Source: Candidatus Krumholzibacteriia bacterium
Lineage (GTDB): Bacteria; Krumholzibacteriota; Krumholzibacteriia; LZORAL124-64-63
Direction of reading: 5' to 3'
Length of the DNA stretch: 51,774 nt
Assembly (NCBI GenBank): GCA_023270185.1
Contig: JAGLCY010000066.1
Location: forward strand, 1 to 51,774
Shown: positions 1-51,774 of the stretch, piece after piece
How the letters are laid out: each line of letters opens with the position of its first letter
How positions within the stretch are numbered: the first letter of the stretch is position 1
The notes under the pieces: generated by a model
What the model was told of the DNA's origin: nothing
Seen by the model: the letters and a program-made list of their open reading frames with translations, nothing else
Database searches by the model: none
Program-made: the position numbers and the translations under genes

Positions 1-70
1 CCCGACTCAGATTCAGGGCTTCTCGCGGACCAGAGGCGGTCAACTTAATCAGTAAGAACGGGGAGGGGCG

Positions 71-559
71 ATGGACCTGGCAGCTGCTAAAGAAAAACTT
101 CAGATTGCTGAGGTGGTCCTGGATGTGCGGCCCCTGGCTTTTTTTGCGGAGTTCGATACGCCGTACGGAGAGCTGAAGGTTACTGTTACTGAGAGGCTGC
201 GCCGCAAGTGTCGAAAGGGGAGGGTATGGAAATCGGTGGCGATGCTGACGGCACTGAAAAATGCGGTTTACGGGTTTGATGCCAAAGCTCCCAGAAGCCG
301 CGGGGGAGCTGACGGAATCTTTCGTGTAGACCGCAATCATCGGCCTGCCAATTCGATGATGAAAAAACTCTTCGACAAGTTCCTCGAAAAGTCCGACCCC
401 CTCGTCCCACTTCTCGCCAACGAGTTGGGATCCCCACCGGAAAACTGGATCCCGGTTCGCCTGGTTTCCCACCACATGAGACTTCTGGGTGTACTCTCGA
501 TTTCGAAGAGCACTGCCCATTTGGCCTTGATCGACTACGACAATGAAAAGTCCGACTAA
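71..559 (+). CDS. Hypothetical protein (162 aa)
   Basis: ORF with GGGAGG RBS upstream of ATG; convergent with trxB; no family recognised. Confidence 0.7.
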   Translation: MDLAAAKEKLQIAEVVLDVRPLAFFAEFDTPYGELKVTVTERLRRKCRKGRVWKSVAMLTALKNAVYGFDAKAPRSRGGADGIFRVDRNHRPANSMMKKLFDKFLEKSDPLVPLLANELGSPPENWIPVRLVSHHMRLLGVLSISKSTAHLALIDYDNEKSD

Positions 560-621
560 ATACCCACCCCTGCTCCGCAGAGATTCTACGCTTGCTCTTG
601 GCAAGCCGTAGCTCCACCACG

Positions 622-647
622 CAGGAAGGGCCGGCCGGCCCTTCCTG
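622..647. terminator. Perfect 26-bp palindrome between convergent genes (probable terminator or RNA-stabilising hairpin)
   Basis: CAGGAAGGGCCGGCCGGCCCTTCCTG is its own reverse complement; it lies 10 nt past the trxB stop; no clear U-tract. Confidence 0.55.
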
Positions 648-657
648 TGTGATGGAC

Positions 658-1599
658 CTACAACCCTTTCTCAGCCAACCACCGCTCGGCCTCGATAGCG
701 GCCATGCAGCCCGTTCCCGCCGAGGTAATGGCTTGACGATAGTAGTGGTCCTGCACGTCACCGCTGGCGAACACGCCATCCACGTTGGTGGCGGTCCGGT
801 TCGGCCGGGTGATCAGGTAGCCGTTCTCGTCCATGTCCAGCTGGCCGTTCAGGAAGGCCGTGTTGGGGGTGTGGCCGATGGCGATGAAGCAACCGGTCAC
901 CGGCAGATCGCGCAACGAGCCGTCCTGGGTGTCTTTCAGTTTGAGTCCGACGAGATTGCCGTCATCATCGGGAATGTAGCTGTCGATGGTGCTGTTCCAG
1001 GCGATCTCGATCTTGGGGTGGTTGATCGCGCGCTCCTGCATGATCTTTGATCCCCGCAATTCGTCCCGCCGATGGATCAGGGTCACCTTGCTGGCAAAGT
1101 TGGTCAGGAAGATCGCCTCTTCCAGGGCGGTGTCGCCGCCGCCGACCACGGCGATTTCCTGGCCATTGAAGAAAAATCCGTCACAGGTGGCGCAGGCGCT
1201 CAGACCCTTGCCGAAGAAATCTTCCTCGCCGGGTATGCCGAGCCAGCGGGCGCTGCTGCCGGAGGCGATGACCACGGCGGGCACCGTGTATTCTCCAGCG
1301 TTGGTCGTCACCTTGAAGGGGTGCGAACCCATGTCGATGGCGGTCACTGTCTCGCTTTTGATCACCGTTCCGAACTTTTCGGCCTGGGCCTTGAATTTCT
1401 CCATCAGTTCCGGGCCCTGAATACCCTCGGGGAAGGCGGGATAGTTTTCGACTTCGGTGGTGATGGTCAATTGTCCGCCGGGCTGCTGGCCCTCGAACAA
1501 CATATTGGGGATGTTGGCGCGGCTGAGATAAAGTCCGGTCGTGTAGCCGGCGGGGCCGGAACCCACGATGATGACCTTGAATTGCTTGTTATCGCTCAT
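658..1599 (-). CDS. trxB: Thioredoxin-disulfide reductase
   Basis: GSGPAG FAD motif, CATCDG redox centre, VVGGGDTALEEA NADPH motif, GVFASGDV...RQAITSAG. Confidence 0.97.
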   Translation of the reverse strand: MSDNKQFKVIIVGSGPAGYTTGLYLSRANIPNMLFEGQQPGGQLTITTEVENYPAFPEGIQGPELMEKFKAQAEKFGTVIKSETVTAIDMGSHPFKVTTNAGEYTVPAVVIASGSSARWLGIPGEEDFFGKGLSACATCDGFFFNGQEIAVVGGGDTALEEAIFLTNFASKVTLIHRRDELRGSKIMQERAINHPKIEIAWNSTIDSYIPDDDGNLVGLKLKDTQDGSLRDLPVTGCFIAIGHTPNTAFLNGQLDMDENGYLITRPNRTATNVDGVFASGDVQDHYYRQAITSAGTGCMAAIEAERWLAEKGL

Positions 1600-1746
1600 T
1601 TTGAGGGAAATCTCCTGTTTTTAGGTAAAAAAGAACCATTGAAGGTTTTGAATGTGTCCGCATACTTTACGAAGTTCTTGCCGGATGTCAACCTGGGACC
1701 CGATTGGATGGTTCGGGGCCTAATTTGGGAAAAATCACCCGGTTCC

Positions 1747-1776
1747 TTGACGAATCCGGGTATGGACGCTTATTAT
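1747..1776 (+). promoter_or_regulatory. Putative sigma-70 promoter for rplU-rpmA
   Basis: TTGACG-N18-TATTAT about 105 nt upstream of rplU. Confidence 0.55.
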
Positions 1777-1882
1777 ATGCGCTTGCAGTTACCCACAGGG
1801 AGGCAGGAAAATTGTCACCCTGACGGGCATTTTTGTGTGAACCCCGGATTCGGGGCATGTCAGCCAGCGGAGAAATAACGCG

Positions 1883-2194
1883 ATGTACGCCGTAGTCAAG
1901 ATCAAGAACCAGCAATATCGGGTGCAGCCGGACCTCACGGTTCAGGTGCCCCTGTTGGATAACGAGGTGGGCGACAGCGTGACCTTTGACGAGGTTCTGA
2001 TGTTCGCCGATGGTGATGATGTCAAGGTCGGCACTCCGAACGTGGAGGGCGCGTCTGTAGCCGCCGAAATCATCGGACATGGCCGCAGCCGCAAGATTGT
2101 GGTCTTCAAGAAGAAGCGTCGGAAGAATTACCGTCGCAAGAACGGCCATCGCCAGGCCTTCACCGAGATCAAGATCACCGGGATCAACGGTTAA
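1883..2194 (+). CDS. rplU: 50S ribosomal protein L21
   Basis: MYAVV...QYRV; KIVVFKKKRRKNYRRKNGHRQ signature; adjacent to rpmA. Confidence 0.98.
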   Translation: MYAVVKIKNQQYRVQPDLTVQVPLLDNEVGDSVTFDEVLMFADGDDVKVGTPNVEGASVAAEIIGHGRSRKIVVFKKKRRKNYRRKNGHRQAFTEIKITGING

Positions 2195-2206
2195 AGGAGC
2201 ACGACC

Positions 2207-2461
2207 ATGGCTCATAAAAAAGCAGGCGGATCAACCAGGAACGGGCGGGACAGTAATGCCCAGCATCTTGGCGTGAAGCGGTTCGGCGGAGAGGCCGTGC
2301 GCGCGGGCACGATAATCGTGCGGCAGCGCGGCACGCGGATCCATCCGGGCAAATACGTCGGCAAGGGCGGGGACGACACCCTGTTTGCCCTGATCGACGG
2401 TACGGTTCAGTTCGAAGATTTCCGAGGGTCCAAGAAGCGGGTCAACATCCAGCCATTCTAA
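2207..2461 (+). CDS. rpmA: 50S ribosomal protein L27
   Basis: [16 protein letters not shown]...IIVRQRGT...DDTLFAL; AAAGGAG RBS. Confidence 0.98.
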
Positions 2462-2482
2462 AAATGGTTGACCGGTGAGATC

Positions 2483-2517
2483 AAGCCCGCCCCTCCGGGG
2501 GTGGGCTTCTCTTGTTT
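2483..2517 (+). terminator. Intrinsic terminator after rpmA
   Basis: AAGCCCGCCCC-TCCG-GGGGTGGGCTT hairpin followed by CTCTTGTTT. Confidence 0.65.
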
Positions 2518-2532
2518 CAGGGAGGAACGGCC

Positions 2533-3303
2533 GTGGTCTCAGAATCGCAAACCGAAGCGCAGGGAGTGTTGGTGGTCATTCCGGCCCGCTTTGGCTCCAC
2601 CCGGTTTCCCGGCAAGGCTCTGGCGGATCTCGAGGGTCGTCCGCTCATCGTGCGGGTGGCCGAGAACGCGGCGTCCATCGTTCGCGCGGACAAGGTCATC
2701 GTCGCCACCGACGACGCCCGGATTCGGGATGCCGTTCTGGACGCCGGTTACACGTGCGAGATGACCGGTGATCATTCCACGGGCACTGACCGGATCGGAG
2801 AGGTGGCCTCCCGGCACGAGGCCGACATCATTCTCAATCTTCAGGGCGACGAACCCCTTCTCGACAATCGCGACGTTGACCGGCTCATCTCCACCATGCA
2901 GGATGACCCCGCGCTGGACATGGCGACCTGCGCCCATCCCTTTGCCGATGCTGCCTCGTGGCGGGATCCCAACAACGTGAAGGTGATCCTGGATGGGCAG
3001 GGACAGGCTTTGTACTTCTCTCGGGCGCCGATTCCCGGTATTTTCCCGGGGGCGGAGATCCAGGCCCATCGGGCGGCCATGAAGCACGTGGGCATCTATG
3101 CTTTTCGCCGGACGGCTTTGCTGCGGTTCCTGGCTCTGGACCGTACGCCTCTTGAGAGAGCCGAAGGGCTGGAACAGCTGCGGGCCCTTGAAAACGGGAT
3201 GCGCATCAAGGTGCTGGAAATCGCCAACGCCCCCGTGGGAGTGGATACGCCGGCGGATCTGGATATTGTCCGCGGGATGTGGCGTCAACAAACAGGGTCG
3301 TGA
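2533..3303 (+). CDS. kdsB: 3-deoxy-manno-octulosonate cytidylyltransferase (CMP-Kdo synthetase)
   Basis: IPARFGSTRFPGKAL, TGTDR, NLQGDEP, HVGIYAF, LEQLRALENG; GTG start at 2533 chosen for its GGAGG RBS. Confidence 0.95.
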   Translation: MVSESQTEAQGVLVVIPARFGSTRFPGKALADLEGRPLIVRVAENAASIVRADKVIVATDDARIRDAVLDAGYTCEMTGDHSTGTDRIGEVASRHEADIILNLQGDEPLLDNRDVDRLISTMQDDPALDMATCAHPFADAASWRDPNNVKVILDGQGQALYFSRAPIPGIFPGAEIQAHRAAMKHVGIYAFRRTALLRFLALDRTPLERAEGLEQLRALENGMRIKVLEIANAPVGVDTPADLDIVRGMWRQQTGS

Positions 3304-3320
3304 ACCCGGGAGAAACTGGA

Positions 3321-4976
3321 ATGGCCAAGTTCATATTCGTGACCGGCGGTGTGGTTTCGGCCCTGGGCAAGGGGATCTCCTGCGCTTCCATGGGCAATCT
3401 TCTCAAGGCGCGCGGGCTGAACGTCATCCTGCAGAAGTTCGATCCCTACCTGAACGTGGACCCGGGCACCATGAGCCCTTTCCAGCACGGCGAGGTTTTT
3501 GTTCTCGACGATGGGGCGGAGTGCGACCTCGATCTCGGTCATTACGAACGGTTCACCGATGTGAACCTGTCACAGATCAACAACCTGACCAGTGGCCGTG
3601 TGTACGAGACGATCCTGACCAAGGAAAGGAAAGGGGAATATCTCGGTCGTACGGTCCAGGTCATTCCGCATGTGACCGACGAGATCAAGCGGCGAATCAT
3701 GCTGCCGGCGCTGGAAAATCCCCAAGTCGATGTTGTCATAACGGAAATTGGCGGGACCGTTGGTGATATCGAGAGCCTTCCCTTTCTGGAAGCCATCCGG
3801 CAGTTCCGTCTGGAACAGCCGCGCGAAGACACTGTTTCGGTGCACCTGACCCTGGTTCCCTACATCGCCGCCGCCGGTGAGATCAAGACCAAGCCCACCC
3901 AGCATTCGGTTCGCGAATTGCGCAGCATCGGCATCCAGCCTGATTTTCTCATGTGCCGGTCCGAGCGCCCGATCGGGGGTGACGCCCGGCGAAAGATAGG
4001 GCTGTTCTGCAATCTGGATGTGGACCACGTTTTCGAGGCCCGCGACGTGGAGAGCGTCTACCAGATACCCCTGAATCTGCACGAACAGAATTTCGACGTA
4101 TTGCTTTGCGATCGTCTGGGTTTGGAGACCGAATTGCCTGACCTGGCCGAATGGGAAAAGATTGTGCACGCGATTCTCAATCCGACCGGGACGGTTCGGA
4201 TCGCCATCGTCGGCAAGTACACAGAGTTGAAGGATGCCTACAAGAGCATCATCGAGTCCTTCATCCACGCGGGCATTCCCCACCACGTGAAAGTGGAACA
4301 GGTGTGGATAGATTCGGAAAGCCTCGAGGGGGACGATGTGGGGGATCGTCGTCTGGCGGAAATTTTCAGCGACATCCACGGTATCCTCATTCCCGGCGGT
4401 TTTGGTGACCGGGGTATTCCGGGCAAGGTCAACGCCATCCGGTTCGCCAGGGAGAACAAGGTGCCTTTCCTCGGTATCTGTTTGGGGCTGCAATGCGCCA
4501 TGATCGAGATCGGGCGCGACGTTGTCGGTCTGGAAATGGCGGGATCCGCGGAGTTCACACCGGAAACGCCTCATCCGGTGATTCATCTCATGGAGGAACA
4601 GCGGGGCATCGCCAATATGGGTGGAACCATGAGGCTGGGCGCCTATCCCTGCCACATCGTACCCGACAGCCGGGCTTTCTCGTGTTACGGTGATCTGGAG
4701 ATCAGCGAACGGCACCGTCACCGCTACGAAGTGAACAACAAGTACCTGGGGCAATTCGAAAAGGCCGGCGTCCTGTTTTCCGGAATGTCTCCCGACGGCC
4801 AGCTGGTGGAGATCATGGAGTTGCCCGAGCATCCGTTTTTCATCGCTGTCCAGTTCCATCCGGAGCTGAAATCCCGGCCCGGTCGTCCCCACCCGCTGTT
4901 CCGCGAATTCGTTGGTTCGGCGGTTTCGCATTTCAGTTCGTCACAGGAAAAGTCCGTGGACCGGGCCGCCAACTGA
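3321..4976 (+). CDS. pyrG: CTP synthase
   Basis: KFIFVTGGVVSALGKG, DPYLNVDPGTMSP, GICLG glutaminase Cys, QFHPE. Confidence 0.98.
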   Translation: MAKFIFVTGGVVSALGKGISCASMGNLLKARGLNVILQKFDPYLNVDPGTMSPFQHGEVFVLDDGAECDLDLGHYERFTDVNLSQINNLTSGRVYETILTKERKGEYLGRTVQVIPHVTDEIKRRIMLPALENPQVDVVITEIGGTVGDIESLPFLEAIRQFRLEQPREDTVSVHLTLVPYIAAAGEIKTKPTQHSVRELRSIGIQPDFLMCRSERPIGGDARRKIGLFCNLDVDHVFEARDVESVYQIPLNLHEQNFDVLLCDRLGLETELPDLAEWEKIVHAILNPTGTVRIAIVGKYTELKDAYKSIIESFIHAGIPHHVKVEQVWIDSESLEGDDVGDRRLAEIFSDIHGILIPGGFGDRGIPGKVNAIRFARENKVPFLGICLGLQCAMIEIGRDVVGLEMAGSAEFTPETPHPVIHLMEEQRGIANMGGTMRLGAYPCHIVPDSRAFSCYGDLEISERHRHRYEVNNKYLGQFEKAGVLFSGMSPDGQLVEIMELPEHPFFIAVQFHPELKSRPGRPHPLFREFVGSAVSHFSSSQEKSVDRAAN

Positions 4977-5007
4977 TCAAGGCGCCACCTTCGGGAAGGA
5001 TGATTTG

Positions 5008-5844
5008 ATGGCTGTTGCAACTCCCTTTGTTCTGGGCGGACACCTGGTTGGTCTGGGACAGCCGCTGTATGTGATAGCCGGCCCCTGCGTTCTCGAGGAT
5101 CCGGACGAGATGCTTCAGACCGCCGAAACCCTGGCCACAATCTGCGAACGTCTGGGGGTGGGTTTCTGTTTCAAGTCCAGTTACAGGAAAGACAATCGCA
5201 CCAGCGCTGATTCCTATCGCGGGCCGGGCATCGATGACGGTCTGCGTCTTCTGGATCGAATCCGGGAGGCCGTGGGGGTGCCTGTGCTTACGGATATTCA
5301 TCATCCCGAGGAAGCCGACGCTGTGGCTCAGGTGGCCGAAGTCATTCAGATCCCCGCGTTCCTCTGCCGGCAGACATCCCTGCTGGAGGCCGCCGGGCGC
5401 ACAGGCAGCGTGATCAACGTCAAGAAGGGACAGTTCCTGGCCGCGGCCGACATGGCCCATGCCGCGGGCAAGCTCCGTCATGTGGGATGCGAGAGAATCC
5501 TGTTCACGGAACGGGGTTCTTTTTTCGGGTACCGTGATCTGACCGTCGACTTTCGCTCCATCAGTATCATGCGCGAATTGGGATATCCGGTGGTCTTCGA
5601 CGCCACGCACTCGGTCCAGTCGCCCGGCAGCACAGGGACCACCACCGGCGGCAAACCGGAACTCATTCCCCTGCTGGCCCGTTGCGGAATGGCCGCCGGC
5701 AGTGACCTTGTATTTGTCGAGGCTCATCCCGAACCGGCTCGCGCAAAAAGTGATGCCGGCAGCCAACTGCCCCTGGACGCTTTCGAGCCCCTGGTGGCGG
5801 AGCTGGTCAAATTCCGGAACCTGTTCCTGGAGGCCAACACGTGA
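5008..5844 (+). CDS. kdsA: Kdo 8-phosphate synthase
   Basis: IAGPCVLE, KxNRTS, QIPAFLCRQT, KKGQF, FDATHSVQ; kds gene context. Confidence 0.96.
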   Translation: MAVATPFVLGGHLVGLGQPLYVIAGPCVLEDPDEMLQTAETLATICERLGVGFCFKSSYRKDNRTSADSYRGPGIDDGLRLLDRIREAVGVPVLTDIHHPEEADAVAQVAEVIQIPAFLCRQTSLLEAAGRTGSVINVKKGQFLAAADMAHAAGKLRHVGCERILFTERGSFFGYRDLTVDFRSISIMRELGYPVVFDATHSVQSPGSTGTTTGGKPELIPLLARCGMAAGSDLVFVEAHPEPARAKSDAGSQLPLDAFEPLVAELVKFRNLFLEANT

Positions 5845-6494
5845 ACGATTCGCGACCATGGCCGCCCCGCACCGATGACGACTACCGGCAGGAGGCGGTC
5901 ATCCTGGTGGGGGATAAACTGGCGGACCGCCTGGCGAAGGTGCGGTTGACGGTGTTCGATGCCGATGGCGTGCTGACTCCCGGCAACCTTATCTACGGTG
6001 CCGATGGGGAAGCGCTCAAGGAGTTCCACAGCCATGACGGACTCGGTCTGGTGATGGGACGTCTGGTGGGAATCAAGCGGGCCGTGTTGACCGGCCGCAA
6101 CAGCAGGATCGTCGATCGCCGCTGCCGGGAGTTGCGTTTCGACTCCATCAAGCTGGGTCGTTTCGACAAGGTGGAGGCCCTGAAGGAAATCCTGGCCGAG
6201 ACGGGATGCAAACCCGCGGAAACCCTCTATATGGGAGACGATCTGATCGATCTGCCCGCCATGTACGAGGTGGGGTGCGCTGTGGCGGTGCCCTCCGCCC
6301 CGAACGAGATCAGGCAATACTGCAGTTACGTGACAAAAAGCGAAGGTGGGCAGGGGGCGGTCCGGGAAGTGATGGACCTCGTTCTCAAGAGCGCCGGGTT
6401 GTACGGCAAGGCCCTGGATCTGCTGATGCGAAAGGAAGTCCAGCCCACCCGCGCGGAATTGTCGTCAGACGTGGAAGAGGAGACCTGGCAATGA
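5841..6494 (+). CDS. kdsC: Kdo 8-phosphate phosphatase (HAD family)
   Basis: FDADGVLT HAD motif I, DGLG, TGR, YMGDDLID, GGQGAVRE; GTGA overlap with kdsA. Confidence 0.92.
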   Translation: MNDSRPWPPRTDDDYRQEAVILVGDKLADRLAKVRLTVFDADGVLTPGNLIYGADGEALKEFHSHDGLGLVMGRLVGIKRAVLTGRNSRIVDRRCRELRFDSIKLGRFDKVEALKEILAETGCKPAETLYMGDDLIDLPAMYEVGCAVAVPSAPNEIRQYCSYVTKSEGGQGAVREVMDLVLKSAGLYGKALDLLMRKEVQPTRAELSSDVEEETWQ

Positions 6495-7510
6495 TGGAAA
6501 CGCCCCGTCGGAATCCGGACCCTGAAGAACTCCGGGACGATGCTCTGATCTCTCTCGGTCGCGAGGCTTTCATCCAGGAGGCGGGAGCCATCGAAGCGGT
6601 CGGCCTCGGGCTGGACTCGGATTTCGCCCGGGCCGTCCGTCGCCTTTTTACCTGCACCGGACGTGTTCTTGTGACAGGGTTGGGAAAATCCGGGTTCGTG
6701 GCCCGGAAGTTGGCGGCCAGCCTGACCAGTACCGGGACGCCCAGCCATTTCATTCATCCGGTCGAAGCCACCCACGGGGATCTTGGCATCGTGCGGGGCT
6801 CCGATATCCTTATCGCCATTTCCCGCAGCGGCAGCAACACCGAAGTGGTGACCTTGCTGGCCCGGTGCGAGCAGTTCGGGATGACCACCATCGCCATCAC
6901 GGGCAGTCGGGATTCGGAGGTCGCGTCGGTCAGCGACATCGTGCTGCACACACCCATTGAACGGGAAGCCTGTCCCTTGAATCTCACTCCGACCACGAGC
7001 GCGGTGGCCGCCATGGCCATGGGGGACGCCCTGGTCGTGGCCCTCATCAAGCTGCGGGGTTTCAGGGCGGAAGACTTCGCCATGTTCCATCCCAGCGGGG
7101 TTCTGGGCCGCAGTCTGCTGATGAAGGTTTCCGAGCTGATGCACACAGGCGATGAACTGCCTGTTGTCTCACACCGCCTGACCCTCAGGGAATCGCTGCC
7201 CGAAATCGTGGGCAAACGCCTGGGTGGTACGTGTGTGGTTGATGACGATGGCGAACTGATGGGACTGTGCGTGGACGGGGATGTCAAACGGGTGCTGCTG
7301 GAACGGGAAGATGCCCTGGATCAGCCCATCACCCACGCCATGAATGATCGTCCATCGACCATCAGTCCCGATATGTTGGCAATCAGTGCCCTGCGCATGA
7401 TGGAGGAGCGAAAAAGGGGACCGGTGACTTTGCTTCTGGCCACGGATGAAAAAAACAGGCCCGTGGGGCTTCTGCACATCCATGACGTTCTGAGAGCAGG
7501 GCTGCTTTAA
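6491..7510 (+). CDS. kdsD: Arabinose-5-phosphate isomerase (KpsF/GutQ family, SIS domain plus 2 CBS domains)
   Basis: TGLGKSG, STGTPS.FIHP.EA.HGDLG, EACP.NL.PT, FHPSG.LG, C-terminal CBS pair; ATG at 6491. Confidence 0.95.
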   Translation: MMETPRRNPDPEELRDDALISLGREAFIQEAGAIEAVGLGLDSDFARAVRRLFTCTGRVLVTGLGKSGFVARKLAASLTSTGTPSHFIHPVEATHGDLGIVRGSDILIAISRSGSNTEVVTLLARCEQFGMTTIAITGSRDSEVASVSDIVLHTPIEREACPLNLTPTTSAVAAMAMGDALVVALIKLRGFRAEDFAMFHPSGVLGRSLLMKVSELMHTGDELPVVSHRLTLRESLPEIVGKRLGGTCVVDDDGELMGLCVDGDVKRVLLEREDALDQPITHAMNDRPSTISPDMLAISALRMMEERKRGPVTLLLATDEKNRPVGLLHIHDVLRAGLL

Positions 7511-7581
7511 CCCGGATCATTCATCAATTTTCCTCCTTTTGAAAATCATTCAATTCGCTGTCGTGAAACTAGTTGTGAAGG

Positions 7582-7597
7582 TGGCACAACCTGTGCT
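7582..7597 (+). promoter_or_regulatory. Putative sigma-54 (-24/-12) promoter upstream of lpxL-lptC-lptB-rpoN
   Basis: TGGCACAACCTGTGCT with exact GG-N10-GC spacing, in an AT-richer intergenic gap 30 nt before the ATG. Confidence 0.55.
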
Positions 7598-7626
7598 TAA
7601 CTGATGCTGCGCCTTAGGGTGAAAGT

Positions 7627-8619
7627 ATGGACGGGCGGGGCTGTGATCCCCGTGGAAACCATCCGGGAAGGCTGAACCTGTTGGCCGAGGGTGACATTGC
7701 TCTGTGGAGAAGAGTCCGGCGGCGGTTTTACTGGCTGCTTACGGTAATGATGCTTCAATTGGCGGACCTTGTCCCTATTGCTTTTGGCCGACGGTTGTGT
7801 GTCGGGATGGCCCGCTTGGCGGTGAGGGCGAGGCCGAAGGACCTGCATATGGCCGAGGGCAACCTGGCCCGCGCGTTTCCTGAACTTGACGGCCGTGGAC
7901 GACGGCGTCTCCTGGAGGAGTCGGCCGACGCCCTGGGGCTCAATCTGTTTGACACTTTGGCCGCGGGTCGTCTTCTGGGAAATGGTCATTCCGTGGTCGA
8001 GGAGCCCGGACCTGTGGCCGGGATGCCTCAAGTGGGGGACGTGTTGGCAGACCTGGCAGCCTCGGGACGGGGTGTGTTCATCCTGACCGGCCATTTAGGT
8101 TGCTGGGAACTGCTCGGGGGCTGGTTGGCCAGGGAACTCCGGGCGCGCGGCCTGGGCGGTCTTGGGGTCGTCACCGGCACGGTGCGTAATCCACCTGTCG
8201 ACAGGCTCCTGCAGGGCCGCCGGCGTCGTTTGGGCATGACAGTCCTGCCTCGGGAAGCCGGTGCCGGGCCTCTGATCCGCTATCTCAGGTCCGGAGGAAT
8301 CGTGGCCGTGCTGCAGGATCAGAATACCCGGGTCCAAAACCTGGACATCCCGTTTTTCGGGGAACCCGCACCCACGCCCGCCGGCCTGGCCCGCCTGGCT
8401 GTGCGTTACCGGATTCCCGTGTTGCCGGTGGCCATCGCCCGGGACGGTCAAAACAATCGCCACCGGGTCATTCACCTGCCACCCTTGGTGTTCAAGGAAG
8501 TGGGGCCGATGGACGAAGATGTAGAGAGCTTCCTGACTCTTTGCAATGTTCAGTTGGAACATTTCATTCGGCGGAACCCAACCGAATGGGTGTGGTTCCA
8601 TAAACGTTGGAAATCATGA
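7627..8619 (+). CDS. lpxL: Lipid A late acyltransferase (LpxL/HtrB family)
   Basis: H-x4-E catalytic motif (HLGCWE), DQ...FFG.PA, C-terminal P.EW.WFHKRWK; exact start uncertain. Confidence 0.85.
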   Translation: MDGRGCDPRGNHPGRLNLLAEGDIALWRRVRRRFYWLLTVMMLQLADLVPIAFGRRLCVGMARLAVRARPKDLHMAEGNLARAFPELDGRGRRRLLEESADALGLNLFDTLAAGRLLGNGHSVVEEPGPVAGMPQVGDVLADLAASGRGVFILTGHLGCWELLGGWLARELRARGLGGLGVVTGTVRNPPVDRLLQGRRRRLGMTVLPREAGAGPLIRYLRSGGIVAVLQDQNTRVQNLDIPFFGEPAPTPAGLARLAVRYRIPVLPVAIARDGQNNRHRVIHLPPLVFKEVGPMDEDVESFLTLCNVQLEHFIRRNPTEWVWFHKRWKS

Positions 8620-8687
8620 TGGATAAACATCCCCAAGGCTGAAGGCGGCCTCAAGGGATCAACGGTGGTGGAGAGCGGCTGAAAATC

Positions 8688-9296
8688 ATGAAGAATCCCA
8701 TGAATCTCACAGTACTTGAATCCCTGTTGACCTGGCGCGTCGTCCTGGTGTTTGTTTTCAGCGCTGTCCTGGCGGTGGTCTCCGGTTGCGGGGATTCCGG
8801 GGAGCCCTCACAGGCTGCCGCTCCCGGCGCCAGGACGGGACGAGTCCCGGAACGGCAGTTCTTCGACTACCGGCTGATCGAGTCCGAGGCGGGAATCCGG
8901 CAATGGGCCCTTCAAAGTGAAAAGATGCTGAAGTTTTCCGGGGAGAAGGATGTCCATCTGGTCACGCTCCACATGGATTTTTTCAAGGAAGGCGGTCATT
9001 TTTCGGTTTTAACCGCCGACAGCGGTCGGGCCAATCTCACCACCAAGGACATCCATACCTGGGGAAACGTCATCGTCGTGACGGACGATGGGCGTCGCCT
9101 GGAATGCGAAGAACTCTTCTTCAACAACGAGACCGAGCTGATCCACAATGATGTTTTCAACCGTTTCACCCGGGACGGTGACGTCCTGACTGGAATGGGA
9201 CTGGAGGCCACGCCGGATCTGGAGTACATTGAGATTAAGCAGAAAGTGGAGGCTGAAGTTGAAGATGAAGCAAACGCCGAAAGCGGGTCCCGGTGA
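8688..9296 (+). CDS. lptC: LPS export periplasmic protein LptC (lipoprotein-like)
   Basis: Hydrophobic N-terminus with VSGC lipobox; beta-jellyroll-like LTADSG...GNVIV...L..EEL...GMGLEA; directly before lptB. Confidence 0.8.
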   Translation: MKNPMNLTVLESLLTWRVVLVFVFSAVLAVVSGCGDSGEPSQAAAPGARTGRVPERQFFDYRLIESEAGIRQWALQSEKMLKFSGEKDVHLVTLHMDFFKEGGHFSVLTADSGRANLTTKDIHTWGNVIVVTDDGRRLECEELFFNNETELIHNDVFNRFTRDGDVLTGMGLEATPDLEYIEIKQKVEAEVEDEANAESGSR

Positions 9297-10033
9297 CCGC
9301 TAGTACAACCTCATCCGTTCTGAGAGCAACCGGGTTGCGCAAAGTCTATCGTGGCCGAACTGTTGTCGATGAAGTCGATCTCGAACTGGTCCAGGGAGAA
9401 ATCGTGGGCCTGCTCGGTCCCAACGGTGCCGGCAAGACCACATCGTTCTATATGATTGTTGGTTTCATCACTCCGGATGGCGGCAAGGTGCATATGGACA
9501 ACCGCGACCTTTCGCGTTTGCCCATGTACAAGCGAGCCCGCCTGGGCATCGGCTATCTTCCCCAGGAATCTTCGATATTCCGGCAGCTGACGGTCGAGGA
9601 CAATGTCATGGCCGTGTTGCAGAGCATAAAGATGAGTCGCAGCGATCGTTATCATCGCCGGGATGAACTCCTGGATATGTTGGGCGTCAGTCATATCCGC
9701 AAGAACAAGGGTTATGAACTGTCGGGTGGCGAACGGCGGCGGGTGGAGATCGCACGCGCGCTGGTGACCGAGCCCAAATTCATGCTCCTGGACGAGCCCT
9801 TCGCGGGTATCGATCCCATCGCCGTGGCGGATCTGCAGTCGGTGGTGAGCCAATTGCGGGAAGAGGGATTGGGTGTTCTCATCACGGACCACAATGTCCG
9901 TGAGACCCTACACATTACCGACCGGGCCTACATTCTGTTCGAAGGCAAGATAGAGTTGTCCGGCACATCGGAGGAGATCGTATCCTCCGAGAAGGCACGG
10001 AAAATTTACCTGGGTGAAAAATTCCGGATGTAA
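9293..10033 (+). CDS. lptB: LPS export ABC transporter ATP-binding protein
   Basis: GPNGAGKTT, GYLPQE.SIFR, LSGGERRRVEIAR, LLDEPFAGIDP, ITDHNVRETL, YLGE.F. Confidence 0.97.
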   Translation: MTASTTSSVLRATGLRKVYRGRTVVDEVDLELVQGEIVGLLGPNGAGKTTSFYMIVGFITPDGGKVHMDNRDLSRLPMYKRARLGIGYLPQESSIFRQLTVEDNVMAVLQSIKMSRSDRYHRRDELLDMLGVSHIRKNKGYELSGGERRRVEIARALVTEPKFMLLDEPFAGIDPIAVADLQSVVSQLREEGLGVLITDHNVRETLHITDRAYILFEGKIELSGTSEEIVSSEKARKIYLGEKFRM

Positions 10034-10097
10034 CGGGTTTTCTGAGGTGGAGGAAGGATCCCCCGCCCTTGCAAGGTCAAAGGAAGGCATAAGAATA

Positions 10098-11525
10098 ATG
10101 GCTCCCAACATAGGTCTGCGTCAAACCATGCAGCTGCGTCAGCAGCTGGTAATGACCCAACGTCTCCAGCAGGCTCTGAAACTCCTGCAGGTTCCCACCC
10201 TGGAGCTTGAACAGATCCTTCGGCAGGAACTTCAGGGCAACCCCCTTCTTGAGGAGATCGAGCCTGAAGAGGAACTGGAAGAGGAGATCCTCCGCGAAAA
10301 TGAAATCGCCGCTGATGACGAGAAGGTCCGGGAAAAGGAACAGGACCCCCAGGACGAAGACCGCGATTGGGGTGACAGTTGGGACGAAGGTTTTCGGAGC
10401 CTCGCCACCGAGCGGGGTTACGACGAGGAAGACGAACTGGAGCGTCCCCAGAAATACGTCCCCTCGGGCCAGGAAGATCTCGGTGAACAGTTGCAATTGG
10501 CGGTTCCCGAGGGTATCGAGCGGATGATCGGCGAGTACATCATCGGTTGCCTGAACGAGGATGGGCTGCTGGATTGCCCCCTGTCTGAAATCGCTTCCTA
10601 TTACGAAGTCAGCCAAGAAGAAGTGGAGACGATTCTGAAGGTCGTCCAGGGTTTCGACCCTGCCGGTGTCGCGGCGCGCGACCTGCAGGAATGTCTCCTG
10701 CTTCAGTTGGCCGCGCGCGGGCAGGAGGATTCACACGAAGCCCACATCATCATCAACCATTTCGACTCTCTCAAGAACCGGAAGTTCAGCGACATCGCCC
10801 GGGAGATGAAGATTACCCCGAGGGAGGTCCAGGCGATCGCCCAGCGCATCGGGGAACTGGATCCCCGTCCCGGTCTGTCGGCCAACACCGAAGGCGCTCG
10901 GGCCATCGTTCCCGATCTGGAAGTGGTCAAGGTGGACGAGGGTGGAGATGAATACGCCGTCTATCTCAACGACTCGAACCTGCCCCGGCTGCGGGTCAGT
11001 AAAGCCTACGAGGATACGAGCAAAGGCAACGAAGACGCGGTGAAATTCATCGACGAGAAGAAGCGACATGCCGAATGGGTCATCAAAACCATCGAGCAAC
11101 GACGGCGGACCATGATCAGGGTCATGGAGGCCATCGTTGCAGAGCAGAAGGATTTCTTCGAGAAGGGAGCCATCGCTCTGCGACCCCTGACACTGCAACA
11201 GGTGGCCTCGACCATCGGCATGCACGAGTCGACAGTGTCCAGGGTCACGCGACAGAAGTATGTGCAGACTCCGCGCGGGGTTTTTTCCCTCAAATACTTT
11301 TTCAGTGCGGGACTCGATTCGAACGACGGGACCGAAGTGGCGGCCAAGGCGGTCAAGGTCATGATCCAGGAGATCATTGCCAACGAAAACACGTCCAGAC
11401 CGCTTTCGGACAAGAAAATTGTGGATATGTTGCATGAGAAGGGACTTAAGATCGCCCGGAGAACCGTGGCCAAATACAGGGAGCAGATGGGAATTCTCAG
11501 CGCCAGGATGCGTAAACAATTCTGA
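10098..11525 (+). CDS. rpoN: RNA polymerase sigma-54 factor
   Basis: Gln/Leu-rich region I, HESTVSR helix-turn-helix, RpoN box IARRTVAKYRE. Confidence 0.98.
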   Translation: MAPNIGLRQTMQLRQQLVMTQRLQQALKLLQVPTLELEQILRQELQGNPLLEEIEPEEELEEEILRENEIAADDEKVREKEQDPQDEDRDWGDSWDEGFRSLATERGYDEEDELERPQKYVPSGQEDLGEQLQLAVPEGIERMIGEYIIGCLNEDGLLDCPLSEIASYYEVSQEEVETILKVVQGFDPAGVAARDLQECLLLQLAARGQEDSHEAHIIINHFDSLKNRKFSDIAREMKITPREVQAIAQRIGELDPRPGLSANTEGARAIVPDLEVVKVDEGGDEYAVYLNDSNLPRLRVSKAYEDTSKGNEDAVKFIDEKKRHAEWVIKTIEQRRRTMIRVMEAIVAEQKDFFEKGAIALRPLTLQQVASTIGMHESTVSRVTRQKYVQTPRGVFSLKYFFSAGLDSNDGTEVAAKAVKVMIQEIIANENTSRPLSDKKIVDMLHEKGLKIARRTVAKYREQMGILSARMRKQF

Positions 11526-11570
11526 TCGGCCCTGTAGCCCACCCCCAGAAACGATTTGAAGGAGGACGCC

Positions 11571-12101
11571 ATGCAGTTGGAAATCAATGCCAGGCATTTC
11601 ACCATGGGAGACGACCAGAAGGAATTGATCGAAGCCGCCGTGGATAAACTGGTCAAGTTCAGCCCCCGGCCGGTTCAATCCATCAAGATGACCATCAACC
11701 ACGAAGCCGGACGTTTCTCGGCCGATTCCGTCCTGCACCTGAAAAGTACCGAATTCCGGGCCAAAGGCGAGGGCATGGAGCCCGAATACGCGGTCAATGA
11801 AATGATGGAAAATCTTCGCAAGCAACTGGCAAAATTCAAGGGTAAGATCAGCGGAAAGCAAAAGGGTGAAGGGGGGGGGCTCGGACGGGCCATGTTCGAT
11901 GGATCCACTCTTCCCGATTCCGAAGACCGCGCACCCGAGGGTTTTGTCCTGCTGGACATGGATCCTTCGAGCGCCCGGGAAAAATTCCAGGCCGGGGAAC
12001 TGCCGTTCCTGGTTTTCCGGAATGTGGACAATGACAAGTTGGGTGTGATCTACCGTCGGGACAACGGTGAACTGGGACACATGGAGTCCGAAAACCACTG
12101 A
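11571..12101 (+). CDS. hpf: Ribosome hibernation promoting factor, long form
   Basis: S30AE-like N-domain plus C-domain with FLVFRN...VIYRR..G..G; follows rpoN; GGAGG RBS. Confidence 0.88.
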   Translation: MQLEINARHFTMGDDQKELIEAAVDKLVKFSPRPVQSIKMTINHEAGRFSADSVLHLKSTEFRAKGEGMEPEYAVNEMMENLRKQLAKFKGKISGKQKGEGGGLGRAMFDGSTLPDSEDRAPEGFVLLDMDPSSAREKFQAGELPFLVFRNVDNDKLGVIYRRDNGELGHMESENH

Positions 12102-12133
12102 GCGGCCCGGTAGCTCGATATCAGGGGAATCAG

Positions 12134-13102
12134 ATGAACAGGGTCACGATCCAGGATCTCTACGAGCAACTCAAGGAACCGCTTCTGCTCGACGTGCTTT
12201 CAGACCTTCCGGACGAACCCATCCTGGTCCGCGCTCCCGATGTTCATCGTCCGGGCATGGCTCTAATGGGTTTCGCGGAAAATTTTCTGCCCCGCAGAAT
12301 CCAGGTTTTCGGTGAGTCGGAAACGGCGTTCCTGTCCACTCTGGGAGGGCAGGAACAGAGGGCTGCCGTGGAAAGGGTCCTGAACCTTGACCCCCCCGTG
12401 ATTTTCGTGGCCATGGACCAGGCGGTGCCGCGTCCCATCATGGATCTGATCCGGGAGCGTAAATTCCCCCTGATTCGTTCCGCCCTGACCGCGGTGGAAT
12501 TCATTTCAGAACTTTCCCACCATTTGGAAAAGGTATTCTCTCCGCGGACGGAGGTTCACGGCACTTTGGTGGATGTCTACGGTGTGGGTCTTCTGTTCAC
12601 CGGCCGCAGCGGAATCGGCAAGAGTGAATGTGCCCTGGATCTCATCGAGAGGGGGCACCGCCTGGTTGCCGACGACATCGTCGAGATCACCCGCACCCCC
12701 GAAGACGTTCTGATAGGCAGGTACCGGGAAGTCCTGCGGCACCACCTGGAAATCCGTGGTGTCGGCGTCATCGACGTGCAGTCCATCTTCGGTATCAGGG
12801 CCATTCGCATGCAGAAGCGCGTCGAGGTGGAGGTGCAGCTGCAGGAGTGGGATGATTCTGTCGATTACGAACGTATTGGCATGGAGAACCGCTTCACTGA
12901 AATTCTCGGCGTGAATATTCCGCAGGTGGCTGTTCCCTTGTATCCGGGCAAGAACATCACGGTGATCAGCGAGGTCATCGCCCTCAATTTCATGCTGAAG
13001 GTCTATGGTTACGATGCCGCTCAGGTTCTCAACGACCGCATTCTGGAAAATATGCGCTCGAACAAGCGGTTGCGCGATTACCTGGATCAGGATCGGGAAT
13101 GA
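12134..13102 (+). CDS. hprK: HPr kinase/phosphorylase
   Basis: HGTLVDVYGVG, GRSGIGKSE Walker A, GHRLVADD, LEIRGVG. Confidence 0.97.
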   Translation: MNRVTIQDLYEQLKEPLLLDVLSDLPDEPILVRAPDVHRPGMALMGFAENFLPRRIQVFGESETAFLSTLGGQEQRAAVERVLNLDPPVIFVAMDQAVPRPIMDLIRERKFPLIRSALTAVEFISELSHHLEKVFSPRTEVHGTLVDVYGVGLLFTGRSGIGKSECALDLIERGHRLVADDIVEITRTPEDVLIGRYREVLRHHLEIRGVGVIDVQSIFGIRAIRMQKRVEVEVQLQEWDDSVDYERIGMENRFTEILGVNIPQVAVPLYPGKNITVISEVIALNFMLKVYGYDAAQVLNDRILENMRSNKRLRDYLDQDRE

Positions 13103-13123
13103 CAGGAAAGGGACGGTAGCCTG

Positions 13124-13537
13124 ATGATAAAGGCTCTGGTGATCACCCATGGGGGAATCGGCCAGGAACTCGTTCGGGTCACCGAAATGATCCTCGGACC
13201 TGTCCCGGGCTTGACCGCCATGTCCAACAGTGGCAAGTCGGCCATTGATATCACCGCGCGGATCAAGGAGTGGCAGGCCGAAATTCCGGATGACGGCGGT
13301 GACGATTTCTCCGCAAGTGACCGGAAACTTATCCTGCTTGACGACTACGGGGGCAGCTGCGCGACAAGCGCACAGTTGGCCTGTGGTCAGGATCCCGATA
13401 CCGCCATCATCAGCGGGGTCAATCTGGCGATGCTGTTGGGGTTCGTGACCTGGCGGGATTCCGGTGATTTCGAGGAACTGGTGGCCAAGGTGGTCCAAAA
13501 GGGTCGTGAAGCCATTCTCCTGGTTGGGGGACGTTGA
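13124..13537 (+). CDS. PTS mannose/fructose/sorbose family EIIA
   Basis: ITHG phospho-His, D.YGGS, ISGVNLAMLL. Confidence 0.88.
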   Translation: MIKALVITHGGIGQELVRVTEMILGPVPGLTAMSNSGKSAIDITARIKEWQAEIPDDGGDDFSASDRKLILLDDYGGSCATSAQLACGQDPDTAIISGVNLAMLLGFVTWRDSGDFEELVAKVVQKGREAILLVGGR

Positions 13538-14034
13538 TGCCGGTGATTCTGGCTCGCATCGATGACCGCCTCATCCATGGCCAGGTGACCGTCGGATGGA
13601 GTGAACGGTTGCGCCCCGACCGGATCCTGCTGGCCAACAACGCCATCGCGGCCGATCCCTGGCAGACGAGGGTCTATTCCAGCACAGTGCCTCCGGACAT
13701 CGATGTCTCCATTCTTCCGGTTTCCAAAGCCGCCGCTAGTCTAGGGGAGCCGGAACACCAGGATGAGCGGGTGCTGTTGTTGACGGGGTCCGCCGAGGAG
13801 ATGGCCGAATTGGTAAGGATCGGTGTTCCGATCACAGAGGTCAACGTGGGCGGGTTGCACTTCGGACCCGGTAAACGGGAAATGCTCCCTTTTGTCTACG
13901 TGGACCGTCAGGATCTGAAAGCTTTCACTCGCCTGCTTGAAATGGGCATGACTCTGTCGGCACAGCAGGTTCCCGGCGGCCGGGAGTATTTGCTTGACGA
14001 GGAACAAATCCGGGAGATGGGGGAGAAGTTCTGA
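13537..14034 (+). CDS. PTS mannose/sorbose family EIIB
   Basis: RIDDRLIHGQV phospho-His motif, VNVGG, Q.VP; TGATG coupling to EIIA. Confidence 0.93.
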   Translation: MPVILARIDDRLIHGQVTVGWSERLRPDRILLANNAIAADPWQTRVYSSTVPPDIDVSILPVSKAAASLGEPEHQDERVLLLTGSAEEMAELVRIGVPITEVNVGGLHFGPGKREMLPFVYVDRQDLKAFTRLLEMGMTLSAQQVPGGREYLLDEEQIREMGEKF

Positions 14035-14786
14035 TGGCCCTTTGGGTACCGGTGGCCCTGGTGTCCGATCCCACCTTGTCTTCCCTGCTCGTCCTGGGGT
14101 TGCTGGCCGGGATACTGGCCCTCGACGATACCGCCCTGGCCCAGACCTGGTTCGGCCAACCTTTGCCCGCGGCGGTTCTGACGGGGTACTTATGCGGTGA
14201 TCCTTTGACGGGATTGGCCGTGGGGCTTCCCCTGCAACTCGTTCTGGCCGGCAATCTTCCCATAGGCCAGACGTTTACCGGCGATTCCACCAGCGCGACC
14301 ATCGCAGCCGTGGCGGGAGCGATCCTCGGCGGCAGGCATTTGCCGCCGGTGCTGGTCGGCAATTCGGAAGGAACCTGGCAACTGCTCGGTTGGGTCATCC
14401 TGGGGGCGGGCCTGCTGAGCCTGCTGGGTCATCTTCTTATCCAGGGTGAACGCCGGGCCAACGGTATCTGGATGCTGGAAGGACTTCGCAGCCTGCGCGA
14501 CGGCAGATTGGGAAGAATAGAGAGGCTGCATATTCGTTGTCTGCTGACCACATTTTTGCGTGGTTTCAGTTCCGGAATCCTTTTTATTCTTCTCATGATC
14601 AGGGTGTGGATGCCTCTTTTCCCCCATCTTCCCCCAACTCTTCAGACCGCGCTCGGGACGTTGCCGCTGCTGCTGCCCGGTCTTGGCGTCGGCACGATGA
14701 TCGAACGATACGGATTGAAATCCAGCTGGCCATGGGTGGCCGCGGGTATGATCTGTACTTTCCTGGTGGCTCATTATGTGGTCTGA
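14034..14786 (+). CDS. PTS mannose family EIIC
   Basis: Multi-TM; LD...Q....QPL....LTG...GD...GL..G..LQL pattern; lies between EIIB and EIID. Confidence 0.82.
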   Translation: MALWVPVALVSDPTLSSLLVLGLLAGILALDDTALAQTWFGQPLPAAVLTGYLCGDPLTGLAVGLPLQLVLAGNLPIGQTFTGDSTSATIAAVAGAILGGRHLPPVLVGNSEGTWQLLGWVILGAGLLSLLGHLLIQGERRANGIWMLEGLRSLRDGRLGRIERLHIRCLLTTFLRGFSSGILFILLMIRVWMPLFPHLPPTLQTALGTLPLLLPGLGVGTMIERYGLKSSWPWVAAGMICTFLVAHYVV

Positions 14787-14807
14787 TTTTTCACGTGAGG
14801 AGATGCC

Positions 14808-15563
14808 GTGAAAACAATGACCCGCGGGTTGCAGTGGTCCCTTTTCCTGCGCTCGCTGACCATGCAGGGGTCCTGGAATCATCAGCGGATGCAGAACCTG
14901 GGTCTTTTGTGGACTGTCCTTTCCTGGCTGCGTCGGACCCGGCGCGATGTGAACCGGGACCGGATTATCTGTCGGCGGTACTACGGCTTTTTCAACACCA
15001 ATCCCTATCTTGCCAATTTCCTCTTCGGTGGACTGATTCGGCTGGAAAACGACCAGGAGGCCGGGTTGGAGGTCCCGCCGGGAGTGATCGGCACCTTTCG
15101 GGATTCGGTGGGGAGGGCTCTGGCCTCACTGGGTGATCAGTTGTTCTGGCTTGGTTTGCGTCCGACCCTGATCATGGCAATCTGTCTTTTCGGACTAATG
15201 GGTCAAATCTTCACGGTGCTGGTGGTTATCGGCATCTTCACCGTGGGCCAACTTCTCCTGCGCTGGGTGGCCCTGCGCAAGGGGTACGACCTGGGGATGG
15301 ACATCGTCGACCTGCTGTTTGACCCGAGGTGGCACACGTGGATAGGCAGGATGAAGCGTGCCGGCATGGTTCTGACGGGAATGGTGGCTGGATTGTATCT
15401 CGCCCAGGTCGCGGAATTCGGGGTGACTTCGGATCGGAACCTGCTGTGGATCGGAACGGTATTGGGCATGGGCCTGCCCCTGATTCTGCGCAAGCGTCTG
15501 CCGGGGGAACTCCTGATCGTGGCGGCCCTTTTCCTGGCTCTGGTACTGACTTTTGCCATTTGA
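14808..15563 (+). CDS. PTS mannose family EIID
   Basis: QGSWN..RMQNLG, FFNTNP, LASLGDQLFW..LRP. Confidence 0.92.
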   Translation: MKTMTRGLQWSLFLRSLTMQGSWNHQRMQNLGLLWTVLSWLRRTRRDVNRDRIICRRYYGFFNTNPYLANFLFGGLIRLENDQEAGLEVPPGVIGTFRDSVGRALASLGDQLFWLGLRPTLIMAICLFGLMGQIFTVLVVIGIFTVGQLLLRWVALRKGYDLGMDIVDLLFDPRWHTWIGRMKRAGMVLTGMVAGLYLAQVAEFGVTSDRNLLWIGTVLGMGLPLILRKRLPGELLIVAALFLALVLTFAI

Positions 15564-15625
15564 CCGCTTGGGAGTTAAATTATGGTCCTGACAATCTTTT
15601 TCGATAATTCCAAGGGATTCCACCA

Positions 15626-15904
15626 TTGAAGACTGTGACCGCGACCGTATCCGATCCGGTAGGTTTCCATCTACGTGCCGCCGGTCGGATCGTCAAACTG
15701 ACCAAATGCTTCGAATCCGAAGTCACCATCCGGTACAACGGACGAGTCGCCAACGCCAAGAGTATCATGGGGTTGGCGAGTCTTGCCGCTGAATTCGGCA
15801 CCGACGTGCTCATCGAGGTCGAGGGTGTCGATGAAGAGGCGGCCATCAAGCAACTCGTGCAGTTGATCGAGATCGATCTGGCGATAGCCGAGGATCCCGT
15901 ATAG
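15626..15904 (+). CDS. ptsH: Phosphocarrier protein HPr
   Basis: GFHLRAA (His15 site), NAKSIMGL (Ser46 site), G.DE..A; TTG start. Confidence 0.92.
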   Translation: MKTVTATVSDPVGFHLRAAGRIVKLTKCFESEVTIRYNGRVANAKSIMGLASLAAEFGTDVLIEVEGVDEEAAIKQLVQLIEIDLAIAEDPV

Positions 15905-15907
15905 ATC

Positions 15908-17662
15908 ATGAATTCCTTCCCGGGCATCGCCGCTTCCCCAGGCTACGCCGCCGGTCCCGTGCATGCCATCCGGCAAAGGGCCATCGTGCCGGTACGCCGG
16001 TCTTTGGCTCCGGACGAAGTCCCCGCCGAGATCCAACGATTCGGTCAGGCGGTCGACAAGGCCCGGTCCGGATTGCAGGAACTGGTTGATCGCCTGTCCA
16101 GCGAGCTTGGACCGGAAGGCGGCGAGATCCTGGCCAGCCAACTGTTGATTCTGGAAGACGAGATGGTTTGGGACGCCACTCTGGCCGTCATTCGCGACGA
16201 GAAAGTCAATTCCGAAGCGGCTTTCTCCCGTTCCGTGGGTGACATCGCCGCCCGTTTCCTGGAAATCGAGGATGAGACTTTCCGGGAAAGGGTCAATGAC
16301 CTCAGGGATGTGGAACAGCGCGTTCTTCGGTGCTTCAACGACGCCGATCCCCAGCACCTGATTTTGCCCCTGGTTCCGTCCATCATTTCCGCCCGCAACC
16401 TGACTCCCAGCGATACGGCTGTCCTGGGACGCAACAACGTGCTGGGTTTCGCGATGGACGAGGGAGGGAACACCAGCCATGTGGCCATTCTCGCCAGGTC
16501 GATCGGGGTGCCCGCGGTGGTCGGGCTCAAGGGGCGTGCCGTGGCCCTGGAGCCGGGTCGGCAGGTGGCGGTCGATGGTACGGACGGCCTGTTGGTGACC
16601 GACCCGGACGAGGAGACCCTGGAAAAATTCCGGATGCTGACCTGTCAGCAGGTCGAGGTCAGCCGGAAACTGGAACATTTGAAGGATCTGGAAGCGGTCA
16701 CGCCCGATGGGCATCGTGTCCACATGATGGCCAACATCGAACTGCCGGTCGAAGTCGAAGAGGCCCTGGCCCGTGGCGCCGAGGGCATCGGGTTGCTGCG
16801 CACCGAGTACCTGTTCTTTCAGCATCGCACCATTCCCACCGAGGATGACCAGGTAAAAGTCTATTCGGAAATCGTGCGCCGCATGGATGGCCGGCCCGTG
16901 ATTTTTCGCACGCTGGACGTGGGTGGCGACAAGGTATCGGACTACCTGGGCGCAAAACGCGAGTACAATCCTTTCCTCGGCTGGCGCGGCATCAGGTTTT
17001 CCCTGGCGAACCGTCTGCTGTTCAAAACCCAGATCAAGGCCATTCATCGGGCTGCGATCTCGGGTCGGGTCAAGGTGATGTTTCCCATGATCACCGGAGT
17101 GTCGGAGCTGCGCGAGGCCCGCCAGGTAGTGGCCGAGGCGATCACCGAGTTGGTTGCCGAGGGCGTGGACCACGATCCGGATCTGCCGCTGGGCATCATG
17201 ATCGAAACTCCTTCCGCCGTCCTGGCTGCCGACACCCTGGCCGCCGAATGCGATTTCTTCAGCATCGGGACAAACGATCTCATTCAGTACACCCTGGCCA
17301 TGGACCGTGGGAACAGTCGGGTCAGCTATCTGTACCGGCCGCTCCATCCGGCTATCCTGCGCAGCATCCGCATGACTGTGGAAGCCGCACATCGGGCGGG
17401 AATCCCGGTGGGCCTCTGTGGCGAGATGGGTTCGGAAACCCGTCTGGCCGAGTTGCTGCTGGGACTCGGGCTCGACGAGATCAGCCTCCACGGAGCCACC
17501 CTGCCCAAAATCAAGCAGGTCATCAGGTGGACGTCATATGAGGAAGCCCGGCGGATGGCGGATCACCTGATGTCCCTGGCCACTCCCGATGAGGCGGACC
17601 GCTGGCTGGCGGAATACATCGCCGACCGGAAGCGGCAGAGGGAAAACGGAGGAAATCAGTGA
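15908..17662 (+). CDS. ptsI: PTS Enzyme I (PEP-protein phosphotransferase)
   Basis: [12 protein letters not shown] phospho-His, [36 protein letters not shown]. Confidence 0.96.
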
Positions 17663-18747
17663 TGAACGACGGGCTTGACTCGGGAACACGGTTTATGTTC
17701 GGACTCGTGGGTGAACTGGGGGAACAGATTCGCAAAAGCGCCCACCTGGATGGATTGGCTGAAGTCGAACCTCCGGCCACGGGCTTCGGACGGATCATCC
17801 TGTGTGGGATGGGTGGGTCGGCCATCGCGGGCGACCTGATCCAACCGCTTCTGGCGGACGGCCGGATTCCTCTGACCGTTTGGCGTGATTACGGTCTTCC
17901 CCATTGGGCGGGCCCCGGCGACCTCGTTCTCTGCAGCAGTTATTCCGGGGATACCGAGGAAACCCTTTCGGGTGCCCATGAGGCCGGTTCGCGTGGTTGT
18001 GACCGGTTGGCAATCACTTCGGGGGGCAGCCTGGCTTCGTTGGCGTCCGCCGAGGGTTTTCCCGCGGTGATCCTGCCCGGTGGACTTCCACCACGCGCTT
18101 CCCTGGGCCTTGGTCTGGGGGCGTTGGCCCGCTGCCTGGGCCGACTGGGACTGGTGGCCGAAGTGGACACTTCCCTTGTCCAGGCAGCAGAGACCCTGGA
18201 CAGGTATCGCGATTCCAGATCTTTCCCGGTGGCGCCCGACGTCCGTGACACCGGATCCGTACCGGCAGATCCTGAAGGAAATCCCTCGGCAGCCGAACTG
18301 GCCGAAATCCTGGTGGGCAAGGTGCCGGTCATCTACACGGTCGGGGCCGAGGCGCACGCCGCAGGTCTGAGACTCAAAGCCCAGCTGAACGAGAACAGCA
18401 AGGCGCCGGCCTGTCTGGCGCAATTCCCGGAACTGAATCACAATGACCTGGTCGGATGGAGTCTGGACACTTCCGACAGGGGACGTTTCGTTCTTCTCAT
18501 AATGCGGGGCAGGAGTGACAATGATCGCATCAGGCGCCGGGTGGAATTGACCCGGCAGCTGTTGGCCGATGAGTTCCCTGAAATCCATGAAATCCAATCT
18601 TCCGCACCGGGGGTCCTGGACCGCATCCTGTCCCTTGTCCAGTACGGAGATTATCTGTCCTGTCATCTGGCCCGGTTGAAGAATGTCGATCCATTGCCGG
18701 TCGACCGCATCACCAGGCTAAAGGAATCCCTGGGGAAACCCGAGTAA
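17662..18747 (+). CDS. Bifunctional phosphoglucose/phosphomannose isomerase (PGI/PMI, SIS family)
   Basis: GMGGSAIAGD, SYSG.TEET, ITSGG.L, PRA, K.QLNENSK, PELNHN, VDP..V..I..LK. Confidence 0.9.
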   Translation: MNDGLDSGTRFMFGLVGELGEQIRKSAHLDGLAEVEPPATGFGRIILCGMGGSAIAGDLIQPLLADGRIPLTVWRDYGLPHWAGPGDLVLCSSYSGDTEETLSGAHEAGSRGCDRLAITSGGSLASLASAEGFPAVILPGGLPPRASLGLGLGALARCLGRLGLVAEVDTSLVQAAETLDRYRDSRSFPVAPDVRDTGSVPADPEGNPSAAELAEILVGKVPVIYTVGAEAHAAGLRLKAQLNENSKAPACLAQFPELNHNDLVGWSLDTSDRGRFVLLIMRGRSDNDRIRRRVELTRQLLADEFPEIHEIQSSAPGVLDRILSLVQYGDYLSCHLARLKNVDPLPVDRITRLKESLGKPE

Positions 18748-18784
18748 CCGGACCCGATCGAAAAGGCGGTCCACAGGAGACAGC

Positions 18785-19762
18785 ATGAAGGCGGTCATAC
18801 CAGCGGCCGGGGTCGGCACCCGGTTGCGTCCCCACACACTGAACAAGCCCAAAGCCCTGTTGCCGGTGGCCGGGAAACCCATCCTGGCCCATATCATGGA
18901 TGATCTTACCGAAGCGGGCATTGACGGATTTGTGCTGATCGTCGGTTACCACGGTGACGAGGTTCGCCAGTGGTTCACCCGCGAACGTCCGGACCTGGAC
19001 ATCACCTTCGTGGAACAGACCGAACGACTGGGTCTGGGCCACGCCATCTGGACGGCCCGCGAGGCCCTGGGGGACGAGGCCTTTTTCTGCATACTCGGCG
19101 ATACGATCCTGAAGGCGGATTATTCCTCCCTTCTGGCCTCGACCAACAGCATGATCGCCGTACGCGAAGTCGAAGATCCACGACGGTTCGGCGTGGTGGA
19201 GATGGACGGCGAAAGCGTTAAGCGATTTGTTGAAAAGCCCGACAATCCACCCAGTAATCTGGCGATCGTGGGGGCCTATCTGTTCCGGGACGGAGGTGCC
19301 CTGTGGCGCGCGCTGGACAGGATCGTCAACGAGGATATCCGTACCCGCGGCGAGTACCAGTTGACCGATGCCCTGCAGATGATGGTTGAAGAGGGCATCC
19401 CCTTCAACACCGTTGCGGTGACCGACTGGTATGATTGCGGCAAGAAGGAAACCTGGCTCCAGACCAACCGGATCCTTCTGGAGAGGAATGAAGAGCAGGA
19501 AGAAGGCGAAGGTTTCGTCAACCCCTGCAGCATTGCTCCGGACGCGATCATTACGGGGTCAACCATCGGTCCCAATGTTTCGGTCGGGGCGGGTGCAGTC
19601 ATCGAGAACTGCAAAATCAGTGACAGCGTTATCGGGTCGGGATGCCGTCTGATGCAATGTCGGCTTGACCAGAGCCTGGTTGGAAACGAGTGTTCGCTGA
19701 CCGGAGTCACTGGGGAAATAAACGTGGGGGACTTCACCGAAATCATAGGCGAGAAAAGCTGA
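18785..19762 (+). CDS. Sugar-1-phosphate nucleotidyltransferase (long glucose-1-P thymidylyltransferase type) with C-terminal hexapeptide repeats
   Basis: IPAAGVGTRLRPHT...PK, Q...LGLGHA, EKP, RGEYQLTDAL, WYDCG; LbH-like tail. Confidence 0.9.
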   Translation: MKAVIPAAGVGTRLRPHTLNKPKALLPVAGKPILAHIMDDLTEAGIDGFVLIVGYHGDEVRQWFTRERPDLDITFVEQTERLGLGHAIWTAREALGDEAFFCILGDTILKADYSSLLASTNSMIAVREVEDPRRFGVVEMDGESVKRFVEKPDNPPSNLAIVGAYLFRDGGALWRALDRIVNEDIRTRGEYQLTDALQMMVEEGIPFNTVAVTDWYDCGKKETWLQTNRILLERNEEQEEGEGFVNPCSIAPDAIITGSTIGPNVSVGAGAVIENCKISDSVIGSGCRLMQCRLDQSLVGNECSLTGVTGEINVGDFTEIIGEKS

Positions 19763-19822
19763 ACTCAAGTGTAATTCGACAGGCCGGGGAAAACGGGCCC
19801 CGCATAAAGGGAAGGAAACGAC

Positions 19823-20968
19823 ATGAGCGACAGGTTCCTGTTCACCAGCGAATCAGTGACAGAAGGACATCCCGACAAGGTGGCCGATCAAATTTCCGAC
19901 GCCGTGGTGGACGCCATCATGGCCAAGGACCCGGAAGGTCGGGTGGCCTGCGAGACCATGGTCACCACGGGCATGGCCTGCCTGGGTGGGGAAATCACCA
20001 CGAAGACTTATGTCGATATTCCCACGTTGGTGCGCAAGACCATCCGGGACATCGGTTATAATTCCGCGGATTACGGTTTCGATGCCGACACTTGCGCGGT
20101 TCTGACCGCCCTGGACGAACAGTCGCCCGACATCGCGATGGGTGTCAATCCGGGTGGTGCCGGCGATCAAGGTCTGATGTTCGGTTACGCCTGCAGGGAA
20201 ACCGATGTCCTGATGCCCCTGCCCTTGACCATGGCCCACAGGATGGCGCAGCAGCTTGCCAAGGTTCGCAAGGACGGCACCCTGCCCTGGGTGCGGCCTG
20301 ACGGCAAGACCCAGGTGACCTGCCTCTACGAGGACAACAAGCCCGTTGCCATTGACACCGTGGTTGTTTCCACACAGCACGACGAGGACATTTCCCTCGA
20401 GGATCTGCGGGCCGCCATCGACAAGCATGTTATCCGGCCCGTGCTTACAAGGTTCGATGTGGATTACGACGGTTACAAGACACACATCAACCCCACGGGA
20501 CGGTTCGTGGTGGGTGGTCCCCTCGGGGATTGTGGTCTGACAGGGCGCAAGATCATCGTCGATACCTACGGCGGCAGCGCCTGCCACGGCGGTGGCGCCT
20601 TCAGCGGCAAGGATTCCACCAAGGTGGATCGTTCCGGGGCCTACGCCACGCGGCATCTTGCCCGGAATATCGTTGCAGCCGGCCTCGCGGACCGTTGCCA
20701 GGTGCAGGTGGCCTACGCCATCGGTGTGGCGGAGCCGGTTTCGATCAATGTCGATTGTTACGGCACCGGCCAGGTGCCTGACGAGCAGATTACGGCGGCG
20801 GTTCGCAAGGTTGCGGACATGACTCCTCAGGGAATCATTTCCCGCCTCAAACTGCGTGAACCGGTTTTTCTGAAGACCGCGGCCTACGGGCATTTCGGCC
20901 GGGACGACGTCCAGTTCTCCTGGGAAAAGGAAGACCTGGTGGACGCCTTGAAGAATGCCGTCGGCTGA
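19823..20968 (+). CDS. metK: S-adenosylmethionine synthetase
   Basis: [52 protein letters not shown]. Confidence 0.98.
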
Positions 20969-20984
20969 TCGTTTCGATTAATTT

Positions 20985-21021
20985 AAAAAAAAGGCGGGGC
21001 CTAGTAGGCTCCGCCTTTTTT
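20985..21021. terminator. Bidirectional intrinsic terminator
   Basis: A-tract, GGCGGGGCCT-AGT-AGGCTCCGCC hairpin, T-tract; between convergent metK and the PKD lipoprotein. Confidence 0.85.
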
Positions 21022-21080
21022 AATTCCTTGATCAGACCGCGTCCCGGATTTGCGAATCCATCCTCCGGTGTCAATGCCTT

Positions 21081-21746
21081 TCAGGTACCGGGGGTGACGG
21101 TGAATTTCAAGGTCTGCTTTCTTAAAACCGCCCAGGCCGGATAGAAGACCGAAACATTGACTTCATAATCGCCAGGTATGTCGTACCGGAATTCCGGAGC
21201 CGTGAGTTTGAATTCCGAGGCGGCGTCATCGCCCATTTCCCATTTGAAAACCATTTTCACCGAATCACCGAGTACGGTCGGATAATCGATGTCGCAGGAA
21301 GATGCCATTATATTGAAATGAATGATGTCGTCGGTGGTGACGTTTCCATCAGGGAAGTCCGAGCCGGCCTCCACGACCAGGCTGTCGGGGAAAACGACCA
21401 CCGGAAAGGTGGCGGAGGCCGTTTGACCGTCGGGATCAGTTCCCTTGACAGTGACGGTGTATTCGCCTGGCGTGTGGTAGGTGTGGAAGTCGCGGGTGGT
21501 GGAACCAATGCCCCCGTCGCCGAAATTCCACAGGATTTCCAGGTTGTTGTTCGCCCCGAGGGGGTCGCCCGATTCATTGCCGCCGGACAGGACGGCATAA
21601 CCCTCCACGGCCATGGGCGCGACGCCGCAGGCAGGCGTCACCTGCAAGCGAGTGAAGGCGGGAACGGATTGATCGTCGTCTTTACAACCGGTGGCCACGA
21701 CCAAAATCAACAAGGCCGGCACCAGCAGCATACAGGCGCGTTTCAT
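21081..21746 (-). CDS. PKD-domain lipoprotein (two PKD/Ig-like repeats)
   Basis: Signal peptide with ATGC lipobox; WNFGDG...HTY.TPGEYTVTV and WEMGD...Y..PGDYEV.V PKD motifs. Confidence 0.85.
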   Translation of the reverse strand: MKRACMLLVPALLILVVATGCKDDDQSVPAFTRLQVTPACGVAPMAVEGYAVLSGGNESGDPLGANNNLEILWNFGDGGIGSTTRDFHTYHTPGEYTVTVKGTDPDGQTASATFPVVVFPDSLVVEAGSDFPDGNVTTDDIIHFNIMASSCDIDYPTVLGDSVKMVFKWEMGDDAASEFKLTAPEFRYDIPGDYEVNVSVFYPAWAVLRKQTLKFTVTPGT

Positions 21747-21912
21747 GTGTGGATATTCTCCCCGTGGGGTGACTTAGGATCTAACTCGCAGAAAAACACC
21801 GGAACCCCGTTCCGGGCTCTACCTGCCTGGTCGCATCAATTTATGAAGCTAGGACAGCCCAGGCAAGGAGTCCAGTAAAATCAGTTGTTCCCGGCATGAC
21901 CGAAAACAGGTG

Positions 21913-22986
21913 TCAGCGCCGGGCCCGCACGAACATAATGACGAAAATAAAGGCGTAAAGGACATTTCCGGCCCAGGCCGCGGGAATCGGGGGGAGTGTT
22001 CCGTTGTGACCCAGGGCTCTGCCGAAATTCATGAACAAATAGTAAACGAAGCTCACCAGCAGGGTATAACCGAAGCCCGAGGCGATGGTGGTTTTTCGCG
22101 GACCCGAAGCGAGGATAATTCCCATCAGCACCACGATCAGGTTGACCAGTGGGAAAGCGAAATTGAACTGGATATCAACCAGGCCGGTGGTTGGGTCGCC
22201 GCCGCTGTGCCGAATCAGCTGGACGTGGTCCCGAAGCTGCCGGATGTTCATGTCCTCCTGCCGGATACGTTCCCTGTAGAAGCTTTTGGGTGAGACCTCC
22301 AGGTCGCGAGCCGTGAGACGTTCAAAAACCACGGTCTTCTCATTGTCCCCATCGAAAATGCGTCGCGTGCCGTTGATCAGCGTCCAGTGGGCGCCGTCCC
22401 ATTCGGCGCGAGTCGCATCGATTCTTTCGGTGATGATGGCGCCTTCGTGACTGAGGATCCTGAGTCCGGTGAGGATACCGGTGTTGGGGTCGAATTTGTG
22501 GGCGTAGTAAAACCGTCCGTCGCTGGCGGTCAGGGCAATATGCTGGGTGGGACGGATCCGGTTGGGATTGCCGTGGATTTCCACTTCCCAAACCTGATTC
22601 CTTCTGACATTAGCTTCCGGCAGGACATATTCGCGCCAAGCCAGGGAGAACACGGTTACCAGAAGTGAAATGACGATCAGGGGGCGGGTAACCTTCATCA
22701 GCGACCAACCGGAGGCGAACAGGGCGGTCAGTTCGAGATATCTGGCCATGGTGCCTACCGTGAACAGGGTGGCCATCAGCATGGCGATGGGCAGCACCGT
22801 GTCGACGATCCAAACGGCCTTGAAGGAATAGTAGCGCAGGATCTGCCAGGCGTTGGCGTCGTTGTCCACGAAGCTTCCCATGTGGTCCAGCACGTCGATG
22901 AGCGTGAACAGGATCAGGGCCCCGACCATGGTGAAACTCAGGTTGCGGAAGAAGGTGGCCAGCAGATGACGGTGAATTATGGACAT
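21913..22986 (-). CDS. lptG: LPS export permease, LptF/LptG family (LptG-like)
   Basis: 3+3 TM layout, LP.A.L.A, ELTAL.ASG.S, C-terminal LPP..AAW..N; translationally coupled to the upstream paralog. Confidence 0.88.
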   Translation of the reverse strand: MSIIHRHLLATFFRNLSFTMVGALILFTLIDVLDHMGSFVDNDANAWQILRYYSFKAVWIVDTVLPIAMLMATLFTVGTMARYLELTALFASGWSLMKVTRPLIVISLLVTVFSLAWREYVLPEANVRRNQVWEVEIHGNPNRIRPTQHIALTASDGRFYYAHKFDPNTGILTGLRILSHEGAIITERIDATRAEWDGAHWTLINGTRRIFDGDNEKTVVFERLTARDLEVSPKSFYRERIRQEDMNIRQLRDHVQLIRHSGGDPTTGLVDIQFNFAFPLVNLIVVLMGIILASGPRKTTIASGFGYTLLVSFVYYLFMNFGRALGHNGTLPPIPAAWAGNVLYAFIFVIMFVRARR

Positions 22987-24401
22987 CAATCAGGTTCTCC
23001 ACCGACGGACACCGTCTTGTCGGCAACGCGGGGTTTCAGGGTGATGCTCAAAAGAGTGGATTCCCGAACGGCCTTGAAAAACAGGGGAATGCCCACCACC
23101 AGAAGGAAGATGTTCGCGCTCCACATGGCCAGAAACGGGTCCAGCCTGCCGCGGTCGGAAAACTTCTCGCCTCCCACCAGGAACAGGTAATACACCAGGT
23201 ACACGCCAAGGGCAAGGCTTACGCTGATGCCTTTGCCGCTTCTCGACGATGTCACGGCCATGGGTACGCCGATCAGGGCAAATACGATGCAGGCGAAGGG
23301 AATGGCGAATTTCTTGTGAAATTCCACCAGATACCGATTCTCCCTGGTCTGGTAGCTGTCCCTGATCTTTTCCTGGTACCGCGACTGTTCGACGACCCGG
23401 TCCACTTTCAACCTCGTGGCCCGAAATTTTCCTTCCAGGAAAGTTTTTCGTTCGGGATCCTCCGGTGGTGCCGGGTTGTTGCCTAGAATTTCAGTCCGAT
23501 GCTCCGGTTGGAGCAGCTTCCACTGCCACTTCAGCATGGTTTCGGCCAAACCGCCCACGTTGTCCAGGACCTTGTCCTGTCTCTCCTGTTCCTTACCCGC
23601 GGTGGTCCACAGGTCTTTCAGGTTCATCTCACGATCACCCCGGGTCTGCCGGTCCGAATCATGGAAATCACGTTCCACGTTTTCCACGTAGAGGTTGTGT
23701 TGGCCGAAACGTGTGACCTGGTATTTGTCCGGGGATTTCTTGTCGGGTCGTTCGTGGATTTCCCCGTCGTGCAATTCGATGAGCACCGAGTCGGTCTCAT
23801 GGTCAGGGGCAATGCGGCCCCAAGCAGCGATCGTAACCCGTGGAGAAAGGTCTCCGGGATTTTCCTTTTCGATAATGGTGACATCCTCGATCCGGCCCGT
23901 GACGTCATCCTTTTTGCTTACGTAGATGGTCGTCCGGTCGCTCATATCCGTGAATTGCTGGGCGCGGATCTCCAGCATGGGTTTCTTACGGTTGATGTCG
24001 TACAAGAGGTTGGCCAGCTTATGGTTGGACTCCGGAAAGACGAAATGGTTGTAGGCGGTCAGGCCGAGGGCGATGACACCGGCTCCGAACAGGAGGGGAC
24101 GAAGCACCGTCCACAGGCTGATGCCGCTGGCTTTCATCGCTGTAATTTCATGATCGGCAGCAAGTTGTCCGACGCTCATGAGGATGGCTATCAAGACCGC
24201 CATTGGTACGGATAATGCAAATGTGTGTCCGAGACTGAGAACCAGGACCTCGGTTGCCATGAGGAATGGAACACCTTTGCTGACAAACAGATCGACGTAC
24301 CTGAAGAGCACGTCTATCATCAGCAGAAAGGTGATGACGAACCAGCCGAAAAAGAAGGGACCGGCTGCTGTGGCCAGCAAGTGTTTGTATATCAGGTACA
24401 T
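22986..24401 (-). CDS. lptF: LPS export permease, LptF/LptG family (LptF-like, long)
   Basis: LSVPMAVL, EITAMKASGIS, EFHKKFAIPFAC..F.LIG.P, AMW.AN. Confidence 0.88.
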   Translation of the reverse strand: MYLIYKHLLATAAGPFFFGWFVITFLLMIDVLFRYVDLFVSKGVPFLMATEVLVLSLGHTFALSVPMAVLIAILMSVGQLAADHEITAMKASGISLWTVLRPLLFGAGVIALGLTAYNHFVFPESNHKLANLLYDINRKKPMLEIRAQQFTDMSDRTTIYVSKKDDVTGRIEDVTIIEKENPGDLSPRVTIAAWGRIAPDHETDSVLIELHDGEIHERPDKKSPDKYQVTRFGQHNLYVENVERDFHDSDRQTRGDREMNLKDLWTTAGKEQERQDKVLDNVGGLAETMLKWQWKLLQPEHRTEILGNNPAPPEDPERKTFLEGKFRATRLKVDRVVEQSRYQEKIRDSYQTRENRYLVEFHKKFAIPFACIVFALIGVPMAVTSSRSGKGISVSLALGVYLVYYLFLVGGEKFSDRGRLDPFLAMWSANIFLLVVGIPLFFKAVRESTLLSITLKPRVADKTVSVGGEPD

Positions 24402-24669
24402 AGAACCTTGTTGCCCCTGTCGGTTTCTCCTTCGAATCCCGGCTGAACCTCAGCAACGGAATATCCGGAGGCCTTGGCCGAAAGGATTGATTCCAGGGTT
24501 TCATCTCTGAACTTCGTCCAGAACGTTGATTTGCTGAGCTGAAACCGGCCATCATCGATGGTCGGTGTATGGCCAGTCCCGTGGTCAGCATGACCATTTT
24601 CGGGGACGATCGCCAAACGGGCCAGCATTAAATCAGGCATCCAACCTTTGGAGACAGGGATTGTCGCGA

Positions 24670-27600
24670 ATGAGTCTGGGGAACACCGGAAAGCCGGTCT
24701 TACGCTCTGCAAGGGGCGTTGACTTCGGCTGTTCTCGTGCTCACCCTCGCGACGGTTTGCCTTCCCTGTTCCGGTCATTCGTTTTCCTGTTCGCTCTGGC
24801 CGCTGGTCTGGCCATCCTTCCGGTGGGGATCGCCCAAGCTGATCCCAACTATGAGGGCACCATCCTTTACGGGCTGGATCCGGTGATCAGGACAACGGAA
24901 GATCCTCGCCTGTTGGGTGTCGACCGTTTGGTGTTGCTCCGCCGACTCGAAGGTCTGGGCATCGATCCGCTCAGGTATCCCGATCGGAAACCTGGCCTTG
25001 ATGCCATGTTCCGCCATCATTTCCACTCCCGGTCCAACGTCGATCTTGATCGCCGTGAACACCTTGTCGAGTACAACGGCAACCTGGGCCTGATGAGCGA
25101 GTTCCAATACCCCTCATTCTTCTTTCTGTTCCCGTCGGCTGAAACATTGCCGGGTGGGTTTGCTTATTACCCCCCCCGGCCCACGAGCGATCCTGTAGTC
25201 AGGCTTTTCGTGGACGACCTTAAATCCGGCGTCCGCCGCCGGCATGCGGTGGGACAGGTTTTCGTCAAGATCGAGGCCCTGGATGTTGCCGGTCATGGCC
25301 GTAGGACCGACCAGGATACCGGACTGATCAACCTTACCATCCCCATCAAACTTCCCCGCACTCTGGAGAAGATCATCGGTCGGGGAGAAAAAACAAAGAT
25401 CAAGATCACCGGGCGGGAGCGCATCGCCATCTCCGGGGAAAGCACGGTTGTCAATCCGTTCACTCCCAACGAAAGAGTGTCCAGCCAGTCCCTTTTTCCC
25501 TCCCTGGACATGGAACAGGAGCTACAGGTCAATCTGTCCGGAGTGATCGGCGAAAAAATCATCGTCGAGGTGGACCATAACAGCGCCCAGGTGGGTCCCG
25601 ACGCCACCAAAATCAAGTTGATGTATCAGGGCCTCGAGGATGAAATCATCAAGACCATCGAGACCGGTGACGTGGGCCTGACCCTGCCGGGCAGTCAGCT
25701 GCTCGGATACAGCTCCAACAAGTCCGGTCTGTTCGGTCTCAAGGTGACTGGTCAGGTGGGCCGGGCCGATTTCACCATGGTCGCTTCGAAACAGAAGGCT
25801 GAAACATCTTCCAAGACCTTCAACGCCGTCGGCGGTCAGATTTCCGACAACGTCATAAATTCCTCGGAGTACCTGAATCACCGTTTCTTCAAACTGGATC
25901 TTCCCCTGCAGGAAGTTCCCAACGGCCGGTTCCAGGGCGACCAGATCCTGTTGGAAACCATCAAGATCTTCAGGCTGATGCCCGGGCAACCCGTCGGTAG
26001 TGATATCACCAACGTGGCTGTCTACGTCGACTCTTTGGGTTTCCGAAACTGGGGGAACATCGATTTCAACAAACCCCACCTGTTCGGGCGCCGCTGGCGG
26101 GAAATAGAAAGTGGTTCCTGGGATCCCCTGCGTGACGCGGATGGTCATTTGATAGCAGTGGATCTTCGGTCCCAGATGTCGGATGAGGATGCTTTGGCGG
26201 TGATCTACGATATCAAGTTGGCCGACGGGAGTATCGTACAGGTGGGCGATGTCCCGGGGCAGGATGGTCAGACGCAGATCGTCGAGGGCGGTGACGGAAC
26301 ATATTACCGGATGAAGCTCCTGAAGGCTCCGGTGTCCGCCCAGGAAACCTGGTCTTTCCAGTATGTTCTGCGGAACATCTATTCCCTGGGTGGGGCGAAC
26401 ATCGACAATGCCACTTTCGATTTGCGGATCGAACGCAACGAGCCCGGCACCAACCAGCCCCAGCAGGACGAGAACGGCCTGGATTACATCCGCATTTTCG
26501 GACTGGACCGGGACGATCCCCAGCGCAACGGGTACCCCGACGGTCTGGTCGACAAGTGGGATCCCTTCATCATCGATCTGCAGAAGGGTTTGCTGAAATT
26601 CCCCCTGGATTTTCCGATGCCGTTCGCTCCCGGGGGAAGACCTTTTGGTCGTGAGGGTGAAGCGGACGCAATTGCCGACTCGGTCTTCTCAGCCTACGCC
26701 GACACTTCGGCCTTCGTGTGGGATCCTTCCTTCCTGAAGGACCACCAGACCTGGCAACTTTATCACCCGAGTATTTATCCCTCGGAATACAACCAGCACA
26801 CATCGTTCCGGATCATCGCCACCCACGCTTCGGCCTCGAGCAATTTCAACCTGGGGGCTTCCAACATCGAGGAGGGTTCCGAGACGGTCAATCTCGACGG
26901 GGCCACACTGACCAGGGGTGTGGATTATGAAATCGATTACACCTTCGGGGAGGTCAAGCTGATCGGTTCGGCGGCCGACAAGCTGACCCCAGACAGCAAG
27001 ATCGCGGTCAACTACCAGTTCGCGCCGTTTTTCGGTGGCGGCAACAAGAGCCTGATGGGCTTGAACATCGGTTACGATCTGGGTCAGAGCAGCAAGATGT
27101 CCACAACCTGGCTCTACGAGACCGAAAACATCGTCGGGGAAAAGGCCAAACTGGGTGAGGAACCGAGTAAGAACCTGGTCGGCAACCTGAACCTGCAACA
27201 TACTTTCCGTCCCTATTTCCTGACCCACGTGGCCAACTTCATCAGCCGCCGCAACACCGAACGTGAAAGCACGATCCAGTTCAACGGCGAAACGGCGGTC
27301 AGTCTGCCAAACTCCAATACGATGGGTAAGGTTTATCTCGAGGATTTCGAAGGGGTGGACGCTTCGGACACCATCACCCTGACCCGGATCGGCTGGTCCT
27401 GGGCGAGTGCCCCGTACCTGGGCTCCAGGTATCTTGCCGACAATCCGGACTCGCGGAGCTTTGACCCCGAGGATCGGGTCGGGACGGTTCGCTGGTTCCT
27501 GCCCAAGGAAAGGACCCTGCGAAGGTACCTGAATCCCGATTTGATCAACCAGGAGAGGGATGAAACCCAGCCGTCCATGGACATGTTCATCAGAGCCGAC

Positions 27601-30600
27601 GACGGGTCCTGGGACCCGGAGGATTGGGGCGGCATCATGCGGAGCATCAGTCGGACCGGCCTGGATCTGTCCAAGGCGCAGTTTGTCGAGATCTGGGTCA
27701 ACGACGGGGTGGCGGATCTCAACCAGCGGCGAGGCAAATTGCATATCGATTTCGGCTACATTGATGAGGATGGTTTCTGGCCGGTGGATGTCGATGGTAA
27801 TATCGAGACTGGAACCCGCCAATTGGAGGATGGAATCGTGGAAGGGAGTCCCCGCGATGATGTCTTTTACGCTCCTGATGAGGATATCGGACTTGACGGG
27901 AACGAATTCGGACCGCAGAAGTTCGACGCGAACTTCGAAATCAACGGGGACAGCCCGTACCCCGGCATCAATGGAACCGCGCGGAACTCACGGGAGGACG
28001 ACGAGGATCTCAACGGTGACGACCAACTGAACAGGGACAACGGTTTTTTCACCGCGACCATCGATTTGAAGGACACTAAACCCCTGGTGGACGTGGTGTA
28101 CGACTATGGCGACGTTCAGGATCTGGTGGCCCAGAACATTTCCTGGCGCAAATACCGCATTCCCCTGACTGCCGTGGATACCGTCAGCGTGGGAACTGCG
28201 GCCAACCTTCGCGCTGTAACCCACGCAAGAATCTGGTACGAAGACATCAATCCGGGTGGAAGGACAGCACTCACTCTTCAGATGTCGGAATTCAAATTCC
28301 TCGGCAGCCGGTGGGAACGTGAGGGAATCCGCCGTGTCGACGGGGAGAAGCTTCTCACCCGACCCGAACTCCTGCCGAACGAGGAGTTTTTCCTGGGGGA
28401 GGTGAACAACAAGGAAAATCCCGACTACCATCCGCCCTTCGCTGTCATCGAGAACAATAATATTCCCGAGAAGGAACAGTCCCTGGTCCTGAATTTCACG
28501 AACATCGAACAGGGTCATATGGTGCGCGCCAGCAAGCAGGTGTCCGCGCGGGGTGATGACTACACCCGTTACAGCGACCTGTCCTGGTACTGGTACAATC
28601 CCAGCCACGCGACGGCCGATCTGGATCTGTTCTTCCGGGTGGGCGCCGATACCCTGAACTACTACGAGGTGACCTACCGGTTCAGTGATTCACCCAGCAA
28701 GACCGGATGGCACAACATGAATATCAGCGTGGCGGAACTATCCAACGCGAAAAACGGGACCGTTGACGAGAACGGGCACATCCACTCGACAGTGGTGGAC
28801 AGGCGGAGCAGGGATGTCTACAGGGTCCGGGTGGTGGGAAGGCCCGATCTGCGCCTGGTGAAACGGTATTATTTCGGATTCATGAACAACAACCTGAGCC
28901 AGGAGGCGTCTGGTTACTTCTACCTGAACGATGTGCTCCTCGAGGGGGTCAAGAGGGACATGGGCATGGCCCAGCGGGCGGGCTTGCGTCTGAACATGGC
29001 GGACGTGATCAATGTGGATTTCGACTGGAAACACACGGATGATGAATTCCACGGGCTCAATACCAAGTCGGGCTCCGGCATTGATACCGAGGACTGGAAT
29101 GTCGCCGGGAACCTGGCTGTCGAGGATTTCATTCCCCTGTTGGGTTTCAGGCTGCCGGTGACGGGCAGCAGGCGCCAGATGATCAATCGCCCCAAGTACG
29201 AGACCCACAGCGACATTGAAATCCTCGACGAAGACGTCAGGAATTCCCTGTCGACGATCGATACGCAGGAGAGGTTCTCATCTCGATTGAGCCATTTGCC
29301 GTCCAAGTCCGCCCTTCTCCGATACATGGTTGATCCCTGGTCCCTGCAGATCGCCGGATCCCGTCGCAGAATGAACGGGCCCCTTGAACAACGCCGTGAC
29401 AAGAGCCTGCAGGGATCCTTGAATTTTGATCTGCGTATTCCCGGGGAGTACAATCTCGGAGCCTATCCGCTGGTTGGGGCCATTCCTATCGTGAAGGGCC
29501 TGTCCATCGTGCCCAAGAAAGTGGCGTTTGTAGCCAGTTTTTCAGCTACCCACAACCTCTCCGTCACCATCGACGACAACGGAGTGGTCACGCCCCGGCC
29601 GGTCAATCAGGCCCGACCCGCCAAACTCAACGGCAGCATCGATTACCAACCGTTGCGGATTTTGGACTTGAGCGTATCGGCCAATTCAGACAGGGATCTG
29701 TTGCGTGAATTGAAATGGCATGGTGTGAACATCGGCGAGGAGAACAAGCGAGCCTACGATCTACGCATGACGATCCTCGTACCCCAGGCCCGGGACCTGC
29801 CTTCGACAAAAATCCTGGCTCCGATCCGCACCCTGGCCCGGGGTGCTTCGAAATTGCGTCCCAGCATCCAGTTCAACGGAAGTTTTGCCGATGCCCACGA
29901 TCCCGGTCTGCGCCAGCCCGGGGACCCTGATGACATTCGAAGTGTCAGTAATGGGGGTCGTTGGGAATTCCGAATGGATGTGCCCCTGGGGGATGCCTTC
30001 GGGGCGGTGTTTCCGGAGAAGAAATATTCCCAGGCGGAACGGGACAAATTGATCGCTGAACAACGAAGTCGGGAACGGCAGAACCTCCGCGCGCCAGGAC
30101 ACCAGGGTGATCAACCGCGGCCCCCGGGATCCGGGGAGTCTCCGGATAACCCGGACCCACCGGGAAATCAGGATCCCCAGGGTCGTAGCACGTCCCAGGA
30201 TGATGATTTGGAGGGATTGACCCCCGAAGAGGTCCAGCGACGGGAACAGGAGCGTTTGCTGGAGGAAGCTGAAAGGCAAATGGAACAGGACAGGGAACAG
30301 GGGCTGGTTAAGGAAGAGGAGTCCGTTGCCGAGGGTGGTGGCGGGTTCAATCCCTTATCCATCTTAAATCCCATTCTCAACACACTCCGTAATTCAACGC
30401 CCGTGAAGGTCGTTTACACGGATCAGAATTCGAGCAGTTACTCTCGGCTTCTGGATACGGCACCCTTCTGGTACAAGACGGGCCTGGTCAACGAACTCGA
30501 TGTTGAGGATTCCCAATATTCGTCCTACGGTTCCGACAACAAGGTTAATCTGACCTTGTCCACCAATACCCGAATCACCAAAGACCTTGCACTCGATTTA

Positions 30601-31284
30601 AAATACGCCGAGGGTTCTACGCTGAGAGACCAGATCGGGTCGGTGACCAGGAGTGAAAAACGGGATTGGCCGGATGTTCAATTTTCTCTTTCCGGTATCG
30701 AAAAATGGAGGATTTTCGGCGGCAACAGCCAGGATGTGGATTCAGGCTGGTTCCGTTCCTCCAACTTCAACATCAGTTACAAGCAATCCAAGACGGTGAA
30801 CAATATTACCGACCGTTCCTACAACCCGAATACCACCCTGGCCATCACTCCGCGTTGGACGTTCAACTTCCACAGCGGAATGACCGCCACCGTCAATGCG
30901 AGCTTCAATAATTCCGAAGCGATCACCAACGGCGTTTCGACAATCAGCAACAAGATGCGCTTGGGTCTGCAGATGAGGCATTCCTTCAATGCCCAGACAT
31001 TCCTGGCCAAGCTGGGTCTTTACCAGCCGGGCAGCAGCCAGAGCGTGACCATGGATGTGGACCTATCATACCAGACGGACCGTAATGAACGAATCACCCC
31101 CGGCCTGGCGGCAGCCAAGCCGACCGGGACGAACAGGTACAGCATGGCGCCCAGGTTCAGTTACCAGATCACCAAAAACCTGAGTGGTGCGGTGCGATTC
31201 TCCTTCGGCCGGAGCGAGAACCTTGCTTCCGGGCAAACCACAACCTCCCTCGGGATGGGATTGGAGGCCACCTTTGTTTTCTAG
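24670..31284 (+). CDS. sprA: SprA/Sov-like giant outer-membrane beta-barrel (type IX secretion translocon family)
   Basis: ~2200 aa; signal peptide ending AQA; SprA-type segments QVNLSG.IGEKI, YQG.EDEIIK.IE.G.V.L.LP, GLFGLK..GQ.G, L.RGVDYEIDY.FGEV, YLEDFEG, WRKYRIPL; C-terminal beta-signal LEATFVF. Start uncertain (ORF open from 24565). Confidence 0.88.
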   Translation: MSLGNTGKPVLRSARGVDFGCSRAHPRDGLPSLFRSFVFLFALAAGLAILPVGIAQADPNYEGTILYGLDPVIRTTEDPRLLGVDRLVLLRRLEGLGIDPLRYPDRKPGLDAMFRHHFHSRSNVDLDRREHLVEYNGNLGLMSEFQYPSFFFLFPSAETLPGGFAYYPPRPTSDPVVRLFVDDLKSGVRRRHAVGQVFVKIEALDVAGHGRRTDQDTGLINLTIPIKLPRTLEKIIGRGEKTKIKITGRERIAISGESTVVNPFTPNERVSSQSLFPSLDMEQELQVNLSGVIGEKIIVEVDHNSAQVGPDATKIKLMYQGLEDEIIKTIETGDVGLTLPGSQLLGYSSNKSGLFGLKVTGQVGRADFTMVASKQKAETSSKTFNAVGGQISDNVINSSEYLNHRFFKLDLPLQEVPNGRFQGDQILLETIKIFRLMPGQPVGSDITNVAVYVDSLGFRNWGNIDFNKPHLFGRRWREIESGSWDPLRDADGHLIAVDLRSQMSDEDALAVIYDIKLADGSIVQVGDVPGQDGQTQIVEGGDGTYYRMKLLKAPVSAQETWSFQYVLRNIYSLGGANIDNATFDLRIERNEPGTNQPQQDENGLDYIRIFGLDRDDPQRNGYPDGLVDKWDPFIIDLQKGLLKFPLDFPMPFAPGGRPFGREGEADAIADSVFSAYADTSAFVWDPSFLKDHQTWQLYHPSIYPSEYNQHTSFRIIATHASASSNFNLGASNIEEGSETVNLDGATLTRGVDYEIDYTFGEVKLIGSAADKLTPDSKIAVNYQFAPFFGGGNKSLMGLNIGYDLGQSSKMSTTWLYETENIVGEKAKLGEEPSKNLVGNLNLQHTFRPYFLTHVANFISRRNTERESTIQFNGETAVSLPNSNTMGKVYLEDFEGVDASDTITLTRIGWSWASAPYLGSRYLADNPDSRSFDPEDRVGTVRWFLPKERTLRRYLNPDLINQERDETQPSMDMFIRADDGSWDPEDWGGIMRSISRTGLDLSKAQFVEIWVNDGVADLNQRRGKLHIDFGYIDEDGFWPVDVDGNIETGTRQLEDGIVEGSPRDDVFYAPDEDIGLDGNEFGPQKFDANFEINGDSPYPGINGTARNSREDDEDLNGDDQLNRDNGFFTATIDLKDTKPLVDVVYDYGDVQDLVAQNISWRKYRIPLTAVDTVSVGTAANLRAVTHARIWYEDINPGGRTALTLQMSEFKFLGSRWEREGIRRVDGEKLLTRPELLPNEEFFLGEVNNKENPDYHPPFAVIENNNIPEKEQSLVLNFTNIEQGHMVRASKQVSARGDDYTRYSDLSWYWYNPSHATADLDLFFRVGADTLNYYEVTYRFSDSPSKTGWHNMNISVAELSNAKNGTVDENGHIHSTVVDRRSRDVYRVRVVGRPDLRLVKRYYFGFMNNNLSQEASGYFYLNDVLLEGVKRDMGMAQRAGLRLNMADVINVDFDWKHTDDEFHGLNTKSGSGIDTEDWNVAGNLAVEDFIPLLGFRLPVTGSRRQMINRPKYETHSDIEILDEDVRNSLSTIDTQERFSSRLSHLPSKSALLRYMVDPWSLQIAGSRRRMNGPLEQRRDKSLQGSLNFDLRIPGEYNLGAYPLVGAIPIVKGLSIVPKKVAFVASFSATHNLSVTIDDNGVVTPRPVNQARPAKLNGSIDYQPLRILDLSVSANSDRDLLRELKWHGVNIGEENKRAYDLRMTILVPQARDLPSTKILAPIRTLARGASKLRPSIQFNGSFADAHDPGLRQPGDPDDIRSVSNGGRWEFRMDVPLGDAFGAVFPEKKYSQAERDKLIAEQRSRERQNLRAPGHQGDQPRPPGSGESPDNPDPPGNQDPQGRSTSQDDDLEGLTPEEVQRREQERLLEEAERQMEQDREQGLVKEEESVAEGGGGFNPLSILNPILNTLRNSTPVKVVYTDQNSSSYSRLLDTAPFWYKTGLVNELDVEDSQYSSYGSDNKVNLTLSTNTRITKDLALDLKYAEGSTLRDQIGSVTRSEKRDWPDVQFSLSGIEKWRIFGGNSQDVDSGWFRSSNFNISYKQSKTVNNITDRSYNPNTTLAITPRWTFNFHSGMTATVNASFNNSEAITNGVSTISNKMRLGLQMRHSFNAQTFLAKLGLYQPGSSQSVTMDVDLSYQTDRNERITPGLAAAKPTGTNRYSMAPRFSYQITKNLSGAVRFSFGRSENLASGQTTTSLGMGLEATFVF

Positions 31285-31295
31285 CAGGGTATTTC

Positions 31296-32254
31296 ATGAA
31301 CGGATCCGGAAGGATTTTTTCCGGAGACTGTTTCCTGTTCTCTTCTCGGTAGTTCTGGGTGGTTTCCCGGCGTTTTTTGCCTCCGGTGGGGAGCCAGTGC
31401 CGCTGCCGGATTTTTCCGGTGTCCGGACCATGGAACTTCTCACGGCACAGTGTGATCTGGGAACGCGTATCCCTGGATCCGAGGGTAATCGCCAACTGAG
31501 GGAGATGATTCTTGATCTGGCCCGGAAACATGGATTCACGACCCAGGTCCTTTGCTTCGAAGCTACCGATCCGATGACCGACCAACCGGTCCAGGTTTGC
31601 AACATCATCGTTTCCTCTGGGCCGGAGGAAGGCCAGCGGCTTTGGCTGGGGGCGCATTACGACACGCGGCCGGTCTGTGATCGGGATCCTGACCCTGAGT
31701 TGCGGTCAACGCCCCTGACCGGCGCGAATGATGGAGCCAGCGGTGTGGCGGTTCTGCTCCATCTCATGGAAATTCTGGGTGCTAACCCGCCGCCGCAGGG
31801 GGTCGATTTCCTGTTCTTCGACGGGGAAGATTCTGGTCTGGCGGGGGATCCGAGCGGGTTCTGTCTGGGAAGTCGACAACTGGCCGCGACTTGCCGTGAT
31901 TTCGGGAATCCCTTGTCCCAGGGAACCCCACGCGGCCTCATCGTCCTGGACATGGTGGGCAAGAAGAACCTTCAAATCCCCATGGAAGCCTATTCGCTGG
32001 TGAATGCCCCGGAGTGGACCGAAACGGTTTTCGACCGGGCTGCGCAACTGGGATTGGCCGCCTTTGTTCCGCTGCAGGGGCCTGGCGTCTACGACGATCA
32101 CGTGCCTTTTCTGGAAATGGGGATCCCCGCGGTGGATTTGATCGATTTCGATTTCCCCCAGTGGCACACGACAGGCGACACACCGGAGATCTGTTCCGCC
32201 GTCAGCCTGGCCGAAGTCGGACGACTGATGCTGGACCTTATTTACAACCCCTGA
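31296..32254 (+). CDS. M28-family zinc enzyme, glutaminyl cyclase-like; N-terminus possibly frameshifted
   Basis: GAHYDTRP, GANDGASG, FFDGED, LDMVG, DDHVPF, WHTTGD. The best ATG (31296) is out of frame with the main ORF at a T6 run; in-frame alternatives are GTG 31397 and ATG 31430. Confidence 0.82.
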
Positions 32255-32366
32255 CCGCGACGGTCATTGCGGGGATGCAATCGGAGCTAAATTGCCGCTC
32301 CGGGCGGCCGAAACAATAACCAGTTACGTTTTGTTTTTTTCCCGGAATTCTAGGAGGAGCGGGGTA

Positions 32367-32966
32367 ATGATCACCACCTGCACCGAATGCCAGGCGCGAT
32401 ATCAACTGGATGCTGAGAAAATCCCCCCTCGGGTGATCAAGGTCCGATGCCCCTCATGCGGGGGAGTATTCAGCCTTGATGGCAGCCTTGCCAAAAATCA
32501 GGCCCAGAAAGAGGAAACCCAGCCTCAGGTCAAACAGCCAGCGGTTCCCGAGCCGGCGGCAACGGTGCCTGCGACCCCCGAACCTGTCGCCACGGTTCCT
32601 GCGACCCCTGAGCCCGTAGCCACGGCCCCTGCGACCCCCGAGCCCGTAGCTACAGTGGATGCAGCCCCCAAAAAATCCTCAGCCAGCGTTGCCGTTATGG
32701 ATCGCCCGGCCCCGTCCAGTTCACGCCGGAGGCGCAGTAAAGAGGAAATGTTGGCGCGCGCTCTGGTTTCCGACATCATGGTCTACAATCAGGACCTCTA
32801 TGATCGGGCCAAGGCTGAGGGGAACCTTCTTGAGGCCCTGGGATCCGAAATCAAGAAGTCCTGGGAGCTTTACAAGGAAAAGGTGACACCGGAAGTTGCC
32901 AACAGCACCAATCACTTCCGGGATGCCCTGAATGAAATCCTGGCTGACGGAGATAAACTTTTCTGA
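32367..32966 (+). CDS. MJ0042-type zinc-ribbon protein with Pro/Ala/Thr linker and helical C-terminal domain (putative RomX-like)
   Basis: AGGAGG RBS; CTEC...VRCPSC zinc ribbon; C-terminal LARALVSDIMVYN...EIKKSWELYKEKV...HFRDALNEILA. Confidence 0.8.
   Translation: MITTCTECQARYQLDAEKIPPRVIKVRCPSCGGVFSLDGSLAKNQAQKEETQPQVKQPAVPEPAATVPATPEPVATVPATPEPVATAPATPEPVATVDAAPKKSSASVAVMDRPAPSSSRRRRSKEEMLARALVSDIMVYNQDLYDRAKAEGNLLEALGSEIKKSWELYKEKVTPEVANSTNHFRDALNEILADGDKLF
32547..32657 (+). repeat. 30-bp in-frame tandem repeat, ~3.7 copies (PEPVATVPAT)
   Basis: Units start at 32547, 32577, 32607 and 32637 (partial), e.g. CCCGAACCTGTCGCCACGGTTCCTGCGACC. Confidence 0.9.
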
Positions 32967-32982
32967 TTCTCCGCTCCTTTTC

Positions 32983-33025
32983 GAAAAAGAAAGCGCGGCT
33001 CCGTTTCCAGCGGAGCCGCGCTTCT
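32983..33025. terminator. Intrinsic terminator between convergent genes
   Basis: AAGCGCGGCTCCG-7nt-CGGAGCCGCGCTT perfect 13-bp stem; A-rich left flank gives a U-tract on the minus strand. Confidence 0.8.
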
Positions 33026-33047
33026 GTTCCCGTTCTGATGCCTGTTT

Positions 33048-33488
33048 TTAACTCGCGCCCTTGTCGCGGCTGATCTCGGTCAGGATTTCGTCGATCTGCT
33101 GACGAATCCGGACATTGTGATCGGGTTCGAACAGCGCTTGTTTTACCCGTCCCTTGTCATCCTTTTTGACGTATCTGAGGGATTGCAGGTCCTCCATCGA
33201 CATTAGGATGTCCTTGCTCACTCTGACTTCGACCGCAAGGCCTTCCTGATTGGCGCCGGGGTTGTGATAGGGATGCATTCCGTTGCCCCAACCGTGGACC
33301 ACCATCGAACAGAGAAGAGCTCGAAAGGTGTTTTGTCCCTTGACGGTTTCAAGGTCGAAACTTCCACCCACCCGGTCGGTCACGCTGTCGATGACCGCTG
33401 AGAGCTTGTGGATGATATCTTCTTCGACTTCGATTTGTAGCAGGCGGCCGAACATTGTTGTCAGGATTTTGTCGGTATTGGTGGTCAT
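33048..33488 (-). CDS. Hypothetical protein (146 aa)
   Basis: ORF with protein-like composition filling the gap between a terminator and a divergent promoter region; family not recognised. Confidence 0.75.
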   Translation of the reverse strand: MTTNTDKILTTMFGRLLQIEVEEDIIHKLSAVIDSVTDRVGGSFDLETVKGQNTFRALLCSMVVHGWGNGMHPYHNPGANQEGLAVEVRVSKDILMSMEDLQSLRYVKKDDKGRVKQALFEPDHNVRIRQQIDEILTEISRDKGAS

Positions 33489-33585
33489 CTGGCCACTTTC
33501 TGTTGCGAATCTTTCCTTTAAATGCCCGGAGGAAGCCTTAAATGGCCCACCGTGCGCTATTCAATCCCTTTGTTCGGTCGATCAT

Positions 33586-33601
33586 TGCAAATTGCTTGCC
33601 T
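33586..33601 (-). promoter_or_regulatory. Possible sigma-54 promoter for the 146-aa gene
   Basis: Minus strand AGGCAAGCAATTTGCA, GG-N10-GC spacing, imperfect -24 box. Confidence 0.4.
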
Positions 33602-33656
33602 ACTTTCGTTGGATCACCGATTCGGGGCCAAAATGGGGAGAAAGATGTTCAATCCA

Positions 33657-33672
33657 TGGCACAGGGATTGCA
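33657..33672 (+). promoter_or_regulatory. Sigma-54 promoter upstream of the MglA-like gene
   Basis: TGGCACAGGGATTGCA matches TGGCAC-N5-TTGCW. Confidence 0.72.
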
Positions 33673-33739
33673 TAAAATGGATTGAGGACTCTCTCCGCGA
33701 GTTCCGGAACCGTGGCCCATCCATGAAAAGGATGCCGAA

Positions 33740-34588
33740 TTGGCTGAGGAAATGATCACTTCGCAGAAGACTTGCCGTCTACTGTATTACGGACCCGCCG
33801 AGTCGGGTAAGCGGGCCAATCTGAGGCATATCCATCAGTCCATTCCCCCCGAGCACCTGTTGGCTCTGGCCAACGAGGATCCGGAGCGCCAGATCGCTTT
33901 CCGGGTCACTCATGGAAATGACGGGGACTGGCAGGTTCTTGTGCAAGCGGTGGATTCGGGCCAGGAACATTATCGGGCAGCGGCTACGCCCGAACGCGCT
34001 CCTTTCGACGGTATCGTGTTCGTGGTGGATTCCCGGCTGGAACAACTGGACCAGAGCCTGGCTGCCTTCGAGTCCCTGAAAACCTACCTTGATACATATG
34101 GCCTGGACCTGACCGAGGTTCCGGTCGTGATCCAGTACAACAACCGTGATAAATCCGATATCCTGCCTGTGGACAGGATGGAAAGTCTGCTCAATCCCTG
34201 GGGTCTTCTCTCTTTCCCCGCCAACGCGGTCAAGGGAGAGGGTGTCAGGGAGACACTGAAATCGGTGCTGGGTCTGACGGTCACCCATCTCAACGACAAG
34301 CCCGAGGACTCGACCCGTTCCACGGAGTTCGAAATCGCTGTTTCCCAGGACAACTCGGCCACGGCGACGGATATGGAAAGCGATAAAAGTGGGCTTGGCA
34401 TAGATTACGGTCCTCCCATCCCCGGGACGGAGATCCAGGATTCGACCAAAGCTCTCAGCGATGCCATCTTCGAGGAATTGCGACCGCCCGTGGTCATTCC
34501 CGTGAAGATTCCCAGGCGTCTGTTTTCGGGCGATGGGCCCATCAAAATCCTGTTGGAAATCGAAATCGACGACAGCTCGACCTTCTAA
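33740..34588 (+). CDS. MglA-like Ras-superfamily small GTPase, degenerate, with C-terminal extension
   Basis: CRLLYYGPAESGKRANL (MglA: CKIVYYGPGLCGKTTNL), GQ..Y, DGIVFVVDS, PVVIQYNNRD, A..GEGVRETL; TTG start with AAGGA RBS. Confidence 0.82.
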   Translation: MAEEMITSQKTCRLLYYGPAESGKRANLRHIHQSIPPEHLLALANEDPERQIAFRVTHGNDGDWQVLVQAVDSGQEHYRAAATPERAPFDGIVFVVDSRLEQLDQSLAAFESLKTYLDTYGLDLTEVPVVIQYNNRDKSDILPVDRMESLLNPWGLLSFPANAVKGEGVRETLKSVLGLTVTHLNDKPEDSTRSTEFEIAVSQDNSATATDMESDKSGLGIDYGPPIPGTEIQDSTKALSDAIFEELRPPVVIPVKIPRRLFSGDGPIKILLEIEIDDSSTF

Positions 34589-34613
34589 ACTGTCTCCCGC
34601 ACCTTTCCGGGCG

Positions 34614-34642
34614 TTGACCCCAGCCTTGTTCTGGGGTAGATT
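34614..34642 (+). promoter_or_regulatory. Putative sigma-70 promoter giving a leaderless TPR-gene mRNA
   Basis: TTGACC-N17-TAGATT; ATG 34649 is 7 nt past the -10 box; no SD sequence. Confidence 0.5.
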
Positions 34643-34648
34643 GCCCGC

Positions 34649-35524
34649 ATGAATAAACCAGCTCCTGAATATCCATCACCAGACGAGGGTCCCCGGTCCA
34701 GCGCCGAACTGTTCCAGGCCGGACGCAAGGCCGAACAGGCGGGCGAGCTCGAAAAAGCCCGTCAGGCCTACGAGCTTGCCCTCGCATCCACTCCGGACCA
34801 GCACCCCTGGCACTACAGGCTGGGCTGTGTGTTCATGAAACTCGACCTTCCTGAGCGCGCTGAGCATTGTTTCCATCGGGCCAATGAATTGGAACCGGGG
34901 ACGCCTGCCTACCTTACCAACCTGGGTGTGTGCCTGGACCGTCAAGGTCGTCGGGACGAGGCCGTCCGGGCCTACAGGAAATCGACTCACCAGGGTGGCG
35001 CCAGCCCTGTGGCCTTTCACAACCTGGGGGCTATCTACGCGGAGGAGGGACGGACCGACGAAGCCATCAGGGCTTTCGAGTCCGCCCTCGCCCTTGAGCA
35101 GGACGCCGAGGGATACATGAATCTGGGCCTTGTCCACTATGCCCGGGAGGACTTCGCGCGGGCCCTGGACTGTTTCGAACGCAGTGTCGAATGCGATCCG
35201 GGGTTTGCCCGTGGTCATTATTACGCCGCCCTTTGCCTGATGAAGAGTGGGATATACGGGGACGCCTGCCTGCGCTTCGATCTGGCCTGGAAACTTGATC
35301 CCCGCCTGGCGCGCATTCCCTACTATAGGGGAACTTGTCTCCATAAGCTTGAACGATACGAAGAGGCTCGCACCAGCCTGGAGAGTGCCCTGGAGTTTTT
35401 TCCCGAAGACGGTCGCACTCACTACCAGATAGCGCTCACCTGTGATGCGCTGGGCATGCCCCAGGAGGCAAGGTTGCATTACAGCCAGGCCCGAGCAGGG
35501 CACAGTGCCGGTGGCCATTCCTGA
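34649..35524 (+). CDS. Tetratricopeptide-repeat protein (~8 TPRs, cytoplasmic)
   Basis: Repeated NLG/LG....G...EA...F..AL...P 34-aa periodicity; no signal peptide. Confidence 0.9.
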   Translation: MNKPAPEYPSPDEGPRSSAELFQAGRKAEQAGELEKARQAYELALASTPDQHPWHYRLGCVFMKLDLPERAEHCFHRANELEPGTPAYLTNLGVCLDRQGRRDEAVRAYRKSTHQGGASPVAFHNLGAIYAEEGRTDEAIRAFESALALEQDAEGYMNLGLVHYAREDFARALDCFERSVECDPGFARGHYYAALCLMKSGIYGDACLRFDLAWKLDPRLARIPYYRGTCLHKLERYEEARTSLESALEFFPEDGRTHYQIALTCDALGMPQEARLHYSQARAGHSAGGHS

Positions 35525-35595
35525 TCCAACCCATTTAAAATGCGAGGTCACCGTGATGGGCCTGCACGGGTTTCTCAACAGCGAGGTAACCAACC

Positions 35596-36381
35596 GTGGT
35601 TGAAATCCTGAACATGCTTCTGTTGGCCGTGGTCCAGGGGCTGACTGAATTTTTGCCTGTCAGCAGTTCCGGTCATCTGGTCCTGTTTCAATATTTTCTG
35701 GGTGTCAGGGAGGGAGATGTCTTCTTCGACGTTCTCCTGCACGTCGGAACCCTGGGATCCATCCTGGTGGTCTACCGGCGTGAGATCCTGCGGCTGCTTA
35801 AGTTTGATCGGGCGGCCACGGGATACCTGGTAAGCCTGGCGGTGGGCACCTTGCCGGCGGTTGCCGTTGGTCTTCTGCTAAAGAGTCATATAGAAGAGCT
35901 CTACCATAGCCCTTTGGTTGCCGCCGGGGGGCTGGTGTTCACTGCTGCTGTTCTTTTCTCCACCCGTTTTTCCCGTTCCTCGCAGCCACTCGATGACCCA
36001 TGGGAGCCTCATCCTGTCGCCCTTGGGCGCGCGTTGTTGATAGGTATCGCGCAGGGTTTTGCCATCCTGCCGGGTATCAGCCGCTCCGGCTCAACCATTG
36101 CCGCCGCTCTGTGGGCTGGTTTGCCTCGTGCCGAAGCCGCCCGGTTCAGTTTTTTGCTGTCCATTCCCGCGGTTGGAGGGGCTCTTGTCCTGCAATTGAT
36201 GGACGGTCAGACTTCGAGCCCCGGTGAGACAGGGAGGCTGCTTCTGGCAGGTCTGGCCGCCTTCGCCGTGGGACTGTTGGCCATCAGGTGGACGGCGCTG
36301 GCCGTTGTTCAGGCCCATTTCTGGAAATTCAGCTTCTATTGTTTGTTTGTCGGTGTGGCGGTTCTGCTTGTTCTTGGCTGA
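35596..36381 (+). CDS. uppP: Undecaprenyl-diphosphate phosphatase (BacA)
   Basis: VQGLTEFLPVSSSGHL, PGISRSGST, AARFSFLLSIPA. Confidence 0.96.
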   Translation: MVEILNMLLLAVVQGLTEFLPVSSSGHLVLFQYFLGVREGDVFFDVLLHVGTLGSILVVYRREILRLLKFDRAATGYLVSLAVGTLPAVAVGLLLKSHIEELYHSPLVAAGGLVFTAAVLFSTRFSRSSQPLDDPWEPHPVALGRALLIGIAQGFAILPGISRSGSTIAAALWAGLPRAEAARFSFLLSIPAVGGALVLQLMDGQTSSPGETGRLLLAGLAAFAVGLLAIRWTALAVVQAHFWKFSFYCLFVGVAVLLVLG

Positions 36382-36412
36382 TCGGGGGAGGCAGACGTGG
36401 GGTTTCGCCTGA

Positions 36413-36793
36413 TCAAACCACCGGGCTGGGTGAGAGAATCTCCGCCAGGGTAGTGGTTACGCGGTCGTGGTCGAAAGGTTTGATGATGAAGTCCCTGGCC
36501 CCGGCCTTGATGGCGTTCAGGACCTGGTCTTTCTGACCGAGGGCGGTGATCATGACAACCTGGGCCTGGGGATCTTCGGCCAGGATTGCCTTCAGGGCTT
36601 CAGTGCCGTCCAGGTTCGGCATGGTGATGTCGAGCAGCACCAGGTCGGGGCGGAGCTTCCGGTACTGGGCGATGGCTTCCTTGCCGTCACCGGCTTCACC
36701 GGCGACGGTCCACTCCATGTCCTCGATAATCTGGCAAAGGATGGCCCGCATGAATGCGGCGTCGTCCGCGATGAGGATGGTGTGGCCCAACAT
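36413..36793 (-). CDS. cheY: Stand-alone CheY-type response regulator
   Basis: ILIADDAAFMR, PDLVLLDITMP, MITALGQ, AGARDFIIKPF (Bacillus/Thermotoga-type CheY pattern); GGAGGT RBS before ATG 36793. Confidence 0.8.
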   Translation of the reverse strand: MLGHTILIADDAAFMRAILCQIIEDMEWTVAGEAGDGKEAIAQYRKLRPDLVLLDITMPNLDGTEALKAILAEDPQAQVVMITALGQKDQVLNAIKAGARDFIIKPFDHDRVTTTLAEILSPSPVV

Positions 36794-37003
36794 GTACCTC
36801 CAACAGTAACAATCATCCTGGGATCCGGGACAAAAATGCCGGCACCCTTTGGAAATTTTATTGTTTACCCTGAACCATCGTGTCAACAAAATGATCGTCC
36901 GAACCGTCTATGACTTTAGATTGAATGGTATATGCTGAGTCCAGGCCAGACGGCCGCGGCCCGATGACCGGTTCTTTTCCGATTCCAAACGGAGGTTGTG
37001 AAC

Positions 37004-38422
37004 ATGAATGTCAATCCGATGAAAACGCAGGGAATCCTGCTGTTTGCAGGTATCCTGCTGTTGGTTGGTGCTCTCGCCGTTTCGGCGGCGGAAGACCAGT
37101 TCGTCGCCTCCGCAGAAGGCGATCGCGTGCAGACCGACGTGACGGTCTACAACCGTGATCTGGCTCTGGTCCGGGAAATCCGGAAAGTTACCCTGCCGGC
37201 CGGAGATTTTTCCTTTGAATTCCGTGATGTGCCTTCGCGCATCAATCCCGTGACCCTTCTGGTTTCGTCGTCCGGGGATTCGGAATTGGAATTGTACGAA
37301 CAGAACTATGAATTCGACCTGATGTCCCCGGATAAGATCCTGCAGAAATACGTCGGCCGCGAACTTGTCTGGATCCAGGAGGACGGAAGCCGCTTGAACG
37401 GTACCCTGCTGGGAATGAGCAACGGGCCTGTGTATCGGGTGAACGAGGAAATCGTCTTCGAGATGCCCGGTCGCTTGGCACTCCCGGAATTGCCGGACAA
37501 CCTGAGGGCTCGGCCCACCCTGGTATGGCTGGCACATACTTCCAGCGGTGGCTCAAGCGAGGTCGAGACTTCCTACCTGACCGGCGGTTTTTCCTGGCAT
37601 GCCGATTATGTCCTGCAACTTGACGAAGAAGGCGAGAAGGCCGGTTTGCAAGCCTGGGTCACCGTGGAAAACAGGACGGGAGCTTCCTACCGGGATGCGA
37701 ACCTGTTGCTGGTGGCCGGAGATCTCAACCAGGTCCGGCCCGCCATGGAGAAAAGGATGGTGATGGTCGCGGACATGGCCGGAGCAGCTCCTTCCTTCCA
37801 GGAAGAGACCCTTTACGATTATCATATGTACACCATGCAGCGTCCGACTGATCTGCTGGACAATCAGATCAAACAAATTTCCCTTTTCGACGCAACCGGT
37901 TTGAAAGTAACGAAACACTACAAGCTGCGGGCGCAGCCACACTTCTTCCGTGGTCATGGACGGTTGCTGGATAATTCCAAGGTCAGCGTCAGTTACAGTT
38001 TCGAAAACACAGAGGACAACAAACTGGGCATGGCACTTCCTGCAGGTGTGTTCCGTGTCTACGGGCGTTCCGCTTCGGGATCGAGACAATTGCTGGGAGA
38101 GGACCGGATCGACCACACCCCGAAAAAGGAAACGGTCGATCTGACGGTGGGAAAAGCCTTCGATATCGTGGCCGAAAGGGTCCGGACCAATAGTGAGAAA
38201 CTGGCGGACAATCTGCACCGCACCACCTTTGAGATAACTATCCGCAATCACCGCGAAAATGATGTCGTGGTTGAGGTTACAGAGCCAGTGGGCGGATACT
38301 GGGAAGTGATTGCCGAATCCCTGCCGCACCGGAAGGTGAGCGCCAACGAATTGGCTTTCGACGTGCCGGTGTCCGCTGACGGGGAAACAGTACTTACCTA
38401 CACTGTTCAGGTGAAGTACTAG
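37004..38422 (+). CDS. DUF4139/DUF4140-domain exported protein
   Basis: Signal peptide; VTVYN.DLALVRE.R, YLTGGFSWHADY, L.AWVTVENRTG, LPAG.FRVY, IDHTP; GGAGG RBS. Confidence 0.85.
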   Translation: MNVNPMKTQGILLFAGILLLVGALAVSAAEDQFVASAEGDRVQTDVTVYNRDLALVREIRKVTLPAGDFSFEFRDVPSRINPVTLLVSSSGDSELELYEQNYEFDLMSPDKILQKYVGRELVWIQEDGSRLNGTLLGMSNGPVYRVNEEIVFEMPGRLALPELPDNLRARPTLVWLAHTSSGGSSEVETSYLTGGFSWHADYVLQLDEEGEKAGLQAWVTVENRTGASYRDANLLLVAGDLNQVRPAMEKRMVMVADMAGAAPSFQEETLYDYHMYTMQRPTDLLDNQIKQISLFDATGLKVTKHYKLRAQPHFFRGHGRLLDNSKVSVSYSFENTEDNKLGMALPAGVFRVYGRSASGSRQLLGEDRIDHTPKKETVDLTVGKAFDIVAERVRTNSEKLADNLHRTTFEITIRNHRENDVVVEVTEPVGGYWEVIAESLPHRKVSANELAFDVPVSADGETVLTYTVQVKY

Positions 38423-38446
38423 CTGGGAGGGCCATGGGGATTCGGA

Positions 38447-40651
38447 TCAGTTCCGGGTCCCGCCCATCAATTCCCTCAACCGTTGTTGCAGACGGGAATC
38501 CCCGGGTCGCAGTTCCAGGGCCTTTTCCAGGGCCCTGACGGCGCCCGATCGGTCTCCCGAACCTTGAAGGGCCACAGAGAGATTGACCCAGGCTTCGAAC
38601 CTTTTGGGATCGATGTCGGCGGCTCTCCGAAAGAAACCCGCCGCCTTGTCAGGGTTGCCCAGACGCATTTGACAGACGCCCGCGTTGAGGGCCGATCCAG
38701 CCAGGCGGCCGTTCTTTTCCAGCGCGAGCTTGAAATGGAGGAGAGCCTCATGGAAATGCTGGCTGTCCAAGAGCAGATTACCCAGATTGTGATTCAGTGT
38801 CGGGTGATCAGGCCTGAAGGAGAGCCCTCTGCGGAACGCGATTTCCCGTTGTTCAGTATCCCCGGCGAACATATAGAGATGACCCGCGGCGAGGCAGATG
38901 TCCGCTTTCCTTGCCAGGGATCCGCGGTCGGCTTCGGCCTCGGTCCTCGCGGCTGCCCGTAAAAGGGTGCCATGGTCGTTTCTTTGGTCGTATCCATCGT
39001 TGTCGCCCTTGTCGGTAGGCTTGGTCGGCCGGAACAGGAGGCCGGCTCCTTCCGCGGTCCAAAGATCCCAACTGGAGGAGTTCAACAGCTGGATAGCCAA
39101 CTGATCAAAGGAGCCGCCACCGGTGGCCAGACAGACCGCGTCGACGCGATACTTGTCTGCCAGAAGTTTCAGGGCCTTTTCGTCACCGCGCTTGATGTCC
39201 AGGTACTTTGCCCAGAGGTCGGGTGAATAGGCCTCGGTCCGCCCATCGATGAAGATCTGTCCGCTGGTATTGGCCAGCAGGAAAGCCGCCGCATCGAGGT
39301 TGGCGAAATACGTCGGACTCTCACCGCTGGTCATGGCCTCTGCGGCCGCCAGGGGATAGCGCGCCGGATTCACCCCTGTTCCGAAGCGTCGTCCAATTCC
39401 CTCCCCGAGGTAGAAATCGTCATTGATGATATGTGGCCAAAACAGGCCCGCTGTGATCAGTGTCACGGTCAGGCCGAATATCGGGATCAGGGTCGCCGGG
39501 AGAGTGGGGAGCTTCCGGGGAAGGGAAAAGCGCCAGGGATTGCCGCCGGCACCTGTGTGGAGCAGCATGAACGCCACTCCGTAGATGCCGATGCTCCGCT
39601 GATTGGTCCAGGCTGCAAACGCGGCCAGGGCAAAAACCAGGATCCGCAGGAGGCTGACCCGGCCGAAAGTCGCGATGACCCACACAAGCCCCCACACCAG
39701 GCTGACGCGGAAGGCGGTGATGGTCAGGCACAGGGAATTGGGCGATTCCCGAAGGGGAACAAGCTCGGAAATGGTGGAGCGCAGGTCGACCTGGGATTGG
39801 GAAAACTGACCAAGGGCCCGGATAGGCATGAGAAGTCCGTTCCAGCCGTTGGGCGTCAGGATCAGGGCGATGAGGGCCAGGAAAACCAGGGCCGTCGCCC
39901 GCCCCATGCCGGGGCCCCGTTGGTCGGGATGGCGTTTGCCGGGAAATAGACGTGCCTGAATCGGCGCCATGGTCCCGCCCAGGAGCAGCACGAGGGGCGC
40001 CAGTGAAGCAAAGCCATGAAACTGTGCCCAGATCACCGTGAGAAGCAAAATGCGGCCGGCGGTCCGGGGAGGGGCAGAAGGGGCTGTCCGGAAAAATTCT
40101 TCGGTCCAACGGACCAGGAGCACAAAGAACAAGTAGGAGAACAATTCCGGACGAATTGTCAATCGGGGCCACAGAAGCAGTAAACCGGCCAGAATCGGCA
40201 CTCCCATCCATGCTGCGGCGGATGGGCCTTCCCGCCCGAGGAGGCGGGACACTCCTTTATCCCCTGCGAGAATCGTCAGTAAAAGGAGGAGGGTCAGGGC
40301 GGATCTCATCAGGTTCCAGCCAGTGACGTCGGGTGATTCAAGTCCATCCCCGGGTGGAAGAGTCCCCGGGCCGGTCAACGCGGTCAGAACCTGGAACATC
40401 CATTCGTGATTCACCCAGGGATGATCGGGTTCTGAAAAGGAGAATCGATTGGCGGAGATGACACCCTGTCCGTCCAGCAGATCGCGCCCCGCGCGCAGGT
40501 GAAACCAGATATCGAGATCGCCAAGGCTGTGCCAGGACAGAAGGAGGCCTGTCAAAACGGGGATCAGAAGGGATAGCAGTCCCCACCAGGCCAGGGACGG
40601 ACGTCTTTGGGGGCGAGTCGGAACATCCCGGGCGTCTGGTGGTTGCGGCAT
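38447..40651 (-). CDS. Polytopic membrane protein (GT-C glycosyltransferase-like) with C-terminal TPRs
   Basis: DLDIWFHLRAG after TM1, WVNHEWMFQ, RPELFS, W..FHG, FIDGRTEAY; ~10 or more TM segments; ~4 TPRs at the C-terminus. Confidence 0.72.
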   Translation of the reverse strand: MPQPPDARDVPTRPQRRPSLAWWGLLSLLIPVLTGLLLSWHSLGDLDIWFHLRAGRDLLDGQGVISANRFSFSEPDHPWVNHEWMFQVLTALTGPGTLPPGDGLESPDVTGWNLMRSALTLLLLLTILAGDKGVSRLLGREGPSAAAWMGVPILAGLLLLWPRLTIRPELFSYLFFVLLVRWTEEFFRTAPSAPPRTAGRILLLTVIWAQFHGFASLAPLVLLLGGTMAPIQARLFPGKRHPDQRGPGMGRATALVFLALIALILTPNGWNGLLMPIRALGQFSQSQVDLRSTISELVPLRESPNSLCLTITAFRVSLVWGLVWVIATFGRVSLLRILVFALAAFAAWTNQRSIGIYGVAFMLLHTGAGGNPWRFSLPRKLPTLPATLIPIFGLTVTLITAGLFWPHIINDDFYLGEGIGRRFGTGVNPARYPLAAAEAMTSGESPTYFANLDAAAFLLANTSGQIFIDGRTEAYSPDLWAKYLDIKRGDEKALKLLADKYRVDAVCLATGGGSFDQLAIQLLNSSSWDLWTAEGAGLLFRPTKPTDKGDNDGYDQRNDHGTLLRAAARTEAEADRGSLARKADICLAAGHLYMFAGDTEQREIAFRRGLSFRPDHPTLNHNLGNLLLDSQHFHEALLHFKLALEKNGRLAGSALNAGVCQMRLGNPDKAAGFFRRAADIDPKRFEAWVNLSVALQGSGDRSGAVRALEKALELRPGDSRLQQRLRELMGGTRN

Positions 40652-40941
40652 GAAACCCTCCCGGGGGTGATTACTAGAGGTGGAATGCAGACCTGATCGA
40701 ACATCATCATATCCGATGAATACGAATCTGCCCACCCGGCTCTGCAAGCTAACCAGGAGGGTGGTCTTTTCAAAAAAGAATTTGACAAAGTGGCGTGGTC
40801 AGCAGGAGAGGCCTTGACAAAATGTCATCAGATTGGCGAAAATGCGGAGCCGTTAGCGAAATAACAGAATGTAAATTCACGTAACCCTGGCAATAGCAAT
40901 AAATTAGAGGAAGTCAGTAAAGTTTAGATTTTTCGAACATA

Positions 40942-40957
40942 TGGTACGGATATTGTT
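40942..40957 (+). promoter_or_regulatory. Possible variant sigma-54 promoter upstream of the sigma-70 gene
   Basis: TGGTACGGATATTGTT, correct spacing but GT instead of GC at -12; IHF-like site at 40894-40906. Confidence 0.35.
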
Positions 40958-41058
40958 AATAGCTCGATACGAGTTTGCCCCCACCCTACACCGAAAGTCT
41001 GACTCGGGGGATGACTCGGCCGGAATAAATTGCAGGTTTTCCCGGAGAGGATGTTGAA

Positions 41059-42063
41059 ATGGCCAAGACGATTACAAGCAAGAAGACGACAGGCAAGAAG
41101 ACGACTAAAAAAACTCGGAAGAGCTCAGTCCCTACCAAGAGGTCCGCCAAGACCACTAAGCTCGCCAAAGGCGGATCCCGAGGTTCCGCCAAGGTCGCTT
41201 CTGATCAAATAGCGCCGGCAGCCCAGTTGATGAGCACCCTGGATCTCTATTTTCAGGAAGTGAAGGCCTACTCCCTGCTCACCAGGGCAGAGGAGTGCGA
41301 ACTGGCTCGTGGTATCCATTCGAATGACAGTGAAAGCCTGCACAAGCTGGTCAAGGCCAACCTGCGCTTCGTGGTTTCCATCGCCAAGGAATATGCCCAC
41401 TACGGAGTTCCTTTGGAAGACCTGATCAACGAGGGAAACCTCGGTCTGCTGAAGGCTGCCCAGAGATTTGACGAGACCCGCGGGTTCAAGTTCATTTCCT
41501 ATGCCGTTTGGTGGATCCGCCAGTCCATCCTGGCGGCTCTGGCCAATCACAGCAAGATCGTGCGCATGCCCCTGAACCGGGCCCGCGTGCTGAACCAGAT
41601 CAAGAAGGCCAGCGGCGAGCTGCAACAGAAGCTGCGTCGCAAGCCCGAGCCCGAGGAGATCGCCAAGGCGTTGGGCCTGTCCCTCGACGAAGTGAAGGCG
41701 ACCCTGCCCCTGATGCAGGACAACTTCTTCCTGGACGACTTCGTGGGTAATGACGAGGACAGCACCTACCTGGACTTCCTGGAGGATACGACCACCGTCG
41801 GTCCTGACAACAAGGTGCTGGACGATGATCTGAACTCGAGCATCGGACGCATGCTGGGTGACTTGAAGGAGCGCGAGGCCAAGGTCCTGAAGCTGTATTA
41901 CGGCTTGGGCAGTGACCAGGAAATGACTCTCGAGGAGATTGGCCGGATCATGGGTTTGACCCGCGAACGGATCCGCCAGATCAAGGAAGAAGCCTTCGAG
42001 AAGATTCGTTCGAGCAAGGCCTTCCGGTACATGCATGACTATTCCGAGGAAACTCAGGTCTAG
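41059..42063 (+). CDS. RpoD/SigA-family sigma-70 factor lacking acidic region 1.1, with Lys-rich N-terminal tail
   Basis: Region 1.2 LDLYFQEV...LLT, ANLRFVVSIAK, DLINEGNLGL, FKFISYAVWWIRQSI, region 4 TLEEIG..MGLTRERIRQI. Confidence 0.93.
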   Translation: MAKTITSKKTTGKKTTKKTRKSSVPTKRSAKTTKLAKGGSRGSAKVASDQIAPAAQLMSTLDLYFQEVKAYSLLTRAEECELARGIHSNDSESLHKLVKANLRFVVSIAKEYAHYGVPLEDLINEGNLGLLKAAQRFDETRGFKFISYAVWWIRQSILAALANHSKIVRMPLNRARVLNQIKKASGELQQKLRRKPEPEEIAKALGLSLDEVKATLPLMQDNFFLDDFVGNDEDSTYLDFLEDTTTVGPDNKVLDDDLNSSIGRMLGDLKEREAKVLKLYYGLGSDQEMTLEEIGRIMGLTRERIRQIKEEAFEKIRSSKAFRYMHDYSEETQV

Positions 42064-42151
42064 CTTTTTGAGTCCGGAATTAGTCCGGAATGAGTCGCAA
42101 GTGACTGGTGGTTCATCACCGGTTGGAAAAATATCGAGACAGGCGAATGAG

Positions 42152-42183
42152 GAAGGGTTCCGGTGGCACCGGGACCCTTCTTT
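42152..42183 (+). terminator. Intrinsic terminator after the sigma gene
   Basis: GAAGGGTTCCGGT-GGC-ACCGGGACCCTTC-TTT; convergent with yigZ. Confidence 0.65.
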
Positions 42184-42836
42184 CATTGGTTTTCCGGTTC
42201 CTCAAGGTCAACGTTACCGGCAGTGAGTTCAGTCAGGGCTTCGGCAAACCCTCGCCATCCTGAGTGCGCGAGCCAGATGCGCCATGATACAGCTTCACCA
42301 TATTGCTGATCCACGAGTCGGCCGCCCCTTGTCTCCAAGAGACGGCGGATGGACTTTTCCTGGGAGTAGGGGAAACGGATCATGAATTCCCGGCCCAGTT
42401 GAACTTCCCTGATTGTTGCTTCGGCCAGGGCCATTGCTCCGGCCTGGCCATAGGCCCGGGCCAGTCCGCCGGTTCCCAGTTTGACGCCTCCGAAATACCG
42501 GACCACGACAAGCAGGACATCAGTCAGTTCGAGCTTGCCGATGGCCGCGAGAATGGGGTCGCCGGCCGTGCCCGAGGGTTCGCCGTCGTCACTCTTGCGG
42601 GTGATGGAAGCACTCCCTACACCCAGCTTGTAACCGTAGCAGACATGCCGCGAGTCGTGATATCGTCTGGCGGTCTCGCTCAGACAGACCCGGGCTTCCT
42701 GCTCCGTACGGACCGGAAAGGTCAGGGCCAGGAAACGGGATCGTTGCACTTTCAACTCGGATTCCGCCGAGCCCTCGATGGTGAGAAAACTGTCCGGGGG
42801 ATCGTTCCCGAATGGTGTGTTGGGGGATCTAATCAC
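42183..42836 (-). CDS. yigZ: YigZ/IMPACT family protein
   Basis: RSRFLA, H.CYGY, SDDGEPSGTAG.PIL, VVRYFGGVKLGTGGLARAY. Confidence 0.93.
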   Translation of the reverse strand: MIRSPNTPFGNDPPDSFLTIEGSAESELKVQRSRFLALTFPVRTEQEARVCLSETARRYHDSRHVCYGYKLGVGSASITRKSDDGEPSGTAGDPILAAIGKLELTDVLLVVVRYFGGVKLGTGGLARAYGQAGAMALAEATIREVQLGREFMIRFPYSQEKSIRRLLETRGGRLVDQQYGEAVSWRIWLAHSGWRGFAEALTELTAGNVDLEEPENQ

Positions 42837-43063
42837 GTTTCTTCCGCTTCATCGGCAGGTGTACGGTTTTTAGCCATGACGAGGTGTTGAAGGTGGGATT
42901 CCCCGACCTGGAGAACCAACTGTTGTTATAATATATTCTATTTTGTTTATTTGCAAGCATTTGCCAGGCCGGAATTGGAGTGCGGATGGCACTGGCCTTG
43001 CATGGAGATTCAGAGCCGGAACACCGGTCTGATTCCAGATATCCGGAAAGCGGGAGTTTGAGT

Positions 43064-43726
43064 TTGCAGGAACAACCCATTCAGCAAAAGGGAAAGCCAG
43101 GGTTCAGCGACAGGTTCGTGTCTCTGGTGCTTCTGTCGTTCTTCACCCTTTCCTGCGGATTGCACAATCCCGCGGGGGCCCAGTTGACGGAGGGTAACTC
43201 CCGTTTGTCACTGCCTCAATCCCAATTGGGTCAGCCCTTCGAAAATCCCGTCTTCCTGACTGGGCATTGGGCCTTTGGCGGAGGCTTCCAGGATCAACAC
43301 GGGGACCAGGGATATGGGGGAGCACTGATTTTCCGGCCGGGGTCTCCGGTCAACATCTTCGACGGTTTCATGAACTGGAAAACCGGGATGGTCGTCCAGG
43401 TGGATTACCTGAAGATCCCGGACGGTGGTGACATCACTTCCGCCGACCTTATCCTGCGTCGGTATTTCAACAATCGGGGCGACCGTGAGGTGGAGGTCAA
43501 TATCTTTCTCGGCCTGGGTTCCGGGATCAGTGACATCGATCGGTCCGACCCGGATGATGTGGCGGCCGGGGAGCACTGGTCCATCCTTGCTGAAGCCGGT
43601 CAGGAATGGTTTTTCAAACCCACACACATGTTGTTCCTGAAGGCTCAGTACCGCTGGATGATCAACGCCGGTCGCACATGGCGGACCTGGTCGGTGATGG
43701 TGGGCGCGGGCATCGCCTGGCCATAA
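43064..43726 (+). CDS. Putative small outer-membrane beta-barrel protein
   Basis: Signal-like segment ending AGA|Q; alternating beta-strands; C-terminal WSVMVGAGIAWP. TTG 43064 chosen for its GGGAG RBS (ORF open from 42980). Confidence 0.65.
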   Translation: MQEQPIQQKGKPGFSDRFVSLVLLSFFTLSCGLHNPAGAQLTEGNSRLSLPQSQLGQPFENPVFLTGHWAFGGGFQDQHGDQGYGGALIFRPGSPVNIFDGFMNWKTGMVVQVDYLKIPDGGDITSADLILRRYFNNRGDREVEVNIFLGLGSGISDIDRSDPDDVAAGEHWSILAEAGQEWFFKPTHMLFLKAQYRWMINAGRTWRTWSVMVGAGIAWP

Positions 43727-43775
43727 CCCGGAAAATACTTGAATCTTCCGAGGGCCGAAGGTTGCATCGAAATGC

Positions 43776-43804
43776 ATGACCAGGTCATCCGTTTAAGTTA
43801 TACT
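43776..43804 (+). promoter_or_regulatory. Putative sigma-70 promoter with a palindrome over the -35 box
   Basis: ATGACC-N17-TATACT; the ATGACC-A-GGTCAT inverted repeat (43776-43788) overlaps the -35 box. Confidence 0.4.
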
Positions 43805-43882
43805 GATCAAGTAACCCCCTGAATAACCCGCTGTGACCCAACGTCCAGTTGCCGGTCACGGCTTTCCGTATCGAGGTGTTTC

Positions 43883-44719
43883 ATGATGAATTCAAGAGCG
43901 TTGGTGGCCTTCCGGTTGGTCAGGTCCCGCCACGCCTTTCTGCTGATTGTTCTGGGTCTGGCGGTCATTCTGTTGTCCGGTTCCGGCCCGGCGCGGGCGC
44001 AGGGGGAATTGACGTATTCCCAATACCGCGACTTGTCATGGGCAGCCATCCGGATGGAACATGTGACGAAATTCGAGCCCATTCATGGGGAAGAGGGCAT
44101 GTTCTTCGCCATCGCCGATCGATACGGCACGGTCCAGGTTTCCAAGATGGACGCCAATGGTGTGCGATTGATCTGGAAAAGCATCCAACTGAGCGGCATT
44201 CCGGACGAGGTCATCACCGCTGACCTGGACGGTGATTCCCTCGATGACAGCATCCTGTGTCGGACCAGCAACGGTAAGGTTTATGTCTGGAGCATGGACG
44301 GGTACGACCTGCTGTGGGAATCCCTGCCCAGCGAATACCAGATGGTTTCCTGCTTCACCACCGCCAACATGGATGAGGACCAGGCCAACGAGATCGTCAT
44401 GATTGCCGACAACCGAATCGTCTATGTGGATGGCGGCACTTTTACCAAGAGCTTTACCAGCATTAATGAATATTCCGCAACCCAGATGCGGTGCGGTGAC
44501 GTGGACGGCGACAGACGGATTGAGATCGTCCTGAATACCGGTCAGGTGGTTGATTCCGTATCCGGGGATATCGAGTGGGAGGATGAAACTTTTTTCGGAA
44601 AGATCGAGCTGTTCGACATCAACGGGGACGGGATTCCCGAAATCCTGACCGAGAATCCCGGCAACGGTCCTCTCAAGGTATTCGACGCCGGCCACCGCTT
44701 CGAAGTACGTTTCCAGTAG
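43883..44719 (+). CDS. Secreted FG-GAP/VCBS-repeat (beta-propeller-like, Ca-binding) protein
   Basis: Signal peptide ARA|Q; repeated ADLDGD, ANMDED, GDVDGD, FDINGDG.PEI motifs. Confidence 0.85.
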   Translation: MMNSRALVAFRLVRSRHAFLLIVLGLAVILLSGSGPARAQGELTYSQYRDLSWAAIRMEHVTKFEPIHGEEGMFFAIADRYGTVQVSKMDANGVRLIWKSIQLSGIPDEVITADLDGDSLDDSILCRTSNGKVYVWSMDGYDLLWESLPSEYQMVSCFTTANMDEDQANEIVMIADNRIVYVDGGTFTKSFTSINEYSATQMRCGDVDGDRRIEIVLNTGQVVDSVSGDIEWEDETFFGKIELFDINGDGIPEILTENPGNGPLKVFDAGHRFEVRFQ

Positions 44720-44725
44720 GGGCGG

Positions 44726-46573
44726 TCAGCGAATACTCTTCATGAGTTCGAGCATGTCGTCGGCGGTTTTCCATCCCGAGCTGCGCCCGTGGAGAACCTC
44801 GCCGCGGCTGTCGATGAAGATGATCCTGGGCAGCCCGGGAACCTTGAAATATTCCCTGATGGAGGTCATCTCCGCGTCGTCGGGTGCGGTTGCGTCGACC
44901 TTGATGGTTACAAACCGCTGGGCTTCCTCCGCGACCTCGGGAACGTTCCAAACGAGTTTGTCGAGCTTCTTGCAATAGACGCACCATTGGGCCCAGAAAT
45001 CGATCATCACAGGCCGGCCCGCGGCCTTGGCTTCCGCGCGCTTCCGGTCGAGAAAGGCCTGCACGTTTTCCCCGGTGTGGATCTTGGTCCACTGGACCTT
45101 CTCAGGCAGTGTGACGGCAATCGGCTCCCCTGTTGTGGCTGTTTCGACGGCGGATCCTATTCTCACGGGAGTCGGATGGGTTTCGGATCCCGGCCCGGAG
45201 GAGATCTCCGCCAACGGGGAAGGCATCATGAAACCGTGCTGAATGAAGGACCCGCCCAGGAAATACAGGCCCGCCACGAAAACCACCAGGCCCAGACCCT
45301 TGAGCGTACGGGGCCACCATCCGGCTTCCGGGGCCAGTGAATCAAAAGCTCCCATGAAAACCGCGGTCAGGATGGTGGCCACCCCGACCAGCGGATAGAA
45401 GATGTTCGCGGGCAGGACGCTGCCGGGGCGGACAAAATAGAAGGCCATGGCCACCAGCAACAGTCCCATACCCTTTTTGACAGTGTCCATCCAGCTTCCG
45501 CTCCGGGGCAGGGTGCCCACCAAGGCGGGGAAGGTCCCGATACCGATCAGCAACAGGCCCATGCCGATCCCGAAGGTGAACAGTGAAAAGAAACCCAGGA
45601 TCCAATCGCCCGTTGTGCCGACCCAGACCAGCAAGGCCATGAGAAAAGGTCCCACACAGGGCGAGGCAACCAGACCGGCAACGAGTCCCATCGCGAACAC
45701 GCCGATCAATCCGCCGCGGTTACCGGCGCCGGGTCCCTGCAGACGGTCACGCAGGAAAACCGGGGCTTCCAGCTCGAAGGCTCCGAACATGCTGAAGGAG
45801 AGGCCCAAAAGGAGGATGGCGATGGGCACCAGGACTACTGGACTCTGCATGAAAGCCGTGATACCGCTGAACACCGTGGCGCTCAAGGCGCCCATGATCG
45901 CATAGACCAGGGCCATGCCTATCACGTAGGTGATGGACATGATCAGGCCGCGAACGGGTCCCTTTTCCTGGCTCTGGGCGCCGATCACCACCAGGGTGAT
46001 TGGAATCATGGGATAGATGCAGGGGGAGAGGCTCATCAGGACGCCGAATCCGAAGACCAGGAGGAGGAAAAAGCCGATGCCTTTGCGTTCGATGAAATTG
46101 CTGATCTTGTCCGCGGACCATCCCTCTCCATAATCGACATTGATGGCGCCGGACCATTCAGCGGACTCGGTTGCTCCGGCGGTGGTCCTGGCAGTGACCT
46201 TGACGATCAGATTCGCCGCGAGGGGCTTCACGTCCAATCCCACGGGCGCGGCCCATTCGAACCTTGCGGCGCCTTCATAGGTGGCCGGGTCGGATCCGGC
46301 GGGGGAAAGAGGTTTGATCGGGTAGGGGTCTCCGAAAAATTCCTGATCATCGCTCGTTGTGACATCGATATCCAGGCCACTGACCACCACCGCTTCCCCG
46401 GGAGCGGGTGTGATCTCCACCTCGAGAACAAGATCCTTGCCGATTTCCGCGGTTTCACTCCGGGGGACGACTTTGATTTCGATGGATCCGGCCACCACTT
46501 CGGGCACCTGAGAGGTCATTGTCAAGAGAATGCCCAACACGAGGGCGACGGAGCTTCGGCGTACAAATTCCAT
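44726..46573 (-). CDS. dsbD: DsbD-like thiol:disulfide interchange protein (N-domain, CcdA-like TM domain, thioredoxin domain)
   Basis: SPCIYPMIP and ASPCVGP TM cysteines, LPRSGSWM, IDFWAQWCVYCK thioredoxin motif. Confidence 0.88.
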   Translation of the reverse strand: MEFVRRSSVALVLGILLTMTSQVPEVVAGSIEIKVVPRSETAEIGKDLVLEVEITPAPGEAVVVSGLDIDVTTSDDQEFFGDPYPIKPLSPAGSDPATYEGAARFEWAAPVGLDVKPLAANLIVKVTARTTAGATESAEWSGAINVDYGEGWSADKISNFIERKGIGFFLLLVFGFGVLMSLSPCIYPMIPITLVVIGAQSQEKGPVRGLIMSITYVIGMALVYAIMGALSATVFSGITAFMQSPVVLVPIAILLLGLSFSMFGAFELEAPVFLRDRLQGPGAGNRGGLIGVFAMGLVAGLVASPCVGPFLMALLVWVGTTGDWILGFFSLFTFGIGMGLLLIGIGTFPALVGTLPRSGSWMDTVKKGMGLLLVAMAFYFVRPGSVLPANIFYPLVGVATILTAVFMGAFDSLAPEAGWWPRTLKGLGLVVFVAGLYFLGGSFIQHGFMMPSPLAEISSGPGSETHPTPVRIGSAVETATTGEPIAVTLPEKVQWTKIHTGENVQAFLDRKRAEAKAAGRPVMIDFWAQWCVYCKKLDKLVWNVPEVAEEAQRFVTIKVDATAPDDAEMTSIREYFKVPGLPRIIFIDSRGEVLHGRSSGWKTADDMLELMKSIR

Positions 46574-46838
46574 GTTCAGGGAGACCTCGCTAGGGGGTTA
46601 TCAACACAATCCCGCCTTGGGGCGGGAACGGGTTTCTGGAATGGTACAATACGAAGATAAATGCTTTAGACAAGACTTGGTTCCGCTTCAACGCGTCGAA
46701 AGTTGCATATCGGGGAAGTTTTTGCCAAGTTATTTGTGTCTGCATGAGCGGGGCTGCGTTTGCGGCCCCGCCCGCCGATGGAGCAGGACCGAATTCATGG
46801 ACTGGTTCCCGATTGAACTATTACCGGAAGGATCTGCA

Positions 46839-47414
46839 GTGAGCAGAACGACCATTCTTTTCGCATCAATGATGATTCTCGCCCTGGGGATGTTCGCCAT
46901 TTCCGGTTGCGGGGATAACTCCGATAACGACGAATCCGCCAGTGGCAACAGCGGCAGCGAGGCACAGGCCGCGGCTCCTGTCGCTGCCGGCAAGGGCAGC
47001 CCGGCCCCCGATTTCACTCTCAAGAAGGTCGGCGGCGGTGAGCTCCAGCTTTCCAGCCTGCGTGGCAAGGCCGTGATCGTTGATTTCTGGGACACCTGGT
47101 GCCCTCCCTGCCGCAAGGCCATGCCGCACCTGCAGGAACTGAGTGAAACCTACAGTGGCGACCTGGTTGTGGTGGGAGTGGCTTTGGGCCGTGAAGGCGA
47201 AGCCAAAGTCAAGGCCTTTGCCAAGGAGCGCGGGCTCACTTTTGACATGGTCCTTTTCAACAATGACCAGAAGCTCATCGCAGATTTCGGTGGGATCGAA
47301 AGCATTCCCACCACCTTTCTGATCGACGGTGACGGCATTATCAGGGAGACGTGGGTGGGAGCCTACGGGTTGGCTGAATACGAGAGGGCCGTCAAGGCTG
47401 TTCTCGGGTCCTGA
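46839..47414 (+). CDS. TlpA/ResA-family thioredoxin-like lipoprotein
   Basis: ISGC lipobox; APDFTL, DFWDTWCPPCR, IPTTFLID..G; GTG start 46839 with GGAAGGA RBS. Confidence 0.9.
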   Translation: MSRTTILFASMMILALGMFAISGCGDNSDNDESASGNSGSEAQAAAPVAAGKGSPAPDFTLKKVGGGELQLSSLRGKAVIVDFWDTWCPPCRKAMPHLQELSETYSGDLVVVGVALGREGEAKVKAFAKERGLTFDMVLFNNDQKLIADFGGIESIPTTFLIDGDGIIRETWVGAYGLAEYERAVKAVLGS

Positions 47415-47461
47415 CATTCGTTTTGTGCGACTTCAGTGGCTGAACGATGATTGAGGAAATG

Positions 47462-47501
47462 AAAAAACCCCTGGCTGTGGTATGAACCGTCAGCCAGGGG
47501 T
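47462..47501 (-). terminator. Intrinsic terminator on the minus strand
   Basis: Minus strand ACCCCTGGCTG...CAGCCAGGGGT followed by a T-tract, 13 nt after the small-ORF stop. Confidence 0.75.
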
Positions 47502-47514
47502 CAGAACGCGTTGG

Positions 47515-47583
47515 TCATTTTCTCAACCACCAAAAGAGATCGATCAAGGACAGTCCAACCAGAAAATATGTTTCGGGCGTCAT
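47515..47583 (-). CDS. Putative 22-aa small membrane protein MTPETYFLVGLSLIDLFWWLRK
   Basis: Translated by hand; GGAAAGGGGGG RBS 6 nt upstream of ATG; hydrophobic core with basic tail; promoter motifs upstream, terminator downstream. Confidence 0.55.
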   Translation of the reverse strand: MTPETYFLVGLSLIDLFWWLRK

Positions 47584-47632
47584 GCCGGTCCCCCCTTTCC
47601 GGGCCTGGGGTGAAACGATGCGAACTCATTGG

Positions 47633-47660
47633 GCATCGACCGGAATCCCGGGGTACTTGA
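47633..47660 (-). promoter_or_regulatory. Sigma-28 (FliA/SigD/WhiG)-like promoter, proximal copy
   Basis: Minus strand TCAA-N16-GTCGATGC. Confidence 0.45.
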
Positions 47661-47689
47661 GGGAATATTCACGCCTTCGAAACCCCTGA

Positions 47690-47716
47690 TCATCGGCCGG
47701 TTCCACCCTGGCTTGA
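47690..47716 (-). promoter_or_regulatory. Sigma-28 (FliA/SigD/WhiG)-like promoter, distal copy
   Basis: Minus strand TCAA-N15-GCCGATGA versus consensus TAAA-N15-GCCGATAA. Confidence 0.58.
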
Positions 47717-47743
47717 GCAAGAAGGGGGCCGAAGGGGTCATTT

Positions 47744-50245
47744 TTATTTTAAGTTCTTTATTTCCAATATGATTGCGGTTTTATCGTCAGATTTCTCTTC
47801 ACCTCCAAATGCATTGACGGCGGAAAAAATCTTTTCAATCAGACGCAGTGGTGAAAATTCGATATTGGCAGCCACCAGATCCAGAAGCCGTCCCAAATCG
47901 AAAAAATCCCCCAGTGGGTTCTGCTCCTCGGTCAGGCCGTCGGTGAACAGGAGCAACCGGTCTCCCGGTTCCAGGGCCAAGGTGCCTTCCCTGTAAAGAC
48001 GTTCGGTTTCCACTCCCAGGACGGGTCCGCCTTTTTTAAGTCTTTGCCGAAAAAAGACACGGGGTCGGAACAGGACAGGCGGGTCCATGCCGGCGTTGCA
48101 GTAGTGGATGATTCCGGTGGCGGGGTTCCAGATTCCGAAAAACAGACAGATGAAATTACCGGTCGAAACCAGGGATGCCACGACGGGGTTGAGTCGGTCC
48201 ATGACGGCCCGGGGACCTGTTCCGATTTTTGCCTCCCTGCGAAAAGCCACCACCAGTGAGGTCATCATCAAGGCGGCGGGAATACCTTTGCCGGAAACGT
48301 CGGCAATGGCGAACCCCAGGGTTCCATCCTCGAACTGGAAATAGTCGAAATAATCGCCCCCCACCATGCGGCAGGGTTCGTTGCGGCCGCAGATGCTGAA
48401 CAGGTCCGTATCCAGGGGACCGGTTGGCAGCAGGCGAGCCTGGATATCCCGGGCAACCTCGAGTTCGGTTTCCATACGCTTCTGGCGCAGGCTCTCCAGG
48501 TAGAGTTGTCGGCTCTCGATGAGTGAGGCGGCCTGAACAGCAAGGCCCCGAAGGTTCGCGAGGTCCTCCTGGCTGTAGAGGGCACCGCTGCTCTTGGGAC
48601 CGAAGGTCAGAAACCCGAGCAGACGGTTACCGGCGATCATGGGAACCAGCAGGGCCGCATTTATGCGGGTCAGTACTTTGAGCGATTCGGCATCCGTGTC
48701 GCCGGCGAAGAGATGGTCCTCCAACTCTTCCGCGAACACCGGTCGGCGGATTCGATTCAGCAAAATGGCCAGCCCGCTCTCCTGGTCCAGAAGGAAGTCA
48801 TCGTGAACCGTACCGGCCATGCGCGGCCGGAAGGGACCATGTCCATCGGCAGTGGACAGGAAAAGGGTGATACCGTCCGGCCGAAACAGATCGTCGAGGC
48901 TGGCCACAAGCGTCCGGATGACTTCTTCGGGATCGATCAAGCCGGTCAATTGGTCCGCCAGACGGGTCATGGCGCGCCGGTTGGCGCGCCGGGCGGGATA
49001 GAAGGCGTCGTCGATCATGCCCTGGATCCAGCGCCGCAACGGCAGGATGGCCAGGCTGCTGCCGGCCATCACCACCAGGAGCACTCGGTAGGTTTCCACC
49101 TGGAAGACCTGAGCGAGGAATTCTCCCAGCCCCAGCACGATCACGAAGTAGATCAGCAGAACCAGAAGGGTGATCAGGCCGTAGATCAAGCTGGTGCGGA
49201 CGACAAAGGCCGTGTCCAGGGCTCCGTAACGCAGGATGGCGAGTCCGAAACTCACCGGAACCAGCAGGAGGGAAAAAGCAAGGAACTGAAAGTGTGGAAG
49301 TGATGATCCGGGCGACAGGTTTTTCAGGAGCAGGGCCGCGAAAAAGGGTGTCAACCCGCAGACGAGTCCCAGCAGGATGACCTTGAGCTTGGTCCGTTGG
49401 ATGGGACGATCACGACGCATGACCCGGCGGGCGAAGATGACCAGACCGGTCAGGAAAAAGCCCAGGAGATAGAGCAGGGATATGATCCCCAGGGCATATT
49501 CGGGAAAGCCACCAGGCGCGGGATTCAGGAAAAACAGCCAGACAAAAAGGCCGAAGAGCACCCAGCCCGGAACCAGCAACAGGCGGAGCTGCTTTTTTTC
49601 CCGGGCCAATTTGCTGCGTGGGCTGGGGAACTGAAGAAAGAACCGCAGGAAATACGCCGGCAGCAGAAGTTGGAAAAGGTAGCGGATCATCTCCTTGGCG
49701 GTCATGTAGGCCACGCTGGTGTGGTCCGGGATATCCAACAGGAAAAACGCGAAGATGAAACACAGGGAGAAAAAGTTTCGCGCCACGGGATCGCGTCGGC
49801 GCAAAAGGACCCAGAACCCGATCATCAGAAAAGCGAGGCCGGATACCCACACCCCGTAACTGCGGATCATTTCGGCCTGCCGCGGAGTCGTGGGGGTGAT
49901 GATCACCATGCGTTCGGCACGGCCGCGCATGATTTTGACGGGGAGTGGAGTCAAGTCATGGTGGCCGGCCAGGGCTGCATAGTATGTGGGCATGTTGATG
50001 GTTGCCCGTCCGTCCACCGTCAGGATCAGGTCGTCCTTGCGCAGTCCCGCCTGCTCGGCCGGTCCGGCGACAACGACTTCGGCGACTTCCATGCGCCGCA
50101 CTGAGAACCCGAAATCGGGTTTTTGGGCGATGTGCAAAGTGACCGGCAGGGTGAGGGTCATCAACAACGGGGCAAGAAGATACAGGCCCAGCAGGCGGGT
50201 TACCCGCTCGAAGGTCGTTTCGCGATATACGGCCAGGTACCGCAT
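47744..50245 (-). CDS. Membrane-bound SpoIIE/RsbU-type PP2C phosphatase with PDZ and GAF domains
   Basis: GPAEQAGLRKDDLILTVDG (PDZ), multiple TMs, GAF-like LLVPM...LLGFL, EVARDIQ..LLP, VGGDYFD, IADVSGKG, FTDGLTE, DDKT. Confidence 0.9.
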   Translation of the reverse strand: MRYLAVYRETTFERVTRLLGLYLLAPLLMTLTLPVTLHIAQKPDFGFSVRRMEVAEVVVAGPAEQAGLRKDDLILTVDGRATINMPTYYAALAGHHDLTPLPVKIMRGRAERMVIITPTTPRQAEMIRSYGVWVSGLAFLMIGFWVLLRRRDPVARNFFSLCFIFAFFLLDIPDHTSVAYMTAKEMIRYLFQLLLPAYFLRFFLQFPSPRSKLAREKKQLRLLLVPGWVLFGLFVWLFFLNPAPGGFPEYALGIISLLYLLGFFLTGLVIFARRVMRRDRPIQRTKLKVILLGLVCGLTPFFAALLLKNLSPGSSLPHFQFLAFSLLLVPVSFGLAILRYGALDTAFVVRTSLIYGLITLLVLLIYFVIVLGLGEFLAQVFQVETYRVLLVVMAGSSLAILPLRRWIQGMIDDAFYPARRANRRAMTRLADQLTGLIDPEEVIRTLVASLDDLFRPDGITLFLSTADGHGPFRPRMAGTVHDDFLLDQESGLAILLNRIRRPVFAEELEDHLFAGDTDAESLKVLTRINAALLVPMIAGNRLLGFLTFGPKSSGALYSQEDLANLRGLAVQAASLIESRQLYLESLRQKRMETELEVARDIQARLLPTGPLDTDLFSICGRNEPCRMVGGDYFDYFQFEDGTLGFAIADVSGKGIPAALMMTSLVVAFRREAKIGTGPRAVMDRLNPVVASLVSTGNFICLFFGIWNPATGIIHYCNAGMDPPVLFRPRVFFRQRLKKGGPVLGVETERLYREGTLALEPGDRLLLFTDGLTEEQNPLGDFFDLGRLLDLVAANIEFSPLRLIEKIFSAVNAFGGEEKSDDKTAIILEIKNLK

Positions 50246-50380
50246 GAAAAGGCCACCAAGGTTGCAGGATCGGTTGTTGTGCAGGGATATTACCACATTG
50301 CTCCCGCTCGGGACAGATGTTAGATTCCGCATTCCTAGGAGTTTCAACGGATCGGTTCAAGGGCTTCGACAGGAGAGATC

Positions 50381-51774
50381 TTGACAGAAATCAGGAACAT
50401 GGCGCAATACACCCCCGACGGTATCGAACAGAAGTGGTATGCCGCCTGGGAAAAGGCCGGCCTTTTTGCTCCCGAAAGTTCAAACGGGAAGGATCCCTTC
50501 GTCATTACCCTGCCGCCCCCGAATGTGACGGGGATCCTGCATATGGGGCATTGCCTGGGCAATAGTATCCAGGACACCCTGATCAGATGGGCCAGGATGC
50601 ATGGCCGTCCCACGTTGTGGGTTCCCGGCACGGATCACGCCAGCATCGCCACCGAGCAGGTGGTCAGTCGTCAGATGGCCGCCGAAGGGATAGATAAACG
50701 TGAAGTCGGTCGCGACGTGTTTCTGGAACGGGCCTGGGCCTGGAAGGAACAAACCCACGGTCGGATCACTCAGCAGATCCGCCGCCTGGGTTGCTCTCTG
50801 GATTGGAGCCGCGAAGCCTTCACCATGGACGAGCAGCGCAACAAGGCGGTGACCGAGGCCTTTGTCCGGCTCAAGGAAAAAGGGCTGATTTATCGTGATG
50901 TCTATCTGGTCAACTGGTGTCCGCACGACCTGACCGCCATCAGTGACGACGAAGTCGAATACAAGGAGATCGAGGGTAGTCTCTGGCACCTTAAATATCC
51001 CCTGGCTGATGGCTCAGGTCACGTGACCGTGGCCACCACCCGGCCCGAAACCATGTTCGGCGATACCGCCGTGGCCGTCCATCCGAACGACCCTGACCGC
51101 AAGCATCTGATCGGAATGACCGTCAAGCTGCCCCTGACGGACCGGGAGATTCCCATCATCGGTGACCATCATGCCGATCCTGAAAAGGGCACGGGGTTCG
51201 TGAAGATCACACCGGCACACGACCCCAACGACTTCGAGGTGGGCCGCCGCCACGATCTGGAACAGGTCATCTGCATGACTCCGGCGGGGATCATGAACGA
51301 ACAGGCAGGGTCTTTCGAAGGCCTGGGTCGGCAGGAATGCCGTGAGGCCGTGGTCGAGGCCCTGGAGGCCGGCGGTCTGTTGGACAAGGTCGAGAAACAT
51401 GTGCACCAGGTCGGGCATCACGATCGGTGTGGTCACATCATCGAACCCTATCTGTCCCGACAGTGGTTCCTGAAGATGGACGAACTGGCCGCCCCCGCGG
51501 TTCGTGCCGTTGCCCAGGGGGATATCAAACTCTTTCCGGAACGCTGGGTGGGGGTGTACGACAACTGGATGAACAACATCCGGGACTGGTGCATCAGCCG
51601 GCAGCTCTGGTGGGGACACAGGATCCCGGTCTGGTATTGCGCGGATTGTGACGAGGAGATCGCCGCGCGTACGGAGCCGGACAAGTGCACTGCCTGTGGC
51701 GGGAGTCGGTTGGTCCAGGAGGAGGATGTGCTGGACACCTGGTTCAGCAGCTGGCTGTGGACCTTCTCGCCGCT
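50381..51774 (+). CDS. valS: Valyl-tRNA synthetase (5' part, runs off the window)
   Basis: Not in the ORF track because it has no stop; read by hand: LPPPNVTGILHMGH (HIGH), PGTDHASIATE, ATTRPET, GTGFVKITPAHDPNDF, DWCISRQLWWGHRIP, DVLDTWFSS; TTG start with AGGAG RBS. Confidence 0.97.
   Translation, partial: MTEIRNMAQYTPDGIEQKWYAAWEKAGLFAPESSNGKDPFVITLPPPNVTGILHMGHCLGNSIQDTLIRWARMHGRPTLWVPGTDHASIATEQVVSRQMAAEGIDKREVGRDVFLERAWAWKEQTHGRITQQIRRLGCSLDWSREAFTMDEQRNKAVTEAFVRLKEKGLIYRDVYLVNWCPHDLTAISDDEVEYKEIEGSLWHLKYPLADGSGHVTVATTRPETMFGDTAVAVHPNDPDRKHLIGMTVKLPLTDREIPIIGDHHADPEKGTGFVKITPAHDPNDFEVGRRHDLEQVICMTPAGIMNEQAGSFEGLGRQECREAVVEALEAGGLLDKVEKHVHQVGHHDRCGHIIEPYLSRQWFLKMDELAAPAVRAVAQGDIKLFPERWVGVYDNWMNNIRDWCISRQLWWGHRIPVWYCADCDEEIAARTEPDKCTACGGSRLVQEEDVLDTWFSSWLWTFSP

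Follow-up and report, generated by a model that had tools for sequence, protein, structure and literature searches.

Composition of the locus

Does a bacterium outside the Myxococcota carry a Myxococcus-like polarity module beside a SprA translocon? The question arises from a stretch of 51,774 nt (hereafter, the window) of Candidatus Krumholzibacteriota, an uncultured phylum of the FCB group and not of Myxococcota, for which an initial annotation had proposed such a non-myxobacterial module, with the task of positioning or gating secretion or motility machinery. The host phylum bears out the proposed setting, and every element named was found where it had been placed (Table 1): positions 32367-36793 hold the genes of a zinc-ribbon/RomX-like fusion protein (ZnR-RomX), of orf146, of an MglA-like G protein, of a TPR protein, of UppP and of CheY, plus a sigma-54 promoter motif. 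TM-like segments are absent from the ZnR-RomX, orf146, MglA-like, TPR and CheY proteins. As had been noted for the immediate surroundings, MglB was not found, no Roadblock/LC7 match being obtained with 33 window ORFs against Pfam and 25 against NCBIfam; no RomR-like protein was found near these genes. In both respects the window is unlike M. xanthus.

Table 1. Coordinates of the features discussed (nt of the window, or aa of the protein named)
Feature	Position	Strand	Basis
rpoN	10014-11525		
SprA T9SS translocon	24565-31284	+	TIGR04189
M28 peptidase	31184-32254	+	Peptidase_M28, E 8.1e-28
ZnR-linker-RomX fusion, 199 aa	32367-32966	+	Pfam Zn_ribbon_4, RomX 8ZNA
MJ0042-type zinc ribbon	aa 1-36 of ZnR-RomX		Zn_ribbon_4, MJ0042_CXXC
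30-bp tandem repeat x3, encoding part of the Pro-rich linker	32562-32650	+	TRF
RomX-like three-helix domain	32736-32942 (aa 124-192)	+	PDB 8ZNA
Strong hairpin terminator between convergent ZnR-RomX and orf146	32990-33024	.	Stem and T-run
orf146, soluble 146-aa protein	33048-33488	-	No family match
Conserved block GGCAAGCAATTTGCA, GG-N10-GC spacing	33586-33601	-	2 mismatches to consensus
Sigma-54 (-24/-12) promoter TGGCACAGGGATTGCA for MglA-like/TPR genes	33657-33672	+	Exact consensus
MglA-like G protein, 282 aa	33740-34588	+	phmmer PDB MglA, Foldseek
MglA-like G domain	aa 9-185		
MglA-like variable spacer			
MglA-like conserved C-terminal tail	aa ~215-282		
All-TPR protein, 291 aa, predicted cytoplasmic	34649-35524	+	Pfam TPR_1/TPR_2
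UppP/BacA undecaprenyl-diphosphatase	35596-36381	+	Pfam BacA, E 9.7e-67
Single-domain CheY	36413-36793	-	Response_reg, E 8e-30

A zinc ribbon fused to a RomX-like domain

The RomX-like C-domain previously assigned to the zinc-ribbon protein was confirmed: it aligns with residues 7-75 of M. xanthus RomX (PDB 8ZNA) at E 5.2e-9 as a single sequence and at E 3.1e-12 as a 27-sequence profile. RomX and MglA are direct partners in Myxococcus, where R11, R14 and D19 of RomX are required for MglA-GTP binding or exchange, according to the available text of 10.1101/2024.02.20.581209; the accessible part of a further report (10.1101/2024.10.31.621274) considers that RomRX may be an MglA-GTP effector, not a GEF. 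Two of these three helix-1 residues are kept in the window domain, as R131 (R14) and D136 (D19), both invariant in 27/27 sequences, and R11 is replaced by M128, also invariant in the 27 sequences. The helix-3 residues that bind RomR (75, 76 and 87) are unplaceable, since the alignment ends at RomX residue 75 with only 7 residues left.

The N-terminal ribbon scored E 2.7e-14 against Pfam Zn_ribbon_4 (53.2 bits, cut-off 30.3) and E 1.4e-10 against NCBIfam MJ0042_CXXC. It resembles the ribbons of GltJ (AgmX) and ZitP, matching 7ZOK and 2NB9 at E 1e-4, and its four cysteines (C5, C8, C28 and C31) are invariant in 27/27 sequences. The GltJ ribbon binds MglB/linker and the ZitP ribbon binds PopZ. 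Both ribbons are described, in the available text of PMC11135422, as protein-docking modules on a flexible linker. GltJ is a membrane protein of ZnR-linker-GYF layout, whereas the window protein is soluble, ends in RomX and reached only 19.8 bits against the NCBIfam GltJ model (cut-off 450). M. xanthus RomX stands alone, in contrast to the fused form found here; the RomX fold is stated to co-occur with Zn-finger domains (10.1101/2024.02.20.581209, available text). The linker of the window protein is Pro/Ala-rich and varies in length and sequence between loci; its repeat has a period of 30, 3.0 copies and 86% matches (TRF). Downstream of the gene, the terminator has a 14-bp stem, 10 of whose pairs are GC, and, on the minus strand, a T-run after it.

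The MglA-like protein is a degenerate GTPase

The proposed relationship to MglA was substantiated by phmmer (PDB MglA, E 1.1e-21 over the G domain) and by Foldseek, in which ranks 1-12 and 14 were MglA chains (E 3e-17 to 7e-15; next hit 5e-10). Against Pfam nothing was obtained at E<=0.01, Arf reaching 0.044. The G domain lies nearest to Group-1 MglA, from which, judging from these alignments, the protein is descended. In the AF2 model the G domain has a pLDDT of ~90 and the tail one of 55-72; this addition of about 90 aa, an extra relative to M. xanthus MglA, is conserved in 103 sequences.

Residues were mapped through the phmmer alignment to PDB MglA and counted in the 103 relatives, and the description of the GTPase as degenerate holds across them. 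Both Mg2+ ligands are replaced, T26 by Arg (R25, 103/103) and T54 by Gln (Q51, 97/103). The G12-like glycine, G21, corresponds to A20 in 78/103 sequences and is Gly in 2/103, and the position of the catalytic Q82 is occupied by Q in 17/103, by R in 48 and by K in 22. The NKxD (G4) lysine is found in 0/103, R136 standing there in 103/103. Unlike M. xanthus MglA, therefore, the family lacks its Mg2+ ligands, catalytic Gln, G21 and NKxD Lys, with the few exceptions that these counts contain. As in M. xanthus, the intrinsic arginine is kept (R50 = MglA R53, 103/103); the P-loop glycines and lysine are retained, and so is N134 together with D/E at position 137 (99/103). The available text of PMC4316618 records a P-loop Ser/Thr in all five published MglA groups, and that of PMC3983030 reports that in deltaproteobacteria G21 loss accompanies mglB loss.

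Because the residues of a timed GTPase have been lost, the MglA-like protein probably acts not as a clock but as a fixed adaptor. In eukaryotic and bacterial pseudoGTPases the G-domain fold is under selection and the catalytic and Mg2+-binding residues are replaced, a pattern that the window family appears to share, as far as its residues indicate; we know of no bacterial pseudoGTPase derived from MglA. Bdellovibrio bacteriovorus offers a partial parallel. Its MglA is MglB-less, has a substituted G21 and has a cytoplasmic TPR partner, Bd2492, encoded in a tamAB operon, as described in the available text of PMC3983030; the window likewise has A20, a cytoplasmic TPR protein and an upstream secretion gene, SprA. 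The Bdellovibrio MglA reportedly keeps the residues critical for GTP binding (same source), whereas the window family does not, and the TPR gene lies in a G-protein operon in the window but in a secretion operon in Bdellovibrio.

Alternatively, and in our estimation improbably, the protein could still be a nucleotide switch of unconventional chemistry, with Arg25 replacing Mg2+ at the phosphates and N134/D137 recognising the guanine despite the missing lysine, a situation also found in Group 2/3 MglA. It would then cycle with a regulator of non-Roadblock type, the obvious candidate being orf146, and ZnR-RomX would be its exchange factor or recruiter. The retained P-loop glycines and lysine, R50, N134 and D/E137 are consistent with such a switch, and Group 2 MglA is stated to hydrolyse GTP without the G4 lysine (PMC4316618, available text), but four hydrolysis/Mg2+ determinants, the equivalents of G21, T26, T54 and Q82, have been lost together.

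The orphan gene and its shared control region

The orphan status claimed for orf146 was upheld, as the protein has neither a known family nor a known fold in the databases searched. It gave no match in Pfam, NCBIfam, PADLOC or PHROGs; among PDB sequences it retrieved 0 at E<=10 alone and a best E of 0.52 as a profile; and its AF2 model (pLDDT 68.8), compared with the PDB by Foldseek, reached at best E 0.17 and TM 0.28, with none of the hits Roadblock-like. Only 24 matches at E<=0.001 were found among 1.84 billion representatives. Over 40 loci, copies of orf146 are a median 81% identical to that of the window; the corresponding figure for the MglA-like protein is 57%. The severity of the constraint (columns of the alignment average 87% identity) and the control region shared with the G-protein gene would suit a regulator of a nucleotide switch; against this role, orf146 is unlike any GAP or Roadblock in sequence or fold, and the confidence of its model is moderate.

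The sigma-54 motifs reported for this divergent pair were recovered well above background (0.018 sites per 250-nt strand). The plus-strand site is an exact TGGCAC-N5-TTGCA and is present in 42/42 loci (GG and GC intact, at least 9/11 matches), 46-83 nt upstream of the MglA-like gene. The minus-strand block, found in 31/42 loci, precedes orf146 by about 80-130 nt and is a candidate weak sigma-54 promoter of orf146 or activator-binding site. In the intergenic alignment (43 sequences) no other block is conserved, and sigma-54 motifs are not enriched across the window (17 sites with <=2 mismatches versus 22.7 expected). The window contains rpoN; a sigma-54 activator gene was not found in it with Pfam or NCBIfam.

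Conservation of the gene set

The comparison set comprised 43 related loci from a single phylum, with ~20 kb per genome, and gene order was conserved in 43/43. The genes are therefore co-conserved, but such conservation is already expected from descent within one phylum, since the whole LptF-to-YigZ stretch of ~20 kb is collinear throughout, including the plainly unrelated LptF/G, UppP, sigma-70 and YigZ. Synteny alone is thus weak proof, and functional linkage is not separable from inheritance by this comparison.

The core orf146(-)/MglA-like(+)/TPR(+) is uninterrupted wherever these genes occur, with 226-332 nt between orf146 and the MglA-like gene (n=39 loci), and the RomX-like domain was found in 39/43 loci, the contigs of the other four ending before it. 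The TPR protein, which matches Pfam TPR_1/TPR_2 at E 1e-40 to 1e-43, is encoded 61 nt beyond the MglA-like gene in the window, and the gap is 49-200 nt (median 72) in the 40/40 loci holding both; the two genes are probably co-transcribed. The neighbour itself is present as annotated, but a relationship to SgmX is not supported, the PDB matches being generic consensus/designed TPRs and the OGT TPR. UppP, which in 7/35 loci (L011-L015, L017 and L018) is missing from the interval separating the TPR gene from CheY, is probably a neighbour outside the module. CheY is present in 36 loci; in the window it is a separate transcription unit that converges with uppP, and its ATG at 36793 is preceded by a ribosome-binding site (GGAGG) and a TTGACA-like element. 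Its closest relative is a bona fide chemotaxis protein, Thermotoga CheY (E 5.8e-35). The lone CheY is thus real, but its proposed link to the module is not supported.

These data also bear on the possibility that shared descent alone keeps the genes side by side, with ZnR-RomX serving a canonical MglA elsewhere, an unrelated MglA-like/TPR operon, and orf146, UppP and CheY as independent housekeeping or chemotaxis genes. The phylum-wide collinearity would fit, as would the four transcription units, a terminator lying where the convergent ZnR-RomX and orf146 meet and CheY being driven by a promoter of its own; moreover, the RomX-like domain was never found fused to other components, the one longer protein retrieved being a ZnR form. 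We nonetheless regard this as unlikely, given that in the one system studied RomX and MglA are cognate partners, and that here their relatives lie two genes apart in 39/39 loci reaching that far. Furthermore, UppP, DUF4139 and 1.3-kb insertions (L011, L025) vary around the core and never fall inside orf146/MglA-like/TPR, and the divergent pair has common conserved control elements.

A candidate adaptor module

The explanation that we favour, with about even confidence, is a phylum-wide, MglB-less, sigma-54-controlled derivative of MglA/RomX whose G protein has changed from a timed GTPase into a fixed adaptor. Helix 1 of the RomX-like domain would bind the MglA-like protein, and the zinc ribbon, joined through the disordered Pro-rich linker, would anchor both proteins to a partner in the envelope or to a landmark. 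The cytoplasmic TPR protein, co-expressed with the MglA-like protein, may serve as an effector scaffold, like SgmX in Myxococcus and Bd2492 in Bdellovibrio, and orf146 could be a co-regulated component, divergent from the same control region. As the MglA-like protein is unlikely to hydrolyse nucleotide, the module would be switched on and off by sigma-54/activator-dependent expression and by partner binding, not by a GAP/GEF cycle; a module placed behind a sigma-54 promoter is a further difference from M. xanthus. Candidates for a machine that the module may position or gate are the neighbouring SprA/T9SS, pili or gliding, and envelope synthesis. Of the interpretation first offered, the homologies, the degeneracy and the sigma-54 motifs are retained; CheY-type switching, SgmX likeness and a positioning or gating role in secretion or motility are not supported by these results.

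Several observations run against the adaptor explanation. The lost Mg2+ ligands may mean that no nucleotide is bound, and RomX is reported to bind MglA-GTP only. In addition, the R11 equivalent is lost, a RomR-like neighbour is missing, the TPR protein is generic and CheY is of ordinary chemotaxis type. A canonical mglA/mglB pair may also lie elsewhere in these genomes, each of which was covered over only about 20 kb.

Relation to SprA

The identity of the translocon gene adjoining the set was verified (TIGR04189, E 6.2e-139; 464.8 bits, cut-off 200). SprA and M28 lie upstream of ZnR-RomX, on one strand, in every locus extending that far, with a median M28-to-ZnR gap of 115 nt (n=30 loci) and no terminator predicted in it. 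This arrangement accords with a T9SS-specific module, in which ZnR-RomX would share a transcript with sprA and M28 and would form, with the MglA-like and TPR proteins, a cytoplasmic control/positioning unit of SprA; the encoding of the Bdellovibrio MglA-binding TPR protein in an outer-membrane secretion operon, tamAB, points the same way (PMC3983030, available text). We consider this very unlikely. SprA is an outer-membrane protein, the module proteins are all predicted to be cytoplasmic and nothing that would connect them through the inner membrane was found. Nor did a literature search bring up a paper tying MglA to T9SS, the one listed paper that names both together with SprA doing so only incidentally. 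Moreover, the adjacency is uninformative because the whole region is collinear, and in one locus (L011) a 1.3-kb insertion separates M28 from ZnR-RomX.

Organization of the module and its surroundings

The gene order of the region was established from ORF lists and family scans and is given, with the other features discussed here, in the table of features. The limits that the initial annotation had set for the module, 32367 and 36793, coincide exactly with the ATG codons of its first gene, encoding the zinc-ribbon protein ZnR-RomX, and its last, cheY. [quoted passage not shown] Downstream of the module are genes for a DUF4139 protein, a multi-pass membrane protein with C-terminal TPRs, a sigma-70 factor and YigZ. 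No membrane segments were found in the five soluble proteins of the module (ZnR-RomX, orf146, the MglA-like protein, the TPR protein and CheY), so that any connection with SprA or with a different envelope machine would depend on additional partners. An Rfam scan of 31000-38500 returned no match at E ≤ 0.1. The longest ORF of the M28 peptidase overlaps the end of sprA (stop at 31284) by about 100 nt.

Features of the window referred to in the text
Feature	Coordinates	Strand	Match or remark
308-aa ORF	4933-5859	-	no Pfam match at E ≤ 1e-4
LptC-LptB-RpoN-HPF cluster, then PTS sorbose-family IIB, IIC and IID genes	8688-15563	+	
rpoN	10014-11525		
330-aa ORF	12506-13498	-	no Pfam match at E ≤ 1e-4
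606-aa ORF	15671-17491	-	no Pfam match at E ≤ 1e-4, no NCBIfam match
SprA	24565-31284	+	TIGR04189, E 6e-139
M28 peptidase	31184-32254	+	Pfam Peptidase_M28
Zinc-ribbon protein (ZnR-RomX)	32367-32966	+	Zn_ribbon_4, E 2.7e-14
Strong hairpin	32990-33024		
orf146, 146 aa	33048-33488	-	no family match
Sigma-54 site	33657-33672	+	exact consensus
MglA-like protein, 282 aa	33740-34588	+	no Pfam match at E ≤ 0.01
All-TPR protein, 291 aa	34649-35524	+	Pfam TPR families
UppP	35596-36381	+	BacA, E 1e-66
CheY, single-domain response regulator	36413-36793	-	Response_reg
248-aa ORF	42980-43726		no Pfam or NCBIfam match
TGGCACTGGCCTTGCA	42987-43002	+	exact TGGCAC-N5-TTGCA
PDZ-GAF-SpoIIE (PP2C phosphatase) membrane protein	47744-50347	-	

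Conservation of gene order

Scanning one genome per species with peptide patterns specific to the MglA-like family yielded 43 loci (L001-L043), whose gene order was compared by tblastn with 14 window proteins; the named relatives are Candidatus Krumholzibacteriota. The same order recurs in the 43 loci: LptF, SprA, M28, ZnR-RomX, orf146 (-), MglA-like, TPR, UppP, CheY (-), DUF4139, membrane TPR (-), sigma-70 and YigZ (-). Within it, orf146, the MglA-like gene and the TPR gene form a core that is uninterrupted in every locus, with gaps of 226-332 nt between the first two (39 loci) and 49-200 nt between the last two (40 loci). The RomX-like domain is present in 39 of the 43 loci, and the other four contigs stop before reaching ZnR-RomX.

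The variable elements, namely UppP, DUF4139 and 1.3-kb insertions, lie outside the core. The insertions occupy the M28/ZnR interval in L011 and the ZnR/orf146 interval in L025. Of 35 loci, 7 (L011-L015, L017 and L018) lack UppP in the interval from the TPR gene to cheY, and DUF4139 is missing from the stretch separating cheY and the membrane-TPR gene in L019, L021, L024, L025, L027 and L036. The M28 peptidase, at first designated QC, comes after SprA wherever a locus extends far enough. Six loci (L009, L018, L035, L039, L023 and L043) are labelled Fibrobacteraceae, Gemmatimonadales or Deltaproteobacteria; their order and identities match Krumholzibacteriia, and the labels probably stem from binning or taxonomy assignment, not from a true spread into other phyla. 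In L042 (CAWGRT010000015.1), SprA, M28, DUF4139 and the membrane-TPR protein are each split into many short tblastn pieces, which suggests a frameshift-rich assembly and not real pseudogenes.

The co-conservation expected of the gene set is found in 43 loci. Coming from a single phylum with full collinearity, it provides weak evidence for function and does not bear on whether SprA belongs to the module. An explanation in which the genes are neighbours by descent only would suit this collinearity and has to be set beside the fact that ZnR-RomX and the MglA-like protein are homologues of proteins that bind each other in Myxococcus; we consider it unlikely. A dedicated T9SS control unit, compatible with the recurrent position of sprA, is in our view very improbable given the need for further partners, and no paper was found that links MglA with the T9SS or SprA.

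An MglA-derived G protein with altered motifs

Residues 9-185 of the MglA-like protein match the solved MglA proteins of M. xanthus and Thermus (phmmer, E 1.1e-21), the next family being Rab (E 0.017). An AlphaFold2 model built on 103 relatives shows pLDDT values near 90 across the G domain, and Foldseek placed MglA chains at ranks 1-12 and 14 (E 3e-17 to 7e-15; next match 5e-10). On these matches, the protein is MglA-derived, in keeping with its initial description as an MglA-like GTPase. A search for near relatives gave 975 matches, and the 120 listed all belong to the same family. In the source databases the module proteins are annotated as no more than "hypothetical" or "zinc-ribbon domain-containing", with occasional entries under "MglA" or "SRP receptor beta".

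The degeneracy ascribed to the GTPase is equally evident from motif counts over the 103 relatives, with residue correspondence taken from the phmmer alignment to PDB MglA. The G1 P-loop reads GxxxxGKR in place of GxxxxGK[S/T], the G3 motif is [A/S/C]-V-D-[A/S]-G-x in place of TVPGQ, the G4 motif [NT]KxD is replaced as well, and of the G2 R53-T54 pair the arginine is retained. The Mg2+ ligands T26 and T54, G21, the NKxD lysine and, mostly, Q82 are thus gone.

Residues of the MglA-like family at functional positions of MglA (MglA numbering, 103 relatives)
Position	Residue in the family
K25, P-loop	Lys 103/103
T26, Mg2+ ligand	Arg 103/103
T54, switch-I Mg2+ ligand	Gln 97/103, Thr 0
R53, intrinsic arginine finger	Arg 103/103
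G21	Ala 78/103, Gly 2/103
Q82, catalytic	Gln 17/103, Arg 48, Lys 22
NKxD	N-x-R-[D/E]; Lys 0/103, Asn 102/103, D/E 99/103

A survey of prokaryotic small GTPases (PMC4316618) describes five MglA groups, with the intrinsic arginine in Group 1 only and the P-loop Ser/Thr missing from none of the five. Since the intrinsic arginine is kept and the P-loop Ser/Thr and other motifs are lost, the family looks like a Group-1 offshoot without Mg2+-dependent GTPase chemistry, its loss apparently fixed and selected. An unconventional GTPase that still cycles, with orf146 as its regulator, could draw on the invariant P-loop lysine and arginine finger and has to account for the missing Mg2+ ligands; we judge it improbable. 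The same survey reports MglB coupled within four genes for 390 of 449 MglA genes. In the window, no Roadblock/LC7 (MglB) match was found among the ORFs scanned with Pfam and NCBIfam, in agreement with the absence of MglB first remarked on at this locus.

[quoted passage not shown] An Atlas search with this tail gave nothing usable.

The ZnR-RomX fusion protein

The N-terminal ribbon of ZnR-RomX belongs to Zn_ribbon_4 (MJ0042-type; 53.2 bits against a curated cut-off of 30.3), spans about 36 aa with two CxxC pairs (C5, C8, C28 and C31, invariant in 27 aligned sequences) and matches the GltJ/AgmX ribbon (7ZOK) and 2NB9 (E 1e-4). GltJ uses its ribbon to bind the C-terminal helix of MglB as well as a linker within GltJ itself, and ZitP uses its own to bind PopZ (PMC11135422), which marks such ribbons as docking modules. 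At the other end of the protein, residues 124-192 align without gaps (69 residues) to residues 7-75 of RomX (PDB 8ZNA), with E 5.2e-9 when the sequence is searched alone and 3.1e-12 when a profile of 27 sequences is used, so that the suspected RomX-like C-domain is borne out. Whereas RomX is known as a stand-alone form of about 90 aa, the domain is preceded by the ribbon and a linker of 70-130 aa in 27 of 27 full-length relatives; the linker is Pro/Ala-rich and variable in length, and a 30-bp triple repeat encodes part of it in the window. When longer proteins with a fused RomX-like domain were sought, one ZnR protein of 356 aa emerged and none joined to other parts of the module, which is weak evidence.

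According to a preprint (10.1101/2024.02.20.581209), RomX helix 1 (R11, R14, D19) contacts MglA-GTP and is needed for binding or exchange, and helix 3 (75, 76, 87) contacts the receiver domain of RomR. The equivalents of R14 and D19, R131 and D136, are invariant in 27 of 27 ZnR-RomX relatives, and at the R11 position Met is invariant (27 sequences), with a run of RRRR 5-8 residues ahead of it. The alignment to 8ZNA ends at RomX residue 75, with just 7 residues of ZnR-RomX beyond it, so that the helix-3 residues cannot be placed. No RomR-like gene was found near the module, where the only receiver protein is of the CheY type. Prediction of a complex between MglA-like residues 1-190 with GTP and ZnR-RomX residues 118-199 (score 0.00, mark 0.32) speaks neither for nor against binding. 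The same preprint mentions the RomX fold alongside receiver and Zn-finger domains among AlphaFold-DB matches, and its Foldseek lists may already include the ZnR-RomX architecture.

orf146, the TPR protein and CheY

orf146 gave no match in Pfam, NCBIfam, PADLOC or PHROGs and no PDB relative by sequence or profile. The best score in an Atlas search was 0.88, for the archaeal AF_0843, below the level that the tool counts as more than a lead, and Foldseek of the AlphaFold2 model against the PDB found no match (best E 0.17, TM 0.28). Because these searches were empty, with neither a Roadblock-like fold nor a sequence match, the idea that orf146 is a hidden MglB/Roadblock protein is not supported; the model is of moderate quality (pLDDT 68.8), and a better one could change this outcome. 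Exhaustive HMMER of 1.84 billion cluster representatives retrieved just 24 relatives at E ≤ 0.001, many of them fragments.

After the sigma-70 gene, orf146 is the most conserved gene of the region, with a median identity to the window copy of 81%, where the MglA-like protein reaches 57% and SprA 59%. Across the phylum (L001-L043) orf146 is 77-92% identical, while SprA, M28 and the MglA-like protein fall to 45-60%. A near-invariant protein without a recognised fold, orf146 is a candidate new component.

MglA effectors of the SgmX/Bd2492 type bind MglA-GTP and are cytoplasmic TPR proteins. The all-TPR protein has TPR repeats and a cytoplasmic location, its best matches being generic TPRs. CheY is closest to Thermotoga CheY (E 5.8e-35) and matches Pfam Response_reg at E 8e-30; against NCBIfam CheY_Halo it scores 113.9 bits, below the cut-off of 200. 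The cheY gene is preceded by a separate TTGACA-like promoter and converges with uppP.

Predicted sigma-54 control

The exact sigma-54 consensus of the window copy lies 67 nt upstream of the MglA-like start. A site that retains GG and GC and fits the consensus at no fewer than 9 of 11 positions, for which these loci have a background of 0.018 per 250-nt strand, precedes the MglA-like gene by 46-83 nt in 42 of 42 loci. Across the window, sigma-54 motifs are not enriched (17 sites against 22.7 expected, with up to 2 mismatches). In the intergenic alignment, the conserved parts are the ribosome-binding sites and two sigma-54-type blocks only; the second block, GGCAAGCAWWTTGCA, which 31 of 42 loci carry at a distance of 80-130 nt upstream of orf146, is on the opposite strand, shows the right GG-N10-GC spacing and may be either a weak divergent sigma-54 promoter or an activator binding site. 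The sigma-54 motifs initially reported for this divergent pair have thus held up, and the exact motif, its full conservation and the presence of rpoN predict a sigma-54-dependent promoter for the MglA-like gene. No gene for a sigma-54 activator (bEBP) was found in the window. The ZnR-RomX and orf146 genes converge on the strong hairpin between them.

A possible non-cycling adaptor module

MglA-type G proteins are the best understood bacterial spatial switches, and this knowledge comes almost entirely from Myxococcus and Bdellovibrio. Krumholzibacteriota offer a natural experiment, in which strong selection preserves the MglA fold and a RomX-like partner across a phylum that has discarded the Mg2+-hydrolysis residues and, at this locus, MglB. 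In deltaproteobacteria, loss of MglA G21 accompanies loss of mglB, and the MglB-less MglA of Bdellovibrio binds a cytoplasmic TPR protein from an outer-membrane secretion (tamAB) operon (PMC3983030). RomRX has been argued in a preprint to be an effector strictly binding MglA-GTP and not an exchange factor (10.1101/2024.10.31.621274). Together with the homology to Myxococcus partners, the lost hydrolysis determinants and the lack of a nearby MglB, these reports fit a module built on a non-cycling adaptor. ZnR-RomX would recruit the MglA-derived adaptor, the adaptor would present the TPR scaffold, and sigma-54-dependent expression would switch it. This is our best reading, and we give it an even chance of being right.

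A bolder version, which we regard as distinctly unlikely, is a pseudo-GTPase adaptor whose presence, set by a sigma-54 activator, would be the switch in place of nucleotide state, and which through the ZnR-RomX tether, the TPR scaffold and orf146 would bring the SprA T9SS translocon, or a different envelope machine, to a defined site in the cell or license it there. If true, it would be the first cytoplasmic T9SS positioning system and, to our knowledge, the first bacterial pseudoGTPase of MglA origin.

The MglA family, RomX, the MJ0042 ribbon, TPR repeats and the sigma-54 promoter are of known kinds. What appears new is the fixed, pseudo-GTPase-like MglA (GKR/Q51), which bears a conserved tail, the combination of its gene with those for a ZnR-RomX fusion, a TPR protein and orf146 under predicted sigma-54 control, and the phylum-wide presence in a lineage of the FCB group. 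The module raises the question of whether a GTPase cycle is required for the RomX-MglA contact and the TPR effector logic to function, bears on the dispute over RomRX as exchange factor or effector, and points to sigma-54 control of an MglA-type module. Krumholzibacteriota are uncultured, so tests must be biochemical or heterologous.

Other features of the window

The large PDZ-GAF-SpoIIE membrane protein is a possible partner-switching regulator. TGGCACTGGCCTTGCA is the only other exact TGGCAC-N5-TTGCA in the window; located at the start of the 248-aa ORF, it possibly acts as a second sigma-54 promoter, with the gene it serves starting further downstream.
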